NCBI GenBank assembly: GCA_029210625.1
Contig: JARGFU010000001.1
Coordinates: 133,806 to 197,805, forward strand
Direction: 5' to 3'
Length of the DNA stretch: 64,000 nucleotides
Source of the DNA: Deltaproteobacteria bacterium
GTDB taxonomy: Bacteria > Myxococcota > Myxococcia > SLRQ01
The translations under genes and the position numbers were made by a program. Positions within the stretch are counted from its first letter, which is position 1; each line of letters begins with the position of its first letter. Shown in pieces: positions 1-64,000 of the stretch. The notes under the pieces were generated by a model. It was not told where the DNA came from, did no database searches, and saw nothing but the letters and a program-made list of their open reading frames with translations.

Positions 1-94
1 CAGGGCGAGGGCGCCCAGGCCGATGAGGACGCGCAGGGCGCGCTCGACGACGTGCTCGTTGTTGGGGAAGAGCTTGGCGATCATGGGGGCCCCC
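1..94 (-). CDS. Partial CDS (5' end only, runs off the left edge). Hypothetical protein with N-terminus MIAKLFPNNEHVVERALRVLIGLGALAL.
   Basis: The reverse complement of 1-94 reads an ATG followed by an open, protein-like frame to the window edge. No family could be assigned. Confidence 0.3.
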
Positions 95-240
95 TTCTCG
101 GTGGCGGTGGTTGAAAATCTTTCTCAAGACGTGAGAGCCGCCGCTCCCGGAAAAGGGTGCATGCGCCCGACCGCTGCCGCGAGGGCGCGCTGTTCGCGCC
201 CCGCCCGGCGGCCTAACCTATCCCCCCTCGACGGCCCACC

Positions 241-1626
241 ATGACCTCCTCCCGGAACCCCTTCGGCCTGCAGGCCCTGCTCCACCTGGCCTGGCCGGTG
301 GTGGTGGCCCGCTCCTCCCAGGCGGTCATCGGCTTCTCGGACGCCCTGATGACCGCCCCCCTGGGTGAGGTGGGCCTGGCCGCGGTCACCACCGGGGCGA
401 TGAACACCTTCATGATCACCATCCTCCCGATGGGGGTGGTCTTCATCGGCCAGAGCTTCGCCGCCCAGCTCTCGGCCCGGGGCCGGCCGAGGACGACCGT
501 CCGCTACGCCTGGTACGCCCTCATCGTGGCCGGCGTCGCGGCGCTGGCGTCGCTCGCCGCGATCCCTGCGGTGAGCTCGATCCTGGGCCTGCTCGGCTAC
601 CAGCCCGACGTGCACCGGCTGATGACCCTCTACCTGCAGATCCGCCTGCTCTCGATCGGCGCGGCGGTGGCCACCGAGGCCCTGGGGAACTGGTACGGGG
701 GGCTGGGCAACACCCGCCTCCACATGGTCGCCGGCGTGATCGCGATGCTCATCAACGTCTTCCTCAACTGGGTGCTGATCTTCGGGCACCTCGGCTTCCC
801 GGCCCTCGGCGTGGAGGGCGCCGCCTGGGCCAGCGTGATCGCCACCGGGATCGGCTTCCTGGTGCTCCTCGCCGCCTTCGGGCTGAAGATCGCCGTGCCC
901 ACCGACTCGGTGCGGCCCGCGGGCCTCTCCCTGGCCGAGCTGCGTCGCTTCCTGCGCTTCGGCCTGCCCCACGGCGTGAACTGGTTCCTCGAGTTCACGG
1001 CCTTCGCCTTCTTCATCAACATCGTGGTGGCGGGCCTCGGGACGGTGGTGCTCGCCGCGATGATGGTGGTCATCCAGCTCAACTCGGTCTCCTTCATGCC
1101 CGCCTTCGGCTTGACGAGCGCCGGCGCGATCCTCACCGGCCAGGCGATCGGCGAGGGCAAGCTCGACGAGGTGGGCCGGATCGTCCGGCGGACCCTGGCG
1201 GTCACCCTCTGCTGGCAGGGCTCGGTGGGGCTCGCCTACCTCCTCCTCCCCGCGCCCCTGATGCGCCTCTTCCAGACCCCGACCGAGAACAGCGCCGAGC
1301 TGGTCGCCATCGGCGCGACCCTCCTGGCGATCAGCGCGCTCTGGCAGCTCTTCGACGCCGCCGCCCTGACCCTGGGCGAGGCGCTGCGCTCCGCCGGGGA
1401 CACCGCCTGGGTGCTCTGGGCGCGGGTGGTGATCGCCTGGGTGATCTTCACCCCCTCGGCCTACTTCGCCGTCCGGATGATGGAGGGAGGGCACATCGCC
1501 GCCATGCTCTGCGTGGCGGGCTACATCGCCCTCCTCGCCGTCGTCCTCGTCTTCCGCTTCCGCTCGGGGGCCTGGAAGGAGATCGATCTGACCGGCGCCG
1601 ACCCGGTCCTCGTGGACGAGAGGTAG
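241..1626 (+). CDS. MATE family multidrug/oligosaccharidyl-lipid efflux transporter
   Basis: 461 aa with about 12 predicted TM helices. Composition and motifs are typical of MATE/NorM/DinF proteins (GxxTxxA, paired 6-TM halves). ATG start at 241. Confidence 0.8.
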   Translation: MTSSRNPFGLQALLHLAWPVVVARSSQAVIGFSDALMTAPLGEVGLAAVTTGAMNTFMITILPMGVVFIGQSFAAQLSARGRPRTTVRYAWYALIVAGVAALASLAAIPAVSSILGLLGYQPDVHRLMTLYLQIRLLSIGAAVATEALGNWYGGLGNTRLHMVAGVIAMLINVFLNWVLIFGHLGFPALGVEGAAWASVIATGIGFLVLLAAFGLKIAVPTDSVRPAGLSLAELRRFLRFGLPHGVNWFLEFTAFAFFINIVVAGLGTVVLAAMMVVIQLNSVSFMPAFGLTSAGAILTGQAIGEGKLDEVGRIVRRTLAVTLCWQGSVGLAYLLLPAPLMRLFQTPTENSAELVAIGATLLAISALWQLFDAAALTLGEALRSAGDTAWVLWARVVIAWVIFTPSAYFAVRMMEGGHIAAMLCVAGYIALLAVVLVFRFRSGAWKEIDLTGADPVLVDER

Positions 1627-1635
1627 AATCGAGTC

Positions 1636-3099
1636 ATGGCCAGAGTGCTGCTGCGTCGCTGCGACGACTACGACCCGGATCGCATCCGGGCGATCATCGG
1701 TGAGTGCATGGACGAGCTGGGCCTCAAGCCCGCCGGCCGCACGATGGTGAAGCCCAACACCGTCATCGCCCACGACCACTTCTTCCCGCACTCCTACACC
1801 CGCAGCGAGTTCCTCGACGGCCTCCTCGGCGCGCTGCGCGAGCGGGACGACGAGGTCACCGAGCTCTCGGTGGGCGAGCGCTGCGGGATCACCATCCCCA
1901 CCCGCTTCGCCTTCGCCCAGGCCCACTACCCGAAGGTGCTGCGCCGCCACCGGGCGAGGCCCCGCTACTTCGACGAGATGCCCCAGGTCCGCCGGAACCT
2001 CTTCGCGGAGGGGAGGCTGCGCGACTACCTCTACATCCCCGAGGCCGTGGCCGAGACCGAGTGGTACGTCTCGGCGCCGAAGTTCAAGGCCCACCCCTGG
2101 ACCAAGGTCACCTTCAACCTGAAGCTCTACATCGGCATCCAGGACGACGAGCACCGGCTCATCGACCACGACCACCGCCTGCACACGAAGATCGCCGACC
2201 TCTACGAGGTCATCCAGCCCAAGCTCTGCGCCATGGACGCCATCACCGCCGGCGCCAAGAGCATGCTCGTCCCCGAGCCCTACCCCCTGGGCCTGATCAT
2301 CGTCAGCGACGACGCCGTGGCCGCCGACGCGGTCTCCACCCACATCGTCGGCCTCGATCCCCGGGAGGTGGACCACATCCGGATCGTGGCCGAGCGCGGC
2401 TGGGGCCCCATCGACCTCGAGCAGATCGAGATCGACGGCGACTGCACCCTCGACGAGGCCCGCGCCCGGGCCAGCGGCTTCGGGCTCGCCCTCGAGCGCG
2501 TCGACGAGAACCTCAACCGGGACTCGAACCTGAAGGTGTACGCCGGCCCGCCCCCGGACACCTACGACTACTGCTGGGGCGGCTGCCCCGGGGCCCTCCA
2601 GGAGGGCCTGGCGGTGATCGAGCGCCTCCAGCCGGAGGTGAAGAAGGAGATCGAGCCGATCCACATCGTCTTCGGCGCCTACCAGGGGCCCATCGAGGTG
2701 GAGGGGGACGAGAAGGTCCTCTTCATCGGGGACTGCGCCTGCTGGAAGGGCGAGATCGCCGGTGAGCCGGTGGAGATCGAGAGCCGCTACCGCGAGCGGC
2801 ACCTCATCCGGCCGGAGTCGGTGAAGGCCACCGACCTGCCGGGCAAGATCACCAAGGTCCTCGGCGAGCGGCTGCAGGCGCTGGGCAAGCGGGTGATCCG
2901 GGTGCCGGGCTGCACGGTGAGCGTCGCGGAGAACGTCCTCTACCTCTCGGCCCTCGGGAAGACGAAGAACCCCTACTACGACCCCCGGATGGTCTTCGGC
3001 TTCGCCTGGCACTGGTCCGCGACGAAGCTCTTCCGCCTCCTGGGCCGCCTGCGCGCCCCGCACCCCGAGGCGCTGCAGCAGCCCGACCGACCGGCCTGA
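1636..3099 (+). CDS. DUF362 domain-containing protein, with a Cys-containing C-terminal extension
   Basis: The N-terminus MARVLLRRCDDYDP...KPN.V is characteristic of the DUF362 family. A plausible RBS (gagaggtag) lies upstream. The start is 10 nt after the MATE stop. Confidence 0.65.
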   Translation: MARVLLRRCDDYDPDRIRAIIGECMDELGLKPAGRTMVKPNTVIAHDHFFPHSYTRSEFLDGLLGALRERDDEVTELSVGERCGITIPTRFAFAQAHYPKVLRRHRARPRYFDEMPQVRRNLFAEGRLRDYLYIPEAVAETEWYVSAPKFKAHPWTKVTFNLKLYIGIQDDEHRLIDHDHRLHTKIADLYEVIQPKLCAMDAITAGAKSMLVPEPYPLGLIIVSDDAVAADAVSTHIVGLDPREVDHIRIVAERGWGPIDLEQIEIDGDCTLDEARARASGFGLALERVDENLNRDSNLKVYAGPPPDTYDYCWGGCPGALQEGLAVIERLQPEVKKEIEPIHIVFGAYQGPIEVEGDEKVLFIGDCACWKGEIAGEPVEIESRYRERHLIRPESVKATDLPGKITKVLGERLQALGKRVIRVPGCTVSVAENVLYLSALGKTKNPYYDPRMVFGFAWHWSATKLFRLLGRLRAPHPEALQQPDRPA

Positions 3100-4194
3100 T
3101 CAGGCGGCGGCGCCGAGCTCGAAGCTCTCGAGCTTGAGGCCGGGCGCCGGCTCGGACTCGCCCCGGTAGATGTCCCAGTAGCGCTTGCGGGCGGCGCCGA
3201 GGGCCTGGGCGATGGGGTGATCGAGCTGGGAGCTCACCTCGCCGATGACCACGCCCTCCATGTCGGCCAGCCAGAGCTTGGTGCAGCGGTTGAGGATCCC
3301 CGCCGTGCCGATGCTGCAGATCGTGGCGACCTCGCCGAACTTCGCCCGGCGGATCAGCTCGCCGTAGGTCATGTCCCGCTCCTCGACCTCGACGCCCTCG
3401 TCCTGGAGGATCGAGGTGATCCCCCGGACGGTGACCGAGGGCAGGATGAGCGGGCTGTCGGGGATGCGGATCACGTGCCCGTTGGTCAGGGCGATCAGCG
3501 CGCAGGAGCTGTCCCACTCGCTGATGGTGCGCTCGGCCAGGGGCAGGTCCGTGCGGTCGTCGAGGAAGAGGGCCGAGGCCGCCTCGACGTGGATCTTGCG
3601 GGCCGCCTGCACCGCCTTCACGCTCATCAGGTAGTTGCCGCCGAGCTTGAGGCAGCCGGTGCCGTTCGCCCGGGTGGCGCGCACCAGGAAGGGGATCGCC
3701 ACGCCGTTGAAGGGCTCGCCGAGGTAGGACTCGTAGTGGTTGCCCACGATCCGGATGGTGGGCCGGCCCGGGAAGGTCACGCCGATGGACTGGTCGGCGT
3801 CGATGGTGAAGGGACGCAGGTAGCCCTGCGAGCCCAGGGCCGCCATCTCCTCGATGAAGGGGCGGTGGATGGGATCCCGCAGGAAGTGGAGGATCAGGCT
3901 GCGCAGCTCGTCGACCGAGGGGACCCAGGCCTGCTGGGGATCCGAGAGGTTGAAGCCGATGCCCCGCTGGAAGCGGCCGAGGTTGTGATCGAGGTTCAGG
4001 AAGGAGGCGTGGTAGCGCCCCCCCTCCTCACGCACGAAGAAGCGGATGCCCTCGAAGGTCAGGCAGAGGCCGTAGTGCACCGAGCGGGAGACCGCGGGGG
4101 TGCCCGCCGAGACCGCGAGCATCTCCCGGCGCTTGTCCTCCAGCGTGTAGGAGAGCTGCCCGGGGGCCCAAACGGTTCCTTCGAATCCTGCCAT
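3100..4194 (-). CDS. Class IV (fold type IV) PLP aminotransferase, branched-chain amino acid aminotransferase-like
   Basis: Carries the FEGIR, GGNYLMSVKA (catalytic Lys region) and GTAG-type C-terminal motifs of IlvE/BCAT. An AAGGAG RBS sits 9 nt upstream of the ATG. Confidence 0.75.
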   Translation of the reverse strand: MAGFEGTVWAPGQLSYTLEDKRREMLAVSAGTPAVSRSVHYGLCLTFEGIRFFVREEGGRYHASFLNLDHNLGRFQRGIGFNLSDPQQAWVPSVDELRSLILHFLRDPIHRPFIEEMAALGSQGYLRPFTIDADQSIGVTFPGRPTIRIVGNHYESYLGEPFNGVAIPFLVRATRANGTGCLKLGGNYLMSVKAVQAARKIHVEAASALFLDDRTDLPLAERTISEWDSSCALIALTNGHVIRIPDSPLILPSVTVRGITSILQDEGVEVEERDMTYGELIRRAKFGEVATICSIGTAGILNRCTKLWLADMEGVVIGEVSSQLDHPIAQALGAARKRYWDIYRGESEPAPGLKLESFELGAAA

Positions 4195-4356
4195 CTCGAT
4201 CGCTCCTTTTCACCGCCGATCCGGGCCCGCACCATGGTCAGGATCCTCCCCTCTGACAAGGCGCCGCGCCGGCACCCATGACGCAGCGCGCCGCGCCGCG
4301 GGCCGGTGGGGAAATCCGGCTCGCTCGGGTAGATTGGTGTCCGGGAGGGCCAGCGC

Positions 4357-4815
4357 ATGAAGCTGAAGCACTGGGACATCGTACTGGCGGCGGCGCTGAT
4401 CGGCGGGGGCCTCGGCTGCCCGAGCGAGAGCGCCGGGAACGCGGTCTGCGGCAACGCCGTGGTCGAGGTGGGCGAGGCCTGCGACGACGGCAACACCACC
4501 GCCGGGGACGGCTGCGACGCGACCTGCCAGTGGGAGCCCTGCACCGACGCGGACGGCGACGGCCACGAGGACGCCACCTGCGGGGGCGACGACTGCGACG
4601 ACGGCGACCCGGCGAACTTCCCCGGAAACCCCGAGGTCTGCGACGGCCTCGACAACGACTGCCAGGGGGGCGCCGACGACGGCCTGACCTTCCTCGACTA
4701 CTGGCCCGACCTCGACCAGGACGACCACGGCGACGCGAGCGCCACGCCGGTGAGCGCCTGCGCGCCGATCGCCGGTTCGGTGACCAACGGCGACGACTGC
4801 GACGACACGCAGTAA
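4357..4815 (+). CDS. Secreted or lipoprotein cysteine-rich repeat protein, N-terminal part. It ends at an in-frame TAA inside a repeat.
   Basis: Signal peptide MKLKHWDIVLAAALIGGGLGC. Contains a Myxococcus cysteine-rich repeat (GNAVVEVGEACDDGNTTAGDGCDATCQ) and MopE-like putative metal-binding motifs (CxDxDGDG...CDDGDPxxxPGNPEVCDGLDNDC). Confidence 0.6.
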   Translation: MKLKHWDIVLAAALIGGGLGCPSESAGNAVCGNAVVEVGEACDDGNTTAGDGCDATCQWEPCTDADGDGHEDATCGGDDCDDGDPANFPGNPEVCDGLDNDCQGGADDGLTFLDYWPDLDQDDHGDASATPVSACAPIAGSVTNGDDCDDTQ

Positions 4816-4917
4816 ACCATCAGCCCCGACGCCACCGAGCTCGAGTGCGATGGCTTCGACAACGACTGCGACCCCCTGACGCCGGACGACCTCGACCTCG
4901 ATCAGGACGGAGTCGGT

Positions 4918-6765
4918 GTGTGCAGCGACTGCAGCGACACCGATCCCGACAACTGGGACTCCTGCGCGACCTGCGTGGACGAGGACGGGGACGGCGCCTA
5001 CGCGGGCTGCGACGCCTACGTGATGCGGGCCGGCGAGGACTGCGAGCCCCTCGACCCCGCCATCCACCCGGGCGCCACCGAGATCTGCGACAACATCGAC
5101 AACGACTGCGTCGGCGGCGTCGACGACAACGTCGCCTACCTCGACTACTACCTGGATGGCGACGGCGACGGCTACGGGGACGGCGGCGCGGCCCCGGTGA
5201 ACGACTGCACGCCCCCGGCCGGGCGCGTGCCGGACGCCACCGACTGCGACGACGGGGACCCCAACAACTGGGCCTCCTGCAGCGCCTGCGTCGACGGGGA
5301 CGGCGACGGCACCTACGCCGGCTGTGACGCCTACCAGACGATCCTCGAGGACTGCGACGACGGGGACGGCGCCAACTTCCCCGGCAACACCGAGGTCTGC
5401 GACGGCGCGGACAACGACTGCGCCGGCGGGGCCGACGACGGCCTGACCTTCAGCGACTACTGGCCGGACATCGACGGCGACGGCTTCGGCGACGCGCTCG
5501 CGGCGCCGGTGAGCGCCTGCGCGCCCCCCGCAGGCACGGCGCCGAACGGCAACGACTGCGCCGACGGCGACCCGACGGTGAACCCCGGCGCCGTCGAGAT
5601 CTGCGAGGACACCATCGACAACGACTGCGTCGGCGGCGACGCGGTCTGCGCCTGCGGCAACGGCTCCCTCGAGAGCGGCGAGGTCTGCGACGACGGCAAC
5701 CTCTGCGCCTACGACGGCTGCTCCGGCGATCCGGCCGGCGCGGTGAACCAGTGCCAGGGCGAGGAGACCGTCGTCCTCACCACCCTGGCCCTCGGCACCG
5801 GCACCACCGGTTTCGACCTCGACGGCGACGGCACCATCGACAACCGGCTGGGCTCCAACGGGACCCTGCGGGGCGAGTTCAACAACATCCTCGCGGGCAC
5901 CCTCGACGACGGCAGCCTGATGCAGGTCTTCACCATCGCCGCCCTCGACAACGTGCCCTACAGCGGCACCGGCACGCCGGGCTACCAGGACGATCCCGAC
6001 GTGGTGGTCTCCCTCTACCCGACCGTCGATCCCGCCTGCACCACCGGCCCGGTCTACGGCGCCGCCAACCCGCCGCCCTGGATCGCGGGCCCCTGGCCGG
6101 TGGAGCTCTACAGCGACGCCGACGCCTGGGACACCGCGACCTGCGTCGGGGGCGCCCAGATCACCGACGCCGACGACCCGGCCAACGGCATCTACCCCAC
6201 CGGGGGAGGCCAGCTCGCGAACCCGGCCCCGCCGGCCCCCTACCTCCGGGCCCACGCCAGCCAGCTCTCCCTGGCGCTGGTCGGCGTCCAGACCGTCCTG
6301 CACGACGCCACCATCGAGGCCACGGTGGTGGACGACACGGCGGGCATCTCCGCGCTCACCAACGGCGTCCTCGGCGGAGCCGTGGCAGCCAGGAGCCTCT
6401 GGGGCATCCCCCTCGACGGCCCCGGCGGCAGCTGCGAGACCGCCCTCCACGCGGTCCGGGCGGTCGCCGGCGTCCCGGACATCGACATCGACGGCGACGG
6501 GTCCATGACGATCTCGGTGAGCTGCGCCGGCGGCTGGCTGGCCTGCCTGGTGCCCTGCGGTGGGGCGATCTGGTCCCTGGGCGACTGCGTGGACGAGGCC
6601 GGCACGGTCATCCCGGACAGCGACCTGAACGGCGATGGCGTCGTCTCCGACGGTGAGTGTCTCCTCGATCCCCGGATGGACGACGGCTACTCGGCGGGCA
6701 TGACCTTCACCGCCCAGGAGGTCAGCGTCACCCGCCAGGTCAGCGCGAGCACCTACTGCCCCTGA
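4918..6765 (+). CDS. Cysteine-rich repeat protein, continuation. Same frame as 4357..4815 and has no signal peptide of its own. Carries further MopE-like motifs and a C-terminal domain.
   Basis: Listed with a GTG start at 4918, but the frame is open and repeat-like immediately after the TAA at 4813-4815. Carries at least 6 more CDDGDPxxxPGAxExCDxxDNDC units. Confidence 0.55.
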   Translation: MCSDCSDTDPDNWDSCATCVDEDGDGAYAGCDAYVMRAGEDCEPLDPAIHPGATEICDNIDNDCVGGVDDNVAYLDYYLDGDGDGYGDGGAAPVNDCTPPAGRVPDATDCDDGDPNNWASCSACVDGDGDGTYAGCDAYQTILEDCDDGDGANFPGNTEVCDGADNDCAGGADDGLTFSDYWPDIDGDGFGDALAAPVSACAPPAGTAPNGNDCADGDPTVNPGAVEICEDTIDNDCVGGDAVCACGNGSLESGEVCDDGNLCAYDGCSGDPAGAVNQCQGEETVVLTTLALGTGTTGFDLDGDGTIDNRLGSNGTLRGEFNNILAGTLDDGSLMQVFTIAALDNVPYSGTGTPGYQDDPDVVVSLYPTVDPACTTGPVYGAANPPPWIAGPWPVELYSDADAWDTATCVGGAQITDADDPANGIYPTGGGQLANPAPPAPYLRAHASQLSLALVGVQTVLHDATIEATVVDDTAGISALTNGVLGGAVAARSLWGIPLDGPGGSCETALHAVRAVAGVPDIDIDGDGSMTISVSCAGGWLACLVPCGGAIWSLGDCVDEAGTVIPDSDLNGDGVVSDGECLLDPRMDDGYSAGMTFTAQEVSVTRQVSASTYCP

Positions 6766-6785
6766 ACCAGAGTCCGGACCGCTCG

Positions 6786-7238
6786 TCAGGAGAGCGCGGC
6801 CTCGGCGGCCCGCTTGAGGGCCACCGCCTCCTCCTGCAGGTGGCGGTGCGCCGAGTGGAGGGTGTTCGAGCTGCGGCCCCGCAGGCCGAGGCGGCTGCTC
6901 GAGCGCAGGAGGGTCGCCCGTCCCTCGTCGAGGGGCTGGAGGTCGAAGGCGCAGCCCGGGATGAGCAGGGACATCGGCCAGACGGGGCGGAACTCCACGT
7001 GCCGGTTCTCGATCACCTCGACGAAGATCAGCCGGGAGCGCCAGAGCCTCCCGAGGACGAAGGCCTCGGCGTAGCAGATCGAGCCGGTCTGGAAGGGCGC
7101 GCCCCGCGTCCACTCCAGGTGCTCGTGGGCGCGGTGCCACTGCCGGTAGTTGCGGGTGTCGGAGAGGAAGATCTCGAGCTGGGCGTAGACCACCTCGGGC
7201 GGCGCCTCGATCCGGACCGCGTCCTCGAGCTTCGACAT
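6786..7238 (-). CDS. SRPBCC (Bet v1 / polyketide cyclase-like) family protein
   Basis: The N-terminus MSKLEDAVRIEAPPEVVYAQL is typical of SRPBCC proteins. A GGGAGGTG RBS lies upstream of the ATG at 7238. The track's longer start (7256) is less likely. Confidence 0.65.
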   Translation of the reverse strand: MSKLEDAVRIEAPPEVVYAQLEIFLSDTRNYRQWHRAHEHLEWTRGAPFQTGSICYAEAFVLGRLWRSRLIFVEVIENRHVEFRPVWPMSLLIPGCAFDLQPLDEGRATLLRSSSRLGLRGRSSNTLHSAHRHLQEEAVALKRAAEAALS

Positions 7239-7310
7239 CTCACACCTCCCGGCCAAGGGTGTTCGAGTGGGCTCGATCCCAATCTAGGCCCGGCGCACCC
7301 GGGTGGCCGA

Positions 7311-8039
7311 TCAGCGCCGGCGCTGGGCCTCGCCGGTCATGGGCACGAAGCGCACCGGGGCGATGCTCCGGGAGGTGAAGCCCTCGGGGGTGCGGGTGAT
7401 CACCCGCAGGGACTGGAAGTGCTCCCCCACCGGGATGACCAGGCGCCCGCCCACCTTCAGCTGGGCCTTCAGGGGCTCGGGCACCTGCGGGGGCGCGGCG
7501 GTGACGACGATGGCGTCGAAGGGGGCCTTCTCGGGCCAGCCGGCGTAGCCGTCGCCGTGGCGGACGGTGACCGGGTAGCCCAGGGCCTTCAGCCGGGCGT
7601 CGGCCTCCTTCGCCAGGGCCTCGAGGATCTCGATGCTGTAGACCTCGGCCCCCATCCGGGCGAGGACCGCCGCCTGGTAGCCCGAGCCGGTGCCCACCTC
7701 CAGGACCCGGTCGCCTGGCTCGATCCCGGCCGCCTGGCTCATCAGGGCGACGATGTAGGGCTGGCTGATCGTCTGGCCGTGGCCGATGGGCAGGGGGTGG
7801 TCCGCGTGGGCCTCGGCCCGGTAGGCCGGCGGGACGAAGCGGTGCCGGGGGACCTCCCGCATCGCCACCAGCACCCTCGGATCGTCGATGCCCCGCTCCT
7901 CGATCTGGCTTCGGACCATGCTCGACCTCGCCGCGGCGGAGGCGTCCTTCTTCCCGGCCGGCTCACCTGAGGCGGCAGGAGAAGAGAGCAGCGCCACGAT
8001 CACGAGCGCCCGGCTGAACACGCCCCGCATGGGATCCAA
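7311..8039 (-). CDS. pcm: Protein-L-isoaspartate O-methyltransferase with an N-terminal signal peptide (exported form)
   Basis: Carries the PIMT motifs [24 protein letters not shown] and RLVIPVG. The N-terminus [22 protein letters not shown] is signal-like. Confidence 0.8.
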
Positions 8040-8064
8040 TCTAGTCGCCCCCGGGGGGGCTGGC

Positions 8065-8892
8065 TCACTCCAGCCAGGTGCTGATCTTCTCCAGGAGGAC
8101 CGCGCCCTGGCTCACCGGCTTCTCCCCGTGCTCCACGCTGTCGAGGAGACCCTGGAGGGAGAGGACCAGCTTCTTGCGGTGCTGGCGCACGGCGCGCTCG
8201 GCGGCCAGCGTCCCCAGGCCGAGGGTGGTGGCCAGCGCGAGCGGGGCCACCAGGAGGAGGGGGAGCCCCCCGGCCAGGACCGCCGCGACCGAGAGCCCGA
8301 CCGTGCCGGCGGTGAAGCCGCTGTAGCTGCCGGCCGCCGCCGACACCCGCAGGTTCGAGAGGTCGACGGTGAGGGTGACCATCGAGCGCTCCTCGTCCAG
8401 GGACTCGATGCTCACCGCCAGGCTCCTGGCCTCGGCGAGCCGGTAGGGGCGGCCGGCGAAGTTCATGCCCCGCTGCAGCTTGCTGACGAAGCCGTCGGAG
8501 GGCTCCCAGAGGGTACGCCCGGGCTGGTTGCGGACCTTCCGCAGGCACTCCTGGGTGGTGAGGAAGCCCTCGAGCCGCCCGCTGACCTCCGCGAGGGTGC
8601 CGGGCACCACCCGGCTGACCTGCACGATGGCCGAGCCGAAGAGGAAGGTGGGCAGCTCCGCCTCCGGCGGCAGGTCGGGCACCAGGGAGAGGGCCTTCAC
8701 CTCCGAGAGGGCCTGCTGCACGTGGGCCGGATCGAGGCCGACCTCCTCGCCGATCTGCAGGACCTCGGCCCGGGTGAGCTCGGCGGCGTACTCCCGGCGG
8801 CGGAACTGCAGCTCGGTCGCCCGGCGGATGACCTTCTCCAGCTCGGCCTCGGTGATGGAGTCGCGCCGATCCGGCTCGTCATGGGCACTCAT
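8065..8892 (-). CDS. Hypothetical protein with a C-terminal hydrophobic segment
   Basis: Protein-like composition. The start [10 protein letters not shown] at 8892 has an AGGTAGAGGA RBS. No family recognised. Confidence 0.45.
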
Positions 8893-8946
8893 CGGATCCT
8901 CTACCTGACATGTGGCGTACACGAGCGATAGGGGGCCGGCCGCCGC

Positions 8947-9705
8947 TCATCTGACGGCCGCGAGCGCCTCCCGCGCCCGGGCGCCGAGGGCCTCCCGGGG
9001 CAGGCCGCCGGGGTAGACGGGGAAGCCCCCGCCCTCCTCCCGGGCGGCCAGGTGGGCGAGGAGGGGCGCGCGCAGCTCGGCGGCGCCGGGCACGCCCCGA
9101 CCTTGCGCCTCCCGGAGGATGGCCTCGGCGTCGAGGAGCTCGTGGAGCCCGACCTCGGCGGTGCCGATCCCACCGACGTGGCCGATGGCGCCGTCCGCCT
9201 GGCGGCGGGTCCGCAGCAGGGCGACCCAGTGGGCGACCTCCTCGTCGGCCACGCGGCCAGGGTGCTCCAGGGCCTCCCGCCAGCGCCACAGGGGCAGCTC
9301 CCGCCGGTGTTGGGGCAGGGAGAGGCCCAGGAGGAGCGCGACCGCCAGGATCACCGCCGTCTCCTCGCTCACCGGCAGGTGCGGGCCGAGGAGCCACCAG
9401 AGCGGCGCGACCCCCAGGAGGGGCAGGCAGAAGCCACCGATCACCGCGGCGGTGAGCCAGAGGGTCCCCCACCACCCCTCCCGGGCCGAGCGCTGGCGAT
9501 CGAAGGTCCAGCTCCAGGCGAGGAAGCGCACCCGGGTGGTGCCCTCCATCACCATGCCACCGCCCGGCGGGCGGAGAGCGGCCAGGGCCGCCGCGAGGGT
9601 GAGCTGGGCGACCAGGGCGAGGACCGAGGTGCTCGCGAGCCAGGCCAGGCTCGCCGCGGCGGCGAGGGGCAGGATCAGGCCGGCCAGGAGGGCGAGGAGG
9701 TTCAA
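8947..9705 (-). CDS. Hypothetical membrane protein
   Basis: Three or four TM helices at the N-terminus. High GC3 codon bias consistent with a real gene. No family recognised. Confidence 0.4.
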   Translation of the reverse strand: MNLLALLAGLILPLAAAASLAWLASTSVLALVAQLTLAAALAALRPPGGGMVMEGTTRVRFLAWSWTFDRQRSAREGWWGTLWLTAAVIGGFCLPLLGVAPLWWLLGPHLPVSEETAVILAVALLLGLSLPQHRRELPLWRWREALEHPGRVADEEVAHWVALLRTRRQADGAIGHVGGIGTAEVGLHELLDAEAILREAQGRGVPGAAELRAPLLAHLAAREEGGGFPVYPGGLPREALGARAREALAAVR

Positions 9706-9741
9706 GGGATCCTCCTTGAGGGGAGAGGGTCTCCCTCGACT

Positions 9742-11019
9742 CTACCTCCGGCGGAGCGCCACGGCCTCCCCCAGGGGCGCGCGGCGCTGCGCCAGCCAGG
9801 CGCGCCGGCCCAGGGCGAAGATCACCCCCACCGCCAGGCCGGCCTCGATGCCGAGGGCGAGGGTGCCGGCGAAGGTGAGGGCCGCCTCCGCGAACTCGCC
9901 CCTCGCCTCCCGGTAGAGGCGGCGCAGCTCGGCGTGATCGAAGAGCTTGCTCACCGCCACCACGATGATCGCCGCGAGGACGGCCCTCGGCAGGTGCTCG
10001 AAGAGCGGGGTCAGGAAGAGGAGGGTCGCGAGCAGCACGACGCCGCTGACCAGGGAGGCCACCGGGCTCTTCGCGCCAGCCTGGGCGTTCACCGCCGTGC
10101 GGCCGAAGCCTCCGGTCACGGGGAAGGCGCCGACCAGGGAGCCGCCGAGGTTCGCCAGGGAGAGCCCGAGGAGCTCCCGGCGCGGATCGATCTCGTGGCC
10201 GCTGCGTCGGGCGAAGGCCCGCGCCACCGAGATCGACTCGACGTAGGCCACCAGGGCGATGGCCAGGGCCGCGCCGCCCAGCGAGCCCAGGGGGAGCCCG
10301 GTGAGGGTGGGCAGCGCCACGGCGGGGAGGCCCGCGGGCACCTCCCCCACCACGGCGATCCCCTCGGCGGCGGGCCCGAGGAGGAGGACCCCGAGGGTGG
10401 CCAGCGCCATCACGAGGAGGGCGCGGGGCAGCCGCCGGAAGGTCCGCTCCAGGACGAGCAGGAGGGCCACGCTGCCGGCGCCCAGGACCGCCGTGAGGCC
10501 GTGGACCTGGTCGAGGCGGGCGATCACCGCCCCGAGGACCTGGTGGAGGGCGTGGGTGCGGGGCAGCTCCACGCCGAGGAGGTGCCGGAGCTGGCTGGCG
10601 CCGATGATCAGGGCCGCCGCTCCGGTGAAGCCCACCAGCACCGGGTGGGTGAGGACCCGGGTGAGGCGATCCAGGCGCAGGGCCGCCATCCCCAGCATCA
10701 CGATCCCCACCAGCGCGGCGAGGAGCACCGCGGCGGGGACACGGCCCGCGGGCTCGGGGGAGAGGCCGCCCACCGCCGTCCCCACCATCAGGGCGATCAT
10801 CGCCGCCGGCCCGACGGCCAGCTGCCGGGAGCTGCCGACCAGGGCGTAGAGGAAGAGCGGCGCGGTGGAGGCGTAGAGCCCGACCACCGGGGGCAGCCCC
10901 GCCAGCATGGCGTAGGCCATCCCCTGGGGGATGAGCAGCACCGCCGTGGTGAGCCCGGCGCTGAGGTCCCCGGGCAGGTCCTCGCGGCGATAGCCCTTCA
11001 GCCAAGGGGGGACGAGCAC
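9742..11019 (-). CDS. SulP family inorganic anion transporter. Transmembrane core only, with no C-terminal STAS domain.
   Basis: Carries the SulP signature GLYASTAPLFLYALVGSSRQLAVGPAAM. At 425 aa it is about 100 aa shorter than canonical SulP proteins. Confidence 0.75.
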   Translation of the reverse strand: MLVPPWLKGYRREDLPGDLSAGLTTAVLLIPQGMAYAMLAGLPPVVGLYASTAPLFLYALVGSSRQLAVGPAAMIALMVGTAVGGLSPEPAGRVPAAVLLAALVGIVMLGMAALRLDRLTRVLTHPVLVGFTGAAALIIGASQLRHLLGVELPRTHALHQVLGAVIARLDQVHGLTAVLGAGSVALLLVLERTFRRLPRALLVMALATLGVLLLGPAAEGIAVVGEVPAGLPAVALPTLTGLPLGSLGGAALAIALVAYVESISVARAFARRSGHEIDPRRELLGLSLANLGGSLVGAFPVTGGFGRTAVNAQAGAKSPVASLVSGVVLLATLLFLTPLFEHLPRAVLAAIIVVAVSKLFDHAELRRLYREARGEFAEAALTFAGTLALGIEAGLAVGVIFALGRRAWLAQRRAPLGEAVALRRR

Positions 11020-11034
11020 TAGGGATCGCTGCCC

Positions 11035-11946
11035 CTAGGGGCGCGCCTCGGAGATCGGCTCCTCGCGCAGCGAGGTGGCCTCGGCGCCCTTCGGGGCGGG
11101 CTCCGGCCGGAAGACGTTGACCGGGATCTTGAAGTAGCGCAGCAGCCGGCCGCCGCCGACGTTCACCTGCACGCTCTGGAAGAGCAGCCGGGGCGAGGAG
11201 AGGCCCGCGTCCCGCTGGCTGCGGAAGGCGACGAAGTCCGCTCGCGAGCGGGAGGCCGGCAGCTGGACGTTCGAGGCCTTCTGAGCGGCGAGGGTCGTCT
11301 CCCAGGCGAGCTCCCGGCCGCCGGGCTGGTAGTCGTGCCCGACGAAGACCCGAGTCTCGTCCGGCAGCGCGTAGAGGCGCCCGGTGATCGAGTCGTAGAG
11401 GTCCTCGGCGCTCCCCCCGGGGAAGTCGCAGCGGCCGGTCCCCATGTCGGGCATGAAGAGGGCGTCGCCGGTGAAGATCGCGTCCTCGAAGAGGTAGGTG
11501 ACGCAGGCCGGGGTGTGGCCCGGCGTCGAGATGACCTCGAAGGCGAGCTTCCCGGCCTCGACCACCTCACCGTCCTCGAGGAGGAGATCGAACTGGCTGC
11601 CGTCGGTGGCGAAGTCCGCGGGCAGCTCGAAGACCTTCTGGAAGACCTGCTGCACCTCGGTGATCCGGCGGCCGATGGCCAGGCGGGCCCCGGGGAAGCG
11701 GGCCTTGAGCTCCTGCGCCCCGGAGAGGTGATCGGCGTGGGCGTGGGTCTCGAGGATCAGGTGGAGCTTCAGCCCCTCGGCCTCGAGGAAGGCCGCCACC
11801 TTCTCCACCGGCCCGGCGCTGACCCGCGACTCGACCGTGTCGAGCGCGAGGACCGGATCGATCACCACGGCGTCACCGCTCTCGGGCTCGAACACCACGT
11901 AGGTGAAGGTGGAGGTGGCCTCGTCGTGGAAGGTCTCGATCTGCAT
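11035..11946 (-). CDS. MBL-fold metallo-hydrolase, persulfide dioxygenase (ETHE1/type II PDO)-like
   Basis: Carries the THAHADH metal-binding motif and ISTPGHTP. Sits directly upstream of a rhodanese gene. Confidence 0.7.
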
Positions 11947-11970
11947 GGGAGCGGCTCCTGCCTTCGAAGA

Positions 11971-12345
11971 TCAGGGGGCGATCCGGCTCCAGCCGATCAT
12001 CCCGCCCTGGAGGTTGTGGACGGTCGCGAAGCCCATCTGCATGAGGGCCATCGTCGCCCGGGCCGAGCGGGCGCCGGAGCGGCAGACCATCACCAGGGGC
12101 GGGTCGCGGTCCCAGGTGGAGGCGGCCTGGATCAGGCTCCCCAGGGGCACCAGCTCGGCGCCTTCGATGTGCCCGGCCTCGTACTCGTAGGGCTCCCGCA
12201 CGTCGATGACCCGCAGGCCGTGGTCGGGCTTCTCGAGCTGCCCGGCCAGCCATCCAGGGCCGGTCTGGGAGATCCCTCCCATCACCCGGGGCACTCCGTC
12301 GAGGTCGCTGGCTCCACCCATCCGTCTCTGGAAATCGAAGAGCAT
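11971..12345 (-). CDS. Single-domain rhodanese-like sulfurtransferase
   Basis: Active-site loop CRSGARS within a 124-aa rhodanese fold. Confidence 0.85.
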   Translation of the reverse strand: MLFDFQRRMGGASDLDGVPRVMGGISQTGPGWLAGQLEKPDHGLRVIDVREPYEYEAGHIEGAELVPLGSLIQAASTWDRDPPLVMVCRSGARSARATMALMQMGFATVHNLQGGMIGWSRIAP

Positions 12346-12496
12346 CCGGCTCTCTCCTCCAAGGCTCCAAATGGAGATTGATTCTCAACAGACAAGAGCC
12401 TGCGCCGGCCCCCGAGGATTCACCAGCCGGCATTTTCCCGGGTGGCCCTCGGGAAAATCTAGGGGGCGGAGGCCCGTGCTACCCTGGTTTGCGCAG

Positions 12497-13693
12497 ATGA
12501 AGTGGACCCTCGCCATCCTCACCGTGGTCCTGTTCTTCATGGCCGCCGGCTCACTGGTGGAGCGCCGCGAGGCGTCCCCGCCCGAGGTGGCGGCCGCGGA
12601 GCCGCCGCCGCCCGCCGGCCTCGAGGACCTCCAGGCGGGCCTGCGGCTCCTCGAGGCGGGCGACTACGACGCGGCTCAGCCCCCCCTCCTGCGGGCGGCG
12701 GCCAGCCCCGAGGCCACCCTGGCGGAGGAGGCGAGAGAGGGCCTGCTCACCTGCGAACGCGAGCTCCTCACCCTCGGCCTCCTCGAGTCGGTCCCCGAGG
12801 CCCTGCGCGAGGGCGACCTTGCGCGGGCGCGCCACCTGCTCGCCGAGGTGCCGGAGGCGAGCAAGCTCCACGAGGAGAGCCAGCGCGACCTCGCCGCCCT
12901 CTCCTCCCTGGCGGAGGGGCTCGGGAAGATGGAGGAGCCCTCCCGGCTGGAGGTCCTCCGGCACGTCCGGGCGCTCGCCGACGAGCACCCCCGCGCCTCA
13001 CAGCTCGTCGAGGCGCTCCACCCGAGGCTGGAGGCGGAGCTGCGCCAGCTCCGGGACGCCGCCCACCGCAGCTTCGAGCGTGACCCCGAGAGCGCGGAGG
13101 AGCTCGCCCGGCGGGGCCTGAGCTTCGCCCCGGCCTTCGGCGAGAAGAGCTCCCTCGTCCTCGTCGACCTGCAGGCGATCGTCGATCGGTTCGAGGCGCT
13201 GCCCCCGGCGCCGGCGGCGCCCCCGCCGGGGAGCTCGGCGGCCCGCACCGAGCCGGGCATCGCGCTGGCGCTGCGCGCCTTCGACGGCGAGCGCTTCGAA
13301 GAGGCCCGCAAGTTCCTCTGGGACGTCGGCAACCACGGCTCGAACGCGGGCGCCCGGCAGGAGGCCAGCCGCCTGAGCGTCGCCGTCGCCGAGTTCCTGC
13401 CCGACTTCCAGAGCGGGATGACCGCCCTGCGCCGGGGTGAGGCGGACGAGGCCATCGAGGACCTCACCCGGGCCGAGCAGACCATCGAGACGATCTCCCC
13501 CGGGGGCGCGCTGCGAGGGCGCCTCCGGCAGCAGCTCTCCCTCCTCCACGTGGGGCAGGGCAAGGCGGCCGCCGAGCTGGGGATGCCCCGGGAGGCCCGC
13601 GCCCACTTCCGGGCCGCCCTCGAGCTCGAGCCCGACAACCTCGAGGCGAAGCTCGGGATGGCCGCGACGAAGAGCCGGAAGAAGCCGCGCTGA
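12497..13693 (+). CDS. Hypothetical exported alpha-helical (TPR-like) protein
   Basis: ATG at 12497 (MKWTLAILTVVLFFMAAG, signal/anchor) is in frame with track ORF 12206. Helical repeat composition. The track's longer start lies in the divergent intergenic region. Confidence 0.5.
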   Translation: MKWTLAILTVVLFFMAAGSLVERREASPPEVAAAEPPPPAGLEDLQAGLRLLEAGDYDAAQPPLLRAAASPEATLAEEAREGLLTCERELLTLGLLESVPEALREGDLARARHLLAEVPEASKLHEESQRDLAALSSLAEGLGKMEEPSRLEVLRHVRALADEHPRASQLVEALHPRLEAELRQLRDAAHRSFERDPESAEELARRGLSFAPAFGEKSSLVLVDLQAIVDRFEALPPAPAAPPPGSSAARTEPGIALALRAFDGERFEEARKFLWDVGNHGSNAGARQEASRLSVAVAEFLPDFQSGMTALRRGEADEAIEDLTRAEQTIETISPGGALRGRLRQQLSLLHVGQGKAAAELGMPREARAHFRAALELEPDNLEAKLGMAATKSRKKPR

Positions 13694-13754
13694 TTGCGTC
13701 CTGGCCCGCGGGGAACACCCTCTACCTCTCGACTCTCGATCCGGAGGTGACCCC

Positions 13755-14426
13755 ATGACCGCGCGCCGACCCGCCCTCGCCCTCGCCCTGCTGCTCGCCA
13801 CGAGCCTCACCGCCTGCAACGATCCCGCCGAGGGCAAGCCCGCGGCGAAGACCGAGGCCGCCGCCTCGGCCACGCCTCCCGCGGCGCCCGCCACCACCGG
13901 CGCACCCGCCCCCGCGGCCGCGGCCGCGGCGATCCCCGAGGGGGCCGTCGCCTTCGATCAGCGCGCCGGCACGATCCAGTGGGTCGGCAGCAAGGTGACC
14001 GGCTCGCACCTGGGCGGCTTCGAGCGCTTCCACGGCTGGATCCAGCACGATCCCGGGAGCGGCAGCTACGCCTTCGAGGTGGTCATCGACATGGCCTCGG
14101 TGACGAGCGACTCGGGAGGCCTCACCCGCCACCTGCAGAGCGGCGACTTCTTCCTGGTCTCCGAGCACCCCACCGCGACCTTCCGGACCACCGAGCCCAT
14201 CCTCCCCTCGGAGGGGAAGGCGACGGTCGTCGGCGAGCTCACCCTGCGGGGCGTGACGAAGAAGCTCTCCTTCCCCGCCGAGATCTCGGTGCGCGAGGAC
14301 GGCTACACCTTCAAGAGCGAGTTCACCCTCGAGCGCTTCGACTGGGGCGTCGCCTACGAGGGCGCGGCCGACGACCTCATCCGCAACGCCGTGGTCGTGA
14401 AGCTCGCCTTCGAGTCGACGCTCTAG
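13755..14426 (+). CDS. YceI family lipoprotein
   Basis: ATG at 13755 with a GGAGGTGA RBS. Lipobox LTAC. YceI-like motifs (WVGSKVTGSHLGGF, ELTLRGVTK). Confidence 0.75.
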   Translation: MTARRPALALALLLATSLTACNDPAEGKPAAKTEAAASATPPAAPATTGAPAPAAAAAAIPEGAVAFDQRAGTIQWVGSKVTGSHLGGFERFHGWIQHDPGSGSYAFEVVIDMASVTSDSGGLTRHLQSGDFFLVSEHPTATFRTTEPILPSEGKATVVGELTLRGVTKKLSFPAEISVREDGYTFKSEFTLERFDWGVAYEGAADDLIRNAVVVKLAFESTL

Positions 14427-15154
14427 GGCCGGTAGACGTCGAAGCGCACGGACTTCCCGGCGAGCACGAAGTCCGGCTTGCGGCCGTCGGGGCCCGCCTC
14501 GGGGTCGTGCAGGCGGCGCTTGACCACCACCCGCTCCCGGGCCCGCGCGAGTGCCAGCCGGACGAGCTCCTCGTGGGGCGACTCGTCGTGCCCCACCAGC
14601 TCGGCCAGGTAGCGGGCGCGCTTGTTGGGCAGGGCCTTCTTGCTGCGCTCGGGGAAGATCGGGTCGAGGTAGATGACGTCGTAGAGGCCCTCCTGCTCCA
14701 GGATCAGTCGCGCCTCGGCGCGGACCGCCTCCACCTCTCCCGGGGCGTCGGGCGCCGGGCCGAGGCGCCGGAGGCCGTCCACGAGGATCTCGAAGACCAG
14801 CGGGTGCCGCTCGCAGAGGGTCACCGAGCAGCCCAGCGCCGCGAGGGTGAGACCGTCGAGGCCGAAGCCCGCGGTGGCGTCGAGGACGGTGATGCCGGGC
14901 GCCGCCTTGCAGGCCCGGGCCAGCAGCAGCTTCTTGCCCTGCTGTAGCCGCCGCTTCAGATCCTGGGGCCGCAGCATCGCGCCGCCGCGCTCGCCGTCCT
15001 TGCAGAGCTGCAGCCCCGAAGGCAGCTCGTCGACGTGAAAGCCCATCCGCTCCGCCTCTCTGTGGACTCGACCGGGGAATCCTACCATGTCCGATCGAGG
15101 TCCATCAGAAGCGAAGGGCGAGGACGAGCCGCTCGGAGAGATGCCACACCGCAC
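14423..15154 (-). CDS. rsmJ: 16S rRNA (guanine1516-N2)-methyltransferase RsmJ-like class I SAM methyltransferase. Start ambiguous: M1, M23 or M37.
   Basis: VLDATAGFGLDGLTLAALGCSV...YLDPIFP...VVVKRR matches the RsmJ core. The longest start overlaps the upstream OMP gene by 50 nt. The ATG at about 15046 has a GAGAGGCGGAG RBS. Confidence 0.65.
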   Translation of the reverse strand: MRCGISPSGSSSPFASDGPRSDMVGFPGRVHREAERMGFHVDELPSGLQLCKDGERGGAMLRPQDLKRRLQQGKKLLLARACKAAPGITVLDATAGFGLDGLTLAALGCSVTLCERHPLVFEILVDGLRRLGPAPDAPGEVEAVRAEARLILEQEGLYDVIYLDPIFPERSKKALPNKRARYLAELVGHDESPHEELVRLALARARERVVVKRRLHDPEAGPDGRKPDFVLAGKSVRFDVYRP

Positions 15155-15674
15155 CCTCGGGGAAGGAGACCCAGGCCCCGTCGATCACCAGCAGGAGCCC
15201 CAGCGCCTTGCCGATCCGCCACTCGAGCGAGCCGGCGAGGAGCGGGGAGACCGGGAAGCCCGCCGAGGAGCGGTCGTTGGGGTCGGTGGAGGCCGGCAGG
15301 CCCAGGAGCTCCCGGCTCGCCACCAGCGCGCCGATCCGCAGGCCCGCGCCCAGGGCCGGGCGAAGAGGCGCCCGATCGTCGAGGAAGCGATACATCCCCA
15401 CCACCGCGACGGCGGCCTGCGCCCAGCTCGCCTTCCCCTCCTCGATGCCGCGGGAGAGGCTCCCCTCGAGGCGCAGCGCCCAGGCCGGAGCGAGGCCGAG
15501 CTGGAAGCCCAGGTGCTGGACGACCCCCACGGCCGCCCCCCCGGGCCCCACGGCCTCCACCGGGCCGACCCCCAGCTCGACGCGCAGACCCCAGCCCAGG
15601 AGGCCGTCCTCGGCCCGGGCCTGCGTGGCGCCGAGCAGGCCGACCAGGGTCAGGAGGTGGAGAGCTCGCCTCAC
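15105..15674 (-). CDS. Small outer-membrane beta-barrel protein (OmpA-like barrel / OmpW-type)
   Basis: GTG start with signal peptide VRRALHLLTLVGLLGATQARA. Alternating beta-strand pattern and a C-terminal aromatic residue (…LALRF). It is the only protein-like part of the 484-aa track ORF. GTGA overlap with the upstream gene's stop. Confidence 0.5.
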   Translation of the reverse strand: MRRALHLLTLVGLLGATQARAEDGLLGWGLRVELGVGPVEAVGPGGAAVGVVQHLGFQLGLAPAWALRLEGSLSRGIEEGKASWAQAAVAVVGMYRFLDDRAPLRPALGAGLRIGALVASRELLGLPASTDPNDRSSAGFPVSPLLAGSLEWRIGKALGLLLVIDGAWVSFPEGAVWHLSERLVLALRF

Positions 15675-16483
15675 CTTCGCCGCTCTCGCTCGTGGGCCAG
15701 GCGGGTGAGGGCCACCTGCATGATGCTCTCGACCTGCCGGGCGCAGCGCTCGACGTAGGCCTCGTCCGCGGCGGCCTCCTCCCCCTGCCGATCGAAGTGG
15801 ATGGGCTCGAGGACCTCGATCAGGATCTTCGAGGGCCAGGGCAGGTAGAGGAGCTGCGGCCCCACGACCACGCCCCAGGGCAGGCAGAGGGTGATCGGCC
15901 AGACCTTCACCCGCAGCAGGCGGTCGGCCCGCAGCAGGCGCGCCAACCGGCGGCCGTCGGTGAGCACCCGGAAGGTGGCGTGCGCGCCCGCGGCCACCAC
16001 CGGCACCAGGGGCACACCCCCGCGCAGGGCCAGGCGGACGTAGCCGCGCCGGCCGCCGAAGACGATCCGATCCCGATCCCGGTAGGGGCGCATGGCCTCG
16101 TAGTCGCCGCCCGGGTAGACCAGCACCTTGTGGCCGGCCTCGAAGAGGCGCAGGCCGTTCTCGTGGCTCGCCCGCACCGCGCCCAGGGGGGCGGTGATCT
16201 CGTTGAGCACGGGCAGGGAGATCGCGAACTCGTGGCCGAGGCCGTAGGGCATCCCGGCCAGCCCCAGCTCGCGGTAGACGGCCGCCCCGAAGAGGAAGGC
16301 CTCGGGGATCATCAGGCCGCCGTTGTGGTTTCCCACGTAGAGGGCCGCCCCCGGGGGGATCCGCTCCAGGCCGCTGACCTCGGCCCGGTAGTAGGGCTCG
16401 AGCACCCCCTCCACGATCCGCACGAAGCGCTCGAGCCAGCGCTCGTCCCGGTTGTCCAGGCTGTCGATGTCGAAGCGGGGCAC
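15671..16483 (-). CDS. Lysophospholipid/glycerolipid acyltransferase family protein (PlsC superfamily)
   Basis: Protein-like from VPRFDIDSLDN onward. Carries VGNHNGG (HX4-like block) and VYPGGDYE (FPEGTR-like block). The upstream 170 aa of the track ORF is RGAP-rich and spans an AT-rich promoter patch, so it is judged non-coding. GTG start; exact start uncertain. Confidence 0.55.
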   Translation of the reverse strand: MPRFDIDSLDNRDERWLERFVRIVEGVLEPYYRAEVSGLERIPPGAALYVGNHNGGLMIPEAFLFGAAVYRELGLAGMPYGLGHEFAISLPVLNEITAPLGAVRASHENGLRLFEAGHKVLVYPGGDYEAMRPYRDRDRIVFGGRRGYVRLALRGGVPLVPVVAAGAHATFRVLTDGRRLARLLRADRLLRVKVWPITLCLPWGVVVGPQLLYLPWPSKILIEVLEPIHFDRQGEEAAADEAYVERCARQVESIMQVALTRLAHERERRR

Positions 16484-16675
16484 GGCAGCACACTCTCGGC
16501 GCAGAACGGGTGCCAGGTCCAGGGGGCGGCCCCGGGAACTCGTCAGGACCACCTGACATTCATGCAGGAATTTTACAACTACAATAGATTTGGGTCCGCT
16601 CCTGGCTGGAAGGAGCGGGATCGTCGACGGCGGGGCGCCGCCGACGGAAGAGACGTCAACATCAGGGGAACACAG

Positions 16676-16972
16676 ATGAAGAAGAACTGCTGGGAATCGA
16701 CCTCCTGTGGCAGGGAGCCGGGAGGCAAGAAGAGCTCGGAGCTGGGCGTCTGCCCGGCCGCGACCGAGAAGCGGACCGACGGGATCAACAGCGGCAAGAA
16801 CGGTGGGCGGGCCTGCTGGGCGGTCACCGGCACCCTCTGCGGCGGCCAGGTGCAGGGCTCCTACGCCATCAAGCTCTCCAACTGCATGGCCTGCGACTTC
16901 TACCAGCAGGTGAAGGCGGAAGAGGGGAGCGCCTACGTCTACTCCCGCAAGATCGTCGCTCAGCTGAGCTAG
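16676..16972 (+). CDS. Two-CW domain small cysteine-rich protein
   Basis: 98 aa with two Cys-Trp cores (NCWESTSCGREPGG…LGVCPAA and GGRACWAVTGTLCGG…NCMACDFY). Matches the 'two-CW' domain seen at sensor-kinase N-termini. RBS AGGGGA. AT-rich leader. Confidence 0.65.
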   Translation: MKKNCWESTSCGREPGGKKSSELGVCPAATEKRTDGINSGKNGGRACWAVTGTLCGGQVQGSYAIKLSNCMACDFYQQVKAEEGSAYVYSRKIVAQLS

Positions 16973-17040
16973 ACCGCGCCAAGGACCGGGCCTTTTGGGG
17001 TAGGGTGCCACGCGCCGTGAGCACCCACGAGATCAGCACC

Positions 17041-17574
17041 ATGAAGCGCGCCACCCTCCCCGGCCGCATCGCCGCCCTCTGGGGCGTGGCGGGGGTCGTG
17101 CTGCTCTGCACCAGCGCGATCGTTCGCCTGGCCCCCCTGGCCTGGGAGCCGATCCGGACGGGGGAGCTTCTCTGGTGGCACGGCCTCCTCTACGCCCTGA
17201 GCGTCGTCCTGATGGCCTACTCGGAGGGCTACAAGGGCTTCCAGAAGGCCTTCGCCCCCCGGGTGGTGAGCCGGGCGGCTCACCTCGCCCGCGACCCTCG
17301 CCTCCTCCACGCGCTGCTGGCCCCCTTCTTCTGCATGGCCCTCTTCCACGCCCCCCGCCGCCGGAAGATCGTCTCCTGGTCGATCACCACCGGGGTGATC
17401 CTCCTGATCGTGCTGGTGCGCCTGACCCCTCAGCCCTGGCGCGGCATCATCGACGCCGGGGTGGTGGTGGGCCTCGGCTGGGGCGTGGCGGCGATCCTCG
17501 CCTTCGCCCTGCGCACGCTGATGGGCGCACCGCCGCCGGCCGCGCCCGAGCTGCCCGAGCCGGCCGCTGGCTAG
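17041..17574 (+). CDS. Hypothetical 4-TM membrane protein
   Basis: MKRATLPGRIAALWGVAGVVLL… contains four hydrophobic helices. The track start at 17005 (GTG) is also possible. Confidence 0.4.
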   Translation: MKRATLPGRIAALWGVAGVVLLCTSAIVRLAPLAWEPIRTGELLWWHGLLYALSVVLMAYSEGYKGFQKAFAPRVVSRAAHLARDPRLLHALLAPFFCMALFHAPRRRKIVSWSITTGVILLIVLVRLTPQPWRGIIDAGVVVGLGWGVAAILAFALRTLMGAPPPAAPELPEPAAG

Positions 17575-17576
17575 AA

Positions 17577-18656
17577 TCAGGTGGTGAAGTTGACCGCCCG
17601 CTCCAGGTCGCTGGGGTTGGTGGCCGCCTCCTTGGCGACATCCAGGGTGACCTTCCCCTGGGAGAGCAGCTCCGCCAGGTGCTGATCGAAGGACTGGGTG
17701 CCGAGCAGGCCCCGGTTCTTCTCCAGGTAGTCCTTGATCTCGCCGGTGCGCTCCTCGTCCCGGATGAACTCCTGGATCGAGCGGGTGGTGAGCATCACCT
17801 CGCAGGCCACCACCCGGCCCGACCCCTGGGCCGGCGGTAGCAGGCGCTGGGAGACGGTCGACTTGAGGGCGTCGGCCAGCCGGGCGCGCACGCCGTGATG
17901 GGCCTCGGGGGGATAGGCCCCGAGCAGGCGGTTGATGGTGCGGACCGCGTCCTGGGTGTGCACCGTGGAGAGGACCAGGTGGCCGGTCTCGGCGGCCTTC
18001 AGCGCGATCTCGATGGTCTCGATGTCGCGCATCTCACCGAGCATGATCACGTCGGGGTCCTGGCGCAGCGAGGCCTTGAGCGCCGCCGCGAAGGAGGGCG
18101 TGTCGGGGCCGATCTCCCGCTGGGTCACCCGGGAGAGCTTGTCCTCGTGGAAGAACTCGATGGGGTCCTCGATGGTGAGGACGTGCTTGCGCTCGTGGGC
18201 GTTGATGTAGCCCACGATGGCCGCCAGGGTGCTGGACTTGCCCGAGCCGGTGACGCCGGTGACCAGCACCAGGCCCCGCTCGGTCTGGGCCACCTTCTCG
18301 AGCACCGCCGGGAGGTTGAGGCTGGCGAAGCTCGGGACGTCGTAGGGGATGGCCCGCAGGATGATCCCGAGGTTGCCCTCGCTCCGGAAGATGCTGGCCC
18401 GGAAGCGCGCCACCCCCGGCAGGGCGTAGGAGGCGTCGTGCTCGGTGAGCTCCTCGAGGCTGCCCTTGTAGCGGGAGCGGCTCAGGATGTGCCCGGCGAC
18501 CCGCTGGGTGTCCTCGGCCGAGAGGGCGGGGACCTTCACGGCGAGGAGCTCTCCGTTCACTCGCAGCGCGGGCGACGCGCCGACCTTGAAGTGGATGTCC
18601 GACGCGCCGGTGTTCACCGAGGCGCCCAGGAAGCGGTTGAAACTCTCGAGCTCCAT
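17577..18656 (-). CDS. pilT: Type IV pilus retraction ATPase PilT
   Basis: Walker A GVTGSGKST and the PilT motifs TIEDPIEF and LGEMRD. At 359 aa the length is typical. Confidence 0.9.
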   Translation of the reverse strand: MELESFNRFLGASVNTGASDIHFKVGASPALRVNGELLAVKVPALSAEDTQRVAGHILSRSRYKGSLEELTEHDASYALPGVARFRASIFRSEGNLGIILRAIPYDVPSFASLNLPAVLEKVAQTERGLVLVTGVTGSGKSSTLAAIVGYINAHERKHVLTIEDPIEFFHEDKLSRVTQREIGPDTPSFAAALKASLRQDPDVIMLGEMRDIETIEIALKAAETGHLVLSTVHTQDAVRTINRLLGAYPPEAHHGVRARLADALKSTVSQRLLPPAQGSGRVVACEVMLTTRSIQEFIRDEERTGEIKDYLEKNRGLLGTQSFDQHLAELLSQGKVTLDVAKEAATNPSDLERAVNFTT

Positions 18657-18672
18657 CGTGCTCTCCTCTCGC

Positions 18673-19170
18673 CTAGCGCATCCCGAGCTCGAAGGCCTTC
18701 GCGGCCGTGAGCTCGTCGTTGGTCTTCCGCAGCCGCTCGGCGAGCGTCTGGCAGAAGCCCCGGTAGATCTTCCGGGCCAGGGTGTCGTCCGCGGCCAGCA
18801 CCTTCTCGAAGGCGTCCCGCTCCATCACCAGCAGGCGGGCGTCCCTCGTCACCCGCACCCGGGCGCTGGTGAGCATGTCGTCGACCAGGGCCATCTCGCC
18901 GAAGATCTGCCCGGGGCCGAGGCGGCCGAGCTCCTCGTCGTCGCCGTCCCCGTCGGTGTCCTCGCCGCGGGTGACCAGGACCTCGCCCTCGATGATCACG
19001 TAGAGGGCATCCCCCAGGGCGCCCCGCTCGATCACGACCTCCCCGGCGGGCACGTCGCGGTGCGCGGCGATCTCCCCCAGGCGGGTGGTCTCGTCGAAGT
19101 TCAGCTGCGAGAAGATGCGGAGCTTCTGGAGCAGCTCCACCCCCTCCACCTCACCGAGTGCATTGTCCAC
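18673..19170 (-). CDS. Cyclic nucleotide-binding (cNMP/CAP effector) domain protein
   Basis: Carries FGEMALV…RSARV phosphate-binding-cassette-like motifs. Sits immediately upstream of pilT on the same strand. Confidence 0.7.
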   Translation of the reverse strand: MDNALGEVEGVELLQKLRIFSQLNFDETTRLGEIAAHRDVPAGEVVIERGALGDALYVIIEGEVLVTRGEDTDGDGDDEELGRLGPGQIFGEMALVDDMLTSARVRVTRDARLLVMERDAFEKVLAADDTLARKIYRGFCQTLAERLRKTNDELTAAKAFELGMR

Positions 19171-19223
19171 GGCTCACCTCCGAGGCCGGCATCATGGCCC
19201 GAACCGCTCCCGTGGATCCAGCT

Positions 19224-19688
19224 TCAGGGGCAGAGGTCGACGGTGAAGAAGCCCTCGGCGTGGTGACCCTCGTAGGAGGTCTTCAGGCCGGCGGTCACGG
19301 TGGTCTCGGTGATCTCGGTGACGATGATCCCGCCGGTGGTGCCGATCATGTTCACCCCGGGCTCGGTCACGAAGGTCGCGTTCAGGTGCAGCCCGTAGAG
19401 GTGCTCCCCGAGGGTCGTGGGGACGTTCACGAGCATGTAGGGCGGGTCCGGCTCGGTGAACTCGTCACAGGAGGTGTAGGGGGCGGCGTGGAGCTTGGAG
19501 AACCAGCCCTCGGCGTCGGAGAGGAAGGCGTTGGTGCTCCCCTGGACGAAGGTCCAGGGCTGCCCGGCGATCTCCCCGCTCAAGACCTGATCGGCGACGG
19601 TGAAGGCCGTCCCGTCGTCGTCCTCCGGTGCGCCGCAGGCGGCGAGCGCGAGGACCAGCGAGGGGAGGAGGAAGAGGCGCCGGCGCAT
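19224..19688 (-). CDS. Hypothetical lipoprotein
   Basis: ATG at 19688 with signal peptide and lipobox MRRRLFLLPSLVLALAACG. The upstream part of the track ORF is a G/R-rich artefact. Confidence 0.5.
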   Translation of the reverse strand: MRRRLFLLPSLVLALAACGAPEDDDGTAFTVADQVLSGEIAGQPWTFVQGSTNAFLSDAEGWFSKLHAAPYTSCDEFTEPDPPYMLVNVPTTLGEHLYGLHLNATFVTEPGVNMIGTTGGIIVTEITETTVTAGLKTSYEGHHAEGFFTVDLCP

Positions 19689-19696
19689 TCTCCCCC

Positions 19697-21214
19697 CTAC
19701 TCGCAGACCTGATCCCGCCGGATGCACTGCTTGGGCAGGTAGAAGAGCTCCGGATCGTCCCAGAGCCGGGCGCAGCGGTAGCCCTGACCACAGGCGGCGT
19801 CCGTGGTGCAGGCCACCCCGCAGGCCGCCCCCTCCGAGTAGGCGAGGCAGTAGTTGCCGCCGGCGCCGCAGTCGGCGTCGGTCTCGCAGCCCGAGCACAT
19901 CATCGTCTGCCCGCCGTTGGGGTTCAGCTGGGGATCCTGATCGATGCCGTGGACCCCGTAGTGGACATCCCAGAAGTCCTTGTTCACGCCCCGCAGGAGG
20001 GTCAGCCAGGAGAGGGGGTAGTGGGTGCCGTCCTCCTCGGTGATGGTGAACCAGAAGAGCAGCTCGTGGATCAACTGGTAGCCGGCCGAGAAGGGGGTGG
20101 TGTTCACCGTGGTGACCATGTCGACGTTGTCGAAGGTCTTCGCGGGGTTCTTCATCATGTCGTCGACGTAGGAGCGGTAGGAGTTGCAGCCGTCGAAGAT
20201 GAAGATCTGGTACTTGCTCGCCAGCGGCAGGTCGGCGAAGGCGCTGGCCCGCAGCTCGTAGCGCGGGTGGTAGTCCAGCAGGAAGCCGGCGCCCTCACCG
20301 GCGTGGCCCGAGTAGACGACGATGTCCCGGGCGGCGAAGGAGGCGGCCATGGCCTGGGAGAGGACGCCCTGATCGCCACCCCCGTCCATCTCGGCGGTGT
20401 AGACGTAGACGTTCACGGCCACCTCCTTGCCCTCGACCTTCAGGGTCCGGGTGAAGGGCTCGGACTCGAGGGTGAGGCTCTCGAGGCTGGTGGCGCTCGG
20501 GTGGGTCCAGCCCCCCTCCAGGAGGTACTCGACCGTCCACTTCGCGGTCTCGAGGTCGTAGCGCTCGGTGTTGTAGTCGCCGCCGAAGTGGATCGCGATG
20601 TCGAAGATCCCGTCGGCGAAGAGCTCGTCGTACTTGGGGAAGGCGTCGCGGCTCTCCGAGCCGGCGATGGTGACGGTCACCTGCTCGCCGGTCGCCTCAC
20701 CCCAGTCCTTCACCTCGACCACGAAGGTGCGCGGATCGTTGGACTCGGGGGCGACCTTGCTCATCAGGAGGTTGTGCCCGATGAACTCCATCTCGAAGGG
20801 GAAGACCGCCCGGGTGGCGTCCACCACCGTGGCGGCCTCCGCGCTGGCGTTGTTGCGCTTGAAGTAGGTGAAGAACTCGTTGGCCCCCTCGGGGAGCTCG
20901 GCGTTGGCGTCGCGCTCCACCTGCTGGATGTGGCTCTTCACCGCCCGGCCGACGGTACCCAGGCGCGCGGCGACCAGGCGCTCGAGGGTGGCCGTCTGCT
21001 CCTCGGGCGTCTGGGTGGCGTAGTCCGCCGGCAAGGTGGCGTGGGCCTCGCCGGAGAGGACGTACTCGCGGGCGGTGTCCGAGACGTAGTTGTCGGTCTT
21101 CCCGTCGCCCAGCGGCGGCAGGGCGTGAGGGCCCTCGGGGTTCTCCCCCGGGCAGCCCACGGAGAGGGCGAGGGGTGCGAGGAGGGCGAGAGCGAGGACC
21201 GACGCGAGCCGCAT
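19697..21214 (-). CDS. Secreted or lipoprotein putative clan CD (caspase/legumain/gingipain-like) cysteine peptidase with a C-terminal Cys-rich tail
   Basis: Start MRLASVLALALLAPLALSVGC. A hydrophobic strand followed by His-Gly (IVVYSGHAGEGAG) and a hydrophobic strand followed by Gly-Cys (IFIFDGCNSY) resemble the clan-CD catalytic dyad. C-terminal CxxC-rich segment. Confidence 0.5.
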   Translation of the reverse strand: MRLASVLALALLAPLALSVGCPGENPEGPHALPPLGDGKTDNYVSDTAREYVLSGEAHATLPADYATQTPEEQTATLERLVAARLGTVGRAVKSHIQQVERDANAELPEGANEFFTYFKRNNASAEAATVVDATRAVFPFEMEFIGHNLLMSKVAPESNDPRTFVVEVKDWGEATGEQVTVTIAGSESRDAFPKYDELFADGIFDIAIHFGGDYNTERYDLETAKWTVEYLLEGGWTHPSATSLESLTLESEPFTRTLKVEGKEVAVNVYVYTAEMDGGGDQGVLSQAMAASFAARDIVVYSGHAGEGAGFLLDYHPRYELRASAFADLPLASKYQIFIFDGCNSYRSYVDDMMKNPAKTFDNVDMVTTVNTTPFSAGYQLIHELLFWFTITEEDGTHYPLSWLTLLRGVNKDFWDVHYGVHGIDQDPQLNPNGGQTMMCSGCETDADCGAGGNYCLAYSEGAACGVACTTDAACGQGYRCARLWDDPELFYLPKQCIRRDQVCE

Positions 21215-21295
21215 GGGGACTCCTTCTTTGGCCGGCGCCGCCGGCCCACGAGAGTATCCGGACAGTCTATCAGCCCGGCCGGGCCCGGCCACGCT

Positions 21296-21751
21296 TCAGG
21301 GCACGGTCAGGGTCGCCGAGCCGATGAGGACCGGCTCGTTGGGATCGTTGAGATCGTCCCAGCGCCGGTAGAGGGTGAGGGTGGTCTCCCCCGCGACGTC
21401 CACCAGGCTGAAGCTGATGTCGTAGAGGCAGTCGCAGCCGGCGACGGCCTTCGGGGTCAGATCCCGGGGCTGGACCAGCAGGTCGATACTCTGACCCGCG
21501 CGCCGCTCGAAGGCCTCCACCTCCTGCTCGCAGCGGAAGTGGGCCTCCTTGTACTCGACCTGGATGCCGCCGCCGCCCACCGCCGCCTCCAGGCGCTCGT
21601 CGTGGGTGCCCTGGTAGGGATCACCGGCGCACTCGGCCTGGACCAGGCCGTCGATGCGGGTGGCCTCCTCCCAACCCGAGGGCAGCGAGCCGCCGCAGGC
21701 GGGCAGGGAGAAGATCGTGAGCAGGAGAGCGGGAACGACGAGGTTTCGCAT
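21296..21751 (-). CDS. Hypothetical lipoprotein
   Basis: Signal peptide and lipobox MRNLVVPALLLTIFSLPACG. 151 aa. Confidence 0.5.
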   Translation of the reverse strand: MRNLVVPALLLTIFSLPACGGSLPSGWEEATRIDGLVQAECAGDPYQGTHDERLEAAVGGGGIQVEYKEAHFRCEQEVEAFERRAGQSIDLLVQPRDLTPKAVAGCDCLYDISFSLVDVAGETTLTLYRRWDDLNDPNEPVLIGSATLTVP

Positions 21752-21760
21752 GGTCCCATT

Positions 21761-22240
21761 CTAGCCCGATGCGCCCAGGCGTCCGCCGAGGGCGGCCACC
21801 AGGAAGAACTGCACCCGCCGCTGCAGCCCGGGAGCGCCGCTCTCCCGGCTGCCGGCGACGTTCAGCACCCGCACCCCGTGCTCGGCGCAGAAGTCGATGA
21901 AGCGCCCGGCCCAGCGCTCGTCGTTCCGGGAGAGGTCGACGTGGAGGAGCGGCCGGCCGTGACGGCGGGTCAGCGAGGCGGTCAGGGCCGAGCCGCCGGT
22001 GGGCTCCCCGTAGGTGAAGAGCACGGTGGCGTCGGCGGCCAGCACGTTCCTCTCGGTGCGGACCGCGTAGTCGCGCTCCGGGGTCTCCTCGAGGTGGTAC
22101 CGCTCGGGGATCCGCCCGTCCTCGGCGCGGCGGCCGGCGGGGCAGGCGCCGCCGTGGGAGAGACCGAGGAAGAGGGCGGCGTCCAGGCCACCCCGGTCGG
22201 CGCCCGTCTGCCCGCCGGAGATGATCTTCTCGACGCTCAC
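21761..22240 (-). CDS. SLOG-family 'putative molybdenum carrier' (YpsA/LOG-like Rossmann) protein
   Basis: IISGGQTGADRGGLDAA is the signature of the MoCo_carrier/SLOG family. Confidence 0.65.
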   Translation of the reverse strand: MSVEKIISGGQTGADRGGLDAALFLGLSHGGACPAGRRAEDGRIPERYHLEETPERDYAVRTERNVLAADATVLFTYGEPTGGSALTASLTRRHGRPLLHVDLSRNDERWAGRFIDFCAEHGVRVLNVAGSRESGAPGLQRRVQFFLVAALGGRLGASG

Positions 22241-22287
22241 GCCCCAGAGACTACCGTAGGGGGTGAGGAGAAGGAGGTGGTCGCACG

Positions 22288-23319
22288 ATGAAGGCGATGG
22301 TGCTCGAGGGCGTGGTCGATCTGCGCCAGGACCGCGAGCCCCTGAGGCTCGTGGAGCTGCCCGAGCCCGAGCCGGGCCCCGGTGAGGTCCGGCTCCGGGT
22401 CCGGGTCTGCGGGGTCTGCCACACCGAGCTCGACGAGATCGAGGGGCGCCTGAAGCTCCCCCGCTTCCCGGCGACCCTCGGCCACCAGGTGGTCGGCACC
22501 GTCGATGCCCTCGGAGCGGGGGTGCGGGGCGTCGCCGAGGGGGAGCGCCTCGGGGTCGCCTGGATCCACTCGGCCTGCGGCGCCTGCGAGCACTGCCGGC
22601 GCGGCGAGGAGAACCTCTGCGCCACCTTCCAGGCCACCGGGCGCGACGCCCCCGGCGGCTACGCCGAGAAGCTGGTCGTCCCCGCCGACTTCACCCACGC
22701 CCTGCCCTCCCAGCTCTCCGACGAGGCCGCCGCGCCCCTCCTCTGCGCCGGCGCGATCGGCCACCGCTCGCTGGCCCTCTGCGATCTCGCCGACGGAGAC
22801 CGGCTGGGGCTGACGGGCTTCGGCGCCTCCGGTCACCTCGTCCTCAAGCTCGCCCGCTACCTCTACCCCTCCACCGAGATCTACGTCTTCGCCCGGGATC
22901 CGGTGGTGCGCGACTTCGCCCGCTCCCTGGGCGCGACCTGGTCGGGCGACACCCAGGAGGCCCCGCCGGTGAAGCTGCGGGCCATCATCGACACCACCCC
23001 CGCCTGGACGCCGGTGGTGGCGGCCCTCGCCCACCTGCAGCCCGGCGGCCGGCTGGTGGTGAACGCCATCCGCAAGGAGGCCGCGGACAAGGCGGCCCTC
23101 CTCGAGCTCGACTACCCCCGCCACCTCTGGCTGGAGAAGGAGCTCAAGACCGTGGCCAACGTCACCCGCGCCGACGTGCGGGACTTCCTCTCGGTGGCCG
23201 CCGCCGCGGGCATCCAGCCCAAGACCGAGGTCTACGCCCTCGAAGACGCGAACGCCGCGCTGCTGGCCCTCAAGGAGAAGCCAACGCGCGGCGCGCTCGT
23301 GCTGAGGGTCTCCGGCTAG
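22288..23319 (+). CDS. Zinc-dependent alcohol dehydrogenase (MDR superfamily)
   Basis: Carries GVCHTE…H (catalytic Zn), the structural-Zn Cys cluster CGACEHCRRGEENLC and a GxGxxG-like NAD motif GFGASGHLV. Confidence 0.85.
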   Translation: MKAMVLEGVVDLRQDREPLRLVELPEPEPGPGEVRLRVRVCGVCHTELDEIEGRLKLPRFPATLGHQVVGTVDALGAGVRGVAEGERLGVAWIHSACGACEHCRRGEENLCATFQATGRDAPGGYAEKLVVPADFTHALPSQLSDEAAAPLLCAGAIGHRSLALCDLADGDRLGLTGFGASGHLVLKLARYLYPSTEIYVFARDPVVRDFARSLGATWSGDTQEAPPVKLRAIIDTTPAWTPVVAALAHLQPGGRLVVNAIRKEAADKAALLELDYPRHLWLEKELKTVANVTRADVRDFLSVAAAAGIQPKTEVYALEDANAALLALKEKPTRGALVLRVSG

Positions 23320-23322
23320 GAA

Positions 23323-23997
23323 TCAGCCAGCGTCCCACCAGGCGTCGACGACCTCGAGGTCGGAGTCGAGGGTGTAGGTCACCGTCTCGGTGATGCCGCC
23401 CTCGGGATCGATGACCCGGCCCACCTGCACGCTGGCCTCGGTGACCACGGTGCCGTGCCCGGTGACCTCGGCCCAGTAGAAGCGGAAGTCCGCGGAGTAG
23501 CAGCCCCAGCCCGAGGAGGGGTCGCAGACCCTGGACTCCTCGGCGAGGACGATGAGGCCGTCGACCGCCTCCTGCAGGTAGGTCGGCAGGGCGGCGTAGC
23601 TCTCGTAGAGGGTGGTCGTGTCGGGCTGGATCCAGCCCTTGTCGTAGGCGCAGTCGGTCAGGCGGGAGAGGTTGTAGACGCCCACGTTGTTCACGTCGGC
23701 GATCTGCTCGAGGGTGTCGAAGACGCCGTTGCGCCGGAGCTTCTCGCGGATGATGTGCTTGGCGGCGTCGCTCTGCAGGCCGCAGTCCACGTCGAGGACC
23801 TGCACGGTGGTGAGCGCGGAGTTGACCAGCCAGACCGTGCCCTTGCGCTCGTACTCGGAGAGCGAGGCGATGTAGGCCTCCTCGTCGCCATCGAGGATGG
23901 CGGCGCGGCCGACCGAGGCGCCGGACTCGAAGGTGCCGGCCGAGCCGCAGGCGGTGAGGAAGAGGGCGAGGGCGAGAGACGAGAGAGCGAGGCGCAT
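23323..23997 (-). CDS. Hypothetical lipoprotein
   Basis: MRLALSSLALALFLTACG lipobox. 224 aa. Confidence 0.5.
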   Translation of the reverse strand: MRLALSSLALALFLTACGSAGTFESGASVGRAAILDGDEEAYIASLSEYERKGTVWLVNSALTTVQVLDVDCGLQSDAAKHIIREKLRRNGVFDTLEQIADVNNVGVYNLSRLTDCAYDKGWIQPDTTTLYESYAALPTYLQEAVDGLIVLAEESRVCDPSSGWGCYSADFRFYWAEVTGHGTVVTEASVQVGRVIDPEGGITETVTYTLDSDLEVVDAWWDAG

Positions 23998-24164
23998 GGG
24001 GAGCTCCTGGACCGAGGGTTTCGACTCGGCGCGTCAGAGAGCAACCCTCGTGCCATCCCAAGTGCCTGAAAATACGAGACCGGAGCCGTCCATACTCTGA
24101 TCGATCGCCTGGATCGATCAGGACGTGGACGCTCCGATCCCGGCCCCCCCCTCGGGGACCCCCC

Positions 24165-25532
24165 CTAGCGGCAGAGGGGCGCCATGGCCAGGGCCTCCTC
24201 GAAGAGGACCCGGTGCTCCTTCAGCCGCACGTCCACCACCGCGCCCTCGCGTTCGACGCCCGCCAGGTCGCGGAAGCGCAGGCTGGCGCGCTCGACCTCG
24301 CAGTTGCCCCGCTCGTCGCAGCGCGGCTGGCTCTGGTGGCTCAGGGCCAGGGAGAGCAGCCCGGCCGAGCGCAGGCTGCGCAGCTCGGCGGGCTGGCTCC
24401 GGCGATCGCCGTTGGCGTCGGCCCAGAGCAGCAGGCGGTAGAAGGCCGGATCCCGCCGGTCGATCTGCCCGTCGCCGTTGGCGTCGAGGGCCGCGAGGGC
24501 CTCGAAGCCGTTCGCCGCCGGCCGGCCGTCGATCAGCACCGCCGAGCCGAAGAGCTCCTGCCCGGAGGTGATCGCCCCGTCGCCATCCCGATCGAGGGCC
24601 AGCCAGGGGGTGACCGCCGAGGGCCAGTCGGTGCGCAGCACGGGCGTCCGGCCGGGCGCCGCCAGGTCGAAGCGGCTCTCCCCGTCGTCGGGGAGGAAGC
24701 TCACCCGCTCGCCGCGCCCGAAGACGACGACCAGGGGGGTGGTGCAGCCGTGGGTCTCACAGCCGGAGCTGTCGACGCAGTAGTACTCGGTGTAGCGGTC
24801 CTGGTGCAGGCGGGTGAGCACCTGCCCCTCGCAGCGGCTGGTGACCCAGTCGCGGATCATGGTCTCCCAGCGGGTGGGCGAGGGATCGACCCGGCGCGAG
24901 CACCAGGCCTCGAGCCAGGCCTGGGAGCAGCCCCCCGAGTTGCCGGCGGCCAGGCAGGCCTGGAAGTCGTCGCCCAGGTGGCCGTTGCAGTTGCCCTTGC
25001 TGTCGTTCGCCTCGCAGGTCAGCTTGTCCTCGCAGACGGCGCAGCTCGGATCCGCGGCGCAGTCGGGGTCGTCACAGTCCAGAAGGCCATCGCAGTCGTC
25101 GTCGCTGCCGTTGGCGCAGTACTCGGCGCCGAGGTCCTGGCAGACCGCGCAGGCCGCGGCGCCGTTGCAGTCGGGATCCTCGCAGTCGATCGCGCCGTCG
25201 CAGTCCTCGTCGAGCCCGTTGCTGCAGTGCTCACCGCCCGGCTCGGGCTCACAGAGGTCGTCGCCGCCGCCGGGATCCCCGCCCCCCGGGAGGTCGTTGC
25301 CGCCGCCGGGCTCGCCGCCCCCGTCGGAGGAGGCGCCGCCCCCCGCGATGTCACCGGCGCTGGAGAGGCGCTGCCCTCCGCTCTCGATCGTCACCTCGCC
25401 GCCGCCGCAGCCGGGGGTCAGCAGGAAGGAGGGGACCAGGAGAGAGATGACGAGGGGCAGGAGGAAGCGCGGAGAGAGGGAGGGGTTCGCTCTCACGTCC
25501 TGCTGCCACCGATCGCCAGTCTTCGTCGTCAT
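24165..25532 (-). CDS. Cysteine-rich lipoprotein with duplicated CxNGxD[ED]DCDGxxDCxDPDC motifs and C-terminal DxDGDG (EF-hand/dockerin-like) calcium-binding repeats
   Basis: ATG at 25532 preceded by an AGGAGG RBS. Lipobox LLTPGC. The first 100 aa of the track ORF are rejected. Confidence 0.55.
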   Translation of the reverse strand: MTTKTGDRWQQDVRANPSLSPRFLLPLVISLLVPSFLLTPGCGGGEVTIESGGQRLSSAGDIAGGGASSDGGGEPGGGNDLPGGGDPGGGDDLCEPEPGGEHCSNGLDEDCDGAIDCEDPDCNGAAACAVCQDLGAEYCANGSDDDCDGLLDCDDPDCAADPSCAVCEDKLTCEANDSKGNCNGHLGDDFQACLAAGNSGGCSQAWLEAWCSRRVDPSPTRWETMIRDWVTSRCEGQVLTRLHQDRYTEYYCVDSSGCETHGCTTPLVVVFGRGERVSFLPDDGESRFDLAAPGRTPVLRTDWPSAVTPWLALDRDGDGAITSGQELFGSAVLIDGRPAANGFEALAALDANGDGQIDRRDPAFYRLLLWADANGDRRSQPAELRSLRSAGLLSLALSHQSQPRCDERGNCEVERASLRFRDLAGVEREGAVVDVRLKEHRVLFEEALAMAPLCR

Positions 25533-25834
25533 CTCTGCCTCCTGGGTTCCCACCCCGGAGGTGCTTGCAAGGTTGGATCCACTCCCCTTGCTCGCATGCG
25601 AGGCCGTGATTCCAGGACCTTGGCCCTCCCGGTCGGGCCGGGGGGTCCGGGGCCTCCTCCCCCCGAAGGCGGGGTCCCCACGCCTCAACCCCCGGCCGGC
25701 CGCCGCCTCGACGTGGCGCATTGACAAGGTGCGGCAGGATTGCGGAAAAGTCGTAACTTCGAGCTGCCCGGGAGCAGCAGCGCACGATCTCAACCCCGGC
25801 CCCGCGAGGGTCCGGACAACATGCGGGTACATCG

Positions 25835-27061
25835 GTGGACTACGAGAAGTTCTTCGGCGAGCAGATCGAGCAGCTCCAGGACGAGGGCAACTACCGGATC
25901 TTCGCGGATCTGGAGCGGATGGCCGGGGAGTTCCCCCGGGCGAAGGCCCACCACGGCGACTCGGTGGACGAGATCGTCGTCTGGTGCAGCAACGACTACC
26001 TGGGCATGGCCCAACACCCGGAGGTCCTCGCGGCGATGGTGGACGCGACCGAGCGCTACGGCGCCGGCGCCGGTGGCACCCGCAACATCGGGGGCACCCA
26101 CCACGAGATCGTGCTGCTCGAGCAGGAGCTCGCCGACCTCCATCAGAAGGAGGCCGCCCTGGTCCTGACCTCGGGCTGGGTGGCGAACCTCACCGCCCTG
26201 TGCACCCTCGGCGCCAAGCTCCCCGGAGCGGTGATCGTCTCGGACGCCTGGAACCACAACTCGATGATCGAGGGCATCCGGGCGGGCCGCTGCGACAAGG
26301 TCGTCTTCCGCCACAACGACGTCGACCACCTGGAGCTGATCTTGAAGGCCCTGCCCGAGGGCACGCCGAAGATCGTCGCCTTCGAGTCGGTCTACTCGAT
26401 GGACGGCGACATCGCCCCCATCGCCGACATCCTCGAGGTCTGCGAGCGGCACGGCGCCCTCTCCTACATCGACGAGGTCCACGCGGTGGGCCTCTACGGT
26501 GAGCGGGGCGGCGGCGTCTGCGAGCGCGAGGGCCTGATGGACCGGGTGGACGTCATCCAGGGCACCATGGCCAAGGGCTTCGGCGTCATCGGCGGCTACG
26601 TCGCGGGCAGCCGCAAGATGGTCGACTTCGTCCGCTCCTTCGGGCCGGGCTTCATCTTCTCCACCGCCCTGCCCCCGCCGGTGGCCGCGGCCTGCCGGGC
26701 CAGCGTGGCCTGGGTGAAGGCGCACCCGGAGATCCGGGAGAAGCACCAGGAGCGGGCCCGGGCCCTCTCCGACCGCCTCCTCTCCGCCGGCCTGCCGGTG
26801 ATGGTGAACCAGAGCCACATCGTCCCGGTGAAGGTGGGCGATCCGGTGCTCTGCCGCCGGGCCAGCGACCTCCTCGAGGAGCGCGGCCACTACGTCCAGC
26901 CGATCAACTACCCGACGGTGCCCAAGGGCACCGAGCGCCTTCGCTTCACCCCCTCGCCGAACCACGACGAGCAGATGATGGGCAGCCTCGAGCGCGCCAT
27001 GGTGGCGGTCTGGAAGGAGCTGGGCCTGCCCCTCTCCGGTGCGGAGAGCTCCGCCGCCTGA
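25835..27061 (+). CDS. hemA: 5-aminolevulinate synthase (ALAS; alpha-oxoamine synthase family)
   Basis: MDYEKFF…[12 protein letters not shown]…[10 protein letters not shown]…[12 protein letters not shown] aligns closely with Rhodobacter HemA along its whole length. GTG start. Confidence 0.8.
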
Positions 27062-27063
27062 GG

Positions 27064-28011
27064 TTGCCCATGCGCCCGGTCTCCCTGCTCCTTCGCCCCC
27101 TCCTCCTCGCTCTCCTCGTCAGCTCGGGCTGCGCCAACCTCGGCCGCAACATGGTCGAGGGGCACTTCGCCCGGCAGATGAAGAAGGCCGAGCTCGCGGC
27201 GAAGCGCCTCGAGATCGACGGACAGCCGATCGCCTACGTCGAGGGCGGCGACGCCGAGGGACCGGTGGTGGTGATGGTCCACGGCTTCTCGGGCGACAAG
27301 AGCAACTGGTACGCCTTCGCCCGCTACCTCGCCGAGGATCACCACCTCTACGCCCTGGACCTGCCGCCCTTCGGCGAGAGCCCCGAGCTCCCGGGCCGCC
27401 CCTACGACATCCGCACCCACGCCGCCGCCCTGGCGAGCTTCCTCGCGGCCGTGGGCGTGGAGCGCGCCCACCTGGTGGGCAACTCGATGGGCGGCCACAC
27501 CATCGGCCTCTTCGCCCTCGAGCACCCCGAGCAGGTGATGAGCCTGGCCCTCTTCGACGCCGCCGGCGTCCGCTCGCCGGTGAAGAGCGAGGCCATGCGC
27601 CTGGGCGAGGAGGGGAAGAACCCCTTCGAGATGCAGGAGCTCGAGGACGTCGACCGCCTGATGGCCCTGACCTTCGTCGACCCCCCGATGATGCCCGGCC
27701 CGGCGAAGCGCTACTTCTTCGAGCAGCGGCGAGCCCGGGATGCGCTGAACGCGCGCCTGCTGGAGGACTACCTGGCGAGCTACGTGGACCTCCAGCCCGA
27801 CCTCCCGAAGATCAGCGCCCCCACCCTCGTCCTCTGGGGCGACGGCGACCGCATCACCGACCCCTCGGCGGTGCAGGTCTTCGCCGACGGCCTGCCGAAC
27901 GAGACCGTGGTGATCATGGAGAAGTGCGGCCACTCCCCGATGATGGAGCGGCCCGAGGAGACGGCCCGGCACTACCGGGCCTTCCTCGCCTCGCTCGCGG
28001 CGGGCGACTAG
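27064..28011 (+). CDS. Alpha/beta-hydrolase fold lipoprotein
   Basis: Lipobox LLVSSGC. HGFSG oxyanion region and GNSMGG nucleophile elbow. A C-terminal His is present. Confidence 0.8.
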   Translation: MPMRPVSLLLRPLLLALLVSSGCANLGRNMVEGHFARQMKKAELAAKRLEIDGQPIAYVEGGDAEGPVVVMVHGFSGDKSNWYAFARYLAEDHHLYALDLPPFGESPELPGRPYDIRTHAAALASFLAAVGVERAHLVGNSMGGHTIGLFALEHPEQVMSLALFDAAGVRSPVKSEAMRLGEEGKNPFEMQELEDVDRLMALTFVDPPMMPGPAKRYFFEQRRARDALNARLLEDYLASYVDLQPDLPKISAPTLVLWGDGDRITDPSAVQVFADGLPNETVVIMEKCGHSPMMERPEETARHYRAFLASLAAGD

Positions 28012-28113
28012 GGGGTGTCCGCCCACGCATCGGTCGTTCGACCGATGCGATCGGGGTGAACCTTTCGCCGGGGGGGCGCGCTTCCCTGACGAACCCCAAC
28101 CAAGGAGCACCCC

Positions 28114-28371
28114 ATGTTCACGAAGATCCGCAAGAGCCTCCGCGACGAGTCGGGCCAGGGCATGACCGAGTACATCATCATCGTCTCCCTGATCGGCATC
28201 GCCAGCATCGGCGTCGTCAGCCTCTTCGGCGACAACGTCCGCGCCCTCTTCGCCGCCGCCGGCGACGGCATCGCCGGCAACGAGAACCGCTCGGTGAACA
28301 CCCGGGAGGACGGCGCGAAGTACGAGGTCCACCAGAACCTCAAGAACTTCTCCGAGGGCAACGGCGCCTAG
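28114..28371 (+). CDS. Flp/Fap family type IVb (Tad) pilin
   Basis: ESGQGMTEYIIIVSLIGIA is the Flp class-III prepilin motif. AAGGAG RBS. 85 aa. Confidence 0.7.
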   Translation: MFTKIRKSLRDESGQGMTEYIIIVSLIGIASIGVVSLFGDNVRALFAAAGDGIAGNENRSVNTREDGAKYEVHQNLKNFSEGNGA

Positions 28372-39566: not shown

Positions 39567-41505
39567 AGGCGCCGGCGTCCCAGCAGTCGGGGGCCGTGCC
39601 GCTCTGGCAGACGTTGCGGGCGGCGCCGAGCAGGTCGGTGCTCACCCCGTAGGCCGTGAGGTCCATGCCGATGTCGAGGGCCGCGGAGGTGGCGTCGAGG
39701 CGGTAGTCGAAGAGCTGGTAGCTCGCGCCCGCCAGCACGAAGGGCCGCAGGTCGCCCAGCACGGTGAGGGTCGTGGCGGAGTTCGCCAGGATCGGGAACT
39801 GGTGCACCGTCGCCGTGTCCGCCTGCACGAAGCGCCCGGCGTGCTCGCCGGCGGTCCAGCCGGCGTCGGCGTCGGTGAGGGTGGTCTCGACGACCTGGGG
39901 ATCCCAGCTGACCTCGTCCCAGGCGCCGCTGGCGGTCCCCGGCACGGTGACGAAGCCGGGCGCGGCGTCGACGACCCCGGCCCCGAGCGCGCAGGTCCCC
40001 TGGCCCCCACAGCCGAACCCCTCGAAGAGGGAGGCCTCGACCTCGATCACACCGGCGGCGGTGTTGCACCAGAGATCGGAGCCCGGCTCGTGATCGGCCA
40101 GGACGCTCCCGTAGACGCGGGAGAGGTTGCCCCGGTTCCAGAGGATCCCGCCGTAGGCCGTCGGGAGGTTGTTCGCCACGAGGTTCGAGTCGTGGGAGGC
40201 CGCGTTGGCGAAACAGAGCGTCTGCTCCGCGGCCTCGTTCCCGGCGACGACCGTCCGGCGCAGCTCGGTCGCGCTCCAGTTCGACATGAGCGCTGCGCAG
40301 CGGTTCCACTGGACGTCGTTCCAGGTCTCGTTGGCGACGAAGGAGCAGTCCTCGAAGACCACCGACGACTCGTGGATCCGGGCGCCGCCCCCTTCCGTGC
40401 GGGCGGAGTTGCTGACGAAGGCGGTGTTGGCCACCCGCACGTTCTGTGCGCCGACGGCGAGGAAGCCACCGCCGTCGTCGTCGACGATCTCGTAGTCTCC
40501 GAAGCGGCCCTCGGCCCGCCCACCGGTCACCACGAAGCCATCGAGGGTCGAGTTGCTCGTGGCGGTGACCACGTGCCAGACCTGCTCGGCCGAGTCGGGG
40601 CCGGCGTGGCCGTCGAGGATGGTGCGGTTCGTCCGCCAGTCACGCTCGGCGCGGGTCTGCTCGGTGCCGGCGAAGCCACCGTAGAGGGCCACCCAGGGCC
40701 GGAGCGCGATCGTGTCGGTCGGGTGGTCGTCGTAGACCCAGTAGTGCCCGGCCCGCACCCAGACCTCGCAGTGCTGCCCGTAGCCCGCGGCCCGCTTCGC
40801 CGCGAGCGCGATCCCGGCGTCGATCGAGGGCAGCGCGCCGGCCCAGGACTCGCCGTCGCAGCCGGTGCAGGTCGCCGCCGGATCGACCATCACCCGGCAG
40901 GTGCCGCAGTCCGTACCGGTCCAGCTCGGCCGGCAGACGCACTGCGACCCGTCGCAGTCCTGGTGAACTCCGCAGGCAGGGTCGCAGGCCACCAGCTCGC
41001 AGAGCCCGTCGAGGGGCTCAACCTCGGCGTCGAGAGCGCAGGCCCGCGCCACCTGCCCGCTCGAGTCGTCGCAGACCTCGTGGGGCTCGAGGGGCGGCAG
41101 GGCGATGTTGTCGCAGCCGGGCAGGCAGCTGCCGTCCCGATCGTGGTCCTGGTAGCCGGCCCGGCACCAGCAGCCGCTCATCGGCTCCTGGTAGCCACAG
41201 ACCCAGTCGGGCTCGACCTGACACTGGAAGCAGCCGTCACCCGGAAGATCGTTGCCGTCGTCGCACTCCTCGGCGGCGCCGAAGCCGTCGACCCAGGCGA
41301 AGCCGTCCCCGCAGAAGGCCTCCTGGCAGGTCCCCTGCGGACCGCTGGGGCAGGCGTCGTTGATCGAGAGGTTGCCGTCCTCGCAGCCCTCCCCCGGATC
41401 GAGGGTCGTGTTGCCGCAGGCCGGCTCTCCACCCCCGGGGAGGGCGAAGTCCCGATTGCAGGCGGACAGGGCCAGGAGCAGCAGGGGGAGCCGGGCGGTT
41501 CTCAC
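39553..41505 (-). CDS. Lipoprotein with Myxococcus cysteine-rich repeats and a right-handed parallel beta-helix domain
   Basis: Lipobox LLALSACN. Cys-rich repeats GEGCEDGNLSINDAC… and EECDDGNDLPGDGCFQC. Beta-helix repeat pattern in the C-terminal half. Confidence 0.6.
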   Translation of the reverse strand: MRTARLPLLLLALSACNRDFALPGGGEPACGNTTLDPGEGCEDGNLSINDACPSGPQGTCQEAFCGDGFAWVDGFGAAEECDDGNDLPGDGCFQCQVEPDWVCGYQEPMSGCWCRAGYQDHDRDGSCLPGCDNIALPPLEPHEVCDDSSGQVARACALDAEVEPLDGLCELVACDPACGVHQDCDGSQCVCRPSWTGTDCGTCRVMVDPAATCTGCDGESWAGALPSIDAGIALAAKRAAGYGQHCEVWVRAGHYWVYDDHPTDTIALRPWVALYGGFAGTEQTRAERDWRTNRTILDGHAGPDSAEQVWHVVTATSNSTLDGFVVTGGRAEGRFGDYEIVDDDGGGFLAVGAQNVRVANTAFVSNSARTEGGGARIHESSVVFEDCSFVANETWNDVQWNRCAALMSNWSATELRRTVVAGNEAAEQTLCFANAASHDSNLVANNLPTAYGGILWNRGNLSRVYGSVLADHEPGSDLWCNTAAGVIEVEASLFEGFGCGGQGTCALGAGVVDAAPGFVTVPGTASGAWDEVSWDPQVVETTLTDADAGWTAGEHAGRFVQADTATVHQFPILANSATTLTVLGDLRPFVLAGASYQLFDYRLDATSAALDIGMDLTAYGVSTDLLGAARNVCQSGTAPDCWDAGAYERP

Positions 41506-42314
41506 CCTCCGAGCCTAGAACGAGATCCGGACTCCCGAACAGCCTCGGGCTCCCCGAGCGGCGCCGCGACGAAGTAGCCGTAGGTGTAGGCGTCGGAGAA
41601 GCGCTCGAAGAGCGCGATCTCCTCCCGGGCCGTGGCGGCGATCTCGCCGGCCACCGGATCCTCCGGCAGGTCGCGCACGAGCTCTTCGATCCTCTGCCGC
41701 ATGGGCGCGTAGTACTCGTCCCACCAGGCCGAGGGAGGCAGAGGGAAGGACGCCAGGGACGCGTAGCCCGCCGCCTCGATCTCGGCGCGAACCCCGGCCT
41801 CGTCGGTGATGGCCGGATACTCGGCCTCCCACCACCGGCGGAGCTCCGGCGGGGGATCGGGCACCCGCCAGATCGCCTCGGTGAAGATCACCACGCCTCC
41901 GGGAGCGAGCAGCCGCCTCCAGGCCTCCAACCCCACCCGCACGCCGAGGTTGTAGATCGCTCCCTCCGAGCAGATCAGGTCCTGGCTGGCGGGCTCCACC
42001 GGCGGGGAAGCCATGTCCCCGACCTCGACCCGCACCCTCCCGGCGAGGCCGACCTGCTCGATCCGCTCGCGAGCCCGCGCCACCAGCGGCGCCGAGAGAT
42101 CGAGGGCCAGGATCTCGGCGCCGGGGAGCGCTGCCGCGAGGGCCAGGGTCTGCGCCCCCGGGCCACAGCCCAGATCGAGCACCCTCGCCGGCGCCTCACC
42201 CGGGACGAGCGCCAGGGCGCGGCGGGTGTGCGCGTCCGCACCAGGACCCGCCCGGGGCAGCGTCCCGTAGACCCGGAGGAAGAGCGCCATGGTTCGCGGA
42301 TCGGCGAGGTCCAT
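41502..42314 (-). CDS. Class I SAM-dependent methyltransferase
   Basis: Motif I VLDLGCGPGAQT. Confidence 0.7.
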   Translation of the reverse strand: MDLADPRTMALFLRVYGTLPRAGPGADAHTRRALALVPGEAPARVLDLGCGPGAQTLALAAALPGAEILALDLSAPLVARARERIEQVGLAGRVRVEVGDMASPPVEPASQDLICSEGAIYNLGVRVGLEAWRRLLAPGGVVIFTEAIWRVPDPPPELRRWWEAEYPAITDEAGVRAEIEAAGYASLASFPLPPSAWWDEYYAPMRQRIEELVRDLPEDPVAGEIAATAREEIALFERFSDAYTYGYFVAAPLGEPEAVRESGSRSRLGG

Positions 42315-42348
42315 GGCGGTCAGGGTAGCACCGGGGATCCCCGGCTGC

Positions 42349-45300
42349 TCAGCCCAGCGCCTCGGCCACGGCCCGGAGCAGATCCTCGCTGCGGACCGGC
42401 TTGGCCAGCAGCTTGAACTCCTGGCGGAGGAGGCCGGGATCCAGCTCGCGAGGCAGATACCCGGAGCAGACGACGATGGGGCGCCCCGGGTAGCGCTCCC
42501 GGAAGTCCGCCACCAGCCGGTGGCTCGGATAGCCGGGCATCACCCCGTCGGTGAAGAGGAGATCGATGTCGGCGTGGAGCTCCACCAGGCGCCGCGCCTC
42601 GTCCCCGTCGGCGGCCTGGAGGACCTCGAAGCCCGCTTCCTGGAGGATCGCGCAGAAGACGCTGCGGACCAGCTCGTGATCCTCGGCGACCAGCACCTTC
42701 CCCCGGCGCTCCCCCGAGCTGGGCGCCGGCGCCCGCGCGGGGCTGCCCGGCGCGCTCTGGAGCGGCCAGCGGACCTCGAAGCGGGTGCCCTCCCCCGGTG
42801 CGCTCTGCACCGAGAGGCTCCCCCCGCTGCGATCGATCAGGTGCCGGACCGCGGCGAGGCCGAGGCCGGTGCCCCGCCCCTTCTCCTTGGTGGTGAAGAA
42901 GGGCTCGAAGGCCTGCTCGAGGGTCCGGGCGTCCATCCCCACGCCGTCGTCGGCGACCACCAGGGTCACGCGCTCCGCGTCCCGCGAGGTCCGGACCGTG
43001 AGCCGCCCTCCCGCCGGCATGGCGTGGATCGCGTTCTGGGTGAGGTTGAAGACGATCCGGTTGAGATCCCGCACCTGGGAGAGGACGTGGCAGCCCGGCG
43101 CGAGCTCGAAGTCGAGCTCGATCGAGCGGGGGGCGCGCCGCTCGACCAGCCGCAGCGCGCGCTGGAGCGTGGACGAGAGCTCCACGACCTCGTCGGCCCC
43201 CGTCACGATGTCCGAGTCGGTCGTGAACTGCTCGACCAGGGTCTCCGCGTAGTCCGCCGCCATCTCGAGATCCAGGACAGCCCGGCGGCGGCCCGCCTCG
43301 TCGAGCATCTCGAAGCGCTCCAGGATCCAGGTGCTGGAGACGAGGGTCTGGATGGCGTTGTTGAAGTCGTGCACGACCGCCCCGGCCAGCTGACCCATGT
43401 CCTCGATCCGGGCGGTCCGGGCCTCCATCTGCTGCAGCCGCTCGACCTTCTCGCCCTCCTCCTCCCGGAGGGCCTGCGCGGCCTCGAGATCGGCGATGGC
43501 GTGGGTCATGTCCTCGATGGTGCGCTGGGCTCCCCGGAAGACCCCGAAGGTCAGCACGCCGCTGCAGGTGAAGGCGGTCCCCAGCATGAAGGCGACCCTG
43601 AACCAGTTGCGGGCGTGGACCGGCGAGAAGTCCTCCAGCGGCACCGACAAGATCCCCTGCTGGTGCAGGAGGCCGCCGGCGAGGAAGAGGAGGGCGAAGA
43701 GGGCCAGGAGCGAGACGATCATCCACCGGCGGCTGAAGACCGCCGCCAGGGCGGCCACCAGGCTCAGGAGCGCCACCGAGATCGCGGAGAGGAAGCTGTT
43801 GAACACCAGGAGCGGCGCGGCGACGCAGAGGATGCTCGCGTAGAGCAGCCCGTTGCGTACTCCCCGGCCGAGCCCCGGCACCCAGCCGCCGATGGCCCCG
43901 AGGATCGCGGCGCCCGCCACGCCGAAGAGCGAGCGCAGCAGCACCGCCCGATCGAACTGGATGAAGGGATAGGGGGCCAGCGCGACGAAGTAGAGCACCG
44001 TGAAGACCCGCAGCATCTTCTGGACGAGCCGGTGGGACCAGTCGTCCAGATCCTCGGGCGCGGCGGGGGCCACCGGCCCGGGGAGCGGCGCGGGGGTGGC
44101 CTCGGCAGGAGCGGCGCCGATCGACGGCCCTCGCGAGACGACCGCGGCCGGGGTGGGGATCCCGGCGAGGGGGGCGGGCTCCCGGGCGGGCGCCTCGCTC
44201 GCCTCCAGATCCGGGAAGAGAGCCCGGACCCTCGTGCCCTCTCCCACCTCGCTCTCGATGGCGAGGGTGCCGCCGAAGGCCTCGACCAGCCCGATGGCGG
44301 TCGAGAGCCCCAGCCCCGAGTGCTTCTCGGGGCTCCGGGTCGTGAAGAAGGGCTCGACCGCCCGGCGCCTCACCTCCTCCTCCATCCCCTCTCCCGTGTC
44401 TCGCACCGAGACCTCCACGTAGCGCCCGGGAGGGATGGGGGTGATGGCATCGAGGGGCGTCTCCGCGAGCTCCCGGCGCTGGACCCGCACCTCGATCGTG
44501 CCGCCCGCCTCCACGGCGTCGGAGGCGTTGAGCACCAGGGAGAGGAGGACCTGCCGCAGCCCCTCGGGGCTGAGCTCGGCGAGGCAGCCCTCGTCCGCGG
44601 AGATGGTCACCCGGACGTCCTCCCGCAGGGCGCTGATCAGCCCCTCGCGGTGGCCGAGGACCTCCGCCCCCACGTCCACCCGCTTCGGCTCGACCGGGTC
44701 GCGACGGCTGAAGGCCGTCAGGTCCGAGAGCAGGGTGACGCCCTGCTCCGTGATCTGCTGGATCCGCCGGGCGAGGCGCTGCGCCGCCTCCGGCGTCGCC
44801 TCGGCGCGCAGCTCGTCCACGGCGAAGCGCACGACCGTGAGGATGTTGTTGAAGTGATGGGCGAGGCCGTGGGCGAGGTGCCGGATGGCCTGGGAGCGGT
44901 AGCTGTCCCGCAGCTCGTCCTCCCGCGCGGCCCGCTCGCTCCGCAACGCCTCCGATCGCATCGTCTCCGCGGCCGTCTCCTCGAGGAGCTCCCGGGTCGA
45001 GGCATGGAGGCGGCGCATGCTCGTCATCGCGAAGCGGAGCATCGCGACCATCACCGAGGTGATCAGCAGGAAGAGGGTCCCCGAGCGCAGCCAGTGATCC
45101 AGCACCGTGGGGTCGATCGCCCGGCCGTCGATGTCGAGGACCCCGGCCCGGATCAGCGCGCCCCCCGCCAGGAAGGCCGCCGTGATCCCGGCGGCCACGA
45201 CGTAGAACGCCCGCCGTCCGAGGAGCAGCACGGCGAGGGAGACCAGGAGGAAGCTCGTCGCCGTGTTCACCGGGGTCCAGCCCAGCTGGAGGATGAAGAC

Positions 45301-45564
45301 CACGAGGGCGAGCGCGAGGCTGCTGACCAGGTACCAGCTCCGCAGCCGCTGGGTGACCCCGGGAGCCCGCAGGAGCAGCACCCCGAGGAGGCCGACCCCG
45401 AAGGCGATCCCGACCGAGGGGAGATAGGTGCGCGGCAGCCAGAAGACGGCGACGAGGGGGATGAGGACGAGGCCGCCGACCACCAGGCGATAGGCGGTGC
45501 GAGAGAGCCGCAGCTGCCAGTCGCGCAGGTCGCTCGCGCCGGTGGCTCCCTCCAGCCCGACCAT
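42349..45564 (-). CDS. Hybrid sensor histidine kinase/response regulator with two tandem TM-sensor + HisKA/HATPase modules and a C-terminal receiver
   Basis: Two H-boxes (HGLAHHFNNIL, VVHDFNNAIQTL) and two G-boxes (GLGLSTAIGL, GTGLGLAAV). Two blocks of 5-6 TM helices. C-terminal REC (VLVAEDHELV…DLLFTDGVMPG). Confidence 0.85.
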   Translation of the reverse strand: MVGLEGATGASDLRDWQLRLSRTAYRLVVGGLVLIPLVAVFWLPRTYLPSVGIAFGVGLLGVLLLRAPGVTQRLRSWYLVSSLALALVVFILQLGWTPVNTATSFLLVSLAVLLLGRRAFYVVAAGITAAFLAGGALIRAGVLDIDGRAIDPTVLDHWLRSGTLFLLITSVMVAMLRFAMTSMRRLHASTRELLEETAAETMRSEALRSERAAREDELRDSYRSQAIRHLAHGLAHHFNNILTVVRFAVDELRAEATPEAAQRLARRIQQITEQGVTLLSDLTAFSRRDPVEPKRVDVGAEVLGHREGLISALREDVRVTISADEGCLAELSPEGLRQVLLSLVLNASDAVEAGGTIEVRVQRRELAETPLDAITPIPPGRYVEVSVRDTGEGMEEEVRRRAVEPFFTTRSPEKHSGLGLSTAIGLVEAFGGTLAIESEVGEGTRVRALFPDLEASEAPAREPAPLAGIPTPAAVVSRGPSIGAAPAEATPAPLPGPVAPAAPEDLDDWSHRLVQKMLRVFTVLYFVALAPYPFIQFDRAVLLRSLFGVAGAAILGAIGGWVPGLGRGVRNGLLYASILCVAAPLLVFNSFLSAISVALLSLVAALAAVFSRRWMIVSLLALFALLFLAGGLLHQQGILSVPLEDFSPVHARNWFRVAFMLGTAFTCSGVLTFGVFRGAQRTIEDMTHAIADLEAAQALREEEGEKVERLQQMEARTARIEDMGQLAGAVVHDFNNAIQTLVSSTWILERFEMLDEAGRRRAVLDLEMAADYAETLVEQFTTDSDIVTGADEVVELSSTLQRALRLVERRAPRSIELDFELAPGCHVLSQVRDLNRIVFNLTQNAIHAMPAGGRLTVRTSRDAERVTLVVADDGVGMDARTLEQAFEPFFTTKEKGRGTGLGLAAVRHLIDRSGGSLSVQSAPGEGTRFEVRWPLQSAPGSPARAPAPSSGERRGKVLVAEDHELVRSVFCAILQEAGFEVLQAADGDEARRLVELHADIDLLFTDGVMPGYPSHRLVADFRERYPGRPIVVCSGYLPRELDPGLLRQEFKLLAKPVRSEDLLRAVAEALG

Positions 45565-45806
45565 CAGTGCCCCCAGACCTCGTCGATGAAGAGCTCGAGG
45601 CCCCCGAAGAAGACCTGGCCGATCAGGACGACCAGCCCGAGGAGCGCCAGCAGGAGGATCCCGCTGACCACGACGCAGCCGGCGGTGCCGATCCCGAGGC
45701 CGAGGAAGAACTGGCGGGGCGTCTCTCCGGGGTGGATCCCGGCGGCCGCGAGCTCCTCCCCCGAGAGGGCCTCGACCTCGTCGGGAGGGCGTGGCGAATC
45801 GGTCAT
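45564..45806 (-). CDS. Small (80 aa) membrane protein translationally coupled to the hybrid kinase
   Basis: AGGAG RBS. One or two TM helices. Its stop overlaps the kinase start (ATGA). It starts 11 nt after the TonB-dependent receptor stop. Confidence 0.45.
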   Translation of the reverse strand: MTDSPRPPDEVEALSGEELAAAGIHPGETPRQFFLGLGIGTAGCVVVSGILLLALLGLVVLIGQVFFGGLELFIDEVWGH

Positions 45807-45817
45807 CAGGAGATCTC

Positions 45818-48040
45818 CTAGAAGCGGCTGCGCAGGTAGCCCTGGAGGCGGGGCAGGATGGGGTGGCCGTAGTAGTTGCTGCCGTCCTCGAGGTACTCGC
45901 CCGAGGTCTCCCGCATCTCCAGGCCGAGGATCGGGGTGTGACCCTGGAGGCCGGCCTCCCACTCGGTCCCGCCGAGCCCGAAGGCCCAGCCCGCCCGGGC
46001 GAAGACCAGGGTGTTCGCCGCCAGCGGGGTGTTGCGGTTCGGCGAGAGGATGGAGTCGGGGGAGACGTGCCCCCCCCAGAAGCCCGAGGTCCAGAAGGCG
46101 AAGGCGGAGAGGCGCAGACCCTCGCCCCCGTAGCGGGCCCCGAGGATCAGGTGGTGGGTGGGCTCCCGCTTGTTCCTCCGCTGCTCCACCTCGCCGCCCG
46201 GCAGCTCCACCCGCTCGTAGACCTGATCGAGCCCGTAGGCGAGGTCGAGCTCGAGCCCCTCGATCGGCAGGCGCCAGGACGCGGCGATCTCCGCGCCCGC
46301 CGACCAGCTCTTGCTCGGGAAGGACTCGAAGACGAGCTTCACCTCGTCCCCGATGATCGGCAGCCCGGCGAAGTACTGGACGTCCCAGAGGGAGGAGGCG
46401 TCGAGTTCGATCTCGTCCCGGTAGCGGGAGAGATAGAGCTCGACCTCCACCCGGAGCTTCTCCTGGAGGAAGCGGCCCCGCCAGCCGAGCTCGGCGATGT
46501 CGACCTTGGTGTTGACCAGCTCCTCGCCGCCGAGGCCGGTCGCGAAGATGTGCTGGATGCGCCGGAAGAGATCCTGGTCCTGCAGGGTGCCGGGCTCGAG
46601 GAGGAGGTGGCCCTTCTGCTCGAAGAAGGAGGGCTGCCGGTAGGCGCGCGCCACCGAGGCCCGCACCGTGTGGTGCTCCATCGGCCGGTAGACGGCGGTC
46701 AGGCGGGGAGAGAAGCCGGGCTCGGGGACCAGGGTGTTGTAGCCCGCCCGGACCCCGGCGTTCAGCTCGAGCGACGAGGCGACCCGCCACTCGAGCTGGG
46801 TGAAGCCCTCGACGCGGCCCTCGAAGAGCACGCTCGGCTCGCAGGCGGCCGGATCGAAGGCCGTCGGGGCGCTCTCGGGGCAGGTGACGAACGATCCCTC
46901 GCCGTGGTGGACGAGCCGGGTCGAGAGCCCGGTGAGGAGGCGCAGGTCGTCCGAGAGCTTCCAGATGCGCTCGGCGTCGGCCACGTAGGCCCGGGTGGGG
47001 TGGAAGACGGGCTGGGGGAGCTGCGCCATCACCATCGACGGGTCGTTCGGCATGCGCAGGTTCAGGTCGAGGGTCAGCTCGGTGTCGAGGAGATCGAAGA
47101 AGAAGCGCAGCCGCCAGTCGTGGACGATGGCGTCGGCCCGCACGTAGAGGTGCTCGTAGTAGCCGTCCCCGTTCCCGGCGAAGGTCACGATGTCGCCGCG
47201 CTCGGCGCCGCCGCCGACCTCGAGGGTCGCCTCGACCTCGTCGCCCTCGTAGCGCAGCCAGTTCCGGCTCCGGAAGAACCAGGCCCCCACCCGCCCGGGC
47301 TCGTGGAAGGGCGACCGGCGGTCGTAGCCCCAGGAGCTCCACCAGCTGAAGCGGCCCCTCGTCCCCGAGGCCTTCAGGTTGCCGGAGAGGGTCTCGGGGC
47401 GGTAGCCGGAGAGCTCGGCCTCGACCGTCAGCAGGCCCTTCTCGGCCCGGCGGGTGACGATGTTCACCACGCCCTGCAGGGCGTTCGCCCCGTAGAGGGT
47501 GGAGGCCGGGCCCCGGATGACCTCGATCCGCTCGATGGAGGCCAGGTCGACCGGCATCGCCAGCCAGAGGGGCAGCTGGAAGATCGGCAGGAGCACGTCG
47601 CGCCCGTCCACCAGCACCAGGATGTTCGAGCCCTCGTTGCTCGAGCCCGAGCGGGAGCCACTGGAGGGGAACGCGATCGTCAGGAGCCAGACGTCCATCC
47701 CCGGCACCGTGCGCAGGACGTCCGCGACGTTGTCGAAGGGCATCAGGCGCAGGTCTTCCCGGGTGATGACCGTGATCGCCGAGGGCGAGTCGTCGATCCG
47801 CTGGGCGCGGCGCGAGGCCGAGACGACGATGTCCTCCTGCACCAGCAGGGCGAACTCGTCGCTGATGTCGAGATCCTCGAGGGACTCGAAGTCGAAGGCC
47901 GCCTCGAGGGCCGCCTCGTCGATCAGCGCCTCCTCGGGGACGCCCTCCTCGGCGGCGCGCACCTCACCGGGCGCCACCGCACAGCAGAGCACGGCAAGCA
48001 GTCCCCCCACTCGAATTCGACCCACACGCTCGAGTGACAT
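45818..48040 (-). CDS. TonB-dependent outer-membrane receptor
   Basis: Signal peptide MSLERVGRIRVGGLLAVLCCAVAPGEVRA. Plug motifs (DSPSAITVITRED, IEVIRGPASTLYG). Terminal Phe on the barrel. The upstream 730 aa of the track ORF are rejected. Confidence 0.8.
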   Translation of the reverse strand: MSLERVGRIRVGGLLAVLCCAVAPGEVRAAEEGVPEEALIDEAALEAAFDFESLEDLDISDEFALLVQEDIVVSASRRAQRIDDSPSAITVITREDLRLMPFDNVADVLRTVPGMDVWLLTIAFPSSGSRSGSSNEGSNILVLVDGRDVLLPIFQLPLWLAMPVDLASIERIEVIRGPASTLYGANALQGVVNIVTRRAEKGLLTVEAELSGYRPETLSGNLKASGTRGRFSWWSSWGYDRRSPFHEPGRVGAWFFRSRNWLRYEGDEVEATLEVGGGAERGDIVTFAGNGDGYYEHLYVRADAIVHDWRLRFFFDLLDTELTLDLNLRMPNDPSMVMAQLPQPVFHPTRAYVADAERIWKLSDDLRLLTGLSTRLVHHGEGSFVTCPESAPTAFDPAACEPSVLFEGRVEGFTQLEWRVASSLELNAGVRAGYNTLVPEPGFSPRLTAVYRPMEHHTVRASVARAYRQPSFFEQKGHLLLEPGTLQDQDLFRRIQHIFATGLGGEELVNTKVDIAELGWRGRFLQEKLRVEVELYLSRYRDEIELDASSLWDVQYFAGLPIIGDEVKLVFESFPSKSWSAGAEIAASWRLPIEGLELDLAYGLDQVYERVELPGGEVEQRRNKREPTHHLILGARYGGEGLRLSAFAFWTSGFWGGHVSPDSILSPNRNTPLAANTLVFARAGWAFGLGGTEWEAGLQGHTPILGLEMRETSGEYLEDGSNYYGHPILPRLQGYLRSRF

Positions 48041-48157
48041 TGCCGGACTCGATCCTATTCGAGCGCCGGGGGCTTGGACAGCTTCCGGCCGTGCCCCCCT
48101 GAAACGCGCTCGGCGCCGGTGTTCGATCCGGGATCGAAGCAGGTATGCTGCGCCGCC

Positions 48158-49783
48158 ATGCGTGCCCCGAAGATCGACGCCCTCGCCCTCTGCGCTCTCC
48201 TCACCCTGACCGCCTGCGGTGGAGGCGAGGCCGGTGGGGGCGACGGGGGTCAGCCGCCCTGCGGCGAGTGCGACGGCGGGACGTCCTCGGACCTGGAGGC
48301 CGACCTGACGATCGACAGCGGCCCGATCCACGGCGTGGAGGACGGCGACCTCGTCATCTTCCGGGGCGTCCCCTACGCCGAGGCGCCGGTGGGCGCGCTG
48401 CGCTTCCGCAAGCCCGTGCCGGTGAGCCCCTGGACCTCGCCGAGAGATGCGACGGCCTTCGGGCCGCCCTGCGTGCAGCGGGATCACACCGGCGCGATGG
48501 TGGGCGACGAGGACTGCCTCACGGTCAACATCTGGGCCCCGCGCGCGGCCGGCGCGCCGAGGCCGGTGATGGTCTTCATCCACGGCGGAGCCTTCCTGCA
48601 GGGCAGCGCGAACCTCCCGGTCTACGACGGCGCCTCCATCGCCCGCACCGGCGAGGTGGTGGTGGTGACGCTCCAGTATCGCCTCGGGGCGCTCGGCTTC
48701 TTCGTCGACGACGCGCTCCTGACCGAGGAGAGCGGCGCGGGCAACCAGGGGATCCGCGATCAGCAGCTCGCCCTCGACTGGGTGCAGCGCAACGCCGCCT
48801 TCTTCGGGGGCAACCCCGGAGAGGTCACGATCTTCGGCGAGTCCGCCGGCGGCATCTCGGTCTGCGCTCACCTCGGGGCGCCGAGCAGCGACGGCCTCTA
48901 CGCCCGGGCCATCGTCCAGAGCGGCACCGGCTGCTACGGGATGCAGCGCCTGCGGGTGCCCACCGTCGTGCACGTCTCGGCGATCAGCCAGGCCGAGAAC
49001 GTGATCACCGAGGCGGGCTGCCAGAACGCGAGCGACGCCCTGGCCTGCCTGCGGGCCCTGCCGGCGACCACCGTGATCGACGCGGGCCTCTCCGGCGCCG
49101 CCAACAACCTCGGCCTCGCCGACTTCGGACCGGTGATCGATCAGGTCCTGCTCTCCGAGGCCCCCTTCGACCGCGTGCGGCGCGGTGAGCGCAGCACCAT
49201 CACCATCGTCTCCGGCGCGAACGCCGACGAGGGGAAGACCTTCACCCAGGGCCTCTCGATCCCCGACACCGCGACCTACGAGTCGACGGTGCGCGCGGTG
49301 CTCCCCCTGCAAGCCGACGAGGTCCTCGCCCTCTATCCGGCCTCGGCCTTCGCCTCGCCCAAGGACGCCTACGACGCGCTCCTCTCCGACCTGGCCTTCA
49401 TCTGCCCCGCCCTCTCCTTCGCCGAGGCCGCCGGGGAGGGCGGCGGCGAGGCCTACAGCTACCACTTCACCCACACCCTCACGGGCCTGGCCTCCTCCTG
49501 GGGCAGCTTCCACGCCCTCGAGCTCTGGTACCTCTTCGACACCCTCGACACCTTCCCGAGCTACTCGGCCACCGCCGCCGACCAGCGGGTCTCCCTGATG
49601 CTGCGCGAGGCCTGGACCGACCTGGCCCACGGGCGGACGCCGCTCGCCGACCTGCCCTGGCTCACGACCACCGGCGCCGCGCCGCAGATCGGCCTGCTGG
49701 CCGATCCCCCCTCCACCGCCACCGAGATCCGCGGTGGCCGCTGCGACGGCCTCGAGGGGCTGGGCCTGGTGCGGGCGCCCTGA
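48158..49783 (+). CDS. Carboxylesterase type B family lipoprotein
   Basis: Lipobox LLTLTACG. EDCLTVNIWAP and the nucleophile elbow GESAGG. Confidence 0.8.
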   Translation: MRAPKIDALALCALLTLTACGGGEAGGGDGGQPPCGECDGGTSSDLEADLTIDSGPIHGVEDGDLVIFRGVPYAEAPVGALRFRKPVPVSPWTSPRDATAFGPPCVQRDHTGAMVGDEDCLTVNIWAPRAAGAPRPVMVFIHGGAFLQGSANLPVYDGASIARTGEVVVVTLQYRLGALGFFVDDALLTEESGAGNQGIRDQQLALDWVQRNAAFFGGNPGEVTIFGESAGGISVCAHLGAPSSDGLYARAIVQSGTGCYGMQRLRVPTVVHVSAISQAENVITEAGCQNASDALACLRALPATTVIDAGLSGAANNLGLADFGPVIDQVLLSEAPFDRVRRGERSTITIVSGANADEGKTFTQGLSIPDTATYESTVRAVLPLQADEVLALYPASAFASPKDAYDALLSDLAFICPALSFAEAAGEGGGEAYSYHFTHTLTGLASSWGSFHALELWYLFDTLDTFPSYSATAADQRVSLMLREAWTDLAHGRTPLADLPWLTTTGAAPQIGLLADPPSTATEIRGGRCDGLEGLGLVRAP

Positions 49784-49787
49784 AGCG

Positions 49788-50747
49788 ATGTCGCTCGCCT
49801 CGCTCACCCGATGGGGGCTGACGCTCGCCCTGCTGCTGGCCCTCACCGCCTGCCAGGATCCGACCGGTGAGATCTTCACGCCGGCCGGCCTCCTGGAGCG
49901 GTACAACACCATGTGGTCGTGGCCGGCGGCCCACCGCGGCAAGTGCGCGGCGGGCGTCCCCGAGAACACCCTGGCCGCGATCGACTCCTGCGAGGAGCGG
50001 CGGATCGCGCTGATCGAGCTCGACCTGCGGGTGAGCGCCGACGGGGTCGTCTTCCTGATGCACGACGCGGACGTCGAGCGCACCACCGACGGTGAGCTGC
50101 GCTTCCCGGGCCGCACCTCGGTCGACGAGCTCACGGCCGGGGAGCTGCGCTCCCTGGTGATCGACGATCCCCTCTGCCACGCCGCCGCGAGCGCCCTGCC
50201 CCGCCGCTGCCGGGTGCCCACCCTGGCCGAGGCCCTGGCCTCCACCCGCGAGTCGGTGCTCCTCCTCGACTACAAGGGCGGCTCGCTCGAGGCGATCGCC
50301 GCCACCCTCGAGGCGGGCCACCCCGACAGCCGGCGGACGATCTTCCTCGACTCCAGCCTCGCGACCCTCCGGGAGATGCAGGTGCGCCTCCCCGAGCTGC
50401 AGCTGATGCCCCGGGCCGCCAACGTCCCGGAGACCGAGGCCTTCCTCACCTCGGGCTTGAGCTTCTCCTGGCTCCATGGCGACACCGGCTGGCTGGGTGC
50501 CATGCGCGAGACCTTCGCCGAGCTGGAGGTGCGCCCCTACGCCAACGTCTTCGACCTCGACGTGGGGATCTCCCTCGCCGCCGAGACCCTGAGCGAGGAG
50601 GAGTACGAGGCCTTCCTCGAGGAGACCATCCGCCCCACCCTCATGGACTACCGGGAGCTCGGCCTGGTCGGCTTCGGCACCGAGAGCCCCGCCACGATCG
50701 ACCGCCTCCTCAACGGCCACGGCGGCTTCGGCTGCTGTCCTCTCTGA
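49788..50747 (+). CDS. Glycerophosphodiester phosphodiesterase (GDPD) family lipoprotein
   Basis: Lipobox LLALTAC. HRG…PENT and IELDLRVSADGVVFLMHD motifs. Confidence 0.7.
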   Translation: MSLASLTRWGLTLALLLALTACQDPTGEIFTPAGLLERYNTMWSWPAAHRGKCAAGVPENTLAAIDSCEERRIALIELDLRVSADGVVFLMHDADVERTTDGELRFPGRTSVDELTAGELRSLVIDDPLCHAAASALPRRCRVPTLAEALASTRESVLLLDYKGGSLEAIAATLEAGHPDSRRTIFLDSSLATLREMQVRLPELQLMPRAANVPETEAFLTSGLSFSWLHGDTGWLGAMRETFAELEVRPYANVFDLDVGISLAAETLSEEEYEAFLEETIRPTLMDYRELGLVGFGTESPATIDRLLNGHGGFGCCPL

Positions 50748-50754
50748 GCAAACC

Positions 50755-51669
50755 TTGAGCACCCTCCTCGGCGAGCTGGCCTGCCTGGGCGCGGCGGCGG
50801 TCTGGGCCTTCTCCCTGACCCTCTTCCGGGGGCCCATCGCCGCGCACGGCTCGGTGGCGGTGAACCTCGTGAAGTGCGCGGTGGCCACCCTGCTGCTGGG
50901 CGGGACCACCCTCGCCCTCGGCCAGCTCGAGGCCCTGACCGGGGCGAGCCCCGCGGCGCTGATCTTCCTCGCCGCCTCGGGGGTCGTCGGCCTCTCCCTG
51001 GGCGACAACGCCCTCTTCGCGGCGGTGCACCGGCTGGGGGTGCACCGCACCCTGCTGCTGCAGACCACCGCCCCGATCTTCACCGCGCTGCTGGCCTGGG
51101 GCTGGAAGGGCGTGATCCCCACCGGCCCTCAGCTCCTCGCGGCGGTCGTCATCCTGGTGGGCGTGGCCCTGGTCGTCGCCCCCTCGCGAGGGGAGAGCGT
51201 CGAGGCGGACGGCGCCGACCACCCGGCGCCCCTCTCTCTCGGCGTCGCCTTCGCGGTGCTGGCCGCCCTCGGGCAGGGCTTCGGCATCGTGCTCGCCAAG
51301 GAGGGCATGAGCGAGGTGAGCGTCATCCCCGCCGCGACCTTTCGCCTCGGCGCGGCGGCCCTCGGCCTCTTCCTCCTGGCGATCCCGGGCGGCGGCCTCG
51401 GGCGCACCCGCGCGCTGCTGACGCACCGCCCCTCGGTGAAGCGGGTGATGCCGGCGACCTTCCTGGGCTCCTACCTCGCCATGATGCTGATGATGGCCGG
51501 CATCGCCTTCGCCCCCGCGGCCATCGCGGCGGTGCTCCTGGGCACCACCCCGATCTTCAGCCTGCTGGTCGAGTCGGCGGAGCAGCGCCGCCTGCCCGAT
51601 CTGCGCCCCACCGCCGGCACCCTCGTCGCCGTCGTCGGCGTCGCCGCCCTGGCCCTGCTCTCGGCCTAG
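50755..51669 (+). CDS. DMT-superfamily (EamA-like) transporter
   Basis: Ten TM helices with duplicated halves. Non-ATG (TTG) start as listed in the track. Confidence 0.65.
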   Translation: MSTLLGELACLGAAAVWAFSLTLFRGPIAAHGSVAVNLVKCAVATLLLGGTTLALGQLEALTGASPAALIFLAASGVVGLSLGDNALFAAVHRLGVHRTLLLQTTAPIFTALLAWGWKGVIPTGPQLLAAVVILVGVALVVAPSRGESVEADGADHPAPLSLGVAFAVLAALGQGFGIVLAKEGMSEVSVIPAATFRLGAAALGLFLLAIPGGGLGRTRALLTHRPSVKRVMPATFLGSYLAMMLMMAGIAFAPAAIAAVLLGTTPIFSLLVESAEQRRLPDLRPTAGTLVAVVGVAALALLSA

Positions 51670-52211
51670 CCAGGCACGTACGTCAGACCCACGCCGCCAC
51701 CACCGGGCCAGAGCAGCGGCGTGACGACCACCTCGGCCGGACGGCGGCGCCTCGAGAGGAGCCGCTGGGCGATCATGGCCGCGCCGATCGCGAGGACCCC
51801 GAAGCCCACGCCCGCCAGGGCCGGCTCACCGTGGTAGAGCGCGAAGCCCGCCAGGGTCGCGCCGGCGAGGCCGAACACGATGGCGGGGCCCACCGGCCCC
51901 AGCTCCAGGAGCGACCAGCCGGCGAGCCCGACGAGGAAGCCTCCGGCGGTCAGGGCGCCACCGAGCAGGATGCCCGTCGTGTAGGACCACGGAGCACAGT
52001 CACCCGGGCTCGCCATCCAGCAAGGAAAGGCCAGCGAGAGCCCCCCCGCCACCATCAGGGCGCCGCCCGCGGAGAGCAGGACCGTGCCATCGACTCGCCG
52101 GTGCTCCTTCTGGACCTCCGCCTGCGCCGCGCTCGAGTCGGCCCGAGCGTGAGCCGAGGGAGCGCAGAGGAAGAGAACCACCAACAGCGACGTCACTCCG
52201 TACCGCGTCAT
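51666..52211 (-). CDS. Hypothetical membrane protein
   Basis: MTRYGVTSLLVVLFLCAPSAHARA signal peptide followed by 3-4 TM helices. GGAGGGA RBS. It is the only protein-like part of the 767-aa track ORF. Confidence 0.45.
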   Translation of the reverse strand: MTRYGVTSLLVVLFLCAPSAHARADSSAAQAEVQKEHRRVDGTVLLSAGGALMVAGGLSLAFPCWMASPGDCAPWSYTTGILLGGALTAGGFLVGLAGWSLLELGPVGPAIVFGLAGATLAGFALYHGEPALAGVGFGVLAIGAAMIAQRLLSRRRRPAEVVVTPLLWPGGGGVGLTYVPG

Positions 52212-52255
52212 GCCGACTCCCTCCATCTGCCAGGCCGCTCTCTCCGTGGCCGCCC

Positions 52256-55200
52256 TCAGACGAGCGCGGAGAGGTAGTCGGCGCGCAGGCCCTCGTCGCG
52301 CAGGACGTCGTAGGCGTCGTCGAGGCCGCGGCGGATCTCCTCGAGCTTGCCCCAGAGATCCTGGTAGATGACGTCGGCGTAGCGGGCCGGCTGCATCTCC
52401 CGGGAGAGGCGCTCGTAGGCCTCCTTGATCTCGTAGGCGGTGGCGTCGCGGGTGACGCCGAGGATCTCGAAGTAGTCGGCGTCCAGCGCCTGGCGGAACT
52501 TCTCCTCGATGCGGGTGCGGTCGATCACCGCCTGGCTCTGCGCCTCCTCGGGAGTCGAGGCCCGGCCCTCGGGCATGGCGCCGCGCACGCGCACGGAGAC
52601 CTGACCAGTCGACTCGAGGACGTAGAGCACCTGGTAGGTGGGCTCCTCGCCGAGCCCCGAGAGGAAGACCAGCTCCTCGGCGGAGTGGAGCCCATCGACG
52701 CTGGTGGCCACCCGCCGCTCGCGGGCCGAGAAGCCGAAGACCTGCCAGTCGCCCGCGGTCTCGGTGGGAGCGAGCACGGTGGCCGGCCCGCCGAGGCAGC
52801 GGTGGATGCGATCGAGGGTGTACTTGCGGCGGATGCCCTCGGCGACGAGCGCGAAGGGATGATCGGGCAGGGCCACCCGGGCGTCCTCCGGGCAGACGGC
52901 CTGGATCCAGCGCCAGCGCCCCTCCTCCTCGGAGAAGGCCCCGAAGAGCGCCGCCTGGGCCTGGGCCCGGACCGTGTCGTAGAGCTCCTGGGCCTTGAGC
53001 TGCCCGGCCTCGACCAGGGCGACGGCCGCCTGGCGGGGGAGCAGATCGCCCTCGGCCCGGATCTGCCGCGCCTGCTGGCGGGTGATCCGGCCCAGGCGGC
53101 AGGCGACCTCCTCCAGGCGCTCCGCCGCCGAGGTGGAGCTGGCGCCCACGACCCGGCCGAGCTCGACGAAGACGGCGCGGTTCACCGCGGCGCCGTGGAT
53201 CTCCAGCACGCCGGTGGCCCGGGCCCGGTAGAGGTCGGCCAGGAGCCGCGGCAGATCCCGCTCGAGGAGATCGCCCTCCTCGGGGAAGGGCGCGCCGGTG
53301 GGGTTCGGCTGGATGTCCTGGGGCGCCGGCGAGTGCGGCGCGGGCGCCGGCGGCGGCGCGGGGTTGCGGGGCGGGAGGGGCTGCGGCATGGGCGGCGGCT
53401 CCACGGGAGGCGGCGGCGGGGGCGCGGCCTGCTGCACCGGCGCCGGGGCGACGGGCGCGGGCGCCATCGCGGGGGCGGCGAGGCCTCCGTAGGAGGGTGC
53501 CGGCGGAGGCGGAGGTGGGGGCGGCTGCTCGGCGATGATCGGCGCCGGGGGCGGCGGCGGTACGGCGATGATCGGCGCGGGAGGCGGTGGAGGTGGCGGG
53601 GCAGGCGTCGGGGGCTCGTAGCCCCCCCAGGTGGGCGCGGCCAGGGCCTCGGGGTCGAGCCCCTCGGCACCCTCCACCACCCCCTCCTCCGTGGCGGTCT
53701 CGGCGGCACCCCAGCCTGCGGCGGCGCTGGCCTCGATCTCGGGTCCGCCCCCGAAGGGATCGAGGAGCATCGAGCCCTCTTCGACCTCGGCCGGCGGGGC
53801 CGGGATCGGAGGCTCGGGCTCCGGGTCGGGCGCATCGAGATCGATCGCCAGCCGGCTGCTGCGCTCGACGGGCTCTCCCTGCAGGGACTCCAGCTCGTAG
53901 GTGGTCGGACCGCCGGCGCCCCAGCCCGAGGCCCGGGTCGGCGCAACCTCGCGCTCGAAGGAGGTCCACCCTCCCTCGACCACCGCCGAGCGAGCGGGCC
54001 GTGGCGCCGGAGCAGGTGCGGGGGCGGGCGCCGGGGGCTCGGGCTCGGGCGGCGTGGCCGCCACCTCGATGGGCCCGGCGCCGGGTTCGTCCGGGAGCGC
54101 CTCGTCCTCGAGCATCGACTCGAGGTCCTCGAGATCCTCGTCGCGCTCGGCCTCCTGCTGGGCCCGGCGCTCGGCCTCGGCCTGGGCAGCCCGCTCGGCC
54201 TCGGCCTCGGCCAGGCGGCGGGCCTCCTCGCGGGCCTTCTCCTTCGCGGCGCGCTTGGCCGCCTTGCGGGCAGCCTCCTCCGCCTCGGCCTTGCGGCGCA
54301 GCTCCTCCGCCTCACGGCGGGCTTCCTCCGCGGCCAGGCGGGCAGCCTCCTCGGCCGCGAGCCGCGCCGCCTCGGCCTCGGCCTCCCGGCGCGCTGCCTC
54401 CTCGGCCGCCTGACGCTCCGCCTCCTCGGCCGCGAGCCGCGCTGCCTCCTCGGCCGCCTGACGCTCCGCTTCCTCGGCCGCCTTCTGCGCTGCCGCCTCT
54501 TCGGCCGCGAGCCGCGCTGCCTCTTCCTCGGCCGCCTGACGCTCTGCCTCCTCGGCCGCGAGCCGCGCCGCCTCTTCCTCGGCCGCCCTCTGCGCTGCCG
54601 CCTCTTCGGCCGCGAGCCGCGCCGCCTCTTCCTCGGCCGCCTGACGCTCTGCCGCCTCTTCGGCCGCGAGCCGCGCTGCCTCTTCCTCGGCCGCCTGACG
54701 CTCTGCCTCCTCGGCCGCGAGCCGCGCCGCCTCTTCCTCGGCCGCCTTCTGCGCTGCCTCCTCGGCGGCCTTGCGGGCCTCCTCCTCGAGGGCCCGCGCC
54801 CTGGCGTCCTCCTCCTCCCGGCGCTTGCGCGCGGCCGCGACCTTCTTCTTGGCCTCCGCCGCGGCGCGCTGCTTCATCGCCTCGGCCCGGCGCTTCGCCT
54901 CGGCCTCGGCCCGCTCCTTCACCAGGGCCTCTTCCTCTTCCGGGCTGGCGGCCTCGGCGCCGGCGGCGATCTCCCGGGCGGCCCGCTCCAGGTCGGCGGT
55001 GCGCTGGCGCTCGAGGGCGTCGGCCACCTCTCCCGCCGAGGCCGCGGTGACGGCGTCGTCGTCGGAGCCGGCCTCGGCGTCGCCCATCATCTCGGAGCCG
55101 ATGTCACCGAAGAGCTCGTCGGCCAGCTCCCCGGAGCGGCCCGGCTCGGTGACCTCCCAGGCGCCGGTGAAGCCCCGCTCCTCCTCCTCGGGGGCCGGGG

Positions 55201-55855
55201 CCCCACCCCCGGCGGCCGCGAAGGCCTCCTCGGCCCCCGTCGCGGTGAGGGCCTGGGCGCCAGGATCGGTGAGCGGCTCGTGCTCGTCCTCGTCGAGGGG
55301 CGAGGCCATGAAGGAGACCGAGGCCCCGGGGTCGGTGGCGCCGTCGTCCATCGCGGGGACCGGCGGCGGCGCCGCGGGAAGCCCGCTGATCGCGGCCAGG
55401 AACTCGGAGGCCTCCTCGTCGCTGGGACCGGGGAGGTCGGGGAGGTCGGGGACGGCGGTCACCGCGGTCTGCTCGCGGTCGCGGTCCATCCCCAGGTAGG
55501 CGTCGACCTTGGCGGCCACTTCGGCCCAGGGCACGGGCCGCCGGAAGAAGCCGTCGCCGCCGTTGGCCAGCGCCGAGGCCGCGTCGGTGACCTCGCCCTG
55601 GCCGTCGCCGATCATCAGCACCGGCAGCATCGGATCCTTGGCCTGCTGCCGGATCGTCTTGCAGATCTCCAGGCCCGAGTGCTCGTCGGTGGAGAGCGAG
55701 AGGATCACCAGCGCGGGATCGTCGTGCTCGATCACGACCTCGGCGTCCGCCGCGTTCGAGGCGACGACCGGCTCGTAGCCACCCTCCTTGAGGATTCGCC
55801 GGGCCGCGGAGACGGACGCGATGTCGTCGTCGATGACGAGGATGCGCTTGGGCAT
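52256..55855 (-). CDS. Multi-domain protein: pseudo-receiver (REC lacking the phospho-Asp), acidic region, E/A-rich 17-aa tandem coiled-coil repeats, Pro-rich region, DUF4388 (PATAN-like) domain, and a J-like domain lacking the HPD motif
   Basis: The N-terminal CheY-like fold (ILVIDDD…) has Ser where the phospho-acceptor Asp is expected (ALVILSLS). About 10 AAEEEAARLAAEEAERQ units. A PPPPPAP-rich tract. DUF4388 core GDLLERDLPRLLADLYRARATGVLEI…RAVFVELGRVV. C-terminal DYFEILGVTRDATAYEIKEAYERLSREMQPARY (J domain with HPD replaced by QPA). Confidence 0.8.
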   Translation of the reverse strand: MPKRILVIDDDIASVSAARRILKEGGYEPVVASNAADAEVVIEHDDPALVILSLSTDEHSGLEICKTIRQQAKDPMLPVLMIGDGQGEVTDAASALANGGDGFFRRPVPWAEVAAKVDAYLGMDRDREQTAVTAVPDLPDLPGPSDEEASEFLAAISGLPAAPPPVPAMDDGATDPGASVSFMASPLDEDEHEPLTDPGAQALTATGAEEAFAAAGGGAPAPEEEERGFTGAWEVTEPGRSGELADELFGDIGSEMMGDAEAGSDDDAVTAASAGEVADALERQRTADLERAAREIAAGAEAASPEEEEALVKERAEAEAKRRAEAMKQRAAAEAKKKVAAARKRREEEDARARALEEEARKAAEEAAQKAAEEEAARLAAEEAERQAAEEEAARLAAEEAAERQAAEEEAARLAAEEAAAQRAAEEEAARLAAEEAERQAAEEEAARLAAEEAAAQKAAEEAERQAAEEAARLAAEEAERQAAEEAARREAEAEAARLAAEEAARLAAEEARREAEELRRKAEAEEAARKAAKRAAKEKAREEARRLAEAEAERAAQAEAERRAQQEAERDEDLEDLESMLEDEALPDEPGAGPIEVAATPPEPEPPAPAPAPAPAPRPARSAVVEGGWTSFEREVAPTRASGWGAGGPTTYELESLQGEPVERSSRLAIDLDAPDPEPEPPIPAPPAEVEEGSMLLDPFGGGPEIEASAAAGWGAAETATEEGVVEGAEGLDPEALAAPTWGGYEPPTPAPPPPPPPAPIIAVPPPPPAPIIAEQPPPPPPPPAPSYGGLAAPAMAPAPVAPAPVQQAAPPPPPPVEPPPMPQPLPPRNPAPPPAPAPHSPAPQDIQPNPTGAPFPEEGDLLERDLPRLLADLYRARATGVLEIHGAAVNRAVFVELGRVVGASSTSAAERLEEVACRLGRITRQQARQIRAEGDLLPRQAAVALVEAGQLKAQELYDTVRAQAQAALFGAFSEEEGRWRWIQAVCPEDARVALPDHPFALVAEGIRRKYTLDRIHRCLGGPATVLAPTETAGDWQVFGFSARERRVATSVDGLHSAEELVFLSGLGEEPTYQVLYVLESTGQVSVRVRGAMPEGRASTPEEAQSQAVIDRTRIEEKFRQALDADYFEILGVTRDATAYEIKEAYERLSREMQPARYADVIYQDLWGKLEEIRRGLDDAYDVLRDEGLRADYLSALV
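54431..54770. repeat. Tandem 51/54-nt direct repeats (about 6 units) encoding the AAEEEAARLAAEEAERQ coiled-coil repeat
   Basis: The unit cgcgagccgcgc[c/t]gcctcttcctcggccgcctgacgctctgcc… recurs at 54431, 54506, 54557, 54611, 54665 and 54716. Confidence 0.8.
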
Positions 55856-55933
55856 GAAGAGTTCGAGGGCAGGCGAGGAAGGAGGCCTGGCAGGTCGCTC
55901 GACTCTAGCACCGGCTCCCGGATCGGATCCAAG

Positions 55934-55975
55934 AAGCGGCCGCCAAAGAGCCCGACTTTCGGCCGCTTAGCCGCG
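55934..55975 (-). terminator. Possible intrinsic terminator or hairpin downstream of priA
   Basis: On the minus-strand RNA, AAGCGGCCGAAAG…CUUUGGCGGCCGCUU forms a roughly 13-bp imperfect stem followed by a CUUCUUGG run. The U-tract is weak. Confidence 0.25.
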
Positions 55976-55989
55976 GTGGGAGACGTGCG

Positions 55990-58431
55990 CTAGAGCATGT
56001 TGCCCGGATCCACGTCCAGGCTCATCCGCACCCCGCTGCGCGGCGGCAGGGAGGCGAGGTAGCCCCCCAGCCAGCGCACCGCGGCCGGGCTGCCGGCCTT
56101 CACCAGGAGCTGCCAGCGGGCCTTGTTGCGCAGGCGGGAGAGGGGCGCCGGCGCCGGCCCGAGGATCTCCAGGTCGGCCTCCGGGCTCTCCATGGCGGCG
56201 ATCTCGGCGGCCCGCCCGGCGGCCAGGGCCGCCAGCTCCACCTTCCGCGGGCTCCCACCGTCGAAGCGCACCAGGAGCAGGCGGCAGTAGGGGGGCCAGC
56301 GCATCTCCTCCCGGGTGACCAGCTCACGGCGGGCGAAGCCGGCGTAGTCCCCGGCCAGGGCCGCCTGGATCGCGGGGTGATCGGGCTGCCAGCTCTGGAG
56401 GATGACCCGCCCGGGATCCTCTCCGCGGCCGGCCCGCCCGGCCACCTGGGAGAGGAGCTGCACCGCCCGCTCGGCGGCGCGCAGGTCGGGGATCCACAGG
56501 CCCTGATCGGCGAGCACCACCCCCACCAGGGTCACCCCCGGGAAGTCGTGCCCCTTCGCCACCATCTGCGTCCCCACCATCACGTCGAAGTGGCCGGAGG
56601 CGAAGCCGGCGAGGCCCTCGGCCAGGGCGCCGCGCTGCCGGGTGGCGTCGCGATCGAGGCGCAGCACCCGCACCCCGGGGAAGCGCCGCAGCACCTCGTG
56701 CTCCAGGGCCTGGGTGCCGGCCCCCGCCGCCTGCAGCTCCCCGCCGCAGCCCTCGCAGTGGCGGGGGATCTCGGCGTCGTGGCCGCAGTAGTGGCAGAGC
56801 ACCACCGGCGGCGAGCGGTGCAAGGTCAGGCTGATGTCGCAGTTCGGGCAGCGCCGGGTCTCGCCGCAGCTCGGGCAGAGCAGGGCCGGCGCCTGGCCGC
56901 GCCGGTTCAGGAAGAGGATGGCCTGCTGGCCGGCGCCGAGGGTCTCCTCGAGGGCGCCGATGAGGGTGCCGGTGAGGAGGGGCAGCACCTCCTCGCGCCC
57001 GCCGCCCTCGAAGCTCGCCGGCCGCTGCTGGCGCAGGTCCACCACCTGCACCTCCGGCAGCGAGCGCCGCGCGACCCGTTCCAGAAGGCGGTGGTGGGCG
57101 TAGCGGCCGCGCTCGACGTTCGCCAGGGACTCGAGGGAGGGCGTGGCCGAGCCCAGCACCAGGAGCGCGTCGCTCTGCCGGGCCCGCACCACCGCCAGAT
57201 CTCGGGCGCTGTAGCAGAGGCCCTCTTCCTGCTTGAACGAGCCGTCGTGCTCCTCGTCGACCACGACCACGCCGAGCCGCTCCACCGGGGCGTAGATCGC
57301 CGAGCGAACCCCCACCGCGATCCGCGCCTCGCCGCGGTGCAGGCGCCACCAGCTCTCGCGGCGCTCGGCGTCCGAGAGCCCGGAGTGGAGCAGGGCCACC
57401 GTCGGCCCGAAGCGCGCCTGGAAGCGTCCGACGAGCTGGGGCGTCAGGGCGATCTCGGGCACCAGCACCAGGGCGCCCAGCCCCCGCTCGAGGGCCGCAT
57501 CGATCAGGCGCAGGTAGATCTCGGTCTTGCCGCTGCCGGTGACCCCCTCGATCAGGTGGGCGGAGAAGGCGCCGAGGGAGGCCACCAGCGCCTCGACCAC
57601 CGGTCCCTGCTCGGGCGTGAGCTCTCCGGGGCGGCCGGGATCGGCCTCGACGGCCACCCCTCCGCCGGACTCCGGGGCCTCCTCCAGGGCGACCAGGCCC
57701 CGCTCCTCCAGCTTCTTGAGCAGGGGCCCCGCGCCGGGGACGGCGGCCATCAGCTCCTGGCGGCTCGCCTCGCCCCGCGCCTCCAGCCACTCCATCACCG
57801 CCCGCTGCGCCGGGGCCCGCTCCAGCTCGAGCCGGGCGTCGTCCAGGGAGTGGAGCTGCCGCACGGTGACCGGCACGGCGCGCCGGCCCTCGCGGACCCC
57901 CTCCCAGGACTCGCGCACCTCGGCCACCCCCGCCTCGAGCAGGCGCGCCGCCACCGGCGTGGGCACGCCGCCGCGCCCACCCACCCGCAGGCGCCCGGCC
58001 GGCGCCTCGCGCAGGCGCGCGAGCACCTCCTCGGCGGCCTTGCCGAGGGCGGGCGCCTCTTCTGGCGCGGGGCTCGAGGGCACGAGGAAGCGGGAGCCCC
58101 GCAGCGCCATCCCCGGCGGCAGGGCGGTGCGCAGGACGTCACCGAGGGGATGCAGGTAGTAGTCCGCGGCGAAGACGCAGAGGGAGATCAGCTCCTCGGA
58201 GAGCAGGGGCTCGAGGTCGAGGATCTCCAGCAGGTCCCGGGCCTCGTAGCCCTCGGGGGTGGCCCCCTCCGGCTCGATGACGATCCCGGTGAGGCGGCGG
58301 CCGCCGAAGGGGACGAGCACCCGCTGCCCGCGAGCGAGCGGCACCCCGGCGAGGTGCTCGGGCACCCCGTAGGTGAAGGTGCCGTCCACCGGCACGGTGA
58401 CGGCGACCTCGACGAAGCGACCCGCTGCCAA
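55990..58431 (-). CDS. priA: Primosomal protein N' (replication restart helicase PriA)
   Basis: Walker A GVTGSGKTE, a DEEH helicase motif, and the Cys4/Cys4 zinc-binding insert CPSCG…CPNC…CHYCG…CEGCG. Confidence 0.9.
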   Translation of the reverse strand: MAAGRFVEVAVTVPVDGTFTYGVPEHLAGVPLARGQRVLVPFGGRRLTGIVIEPEGATPEGYEARDLLEILDLEPLLSEELISLCVFAADYYLHPLGDVLRTALPPGMALRGSRFLVPSSPAPEEAPALGKAAEEVLARLREAPAGRLRVGGRGGVPTPVAARLLEAGVAEVRESWEGVREGRRAVPVTVRQLHSLDDARLELERAPAQRAVMEWLEARGEASRQELMAAVPGAGPLLKKLEERGLVALEEAPESGGGVAVEADPGRPGELTPEQGPVVEALVASLGAFSAHLIEGVTGSGKTEIYLRLIDAALERGLGALVLVPEIALTPQLVGRFQARFGPTVALLHSGLSDAERRESWWRLHRGEARIAVGVRSAIYAPVERLGVVVVDEEHDGSFKQEEGLCYSARDLAVVRARQSDALLVLGSATPSLESLANVERGRYAHHRLLERVARRSLPEVQVVDLRQQRPASFEGGGREEVLPLLTGTLIGALEETLGAGQQAILFLNRRGQAPALLCPSCGETRRCPNCDISLTLHRSPPVVLCHYCGHDAEIPRHCEGCGGELQAAGAGTQALEHEVLRRFPGVRVLRLDRDATRQRGALAEGLAGFASGHFDVMVGTQMVAKGHDFPGVTLVGVVLADQGLWIPDLRAAERAVQLLSQVAGRAGRGEDPGRVILQSWQPDHPAIQAALAGDYAGFARRELVTREEMRWPPYCRLLLVRFDGGSPRKVELAALAAGRAAEIAAMESPEADLEILGPAPAPLSRLRNKARWQLLVKAGSPAAVRWLGGYLASLPPRSGVRMSLDVDPGNML

Positions 58432-58445
58432 GGCCTGCCCTCTCC

Positions 58446-59195
58446 CTAGCTCGCGGGCTTGAAGAGCTTGGGATCGAGGTCGAGGTTCTGCTCGAGGCGC
58501 TCGGCCACGAAGCGGGCCCGGAGCTTTCCGTCGACGCGCAGCTGGATCTCGCGGGGGTGGAGCTCGCCGGTGGCCGGATCGTTGAAGCCGGTCATGCGCA
58601 GCTCGAGCAGCTGCTCGCCCGATTTCGTCCGCACCTGCACCGGCAGGAGCTTCTCCTTGTCGAACCAGATCGAGGGCTTCTCCACCTCGCTCGGCTTCGC
58701 CCCCACGACGTAGACCATCCGGTCATCGAGGCGGGAGAGGCCGCTGTAGGCGAGGTCGATCTTCCAGCGCTTGGCCAGGGCGTCGAGCTTCTCGGCGCCG
58801 AGCTCCTTGATGGAGAGGACCGGGCAGGCCAGGGAGACCAGCTCGTCGAGGAGCGCGAGCTTGCCGGCGGCCTTCGCGATGAGCTTGCCGTCGCGCACGA
58901 TGACGTGGGTGCCGCCGAGCTCGCCGGCCACTCCGTCCTCGTCGATCTCGAAGCGGCAGTCGCCCGGGAAGCGCAGGGTGTGGGTCGCCGGCAGCACCGT
59001 CCGCACCCCGGCCGCGTCGGTGATCACCAGCCGGCCGCCGACCTGCTGGTTGTCGGACTTCAGCTTCTCCCGCTGGCTGGCGAAGAGCTCGAAGATCGCG
59101 GTGGCGGGCAGCACGTAGGCCAGGGCCGGAGCGGCGACGCCGAGGGTGAGGGCCGCCAGCGCGGCGAGGAGGTGCTTTCGATGCAGACGCTTCAT
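58446..59195 (-). CDS. Hypothetical periplasmic protein (LolA-like size/fold is only a guess)
   Basis: Signal peptide MKRLHRKHLLAALAALTLGVAAPALA. 249 aa. Confidence 0.45.
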   Translation of the reverse strand: MKRLHRKHLLAALAALTLGVAAPALAYVLPATAIFELFASQREKLKSDNQQVGGRLVITDAAGVRTVLPATHTLRFPGDCRFEIDEDGVAGELGGTHVIVRDGKLIAKAAGKLALLDELVSLACPVLSIKELGAEKLDALAKRWKIDLAYSGLSRLDDRMVYVVGAKPSEVEKPSIWFDKEKLLPVQVRTKSGEQLLELRMTGFNDPATGELHPREIQLRVDGKLRARFVAERLEQNLDLDPKLFKPAS

Positions 59196-60070
59196 GATCC
59201 TTCTCTCTCGAGCAGCTCGCGCATCATCGCGAGCACGCCCTCCCGCAGCTCCTCGCGCTCGAGGGCGTAGGCGAGGTTGGCGTGCAGGTAGCCCAGCTTG
59301 TCCCCGGCGTCGAAGCGCTCACCCTTCACCACGATGCCGAGCATCCCCTCCTCGGCGCAGAGGGACTGGAGGGCGTCGGTGAGCTGGATCTCGCCGCCGT
59401 GTCCCCGCCCGGTGCGGGCGAGGTGGTCGAAGATCGAGCCGGGCAGGAAGTAGCGGCCCATGATCGCCAGGTTGGAGGGGGCCTGGCCCTGCGCCGGCTT
59501 CTCGACCAGCTCCTCGATCCGGAAGACCTCGCCCTCCCACTGACCGGCGACGATGCCGTAGCGGTGGGTCTGATCGTCCGGGACCTCCATCAGGGCGATG
59601 ACGCCCTTGCCCTCGCGCTCCCCCACGACCTTGAGCTGCTCGATGGCCGGGACCTCGCAGCGCATCAGGTCGTCACCGAGGATCACCGCGAAGAACTCGT
59701 CGTCGGCGACCGGCCCGCGGGCGCAGAGGACGGCGTGGCCGAGCCCCAGGGGCCGTTTTTGCCGGACGCTGGTGAGGCGGCACATCATGCTCACCGCATG
59801 AACCGCCTCGTACTCGGCGCTCTTCCCGCGGTCCTGCAGGGTGCGCTCGAGCTCGAAGGCGATGTCGAAGTGATCCTCGATGGTGCCCTTCCCCCGCCCG
59901 TTGACGAGCACGATCTGCGAGAGCCCCGCCGCCACCGCCTCCTCGACGTTCAGCTGGAGGGTGGGCACGTCGACGATGGGCAGCATCTCCTTGGGGATGG
60001 CCTTGGTCGCCGGCAGGAAGCGGGTGCCGAGGCCCGCGGCGGGGATCACCGCCTTGGTCGCGTTGCGCAT
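59192..60070 (-). CDS. galU: UTP--glucose-1-phosphate uridylyltransferase
   Basis: KAVIPAAGLGTRFLPATKAIPKEMLP is the GalU N-terminal signature. Start taken at MRNATK (60070), not the track's longer start. Confidence 0.85.
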   Translation of the reverse strand: MRNATKAVIPAAGLGTRFLPATKAIPKEMLPIVDVPTLQLNVEEAVAAGLSQIVLVNGRGKGTIEDHFDIAFELERTLQDRGKSAEYEAVHAVSMMCRLTSVRQKRPLGLGHAVLCARGPVADDEFFAVILGDDLMRCEVPAIEQLKVVGEREGKGVIALMEVPDDQTHRYGIVAGQWEGEVFRIEELVEKPAQGQAPSNLAIMGRYFLPGSIFDHLARTGRGHGGEIQLTDALQSLCAEEGMLGIVVKGERFDAGDKLGYLHANLAYALEREELREGVLAMMRELLEREGS

Positions 60071-60132
60071 GGGGCTCGAAAGGTACCGGGGGGCAGCGGA
60101 GGGGACAAGGGAGCAGGCCCTCGCCCCGCCGC

Positions 60133-60414
60133 TCACTCGTCCCTGGAGGCCGCCTCGACGGTGTGGTCGAGGCAGCGCGCGATCTCGTCCGCGTCGAGGT
60201 GCTCGCCCTCCTTCGGCTCGAGCCGCAGGGCGATGCGATCCCCGGAGGCCTCGACCTCCAGGCGCCCGAGCTTCTCGTACTCGGTGGTCGGGCAGCCGCA
60301 GCGCCCCTCCCGGCAGGCCTGGAAGGCCTCGAGGAGCGCCTCCTTCTTCTCCCCGGTCTCCTCGAGCTTCACCTCGAGGTGATCCGGCTTCTCTTCCAGC
60401 TCGTAGCGCACCAT
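60133..60414 (-). CDS. Small hypothetical protein (93 aa) with a CxxxxCGC cluster
   Basis: GAGGAGGA RBS. The sequence MVRYELEEKPDHLEVKLEE… is protein-like. It is the only real part of the 339-aa track ORF. Confidence 0.45.
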   Translation of the reverse strand: MVRYELEEKPDHLEVKLEETGEKKEALLEAFQACREGRCGCPTTEYEKLGRLEVEASGDRIALRLEPKEGEHLDADEIARCLDHTVEAASRDE

Positions 60415-60443
60415 TCGATGGTCCTCCTCTTCGGTGGCCACGT

Positions 60444-61484
60444 CTACAGCAGCTCGAGCGAGGTGGCGACCCAGGCCTCGACCTCGGCCCAGCGCTCGAA
60501 GACCCAGGCGGCCCGCCCTTCCGCCGGGATGCTCGCGGCGGGGATCCGCCAGAGGCGCACCCGCAGGCGCCGCCCGACCAGCGCGCCCCCGAAGAACTCG
60601 GCGAAGCTCTCCACCCCCTCGAAGCCGGTGTGGGCGAGGATCACCACGTCGGTCTTTGGCGCCGCCTCCAGCAGCGCCAGGACGCCACCGAGCCGCGGGG
60701 GCAGGACGTGGTGGAGGGCCTCGGCGCGCTCGACCAGCGCCGCTTCCCCCGCCTCGCGCAGCCGCGCCAGCGCCCGCTCGCGCTTGGCCGGGGAGAAGCG
60801 GGTCCCCTCCGGGAAGATGAGCACCCCGCTGCGATCGTCGAGGTCCCGGCCCAGCCCGGCCACCGCCGCGACGGCCTCCTCGCTGCGCCGGCCGGAGCGA
60901 TCCACGAAGGCGTTGGGGAGGCGTCGGCCGACGACGTCGAGGCAGGGATCCCAGAGCAGCTCCTCCTTGAGGACGTAGCGCAGCAGGAGGTCGTGGGGGT
61001 TGGCGAGGACGAAGGCGGCCAGCACCGTGTCGGCGGTGCTGGCGTGGCGCACCCAGAGGAGGAAGGGCGGCGGGAGCACCTCCGCGGCGCCCTCCACCTC
61101 CAGCGTCATGCCGTAGATGCGCAGGGCCCCGCCGAAGAGGTGGTCGCTCCACCAGCGCTGGAGGATCCGGTTGCGCTCGAGGTAGCGGGCGTGGCCGCCG
61201 AGGCGGCCCCCGTGGGCCCGAAGCCAGATCGCGCCCGCGGAGAGGAGGCCGGCGGCCTCCAGCCCGAGGTAGAGCCCGAAGAAGAGGACGGCTCGCAGCT
61301 TCCCGGCCCGGCGTCGCCCCGCCCCCGCGAGGTCGGCGAGCCCGGCGAGGAGGAGCCAGGCCGGCGCCAGCCCCCAGACGAGGGCGAAGAGGAAGAGCAC
61401 GAAGGGGATCGAGAGGAGGCGGCGGCGCCAGATCTGCCAGAGGGTCTCGCCGCGCCGGCGCCCGATCGGCAGCGGCCCCGTCAC
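60444..61484 (-). CDS. Lysophospholipid (1-acyl-glycerol-3-phosphate-type) acyltransferase, membrane-anchored
   Basis: Carries the RHASTAD (HX4D) and FPEGTR motifs. Two N-terminal TM helices. Confidence 0.7.
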   Translation of the reverse strand: MTGPLPIGRRRGETLWQIWRRRLLSIPFVLFLFALVWGLAPAWLLLAGLADLAGAGRRRAGKLRAVLFFGLYLGLEAAGLLSAGAIWLRAHGGRLGGHARYLERNRILQRWWSDHLFGGALRIYGMTLEVEGAAEVLPPPFLLWVRHASTADTVLAAFVLANPHDLLLRYVLKEELLWDPCLDVVGRRLPNAFVDRSGRRSEEAVAAVAGLGRDLDDRSGVLIFPEGTRFSPAKRERALARLREAGEAALVERAEALHHVLPPRLGGVLALLEAAPKTDVVILAHTGFEGVESFAEFFGGALVGRRLRVRLWRIPAASIPAEGRAAWVFERWAEVEAWVATSLELL

Positions 61485-62026
61485 CGCCCGGCCAGGCCCT
61501 CGATCGCCGCCATCACCTCGTCGAGGGGCGCGTGATCGCCCGCCTCCCGGCTGCGCTGCTGGTAGACCGTCTTGCCAGCGGCGGTGATGAGGAAGACCCC
61601 GCCGAGCTGCCAGGGGTCACCCTTCACCGCCGTCTGCCGGAAGCCCGCCTTGAGGGCCCGCAGGGTGTGCCCGGGGCTGCGCAGGGAGAAGGCCCCCCAG
61701 GCCCCGCCGGCCTTCAGCCCGGCGGCGGCGTAGGCCTTCATCTCGGGGTCGACCCAGAGCTCGAAGTCGATCCCCGCCTCCTCCCGGAAGGCGCGGGCGT
61801 AGTCCGGCGTCCCGTTGCCGATCACCACCAGCCGCACGCCCCTCGCCTCGATCTCGGCTTGCGCGCCGCGCAACTGCGCGACCTGCTCGCGGCAGAAGAT
61901 TCACCCGAAGTGGCGGATGAAGACGAGGAGGACCGGCCCCCGCTCCCAGGCCGAGCGCACCACCACCGGCGCGCCTCCATCGTCGACCAGCTCGATCGCC
62001 GCGAGCTTCTTCGCCGGATCACTCAA
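61481..62026 (-). CDS. Candidate selenoprotein: PRXL2/PAMM-family (AhpC/TSA_2) thioredoxin-fold protein with TGA (61901..61903) read as Sec in a U-x-x-C redox motif
   Basis: TTG start with a GGAGGTGA RBS, overlapping the SDR stop. Two track ORFs lie in the same frame, separated only by a TGA: …LLVFIRHFG-[TGA]-IFCREQVAQL…GGVFLITAAG. The motif G[C/U]xxCRE matches PRXL2A RRPGCFLCREE. A GC-rich hairpin starts about 10 nt 3' of the TGA. Confidence 0.5.
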
Positions 62027-62997
62027 GGCCTCACCTCCACGTCGCAGATCTCCTCGCAGAAGCGCCAGAGGGCCTCCCGCTCGGCGGGCGCTTCCCGCGT
62101 CCCGGGCAGGAGGTAGGGCGAGACGACTCGCCGGTCGAAGAAGAGCTTGCCGCTCTCGCCCTCCACCCGCTCGGCCACCGCCAGCCACAGCGCGGTGTCC
62201 GCCCCCTCCTCGGCCGTGCGCAGGCGCTTCTTCGTGAAGCGGTAGAAGGCCGGGAGCGAGCGCTCGACCCCCGGGGTCGCGGCCCAGCCCGGGTGCATGG
62301 CGTTGACGGTGGTCCCCGAGCCCCGCAGGACCTCGGCCCACTGCGCGGCCTGCACCACCTGCGCTCGCTTGGTGTGGGCGTAGGCGACCACGCCGTCGTA
62401 GGGGCCTTCCGTGGCGCGCATCGCCTCGAGGTCCAGGCGCCGGGCGTACATGCCCCCCGAGGAGACGTAGATCACCCGCGAGGAGGCGAGCCGCTCGCGC
62501 AGCAGGTGGTTGAGCAGGAAGGGCCCCACCACGTGGGTCGCCAGCGTCAGCTCGAGGCCCTCCTCGGTCAGCTCTCGCTCCGGCGGGAGCAGGCCGGCGT
62601 TGTGCACCAGCACGTCGATCTTGCGGTCGCCCTCCCGGCCCTCCAGCTCGGCGGCGAAGGCCCGGATCGACGCGGGGCTAGCGAGGTCGATCACCTCGAG
62701 GTGCAGCTCACCGTTGCCGGTCTCCTCGATCAGGGCCTGGCGCGCCGCCTCGCCGCGCTCGGCGCTGCGGCAGAGCAGGTGGACCCGGGCGCCCAGGCCC
62801 GCCAGGCCGCGGGCCACGGCGAGCCCCAGGCCGCTGTTGGCGCCGGTGACCAGGCAGACCTTCCCCGCCATCGAGCGCTGGAGATCCTCGGGATGGAAGG
62901 CGCGCTGATGGCGCAGGAATCCCGTGCGATCGAAGGAGTAGTAGATGCTCGCGTCGAGCAGTCGATCGAAGATCCCCATGTCCCGGCCTCCCACCAC
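62023..62997 (-). CDS. SDR-family short-chain dehydrogenase/reductase
   Basis: TGANSGLG (NAD(P) binding) and YAHTK (YxxxK). The start could be MGIF at 62979. Confidence 0.8.
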   Translation of the reverse strand: MVGGRDMGIFDRLLDASIYYSFDRTGFLRHQRAFHPEDLQRSMAGKVCLVTGANSGLGLAVARGLAGLGARVHLLCRSAERGEAARQALIEETGNGELHLEVIDLASPASIRAFAAELEGREGDRKIDVLVHNAGLLPPERELTEEGLELTLATHVVGPFLLNHLLRERLASSRVIYVSSGGMYARRLDLEAMRATEGPYDGVVAYAHTKRAQVVQAAQWAEVLRGSGTTVNAMHPGWAATPGVERSLPAFYRFTKKRLRTAEEGADTALWLAVAERVEGESGKLFFDRRVVSPYLLPGTREAPAEREALWRFCEEICDVEVRP

Positions 62998-63228
62998 TCT
63001 AGCCCCCTCCGGCCCCGGGGCACCCCCCGGAAGGTGAGAACCAGGCGCCTTTTCGGGAGGAGGAGGAAGGGAGGGGTCTGGGCAGGAAGGACGACCGCCT
63101 CTTGCCGGGGAGGGAGTCGTTCGAGGCTCCAGCCTAGCCTACAGGGGGGCCTCGGGTATGAGGCCTTCACCCGGCCGAAGAGCTTTCATCTGAAGCTGCT
63201 CGGGTCCTAGAGGCGCTGGTCTAGACGC

Positions 63229-63351
63229 GACACGGCTCACGGCTCACGGCTCATCGAGGTCGACAGCGCGCCCGGGAGGTGAATCGGCTTGCCTCTTCAC
63301 CTTCCTGGACTACCGAGGCACCACCGTGAGCCGTGAGCCGTGAGCCGTGTC
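63229..63351. repeat. Perfect 25-bp inverted repeat, each arm a heptamer (cggctca) triplicated, flanking a 73-nt core that has its own nested dyad (GGAGGTGAA…TTCACCTTCC). MITE-like element or long structured RNA.
   Basis: gacacggctcacggctcacggctca (63229-63253) and tgagccgtgagccgtgagccgtgtc (63327-63351) were read directly from the sequence. Confidence 0.6.
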
Positions 63352-63541
63352 GGTCACCCACACACCTCGAAAGCGAGCCCGGCACCGGAGCACCAATCCA
63401 TGCCCCTACCGAAGTCGGGCAAGGGTGTCAGGGTGAGAAAGGAACTTCCCGGAGGGGTAGGAAGAATAGCCGCCCTTTTGGCGAGGCGGAGTGAACGTAG
63501 ACTGAGTTATCAGACCCAGGGCGGGGCTCGTTCGAGTCAGG

Positions 63542-63880
63542 CTAGGGGGCGCCAACCCGCGCACGGCGCAGCGCCAGGGCCCCGAGGAAGCCGACGCCGA
63601 GCAGGGCGAGCAGCGCGCCGGGCGCGGTCGCGGTCTGGCAGCCGCCCTTGTCGTCGCGGGGCGTGCCCTCGACGCAGTAGAGGCATTCGTCGACGTGGGT
63701 ATCCGGGTTGTCGGTGCAGCCGCTCACGGGGCTGCAGACGCCGGTGCCGGTGGGGTAGAGGTCGCAGGCGTCACCTGCGGCCTTGTCCTCACAGGCCCAC
63801 CACGGCGCCGGCGCGTTGGCCCGGGCCGGCGCGGCCCAGAGGATGCAGACGAGCGGGAGCAGCCAGAGAAGGTGACGCAT
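63542..63880 (-). CDS. Small secreted Cys-rich protein with a MYXO-CTERM-type C-terminal sorting tag
   Basis: Signal peptide MRHLLWLLPLVCILWAAPARA and 8 Cys. The C-terminal GCQTATAPGALLALLGVGFLGALALRRARVG (Cys, hydrophobic helix, Arg cluster) fits the MYXO-CTERM pattern. Confidence 0.6.
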   Translation of the reverse strand: MRHLLWLLPLVCILWAAPARANAPAPWWACEDKAAGDACDLYPTGTGVCSPVSGCTDNPDTHVDECLYCVEGTPRDDKGGCQTATAPGALLALLGVGFLGALALRRARVGAP

Positions 63881-64000
63881 CGATTTCCTCCCCGCATCCC
63901 TTCCGGAAGAGACGCGACCGCGGACCAGTCTCCACCGCCGCCCCGCCTGGTGACAAGGTAGAAGCCCTCCATGGTGACCTACCTCAGCGCCCTCGCGATC

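Follow-up and report, generated by a model that had tools for sequence, protein, structure and literature searches.

The window analysed here, a stretch of DNA of 64 kb, contains a long open reading frame (ORF) in which predicted receiver, DUF4388 (PATAN) and DnaJ domains are joined by low-complexity segments, and in which both the receiver and the J domain lack signature residues. This raises the question of whether such a protein is genuine and, if so, how a protein built in this way would act.

The ORF encodes a genuine three-domain protein

The ORF is complete (Table 1) and its product is identical to NCBI entry MDF1561554.1, which carries the name 'MAG: response regulator [Deltaproteobacteria bacterium]'. 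GC3 was 0.93 over the whole ORF and 0.88-0.99 by segment; as every segment reaches at least 0.88, the entire frame is coding. The three domains proposed in the sequence-only reading of this DNA (REC, DUF4388 and DnaJ) all exceeded the Pfam curated cut-offs in a profile search. The 1199-residue protein is genuine and the three predicted domains are present. A misassembled or fused ORF was ruled out by the unbroken frame together with the GC3 values, and by the occurrence of the same architecture in orthologues. By composition the whole protein is strongly acidic. A promoter and terminator scan of the gene surroundings revealed nothing of note.

Table 1. Location of the ORF, its domains and repeats, and nearby genes in the 64-kb window.
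Feature	Residues	Position in window	Strand	Basis or remark
ORF	1199 aa plus stop codon	52256..55855	minus	Complete, ATG start
Pseudo-receiver	1-122	55490..55855	minus	Pfam Response_reg; PhoP and CheY alignments
Ser codon at phospho-acceptor position	53	55697-55699		Corresponds to CheY D57
Acidic, probably disordered linker	123-304	54944..55489	minus	Composition; net charge -35
L-F-G-D-I motif in linker	248-252	55100-55114	minus	
Ala/Glu/Arg-rich helical spacer	305-590	54086..54943	minus	No heptad hydrophobic core
Tandem DNA repeat, 51/54 nt		54322..54766	minus	Encodes AAEEEAARLAAEEA(A)ERQ units; Tandem Repeats Finder
Pro-rich segment, poly-Pro runs	591-855	53291..54085	minus	Composition, Tandem Repeats Finder
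33-nt internal repeat within Pro-rich segment		53517-53594		
PATAN/DUF4388 domain	856-1021	52793..53290	minus	Pfam; AlphaFold2 models
Winged-helix-like domain	1022-1092	52580..52792	minus	Packed behind PATAN
Degenerate J domain	1125-1199	52259..52483	minus	
QPA codons at HPD position	Q1155-P1156-A1157	52385-52393		
priA		55990..58431	minus	Upstream, same strand, 134-nt gap; Pfam PriA domains, synteny
PilT-like ATPase		17577-18656		~34 kb from gene
cNMP-binding protein		18673-19170		~34 kb from gene

The C-terminal module ends in a degenerate J domain

The PATAN, winged-helix-like and J-like domains form a module that an exhaustive profile search recovered in 1657 representative clusters at E<1e-30, in a C-terminal position every time. 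AlphaFold2 predicted a confident fold for the module, with pLDDT values of 91.9 and 93.3. At its end, residues 1127-1194 match Pfam DnaJ (PF00226) with 32.7 bits against a cut-off of 27.8, and the HPD tripeptide is replaced by QPA, as had been read from the sequence earlier. In helix II a Glu occupies the position of DnaJ K26. Both features are typical of the family: 2 of 153 representatives keep an unaltered HPD, and the K26 position is Glu in 92 of the 153. Because HPD is missing and Glu occupies the K26 position, the J domain is unlikely to stimulate Hsp70, in agreement with the initial suspicion.

Two paralogues, P0006 (26% identity over 93% of the query) and P0008, share the PATAN/winged-helix/J module. 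They differ from the window protein in having a C-terminal TPR extension and neither an N-terminal receiver nor a rod, and P0008 keeps a canonical HPD. They are possibly proteins of the same kind as MXAN_2049, the DnaJ/TPR protein that proximity labelling placed close to MglA.

M. xanthus DnaK paralogues, SglK and StkA, act in social motility and exopolysaccharide. The protein could be pictured as a specialised Hsp70 co-chaperone whose J-like domain would still recruit a DnaK paralogue to clients bound by the PATAN domain or the receiver. We regard this explanation as unlikely.

The gene belongs to a Myxococcota-wide family located next to priA

An N-terminal receiver was detected in 78 of the 108 long (at least 600 residues) top-matching representatives, and most of the remaining long representatives begin with receiver-like β1 strings. 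Orthologues range from 635 to 1393 residues, with conservation restricted to the two terminal heads; between these, Myxococcaceae orthologues carry a heptad coiled coil where the window protein has its Ala/Glu/Arg tract. In Anaeromyxobacter, Archangium, Myxococcus, Kofleriaceae, Haliangium and Enhygromyxa, priA immediately precedes the gene and def usually follows it, and a genome scan found the order priA-X(-def), where X is the family gene, at most of 80 related loci as well as in M. xanthus. The M. xanthus orthologue (P0209/L082) is immediately downstream of priA and carries no annotation beyond 'response regulator receiver protein'. The window departs from the family gene order in one respect, as def is absent from its 64 kb.

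All features of the Myxococcota orthologue group (receiver, variable middle, C-terminal module and priA-adjacent gene) are present in the window protein, which is the local orthologue of this large family and ordinary for its lineage. The architecture had been taken to be undescribed. This is not supported: it is standard for a Myxococcota-wide orthologue encoded between priA and def, which databases call 'response regulator'. No paper describing a REC/PATAN/J protein was found in the searchable literature. NCBIfam holds no dedicated family model, and its TopJ model matches weakly, through the J domain only.

The gene order raises the possibility that the protein is no motility protein at all, and is instead a housekeeping factor of its operon partners that would serve replication restart (priA) or nascent-chain processing (def/fmt), for example via the winged-helix-like domain of the C-terminal module. 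The order priA-X-def is kept across Myxococcia and Polyangia, at least nine loci have a gap of 15-150 nt behind priA, and the window and M. xanthus share a nucleotidyl transferase gene and a 250-aa gene upstream of priA. However, the priA-def-fmt cluster is itself ancient and occurs in other phyla, such as in Bacillus. The order may reflect no more than insertion into a stable housekeeping operon, and the link to def is already broken in the window. The domains of this strongly acidic protein also give no pointer to DNA or ribosome chemistry, and we consider a housekeeping function rather improbable.

The conserved neighbours (priA, def and the nucleotidyl transferase gene) are housekeeping genes, and therefore the context gives no support to a motility role. 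The PilT-like ATPase and cNMP-binding protein genes noticed earlier in the window were located about 34 kb away. A functional link to them was rejected, as they are too distant and outside the conserved synteny, and they provide no evidence for a motility role. The window ORFs scanned, which lie outside ~38.6-49.8 kb and 60444-61873 and exclude several short ORFs elsewhere, contained no MglA, MglB or Roadblock gene.

The PATAN domain carries a helical insertion

Residues 860-1010 match Pfam DUF4388 (PF14332) with 44.9 bits against a gathering cut-off of 25, and the peptide singled out in the sequence-only reading as the DUF4388 core maps to residues 861-906. The profile is matched by all 29 aligned relatives. 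In the AlphaFold2 model three strands lead into four helices followed by a strand, so that an insertion at about residues 913-973 sits within the β-sheet core. The title of the 2006 paper by Makarova et al. reportedly describes PATAN as a β-rich core interrupted by an α-helical insertion. The modelled domain gave recurrent but weak structural matches to GATOR1 NPRL2/NPRL3.

A helical insertion of this kind could in principle make the protein a second-messenger receptor, in which a c-di-GMP-binding module of the GspE_N/MshEN type would control the scaffold. The two 'RLG' triplets of MshEN/GspE_N (PF05157; motif RLGxx(L/V/I)(L/V/I)xxG), which we take to be the nucleotide contacts, are RLE and QAA in the window protein. 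Considering that none of 29 family members gave a T2SSE_N sequence match even at E up to 10, and that Foldseek returned no significant match, this explanation is very unlikely.

The N-terminal domain is a pseudo-receiver

Residues 5-117 match Pfam Response_reg (PF00072) at 48.1 bits, the cut-off being 30.2. The functional positions were assigned by aligning the domain to B. subtilis PhoP with HMMER, and to CheY. The acidic pair D9-D11 is intact, the phospho-acceptor position is Ser53, as the sequence-only reading had it, and the switch Thr (CheY T87) is Gly83. That reading also held that the conserved Lys-Pro was lacking. This is half correct: the Lys (CheY K109) has been replaced by Arg106, but the Pro is retained as Pro107, and the corresponding Pro110 is invariant among 87 family receivers. 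Of these receivers, 55 have Ser or Ala at the acceptor position (29 Ser, 26 Ala) and 15 have Asp. The switch Thr is Gly in 80 of the 87, and is absent even where the Asp persists.

On these alignments we assign the N-terminal domain as a pseudo-receiver. The clear receiver fold, the intact acidic pair and the NCBI name would suit a response regulator of the ordinary kind, controlled by phosphorylation but with an unusual output. This reading is highly improbable and already contradicted by the replacement of the acceptor Asp, switch Thr and Lys and by the family-wide loss of the Thr.

A pseudo-receiver of the FrzS/AglZ type had been envisaged. The pseudo-receiver character holds, but specific kinship to FrzS is not supported: the closest solved receivers are ordinary OmpR/PhoB-type domains (PhoP-, PhoB- and MtrA-type; E 7e-14 for the PhoP receiver), and not one FrzS chain was among the best 60 solved receivers matched.

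Judged across the family alignments, the degeneracy of the receiver and of the J domain is conserved and does not represent decay. Because it is family-wide, it fits conserved binding modules of a scaffold.

The heads are separated by an acidic, fast-evolving spacer

The segment following the receiver is acidic, as anticipated from the sequence, and contains an LFGD[LI] motif that recurs in 34 of 130 family sequences compared to 0.9% of shuffled linkers. The next segment consists of 37% A, 29% E, 19% R+K and 1% P, has no G, and contains 0.23 opposite-charge i/i+4 pairs per residue. It had been predicted to form a long coiled coil. In the best register, however, strong hydrophobics occupy 0.16 of its a/d positions versus 0.17 after shuffling. 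In Myxococcaceae orthologues the occupancy is 0.43-0.50, with 0.35 in the single shuffle control (L076). The tract has no heptad core, and a charged single helix therefore fits better than a coiled coil.

Tandem Repeats Finder reported a period of 51, 8.7 copies and 81% matches at 54322-54766. The encoded protein has five near-perfect 17/18-residue units (residues 371-458) and three or four degenerate ones, so that the repeats previously put at about 10 are real but slightly overcounted. Units 1 and 4 match each other at 51/51 nt, and the repeat unit of the closest relative is a different one. For these two reasons the tract reads as young and labile, in line with the suggestion that its length may vary. 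The final part of the spacer is the Pro-rich segment of more than 200 residues that had been noticed before; its Pro content is ~31%, measured on residues 600-855, with runs of 5-8 prolines.

A proposed scaffold model

Beyond the anatomy, degenerate motifs, family and synteny observed above, we infer a scaffold mode of action. We propose that the protein is a cytoplasmic adaptor, neither phosphorylatable nor able to activate Hsp70, with two binding heads, a long fast-evolving spacer and polarity or type IV pilus partners, a model in which our belief and our doubt are evenly balanced. The N-terminal head would be the receiver with its phosphorylation chemistry lost, and the C-terminal head a rigid PATAN/winged-helix/J-like unit with HPD lost. 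A very acidic, fast-evolving spacer would keep the heads apart; it would comprise a disordered acidic linker with the conserved putative LFGD[LI] docking motif, a ~285-residue Ala/Glu/Arg helix made of young tandem repeats, and a ~265-residue proline-rich stretch. The most likely action would be partner binding, not phosphotransfer or chaperone activation, such that two sets of partners are tethered or spaced by the protein.

By analogy with the cyanobacterial PATAN regulators and FrzS/AglZ, the partners probably belong to the polarity system or to type IV pili. PATAN-REC regulators of Synechocystis bind PilB1 and PilC, and over a dozen PATAN proteins are present in M. xanthus, where social motility requires one of them, SgnC (bioRxiv 10.1101/2021.06.11.447907). 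Proximity labelling found SgnC and a DnaJ/TPR protein to be MglA-proximal (PMC10630675), and mglA/mglB occasionally adjoin PATAN genes (PMC4316618). The polarity or pilus role of the priA-adjacent family is drawn from PATAN biology only and is the more tentative part of the model. The window protein is a reasonable scaffold candidate.

A bolder version of the scaffold model, which we hold to be quite unlikely, would make the family an unrecognised core part of the myxobacterial polarity/pilus machinery. PATAN would then be a longin/roadblock-like GTPase platform with a GspE_N/MshEN-like insertion, through which GTPase signalling of the MglA type, perhaps together with c-di-GMP, would be physically coupled to PilB-type ATPases, with the repeat helix and poly-Pro serving as an evolvable ruler between the heads.

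The main gain is the family itself: a phylum-wide, single-copy-looking gene in a housekeeping operon that encodes three signalling/chaperone domains, two of them systematically disabled. For the Myxococcus polarity field it supplies a concrete candidate, the M. xanthus gene right after priA. The family may also give a first structural hint on the nature of the PATAN domain, and it offers a natural series in which coiled coil, charged single helix and poly-proline swap as spacers between conserved heads.

Comparison with known systems

Structural J-like domains without HPD occur in Pam16/Tim16, mitoribosomal mL77 and chloroplast NdhU. These belong to organelle complexes in unrelated contexts, and common descent with the window protein is unsupported beyond the J fold. 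TopJ of Mycoplasma pneumoniae also combines a J domain with an acidic Pro-rich spacer, at a polar terminal organelle involved in gliding; the likeness is one of analogy only, as its J domain is N-terminal, HPD-bearing and functional, and it has no receiver or PATAN domain.

RomR of M. xanthus, a scaffold of the MglA polarity module, consists of a receiver, a Pro-rich linker and an acidic tail. Compared by description only, it resembles the window protein in that the receiver is followed by a proline-rich, acidic, low-complexity scaffolding region, but it is much shorter and lacks PATAN and J-like domains.

The cyanobacterial PatA-type regulators (PatA, PixG and PixE) share the combination of PATAN (PF14332) and receiver, and their PATAN domains bind the partners PilB1 and PilC. 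Their PATAN domain is N-terminal, reversing the order in the window protein, where the receiver comes first and ~730 residues lie between. Their receivers belong to chemotaxis-type phosphorelays, whereas the window receiver lacks the acceptor Asp, and they have no rod, Pro-rich spacer or J-like domain. The link between PATAN and the pilus motor is known only for these cyanobacterial proteins, in which the domains are arranged the other way round and the receiver can be phosphorylated.

FrzS and AglZ, polarity and motility scaffolds of M. xanthus, are described as having a pseudo-receiver and a long coiled coil and no other part (PMC11580455). The present family adds the PATAN/winged-helix/J-like head, and the rod of the window protein lacks the heptad core. 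Like these cytoplasmic M. xanthus proteins, however, the myxobacterial window protein has an N-terminal receiver without phosphorylation residues and, behind it, a long helical rod, and the likeness extends to a true heptad coiled coil in its Myxococcaceae orthologues.

Domain composition of the 1199-aa protein

The window has a G+C content of ~72%, and the gene for the 1199-aa protein has a GC3 of 0.93 overall and of at least 0.88 in every segment, indicating that the low-complexity middle of the protein is coding in this frame. NCBI holds an identical protein under accession MDF1561554.1, titled 'MAG: response regulator [Deltaproteobacteria bacterium]'; the contig that encodes it is 530 kb long. 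A receiver, a DUF4388 (PATAN) domain and a DnaJ domain had been predicted in the sequence-only reading, and all three were recovered by Pfam over the curated cut-offs, so the proposed architecture withstands profile searches. We refer to the N-terminal receiver and the C-terminal PATAN/winged-helix/J-like module as the heads, and to the region between them as the spacer.

Features of the gene, its protein and the surrounding window
Feature	Coordinates	Strand	Details
Gene for the 1199-aa protein	52256..55855	-	ATG start, 1199 aa
Response_reg	aa 5-117		Pfam, 48.1 bits
DUF4388/PATAN	aa 860-1010		Pfam, 44.9 bits
DnaJ	aa 1127-1194		Pfam, 32.7 bits
LFGD[LI] motif	55100-55114 (aa 248-252)	-	within acidic linker
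Tandem DNA repeat, 51 nt	54322-54766		Tandem Repeats Finder: 8.7 copies, 81% matches
Downstream ORF	51666-52220	-	~184 codons; GC3 0.89; sits where relatives have def
Perfect 9-bp inverted repeat	~55934-55968	transcribed strand	AAGCGGCCG ... CGGCCGCTT, 17-nt loop
Nucleotidyl transferase gene and ~250-aa gene upstream of priA	58446-60136	-	M. xanthus locus (L082): 3074-4728
cNMP-binding protein and PilT-like T2SSE ATPase	17577-19170	-	165 aa, stand-alone; 359 aa, directly downstream
Vault-like ORF	30678-33008	+	776 aa; Pfam MVP_shoulder 107 bits, Vault_3 36 bits
MopE-type and SLOG-family proteins	4357-6765; 21761-22240	+; -	see text

The C-terminal head was modelled with AlphaFold2 using 27-29 homologues. 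The 350-aa module gave a pLDDT of 91.9, and its PATAN and winged-helix part a pLDDT of 93.3 with a pTM of 0.88. In the models a β-α-β-β-β core is followed by a four-helix insertion and a further strand and helices, and then by a winged-helix-like domain, a linker helix and a four-helix J domain.

The protein belongs to a family spanning the Myxococcota

A profile built from the C-terminal 350 aa (alignment A1) was run against 1.84 billion representative proteins and matched 1657 of them at E<1e-30. The module was C-terminal in every one of the 150 matches listed, in proteins of ~500-1400 aa. Among these listed matches, the receiver of the 1199-aa protein detected an N-terminal receiver in 78 of the 108 representatives of at least 600 aa, and most of the remaining ones open with receiver-like β1 strings such as 'LLIVANP...'. 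A scan of one genome per species yielded 80 loci, exclusively from Myxococcota or unclassified MAGs, that include Anaeromyxobacter, Archangium, Myxococcaceae, Kofleriaceae, Haliangium, Enhygromyxa and Polyangia. Where a locus has sufficient flank, the gene is in most cases preceded by priA in the same orientation, and the M. xanthus orthologue begins 15 nt past it; in Myxococcia def lies downstream. The family-wide module, the N-terminal receivers and the priA synteny together indicate that this layout, which had been taken for an undescribed architecture, is the norm of a phylum-wide orthologue and not a new combination. The claim of novelty is therefore not confirmed, although the observation itself is: the protein joins, as a new member, an existing, uncharacterised family, for which NCBIfam holds no dedicated model and the literature searched contained no paper on a receiver/PATAN/J protein.

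No def gene was found anywhere in the 64-kb window. The ORF in its place begins like a signal peptide, contains several hydrophobic stretches, appears membrane-like, and had neither a Pfam match nor a homologue in any related locus. Synteny with M. xanthus reaches beyond priA, since both loci have the nucleotidyl transferase gene and the ~250-aa gene on its upstream side; the latter had no Pfam match in either. The inverted repeat, unflagged by the terminator scan, is intergenic, after the priA stop codon and ahead of the gene under study. Elsewhere in the window, the vault-like ORF codes, by its domain matches, for a bacterial protein homologous to the major vault protein of eukaryotes, and two adjacent proteins with MopE-type Cu-binding repeats were noted together with a circularly permuted YpsA SLOG-family protein.

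An acidic, hypervariable spacer with a probable charged helix

The spacer opens with an acidic linker (aa 123-304, net charge -35) and closes with a segment of ~31% proline (aa 591-855). Orthologues are 635-1393 aa long and can be aligned in their heads alone. The LFGD[LI] motif is common to our protein, its closest relative (L002), M. xanthus, and Myxococcaceae and Archangiaceae copies, in a linker that is otherwise non-conserved. It is often preceded by a Trp-containing patch, and takes the form PFFAD[LV]PP in Anaeromyxobacter. Of 130 family sequences, 34 carry the motif, compared with 0.9% of shuffled linkers, and it looks like a docking motif.

The repeat array encodes five near-perfect 17/18-aa units together with degenerate ones. 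Units 1 and 4 match at 51/51 nt, so the array is young. In L002, a long-read MAG locus whose heads are 66% identical to ours, a different Glu/Ala/Arg/Lys tandem repeat unit (AKREAEEAARREAEEQ-like) occupies ~6530-7100, and the reading frame of this nanopore assembly shifts within the tract, probably through an assembly or basecalling error. The differing unit and the frameshift show that such tracts are labile and difficult to assemble.

The repeat tract had been expected to form a long coiled coil. In aa 305-590, occupancy of a/d positions by strong hydrophobics was 0.16 in the best register, no higher than in shuffled sequence (0.17 ± 0.015), and we set a classical coiled coil aside as unlikely for this region. 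The middles of Myxococcaceae orthologues gave 0.43-0.50, to be read beside a sole shuffle control (L076, a Myxococcaceae orthologue) of 0.35. The composition of aa 305-590 (37% Ala, 29% Glu, 19% Arg+Lys, hardly any Pro or Gly, with 0.23 opposite-charge i/i+4 pairs per residue) suggests instead a long charged helix of the single-α-helix or TolA-domain-II type.

The heads retain their folds, with degenerate receiver and J-domain motifs

Residues of the receiver were assigned by alignment with CheY and B. subtilis PhoP. Ser53 occupies the acceptor Asp position and Gly83 the switch Thr position, while the acidic pair D9-D11 is retained. The reported absence of Lys-Pro is half right: the Lys is replaced by Arg106, but Pro107 is still there. 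Across 87 family receivers the acceptor is Ser in 29, Ala in 26 and Asp in 15; the switch Thr is replaced by Gly in 80 and the Lys by Arg in 45, and Pro110 is invariant. In the J domain the HPD position reads Q1155-P1156-A1157 and Glu occupies the position of DnaJ K26; among 153 family J domains HPD is complete in two, with the central Pro retained in 83. Degeneracy of both domains is thus a family-wide character. Folds that are kept while catalytic and signalling motifs are systematically disabled point to binding modules.

Mode of action and relation to known PATAN systems

Both folded heads of the protein are conserved, with their chemistry disabled. The very acidic spacer between them is hypervariable and carries a conserved motif in its linker. 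We infer that the protein would act through binding, as an adaptor or spacer, with neither phosphotransfer nor Hsp70 activation. Its J domain could still make it a non-canonical Hsp70 targeting factor, which we consider unlikely. A housekeeping role linked to the priA/def operon, in keeping with the synteny, is a little more doubtful. It is improbable that the protein is a c-di-GMP receptor: as a lead, two GspE_N-like half-motifs of 24 residues, 5 residues apart, can be made out in the PATAN insertion, but its RLG triplets are incomplete and Pfam T2SSE_N had zero matches across 29 family members. An ordinary response regulator, as the deposited title has it, is contradicted by the sequence and barely credible.

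For the adaptor or spacer that we favour, partners may, more tentatively, belong to a polarity or type IV pilus network, and the polarity or motility scaffold first suggested for this protein seems a reasonable guess. The ORFs scanned in the window lie outside ~38.6-49.8 kb and 60444-61873 and do not include several short ones elsewhere; among them no gene for MglA, MglB or a Roadblock protein turned up. The PilT-like ATPase and adjoining cNMP-binding protein noted earlier are indeed present, but 34 kb from the gene; they share a strand and may form a cyclic-nucleotide-regulated pair.

As an experimental target in M. xanthus, the family is worth somewhat more than this locus. In that species PATAN proteins number over a dozen, and one of them, SgnC, is required for social motility; in cyanobacteria, PilB1 and PilC are bound by PATAN-REC regulators (bioRxiv 10.1101/2021.06.11.447907). 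Both SgnC and a DnaJ/TPR protein were found in the proximity of MglA (PMC10630675), and mglA/mglB occasionally adjoin PATAN genes (PMC4316618). Published work gives general support for linking PATAN to pilus motors and polarity.

Follow-up and report, generated by a model that had tools for sequence, protein, structure and literature searches.

An in-frame TGA in the 64-kb window (the whole stretch of DNA that we analyzed) most probably encodes selenocysteine (Sec) in a redox protein of the PRXL2/SelL family. The minus-strand frame 62026..61481 that contains it is, with high probability, an intact gene in which UGA is read as Sec and whose product is a thioredoxin-fold protein related to PRXL2, SELENOU and SelL. 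The features of the locus are collected in Table 1.

One reading frame across the TGA

Translation of the minus strand from 62026 to 61481 gave a single frame of 181 codons with the TGA at 61903..61901 as its sole internal stop, and neither a frameshift nor any further stop was found in it. A first-pass annotation of this DNA had placed two listed open reading frames, 61901..62341 and 61481..61873, in one frame separated by this TGA, and the translation bears this out. The surrounding sequence reads ...LLVFIRHFG*IFCREQVAQLRG..., which gives the motif FIRHFG-U-IFC-REQ. Direct reading of the sequence likewise confirmed the TTG start, the ribosome-binding site and the overlap with the stop of the upstream SDR gene that had been proposed, and the TTG aligns with the ATG of the orthologs L113 and L159. 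As a check on chance, we scanned all in-frame TGAs of the 64-kb window on both strands for a GC3 above 0.85 together with moderate GC2 in the flanking 40 codons to either side, and no other TGA matched; here GC3 is 0.90 upstream and 0.97 downstream. Against L113, dN/dS was ∼0.36 upstream of the TGA and ∼0.37 downstream.

Table 1. Positions of the predicted selenoprotein gene, its signals and its neighbors in the window
Feature	Position	Strand	Remarks
Predicted selenoprotein CDS	61481..62026	(-)	181 codons; TTG start, putative Sec at codon 42, TGA stop
TTG start	62024..62026	(-)	Overlaps SDR stop TGA 62025..62023 (TTGA); only in-frame start codon here
Shine-Dalgarno-like GGAGGTGA	62031..62038	(-)	GGAGG to TTG, 7 nt; direct sequence reading
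UGA, predicted Sec (U42), first UxxC position	61901..61903	(-)	TGA/Cys column; aligns with first Cys of PRXL2B
TGC, Cys45, proposed resolving Cys of UxxC	61892..61894	(-)	Aligns with second Cys of PRXL2B CxxC
SECIS-like hairpin	61865..61882	(-)	5' arm 61882..61876 GUCGCGC; loop 61875..61872 AGUU; 3' arm 61871..61865 GCGCGGC
SDR gene, upstream	62023..62997	(-)	Pfam adh_short, 1.7e-21; stop overlaps selenoprotein start
PlsC-type acyltransferase gene, downstream	60444..61484	(-)	Pfam Acyltransferase PF01553, 8.8e-11

A Pfam search with U replaced by C in the query returned AhpC-TSA_2 (PF13911) at 71.6 bits against a gathering cut-off of 27 (E 9.1e-20), with PF00578 at 39.6 bits, and the NCBIfam model NF040769, "SelL-related redox protein," scored 133.9 bits against a curated cut-off of 120 over profile positions 4-172 of 173. 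With the cut-offs of both NF040769 and AhpC-TSA_2 passed, we therefore count the predicted protein among bacterial selenoproteins of a type already known. The only solved relative is the PRXL2B prostamide/PGF synthase (E 1.5e-9), which aligns with query residues 18-174 and so spans the TGA. In this alignment RHFG-U-IFC-R lies against RRFG-C-VVC-R of PRXL2B entry 9us9 (both positions are Ser in 9usa), and UxxC thus sits at the catalytic CxxC position. The PF13911 score and the PRXL2B alignment uphold the earlier assignment to the PRXL2/AhpC-TSA_2 family. The typical peroxiredoxin motif TxxU is absent, the sequence R-H-F-G-U-I-F-C being a thioredoxin-like UxxC by published motif definitions (PMC1088965).

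The frame is one gene across the TGA and not two, because a single coding-GC3 frame runs through it, the PRXL2B alignment continues across the TGA and the Cys orthologs are single ORFs. Gene callers do give output that would suit two genes, a 41-codon upstream ORF and a 130-139-aa protein starting after the TGA, as in P0001 and in L201 (40 aa plus 127 aa). Such a post-TGA product, however, would be without the first redox residue and the preceding β-strand, while the PRXL2B fold alignment covers both parts. Neither a Shine-Dalgarno sequence nor a conserved start codon was found after the TGA; the start in GenBank is a non-canonical ATC right after it, and the TTG at 61873..61871 that might pass for a start is a Leu codon in the loop of the hairpin described below. 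The first-pass annotation had considered that orthologs might carry the halves as separate genes, but the Cys orthologs proved to be single proteins of 184-204 aa, and we regard an arrangement of two genes as extremely unlikely.

The TGA/Cys column among relatives

The codon aligned with this TGA is likewise TGA in 7 loci of metagenome-assembled genomes (L001-L005, L013 and L014) and in at least 120 metagenome contigs, which span several phyla and include Myxococcota, Anaerolineae and many unbinned metagenome lineages. All of the closest relatives (L001, L113, L159 and L163) carry it. The metagenome set was gathered by a pattern that fixes codons around the TGA, and the motif ...vFlRHFG-U-xFCRE... 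is conserved beyond the pattern-fixed bases on both sides. The first two bases of the Cys45 codon are invariant in 119 of 119 Sec-form stretches (G17; C19 belongs to the next codon), at a place where the search pattern fixed TGY; evidence for Cys45 that is independent of the pattern comes from its alignment with the second Cys of the PRXL2B CxxC. Within the L001-L080 set, 76 distinct homolog stretches, those of L006, L009 and L010 among them, have Cys (TGC or TGT) in the column, and the full-length Cys forms P0002-P0005 and P0007 have RHFGCLFCREQV in the motif at ∼53% identity; a single relative, P0006, has Arg. Alignment with Cys orthologs, which the first-pass annotation had called for, thus puts Cys and Sec in one column, and its claim that the TGA replaces the first redox Cys of CxxC is sustained by this column together with the PRXL2B alignment. 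Because the TGA recurs in the same column in the 7 loci and at least 120 contigs and dN/dS is similar on both sides of it, the codon is ancestral and under selection.

This distribution bears directly on whether the gene is a pseudogene, an ordinary Cys-type PRXL2-like gene inactivated by a nonsense mutation in this genome. Such a mutation would fit the GenBank annotation, which holds only a 139-aa fragment past the TGA (MDF1561560.1), and also the failure to find selA, selB, selD or tRNA-Sec in the 64-kb window by a tRNA scan, which returned no tRNA, and a Pfam survey of 23 of its 46 larger ORFs, among them 20 of a size like SelA, SelB or SelD. A TGA common to all closest relatives and to at least 120 contigs from several phyla is, however, no recent mutation. 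Coding GC3 and a dN/dS of ∼0.36 are kept in both halves, the frame has acquired neither frameshifts nor extra stops, and the window keeps the covarying hairpin whole, with 7 of 7 pairs and the AGUU loop; loss of the gene by mutation is, on these grounds, very unlikely. A sequencing or assembly error that turned TGC or TGT into TGA is scarcely credible. The window does come from a metagenome-assembled genome and a single base separates the codons, but errors are not expected to place TGA in the same column of at least 120 independent assemblies, nor would they bring with them the hairpin and the UUG loop codon that mark the TGA forms and are missing from the Cys forms.

GenBank entry MDF1561560.1 truncates the predicted selenoprotein at the TGA, and among the best 120 protein matches about 100 are calls of 114-146 aa that cover ∼70% of the query, which is the expected output of a gene caller after an unrecognized Sec codon. 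On the Sec reading, this entry and roughly a hundred related ones are cut at the Sec codon, with the active site lost, and family catalogues therefore under-count selenoproteins.

UGA terminates 21 of the 46 high-GC3 ORFs of the window, the present gene and its SDR neighbor among them; it is thus an ordinary stop for them, and global reassignment of UGA is ruled out. A tRNA-Sec gene lies 6.5 kb from the TGA-form gene on contig L143 (ARAGORN; Rfam RF01852, 64.3 bits against a cut-off of 47), which suggests that carriers of the TGA form are able to decode Sec. Taken together, the comparisons of sequence strongly support the selenocysteine reading of TGA 61903..61901.

A covarying hairpin downstream of the UGA

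The AGUU loop of the hairpin begins 25 nt past the UGA, inside the CDS, and 7 of 7 stem pairs form in the window sequence. Over 119 Sec forms the 7-bp stem was 86.5% paired, compared with 71.8% in shuffles, and double-change cells numbered 104 against 37. Its covariation score of 0.423 (0.179 in shuffles) was reached by 0 of 500 shuffles, which ignore kinship, and controls with the register slid gave scores of at most 0.153. Counting positions from after the U of UGA, pair 24-37 is CG in 71 Sec forms, GC in 30, UG in 5 and GU in 3; pair 26-35 is CG in 87 and UA in 17; and pair 27-34 is GC in 97, UG in 11 and CG in 4. The core of the stem was recovered independently by RNAalifold. Complete 7-bp pairing is present in 71 of the 119 Sec forms as opposed to 0 of 76 Cys forms, and the AGUU loop in 96 of 119 as opposed to 4 of 76. 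When all sequences were screened by one set of criteria, a stem of at least 6 bp and GU in a loop of 3-6 nt that lies 16-37 nt past the UGA, a hairpin was detected in 85 of the 119 Sec forms, in 1 of the 76 Cys forms and in 3.7% of the shuffles. About 30 of the 119 Sec forms depart from the exact register, most of them with the hairpin shifted and GU in its loop. Leu in the loop is encoded by the rare UUG in 92 of 103 Sec forms (89%), compared with 8.7% elsewhere in the same genes. The hairpin therefore covaries among Sec forms and is specific to genes with TGA.

In published descriptions of bacterial SECIS elements, the apical loop lies 16-37 nt past the UGA (PMC10778597) and is small and contains G (PMC1088965), and the hairpin agrees with this geometry in its small G-containing loop at 25 nt. 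The comparison with bacterial SECIS elements that the first-pass annotation had suggested thus held for loop, distance and covariation; it did not hold for folding stability or for a match in Rfam. No SECIS family in Rfam matched 61400..62100 at E up to 10, where the only hits were chance miRNA and snoRNA matches, and the minimum free energies of the 67 and 44 nt after the UGA were no better than those of dinucleotide shuffles (z +0.31 and +0.20). As the sequence is 72% GC, folding stability is uninformative, and the support for the hairpin is comparative throughout.

The GC-rich hairpin originally proposed after the UGA fared in part: there is a SECIS-like element at the right distance, but the GCCGCG...CGCGGC stem with its GCAGGUC apex, which can be drawn, does not covary. 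That stem (positions 11-16 with 34-39) was 69.0% paired against 69.6% in shuffles, and its pair 13-37 is C-C in 36 of 119 sequences. The two hairpins have only the 3' arm in common. A small hairpin CGCGA-GCAGG-UCGCG, which resembles the "GCAGGUC" of fdhF, was also rejected, with G-G at pair 16-24 in 36 of 119 sequences and A-C at pair 17-23 in 45 of 119. A further helix that RNAalifold places around the UGA (columns 3-6 with 17-20) shows no double-sided changes, and its columns had for the most part been set by the search pattern.

Hairpins that follow a stop codon are in general able to raise read-through, and the one described here could promote it without selenium. UGA would then be read by a near-cognate Trp, Cys or Arg tRNA, with help from the hairpin, or Cys would be inserted via tRNA-Sec at low selenium. 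The Arg of P0006 in the Sec column is compatible with this, and Sec in the window protein is itself a prediction from sequence. The codon, however, stands at a catalytic CxxC position where Cys is the only alternative in the 76 Cys-type homologs, the distance and G/U loop of the hairpin match bacterial SECIS elements (PMC10778597, PMC1088965), and a carrier contig (L143) encodes tRNA-Sec. We consider selenium-free decoding very unlikely, and Sec remains our reading of the codon.

Proposed function and comparison with known selenoproteins

In the mechanism that we propose, UGA codon 42 would be decoded as Sec instead of stop, with the AGUU hairpin recruiting SelB that carries Sec-tRNA(Sec), as bacterial SECIS elements do; SelB binding and selenium insertion in this organism are assumed by analogy. 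Sec42 would take the place of the attacking CxxC Cys of PRXL2B, and its selenolate would attack an oxidized substrate, which may be a peroxide, an endoperoxide or a disulfide. Cys45 would then resolve the intermediate through a selenenylsulfide, and a thioredoxin-type reductant would recycle the enzyme.

The selenoprotein gene lies between the SDR and acyltransferase genes with stop/start overlaps on both sides (the acyltransferase GTG start at 61484..61482 overlaps the selenoprotein TGA stop at 61483..61481), an arrangement that suggests an operon. In a related clade the SDR is fused to the protein. Among 125 Sec-form loci, about 18 have a homolog of the SDR behind the Sec protein in a single frame; L163 has it upstream, and in L116 an acyltransferase homolog comes after a Sec-PrxL::SDR fusion. 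The recurrent SDR fusion is a testable lead on the function of the bacterial PRXL2/SelL-like redox protein, and from the SDR/acyltransferase context one may speculate that its substrate is lipid-related.

The E. coli fdhF SECIS is a SelB-binding hairpin in which loop residues G23 and U24 are conserved. Like it, the window hairpin lies in the ORF just after the UGA and has a small apical loop with a conserved G-U, G30 being present in 108 and U31 in 105 of the 119 Sec forms. Unlike it, the window element has its loop ∼7 nt further from the UGA, and it consists of a 4-nt AGUU loop on a 7-bp stem without a bulged U and without an Rfam match. With their matched Cys-form controls, the ∼120 TGA forms provide a clean SECIS alignment with covariation that can help to improve bacterial SECIS models, which at present miss this element. 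The known account of selenocysteine decoding is left unchanged by the finding.

PRXL2A, PRXL2B and PRXL2C are SELENOU1, SELENOU3 and SELENOU2, respectively, and members of this family carry Sec in fish and birds and Cys in mammals (bioRxiv 10.1101/2025.05.29.656587). The window protein shares with it the Pfam family AhpC-TSA_2 and the alignment of UxxC with the CxxC of PRXL2B, at the distant relationship indicated by the E value above; it differs in being bacterial, in having its putative SECIS in the CDS where eukaryotic ones are in the 3' UTR, and in being encoded in an operon with an SDR or fused to one. SelL proper has two Sec residues (UxxU) and is diselenide-capable (PMC3316567; bioRxiv 10.1101/2025.05.29.656587). 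SelL and the NF040769 proteins have in common with the window protein a peroxiredoxin-like nature and a redox motif in the same place, but with Cys (TGC 61894..61892) at the second position and only one in-frame TGA, the window protein is not SelL proper.

Bacterial UxxC Prx-like selenoproteins have been known since 2004-2005. We compared the window protein with the Sargasso Sea Prx-like family, GOS Prx-like 1/2/3, the Prx-like thiol:disulfide oxidoreductase and the cd02970 UxxS protein. Published UxxC members have a thioredoxin fold, Sec first in UxxC and a SECIS in the ORF (PMC1088965, PMC2398784, PMC13188914), and the window protein likewise has a Prx-related thioredoxin fold, UxxC with a predicted Sec in first position and an ORF-internal SECIS-like element. 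It may be distinct from these families, which are defined by PF00578, PF08534, weak PF04592 or cd02970, and neither PF13911 nor NF040769 with UxxC is named in the published bacterial Prx-like selenoprotein lists examined. We put forward only tentatively, as a possibility more doubtful than not, that the RHFG-U-xFC-RE proteins (PF13911/NF040769) form a widespread bacterial selenoprotein subfamily, unnamed in current catalogues, with a SECIS of its own. If so, the recurrent SDR fusion or operon and, in this window, the PlsC linkage would suggest that these proteins reduce lipid peroxides or endoperoxides, by analogy with the PRXL2B prostaglandin F synthase, and a family-specific SECIS (7-bp stem, AGUU loop, 25 nt after the UGA) may also shape the peptide VAQLR(D/G). 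In the Sargasso Sea Prx-like set, Sec forms outnumber Cys forms by 22 to 4 (PMC1088965), and among the close homologs of the window protein Sec forms appear to be the commoner too.

Reading frame and protein family

Translation of the window gives, on the minus strand, a single frame of 181 codons with one internal stop, a TGA in the context GPVLLVFIRHFG-*-IFCREQVAQLRG, and we conclude that this frame is very probably a genuine selenocysteine (Sec)-encoding gene. The first-pass annotation had joined two ORFs across the TGA, and their positions do fall in this one frame; the TTG start that overlaps the stop codon of the upstream short-chain dehydrogenase/reductase (SDR) gene, and the ribosome binding site 5' of it, were also read correctly. 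This TTG aligns with the ATG of two orthologs (loci L113 and L159). Because pairs of long ORFs in the same frame are frequent by chance at 72% GC, we scanned all in-frame TGAs of the window, on both strands, for a GC3 above 0.85 and a moderate GC2 over 40 codons on each side. The TGA of this frame was the only one to pass, with a GC3 of 0.90 upstream and 0.97 downstream, and we regard the reading of the halves as two separate genes as highly improbable. UGA is otherwise an ordinary stop in this genome, ending 21 of the 46 high-GC3 ORFs of the window, including the selenoprotein gene itself and its upstream neighbor (TAG ends 25 and TAA none). The internal starts of the shorter ORF and of the GenBank product MDF1561560.1 are annotation artefacts, the former being the Leu codon of the SECIS loop and the latter a non-canonical ATC immediately 3' of the TGA.

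Positions of the probable selenoprotein gene, its signals and other features of the window
Feature	Position	Strand	Detail
Terminator-like sites	63489..63445		upstream of SDR gene
SDR gene	62997..62023	-	adh_short, 1.7e-21
SDR gene stop (TGA)	62025..62023	-	
Ribosome binding site	62038..62031	-	GGAGGTGA
Selenoprotein gene	62026..61481	-	
TTG start	62026..62024	-	
In-frame TGA	61903..61901	-	
ATC start of MDF1561560.1	61900-61898	-	
TTG start of ORF 61481..61873	61873-61871	-	
Predicted UGA-enclosing helix	61887-61908	-	CGGN...NCCG
SECIS-like hairpin	61882..61865	-	GUCGCGC-AGUU-GCGCGGC; 7/7 pairs form
Selenoprotein gene stop (TGA)	61483..61481	-	overlaps GTG start
GTG start of next gene	61484..61482	-	
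PlsC-type acyltransferase gene	61484..60444	-	PF01553, 8.8e-11
Possible short gene	~60136-60420	-	C-terminal part of ORF 60133..61152
GalU-like gene	60136..59192	-	
Vault-protein-like ORF	30678-33008	+	776 aa

With U replaced by Cys, the protein matched Pfam AhpC-TSA_2 (PF13911; 71.6 bits, E 9e-20, cut-off 27), AhpC-TSA (PF00578; 39.6 bits, cut-off 26) and, narrowly, Redoxin (PF08534; 26.9 bits, cut-off 26.6), and it matched almost the full profile of NCBIfam NF040769, "SelL-related redox protein" (133.9 bits, cut-off 120). Its sole relative among solved structures is prostamide/prostaglandin F synthase (PRXL2B, entry 9us9; E 1.5e-9), in an alignment that crosses the TGA (query residues 18-174) and sets RHFG-U-IFC-R against RRFG-C-VVC-R. 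The proposed PRXL2/AhpC-TSA_2 membership and the assignment of Sec to the first CxxC position are both correct. In entry 9usa both CxxC-aligned cysteines are replaced by serine.

The TGA among homologs and the Sec machinery

In GenBank the window's own product is a 139-aa call (MDF1561560.1) from a "Deltaproteobacteria bacterium" MAG, and about 100 of the best 120 protein matches are likewise calls of 114-146 aa covering only ~70% of the query, the pattern typical of truncation at a Sec codon that went unrecognized. Full-length matches (184-204 aa, ~53% identity) have RHFGCLFCREQV. One full-length relative (P0006, on a 1.5-kb ENA contig) carries Arg at the Sec position, VFVRHFG-R-LFCREQ; the codon, if CGA, is one base from TGA, and the residue may reflect a genuine substitution, an error or an artefact of gene calling.

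Across species-representative genomes, the loci with TGA at the Sec position belonged to five MAGs of Myxococcota (L001-L005) and to two Anaerolineae (L013, L014), and all remaining loci had Cys. A degenerate pattern, HFG-TGA-x-[FL]-C-R-E, matched at least 120 metagenome contigs, and all but 2 of the 120 listed encode this protein family both before and after the TGA, far past the residues fixed by the pattern. Among the matches listed, the closest relatives of the window gene (L001, L113, L159 and L163) all share the TGA, which is therefore ancestral rather than a recent mutation or an error; a pseudogene is accordingly very unlikely, and a sequencing error that created the TGA is the least credible explanation of all. 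Between the window and L113, dN/dS is ~0.36 for the part before the TGA and ~0.37 for the part after it, rough values at a divergence near saturation. A Cys-type paralog (RHFGCIFCRE...) lies 0.6-2.5 kb from the Sec-type gene in L003 (~5622), L004 (~4722), L013 (~992) and L014 (~2493), directly adjoining it in the two Anaerolineae loci.

No tRNA was found in the 64-kb window, and a Pfam survey of 20 ORFs of a size to fit SelA, SelB or SelD found none of the three; Pfam coverage extended to 23 of the 46 larger ORFs, counting three operon proteins. A tRNA-Sec is present on the 63.8-kb metagenome contig of locus L143 (12336-12431, +), 6.5 kb from its TGA-form gene, called by ARAGORN and scoring 64.3 bits with Rfam RF01852 (threshold 47). 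The ORFs between the two encode T2SS-type ATPase and platform proteins, a 2-hydroxyacid dehydrogenase and a methyltransferase, with no SelA or SelB among them. Deltaproteobacteria, in the former sense of the name, rank with the bacteria richest in selenoproteins, the myxobacterium Anaeromyxobacter dehalogenans having 11 (PMC1794560), and this richness and the L143 tRNA-Sec give indirect support to Sec decoding. Selenium-free read-through of the UGA we consider unlikely.

A conserved hairpin downstream of the UGA

We aligned 119 distinct TGA-form stretches without gaps, numbering the U of UGA as position 1 (window coordinate = 61904 minus position). One helix is conserved, from pair 22-39 through pair 28-33, enclosing the loop A29-G30-U31-U32. 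Compensatory changes are seen at pairs 24-37 (CG 71, GC 30, UG 5, GU 3), 26-35 (CG 87, UA 17), 27-34 (GC 97, UG 11, CG 4, AU 2) and 28-33 (CG 100, GC 5), and a recount on 116 distinct rows gave the same pattern. Standard pairs fill 86.5% of cells (71.8% after shuffling), 104 cells are changed on both sides (37 after shuffling), and the covariation score of 0.423 (shuffled, 0.179) was reached by 0 of 500 shuffles, all of which ignore the kinship of the sequences. Slid-partner controls scored at most 0.153, and RNAalifold recovered the core of the helix unaided.

The hairpin is specific to the Sec forms. All seven pairs form in 71 of 119 Sec forms versus 0 of 76 Cys forms, at least six in 89 versus 1, and the AGUU loop is present in 96 versus 4. 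A uniform detector (at least 6 consecutive pairs and a 3-6-nt loop with GU that begins 16-37 nt past the UGA) was positive in 85 of the Sec forms, in 3.7% of their shuffled versions and in a single Cys form (1/24 of those with GC of at least 60%). The hairpin does not form in Cys forms with the very same peptide, CREQVAQLR. In 92 of 103 Sec forms, Leu in the loop is encoded by UUG, a rare codon that makes up 8.7% of Leu codons elsewhere in these genes, and selection therefore acts at the RNA level.

About 30 of the 119 Sec forms miss the exact register; most have a hairpin shifted by 1-2 bases or an earlier one (CGAGCAG-GUU-GCUCG), again with G-U in a small loop. Off-register subclades include L082, L158, L165, L167 and L170 (CRE[TSM]V.[DE]LR) and L089, L109, L114, L123 and L178, whose shifted or earlier hairpins have GAU, GGA or GUU loops; L170 is without an obvious hairpin. 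SelB recognizes the conserved loop G-U of the E. coli fdhF element. The geometry in the window agrees with what has been published for bacterial SECIS elements, namely 16-37 nt from UGA to apical loop (PMC10778597) and, at the apex, a small loop containing guanosine (PMC1088965). Hairpin stability is not above that of shuffled sequence at the GC content of the window, and the Rfam SECIS models gave no match to the region.

The stem originally proposed, GCCGCG...CGCGGC (positions 11-16 with 34-39), found no support, being paired in 69.0% of cells versus 69.6% after shuffling, with C-C at 13-37 in 36 sequences. Pair counts in the same alignment also failed to support an fdhF-like mini-hairpin around GCAGG. 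RNAalifold additionally predicts a small helix enclosing the UGA (columns 3-6 with 17-20); none of its pairs changes on both sides, and the search pattern fixed most of its columns.

Gene neighborhood and relation to known selenoproteins

The selenoprotein gene lies between the SDR and acyltransferase genes, with overlapping stop and start codons on both flanks. In about 18 of the 125 TGA-form loci listed, the Sec protein runs in-frame into a homolog of the window SDR, giving 462-477 residues after U. The fusion partner is C-terminal and 47-57% identical to the upstream SDR of the window, so that the two partners recur in another gene order (L003, L004, L092, L106, L116, L122, L141, L150, L153, L166, L180, L183, L195 and others; proteins P0079 and P0119). 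L163 has the SDR upstream of the Sec gene, as in the window, and L116 has an acyltransferase after the fusion. Other subclades, even L113, are without these neighbors; the SDR link is therefore real but confined to one clade.

The analogy with PRXL2B suggests a mechanism in which the Sec42 selenolate would attack an oxidized substrate, plausibly a lipid-derived peroxide, Cys45 would resolve the intermediate, and a thioredoxin-type reductant would recycle the enzyme. Should translation of the acyltransferase gene be coupled through its stop/start overlap, the efficiency of Sec decoding would also gate acyltransferase expression.

Between the acyltransferase and GalU-like genes, the C-terminal part of one ORF would encode a small acidic protein that carries a CREGRCGCP motif (MVRYELEEKPDHLEV...) and may be a separate short gene. 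Elsewhere in the window, an ORF with matches to two domains of the eukaryotic major vault protein, MVP_shoulder (PF11978, 6e-31) and Vault_3 (PF17795, 6e-9), is a predicted bacterial vault-protein-like gene.

Descriptions of bacterial thioredoxin-like UxxC "Prx-like" selenoproteins date back to 2004-2005, and marine metagenomes contain these proteins in abundance (PMC1088965, PMC2398784). The window protein shares its Pfam family with the eukaryotic selenoprotein SELENOU, whose mammalian Cys forms are PRXL2A, PRXL2B and PRXL2C (SELENOU1, SELENOU3 and SELENOU2, respectively; bioRxiv 10.1101/2025.05.29.656587), and it passes an existing NCBI curated model for the bacterial family (NF040769), named after another eukaryotic selenoprotein, SelL. 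A 2026 list of 119 prokaryotic selenoprotein families names PF00578 (UxxC/UxxU), PF08534 (UxxC) and cd02970 (UxxS) (PMC13188914); its entry names include neither PF13911 nor NF040769 with UxxC, and the subfamily may fall under one of the listed entries. The selenoprotein call is, in our judgment, correct and was missed by public annotation, and to these known systems our analysis makes two modest additions, a well-supported family-specific SECIS and the lead provided by the SDR fusions.

Follow-up and report, generated by a model that had tools for sequence, protein, structure and literature searches.

Inverted pairs of heptamer microsatellites that form long hairpins have been reported before from other bacteria. 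In Xanthomonas, Rehm et al. (2015, PMC4692102) reported 70-75 convergent inverted pairs of GGGAATC arrays per genome and found that the pairs are preserved between species while their lengths vary. The locus presented here lies in a 64-kb stretch of DNA (the window, i.e., the whole of the sequence analysed) and resembles these pairs in that it consists of opposite-strand arrays of one heptamer, each of few units, which are close together, intergenic, and able to form a stem-loop. A type (pair or single) that remains stable while the length varies, as has been shown in Xanthomonas (PMC4692102), would be a further likeness. The unit, however, is different: neither CGGCTCA nor its complement TGAGCCG contains a G or C tract of at least three bases, so there is no quadruplex potential and no counterpart to the G-rich unit of Xanthomonas. 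Moreover, in place of dozens of pairs per genome, there is one pair within 64 kb, and the 73-nt core between its arms is palindromic in its own right.

A second system is found in the 5'-UTR of hmw1 (hmw1A) of H. influenzae, where RNase III cuts a long hairpin in which a heptamer SSR makes up one of the two arms (PMC12721329). The likeness consists in a heptamer SSR that serves as an arm of a long hairpin on the sense strand upstream of a gene, with the length of the stem depending on the number of repeats. In hmw1, however, the other arm is a G-rich region without repeats and the SSR has at least 11 units, whereas in the window both arms are arrays of three units. Transcription, cleavage by RNase III, and variation in copy number have all been shown for hmw1, whereas the likeness of the window's element to it is one of sequence. 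The downstream genes also differ, since that of hmw1 encodes a surface adhesin and that of the present element an oxidoreductase.

A third body of work concerns template switching, which turns imperfect inverted repeats into perfect ones and homogenises their arms (PMC5941160, PMC7202029, PMC8604942). The quasi-palindromes studied in E. coli and Proteobacteria (PMC5941160, PMC7202029) are like the present element in that pairing is perfect within the arms, to a degree beyond chance, but imperfect in the sequence next to them, and the same arm-homogenising mechanism is proposed for both. The arms studied there are of about 8-20 nt, whereas those in the window are perfect over 26 nt and made of tandem units; slippage must, therefore, join template switching in the model.

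Direct repeats of another heptamer, TAACTGA, occur in Beggiatoaceae and cyanobacteria; most of them directly precede a start codon, and a single one is inverted (PMC4679880). The CGGCTCA arrays considered below share with them that a single heptamer is repeated in a short tandem array, that most arrays are intergenic, and that they are phylogenetically scattered and have variant heptamers alongside; unlike them, the listed CGGCTCA arrays are found mainly on the 3' side of genes. As summarised in two papers that cite Mrazek et al. 2007 (PMC4692102, PMC4679880), heptameric SSRs are the over-represented class of long SSRs in many bacteria, and this over-representation is attributed to polymerase slippage.

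The Intergenic Region and Its Genes

The element occupies an intergenic region of 562 nt, which is unusually long and which extends from the stop codon at 63542 to the ATG at 62979 (Table 1). On the minus strand, the hairpin begins 190 nt past the stop codon of the upstream gene. The downstream gene is the first of a cluster composed of SDR, AhpC-TSA_2, and acyltransferase genes. An earlier note on this DNA, made from the sequence of the window, had called the upstream gene a MYXO-CTERM gene; this label can be kept only as borderline because the match to TIGR03901, at 19.3 bits, falls just short of the cutoff of 20. The same note had considered the island to be without a credible ORF and, at 63360-63540, lower in GC, and both statements hold: the small ORFs of the island have a GC3 of 0.58-0.74, compared with 0.92-0.96 in the flanking genes, and match no family, and the GC content is 0.63-0.68 in the island and 0.72-0.76 in the genes.

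Table 1. Positions of the element, its parts, and the neighbouring features within the window.
Feature	Position	Strand	Details
Downstream gene, SDR oxidoreductase	62023-62979	-	ATG at 62979, GGGAGG 8 nt upstream
Complete stem-loop, ~133 nt	63224-63356	-	55 pairs (4 G-U) on the minus strand; 53 pairs (2 G-U) on the plus strand
Left arm	63228-63253		CGACA, then three perfect CGGCTCA heptamers = CGACACGGCTCACGGCTCACGGCTCA
Imperfect palindromic core, 73 nt	63254-63326		Holds a nested dyad and an apical loop near 63289-63290
Right arm	63327-63352		Three perfect TGAGCCG heptamers, then TGTCG; exact reverse complement of the left arm
Two short terminator-like hairpins, pyrimidine-rich tails	63445-63489	-	2 found, 0.5 expected
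Upstream gene, secreted Cys-rich protein of 112 aa, MYXO-CTERM tail borderline	63542-63880	-	

The Inverted Arms

The two arms pair at 26 of 26 positions. Perfect inverted arms of 25 nt had been claimed at 63229-63253 and 63327-63351; they are present and slightly longer than that. The triplication of the heptamers in both arms, which had been claimed too, is evident from the perfect period-7 arrays found by TRF (3.3 and 3.7 copies, 100% matches) at 63231-63253 on the plus strand and 63324-63349 on the minus strand, with a separation of 70 nt. At 91% complementarity, the inverted repeat reaches 33 nt (63228-63260 and 63320-63352).

The perfect structure is significant and beyond chance. The longest perfect inverted repeat in the 64-kb window is that of 26 nt, compared with 12-16 nt in 30 shuffles, and the arm pair ranks top among the inverted repeats of the whole window. 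A search of the window with the 23-mer of the arm, allowing up to three mismatches, found two sites only, which are the arms themselves, with 0.01 expected.

The Core and the Fold

Inside the core lies a second, nested imperfect dyad, as the earlier note had described; its halves of 18 nt (63271-63288 and 63291-63308) have 78% complementarity. The nested dyad and the outer arms have a common centre at about 63290, and the whole of 63224-63356 is, therefore, one quasi-palindrome. When folded as RNA, this element has a dG of -90.9 kcal/mol on the plus strand (z -7.9) and -100.6 kcal/mol on the minus strand (z -8.3), values that support, on thermodynamic grounds, the earlier suggestion that about 120 nt of RNA could form a very stable hairpin. 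When folded as single-stranded DNA, it has a z of -8.9. The minus strand, which has the sense sequence of the two flanking genes, folds better by about 6-10 kcal/mol. The strand preference based on G-U pairs is small (four pairs versus two).

The core by itself has a mild structure only (dG -32.3, z -1.96), and the stretches of the island that lie beyond the hairpin are no more structured than shuffled sequence (z -0.30 and +1.49). The exceptional feature of the region is, therefore, the outer stem built from repeats. A 12-nt complement to the core near the start of the SDR gene (63026-63037 and 63297-63308) was also considered, and its pairing with the core was judged no different from chance.

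CGGCTCA as a Generic Microsatellite

The arms are an ordinary heptanucleotide microsatellite. The STRR heptamers of cyanobacteria are intergenic heptamer arrays of the same kind. An exact search for three consecutive CGGCTCA units in contigs representing one genome per species returned at least 120 stretches, and the hosts among the listed matches include Streptomyces and other Actinomycetota, Acidobacteriota, Gemmatimonadota, Treponema (Spirochaetota), Myxococcota MAGs, and Gammaproteobacteria, among others. In these listed loci, the arrays have from 3 to 22 units and unrelated flanks, and many of them are next to arrays of heptamers that differ by one base, for example ACGGCTT, ACAGCTC, AGGGCTC, and ACGACTC. 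The listed loci also hold 66 further perfect arrays, of at least three units, of other heptamers.

One could imagine that CGGCTCA is a special, conserved motif. This idea was rejected because control heptamers give counts of the same order: in viral contigs, three units of CGGCTCA were found at 13 loci, and three composition-matched heptamers were found at 10, 1, and 5 loci.

The listed CGGCTCA arrays are overwhelmingly intergenic. By a rough GC3-based gene call, which was made for the high-GC loci only, the arrays lie between convergent genes in 23 cases, between tandem genes in 32, and between divergent genes in 2; the element of the window is in a tandem intergenic region. An array that reads TGAGCCG has a stop in every frame, and many genes terminate inside such arrays.

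Inverted Array Pairs in Other Genomes

An inverted partner array no more than 400 nt away was found in 7 of the 120 listed CGGCTCA loci (L024, L028, L043, L056, L081, L083, and L102), where we put the chance expectation at about 0.001 partners per locus. These seven pairs fold into long hairpins with a dG of -61 to -149 kcal/mol. Arrays of other heptamers have such a partner in 7 of 66 cases, and, overall, some 6-10% of the heptamer arrays in the listed loci are paired with a hairpin-forming inverted partner. The inverted-pair architecture, thus, recurs regardless of the heptamer sequence. Mirrored heptamer hairpins were encountered in Myxococcota, Gammaproteobacteria, Acidobacteriota, and Gemmatimonadota. 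The hairpin comes right after a gene in four of the seven listed loci, two of which are between convergent genes.

A comparison between the window and the listed pairs revealed no similarity in core or flank, which means that the listed pairs arose independently. The order of the arms is TGAGCCG first in all seven listed pairs and CGGCTCA first in the window. The CGGCTCA-first order has no other instance in the listed genome loci or in two metagenome scans, which makes the window's element an atypical member of the set. The pattern for these scans specified the window's arm order with at least two units per arm and was verified on the window's own element; spacers of 58-88 nt and of 4-34 nt gave 0 matches each. 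A search of viral contigs for the opposite, TGAGCCG-first order likewise gave 0 matches. The arms of L043 are made of the same two heptamer types in differing copy numbers.

The listed loci suggest that heptamer arrays gather at the 3' ends of genes and that about one in ten has an inverted partner, in several phyla. The association of heptamer arrays with gene 3' ends and with mirrored hairpins is apparently general. If the pattern holds genome-wide, it would tie two mutational processes, slippage and template switching, to the way in which stable stem-loops arise and provide a simple route to length-variable RNA structures beyond the classic contingency loci of pathogens. A bolder proposal, to which we would give little credence, is that mirrored heptamer-microsatellite hairpins form a class of tunable structural elements, of RNA or DNA, that crosses phyla, made from any heptamer and situated mostly just 3' of genes; their arms would be kept in register by template switching, their stems would change in 7-bp steps, and they would serve, in both directions, as transcript-end or RNase III elements. 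The copy in the window would then be one with the rarer arm order and in a leader or intercistronic position.

A Proposed Origin

What, then, is the element? We are fairly confident of its identity and of the class of its origin: it would be a single-copy, locally generated long quasi-palindrome, with an outer 26-bp stem in which CGGCTCA x3 faces TGAGCCG x3, and it would be neither transposable nor a member of the described RNA families. The starting point may have been a pre-existing, imperfect inverted repeat in the intergenic region. A 7-nt unit on one arm could then have been expanded via replication slippage, and the second arm could have been rendered identical via intrastrand template switching. 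Such a scheme would account for a perfect outer stem that encloses an older inner stem, about 60-80% paired.

An alternative origin is the inverted duplication of an existing array followed by independent slippage in the two copies. This fits L043 equally well, a locus which indicates that arms can drift independently.

Considered as a whole, the explanation that we somewhat favour is that of a microsatellite-armed quasi-palindrome that was generated locally, by slippage and template switching, and that exerts its effect on the RNA of the minus strand.

A Possible Effect on RNA

Both flanking genes are read from the minus strand, so that any readthrough or leader transcript would carry the stem-loop of about 55 bp. 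The strand of the genes and the slightly better fold of the minus strand together indicate that any effect is most plausibly on minus-strand RNA. There, its most probable activity would be that of a barrier to 3'-exonuclease decay and/or of a cleavage site for RNase III (the double-strand RNase) that parts the upstream mRNA from the SDR operon; the length of the stem would shift in 7-nt steps. With a perfect 26-bp duplex inside so long a stem, it should stop 3'-exonucleases and serve RNase III as a substrate. Among analogues studied by experiment, the 5'-UTR of hmw1 is the nearest (PMC12721329). A genuine role at the RNA level is a tentative proposal and, in our view, somewhat doubtful. The main alternative to such a role is that the element is selectively near-neutral, which may equally be the case.

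A more specific version is that the hairpin belongs to a selected cis-regulatory leader of the SDR/AhpC-TSA_2/acyltransferase operon, that is, to a long 5'-UTR processed by RNase III in which the copy number of the heptamer tunes expression or makes it phase-variable. The ingredients are those of hmw1, namely a long sense-strand hairpin that precedes a gene and has a heptamer SSR as an arm (PMC12721329). The strand that would be transcribed is also the one with the somewhat better fold. A perfect duplex of 26 bp is long enough for RNase III. However, no promoter-like site precedes the hairpin, the island has no sigma-54 match, and the hairpin is about 250 nt from the SDR start codon on the minus strand and does not reach the ribosome-binding site. 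Moreover, a housekeeping-type cluster of oxidoreductase genes would be atypical as a contingency locus. The SDR homologues speak against the leader too. Apart from an NCBI MAG protein on a 530-kb contig, to which the SDR is 100% identical, the nearest of them are at most 67% identical, and at two homologue loci the upstream regions are short (108 and 293 nt), unrelated, and preceded by different neighbours (ferrochelatase in one and a Na/H exchanger in the other); a long leader is, therefore, not conserved for SDR. These findings make a selected leader unlikely.

Non-Coding RNA, Mobile Element, or DNA Site

The unusual length of the intergenic region, its reduced GC content, and the extreme stability of the stem-loop might suggest a free-standing sRNA or a structured ncRNA of an undescribed family that fills the 540-nt island. 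This is highly improbable. A permissive Rfam scan of 62700-64000, of the kind that the earlier note had asked for, gave only chance-level matches, none with an E-value better than 1.2 and none near its gathering score: the handful of weak ones fall well short of these scores, and the top one has 18.5 bits where the gathering score is 66 (E = 1.6). As mentioned above, the island folds like shuffled sequence outside the hairpin. There is, moreover, no promoter-like site in it, and no homologous sequence was found in the listed loci, the metagenome scans, the plasmids, the phages, or the SDR homologue loci.

The earlier note had considered the arms typical of MITEs or of IS-derived terminal repeats, which would make the 26-nt arms the terminal inverted repeats recognised by a transposase. 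In appearance, the element is indeed like a MITE, being small (about 125 nt), intergenic, and bounded by a perfect terminal inverted repeat around a non-coding interior; short internal repeats are also known in the ends of some transposons. Unlike MITEs, however, it has generic microsatellite ends, and neither target-site duplications nor further copies were found. A target-site duplication of 2-12 nt is absent from the boundaries 63228/63352, 63224/63356, and 63229/63351; arms, core, and flanks have no second copy within the 64-kb window; and the core and both flanks are unmatched in the 120 listed genome loci that carry CGGCTCA. In the plasmid collection, the matches are limited to bare heptamer arrays in two Streptomyces plasmids, and in the phage collection, no match to the element was found; the two metagenome scans for this arrangement of arms gave 0 matches as well. 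The four nearest proteins contain no transposase domain. The sequence of the arms is that of a microsatellite, which is seen as plain direct arrays in many phyla, and is not of the type of transposase ends. The multiple copies with target-site duplications that the claim implied were looked for in vain: in the available sequence, the element is single-copy, without flanking direct repeats, and not mobile. It is not supported as a MITE, a reading to which almost no weight can be given. Terminal inverted repeats that bound a short non-coding unit are, taken alone, an unspecific feature.

The gain for the window itself is small and consists in the removal of one false call of a mobile element or an ncRNA. 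For annotation in general, the case is a warning that perfect arms resembling terminal inverted repeats are microsatellite products when they are made of tandem 7-mers.

Finally, a DNA-level site, whether an iteron-like heptamer array for a DNA-binding protein or a palindrome that extrudes a cruciform or pauses replication, is barely conceivable despite the perfect symmetry, the triplicated short units, and the strong fold of the single-stranded DNA, because a 7-bp spacing sets successive sites on different faces of the helix, CGGCTCA arrays of any length occur in unrelated phyla with no common neighbouring gene, and an imperfect spacer of 73 bp is unfavourable to cruciform extrusion.

Terminators and Minor Features of the Island

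The big hairpin, for which a role as terminator had been suggested earlier, is not a canonical intrinsic terminator, since there is no U-tract on either strand and both the stem and the loop are far outside terminator geometry. Past the hairpin, the minus strand reads CGCGUCUAGACC and the plus strand GUCACCCACAC; a terminator scan left the hairpin uncalled. The two short hairpins with pyrimidine-rich tails (Table 1), which lie 53-97 nt past the stop codon of the upstream gene, are better terminator candidates for that gene. A scan of the island for sigma-70-like and sigma-54-like promoters gave no match.

Two other identities were tried and rejected. The first was a retron msr/msd: the neighbouring genes encode the SDR, AhpC-TSA_2, acyltransferase, and small secreted proteins, there is no RT domain, and Rfam gives no match. 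The second was an insertion scar, in the form of a direct repeat of 30-33 nt on either side of the island (63105-63137 and 63516-63545); this repeat is marginal, as 15 of 500 shuffles score equally.

ARAGORN found no tRNA or tmRNA in the whole 64-kb window. The T-loop-like GTTCGAGTC to which the earlier note had drawn attention is indeed present, at 63530-63538, although it belongs to no tRNA or tmRNA found by this program; it is part of a short palindrome, CTCGTTCGAG.

Arm Order and Placement of the Heptamer Arrays

The order of the two arms in hairpins built from this heptamer is biased: among the matches listed from an exact search for three consecutive CGGCTCA units (loci L001-L120), the TGAGCCG arm precedes the CGGCTCA arm in all seven hairpins (L024, L028, L043, L056, L081, L083, and L102). 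The hairpin of the window (63228-63352) has the reverse order, and scans of metagenomes for this CGGCTCA-first order, with spacers of 58-88 and of 4-34 nt, gave no match.

On a rough, GC3-based gene call, nearly all of the CGGCTCA arrays among the matches listed in L001-L120 are intergenic and on the 3' side of a gene, with flanking genes that are convergent in 23 cases, tandem in 32, and divergent in 2. An array reading TGAGCCG has a stop codon whichever of the three frames is read, and among these same listed loci there are many cases in which a gene ends within such an array. A possible reason for the bias in arm order is that incoming ribosomes reach stop codons ahead of the stem.

In the L043 hairpin, from a Steroidobacteraceae MAG, two heptamer types (GTGAGCC and GTGATYG) make up each arm as a compound array; their order is mirrored between the arms, but their copy numbers are unequal.

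Long arrays of CGGCTCA, of up to 17 units, were found in Treponema/Spirochaetaceae from termite-gut assemblies (L008, L025, L029, L032, L036, L063, L103, and L114), often at contig ends; in these loci, the array is directly followed by a conserved flank, TATTATACTTTAGC...GTGTCAAGTACCCAATAG. The recurrence of array plus flank on several contigs of one genome (three in T. primitia ZAS-10) and in related MAGs suggests either a repeat unit that is dispersed in that lineage or a variable tract that lies close to a promoter there.

Other Features of the Island and of the Window

Coordinates of the further features (window positions, except for L043)
Feature	Location	Strand	Description
Compound hairpin	L043 6990-7270		~240 nt; dG -149 kcal/mol; between convergent genes
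Weak direct repeat	63105-63137 and 63516-63545		30-33 nt; CCRGGGNGGGNNTCGTTCGAG...AGSCTAG
Purine-rich tract	63057-63090	+	GGGAGGAGGAGGAAGGGAGGGG...
Match to sigma-54 promoter core	24041-24055	-	TGGCAC-N5-TTGC; perfect match TGGCACGAGGGTTGC
Tandem-repeat region	54258-54817		periods 24/27/51/105 nt over ~500 nt; GCC/CTC-rich
Tandem-repeat region	4926-5573		312-nt unit x 2.1; GAC/TGC codon-rich (Cys/Asp-rich domain repeats)

The direct repeat encloses most of the island, with an overlap between its right copy and the stop codon of the MYXO-CTERM-like gene; an equal or better score was obtained in 15 of 500 shuffles, and the repeat is only marginally above chance. On the sense strand, the purine-rich tract is a long CU-rich tract some 80-110 nt upstream of the start codon of the SDR gene.

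At 61481-62979 of the window, AhpC/TSA_2 is a separate gene downstream of the SDR gene. Because the two are fused in many homologues (459-544 aa, with PF13911; e.g., the proteins P0088, P0089, and P0097), the sequences support the idea that SDR and AhpC/TSA_2 form a functional unit.

Elsewhere, the sigma-54 core is the only zero-mismatch match in the 64-kb window, and the GCC/CTC-rich one of the two large tandem-repeat regions probably encodes, on the other strand, an Ala/Glu-rich coiled repeat protein.
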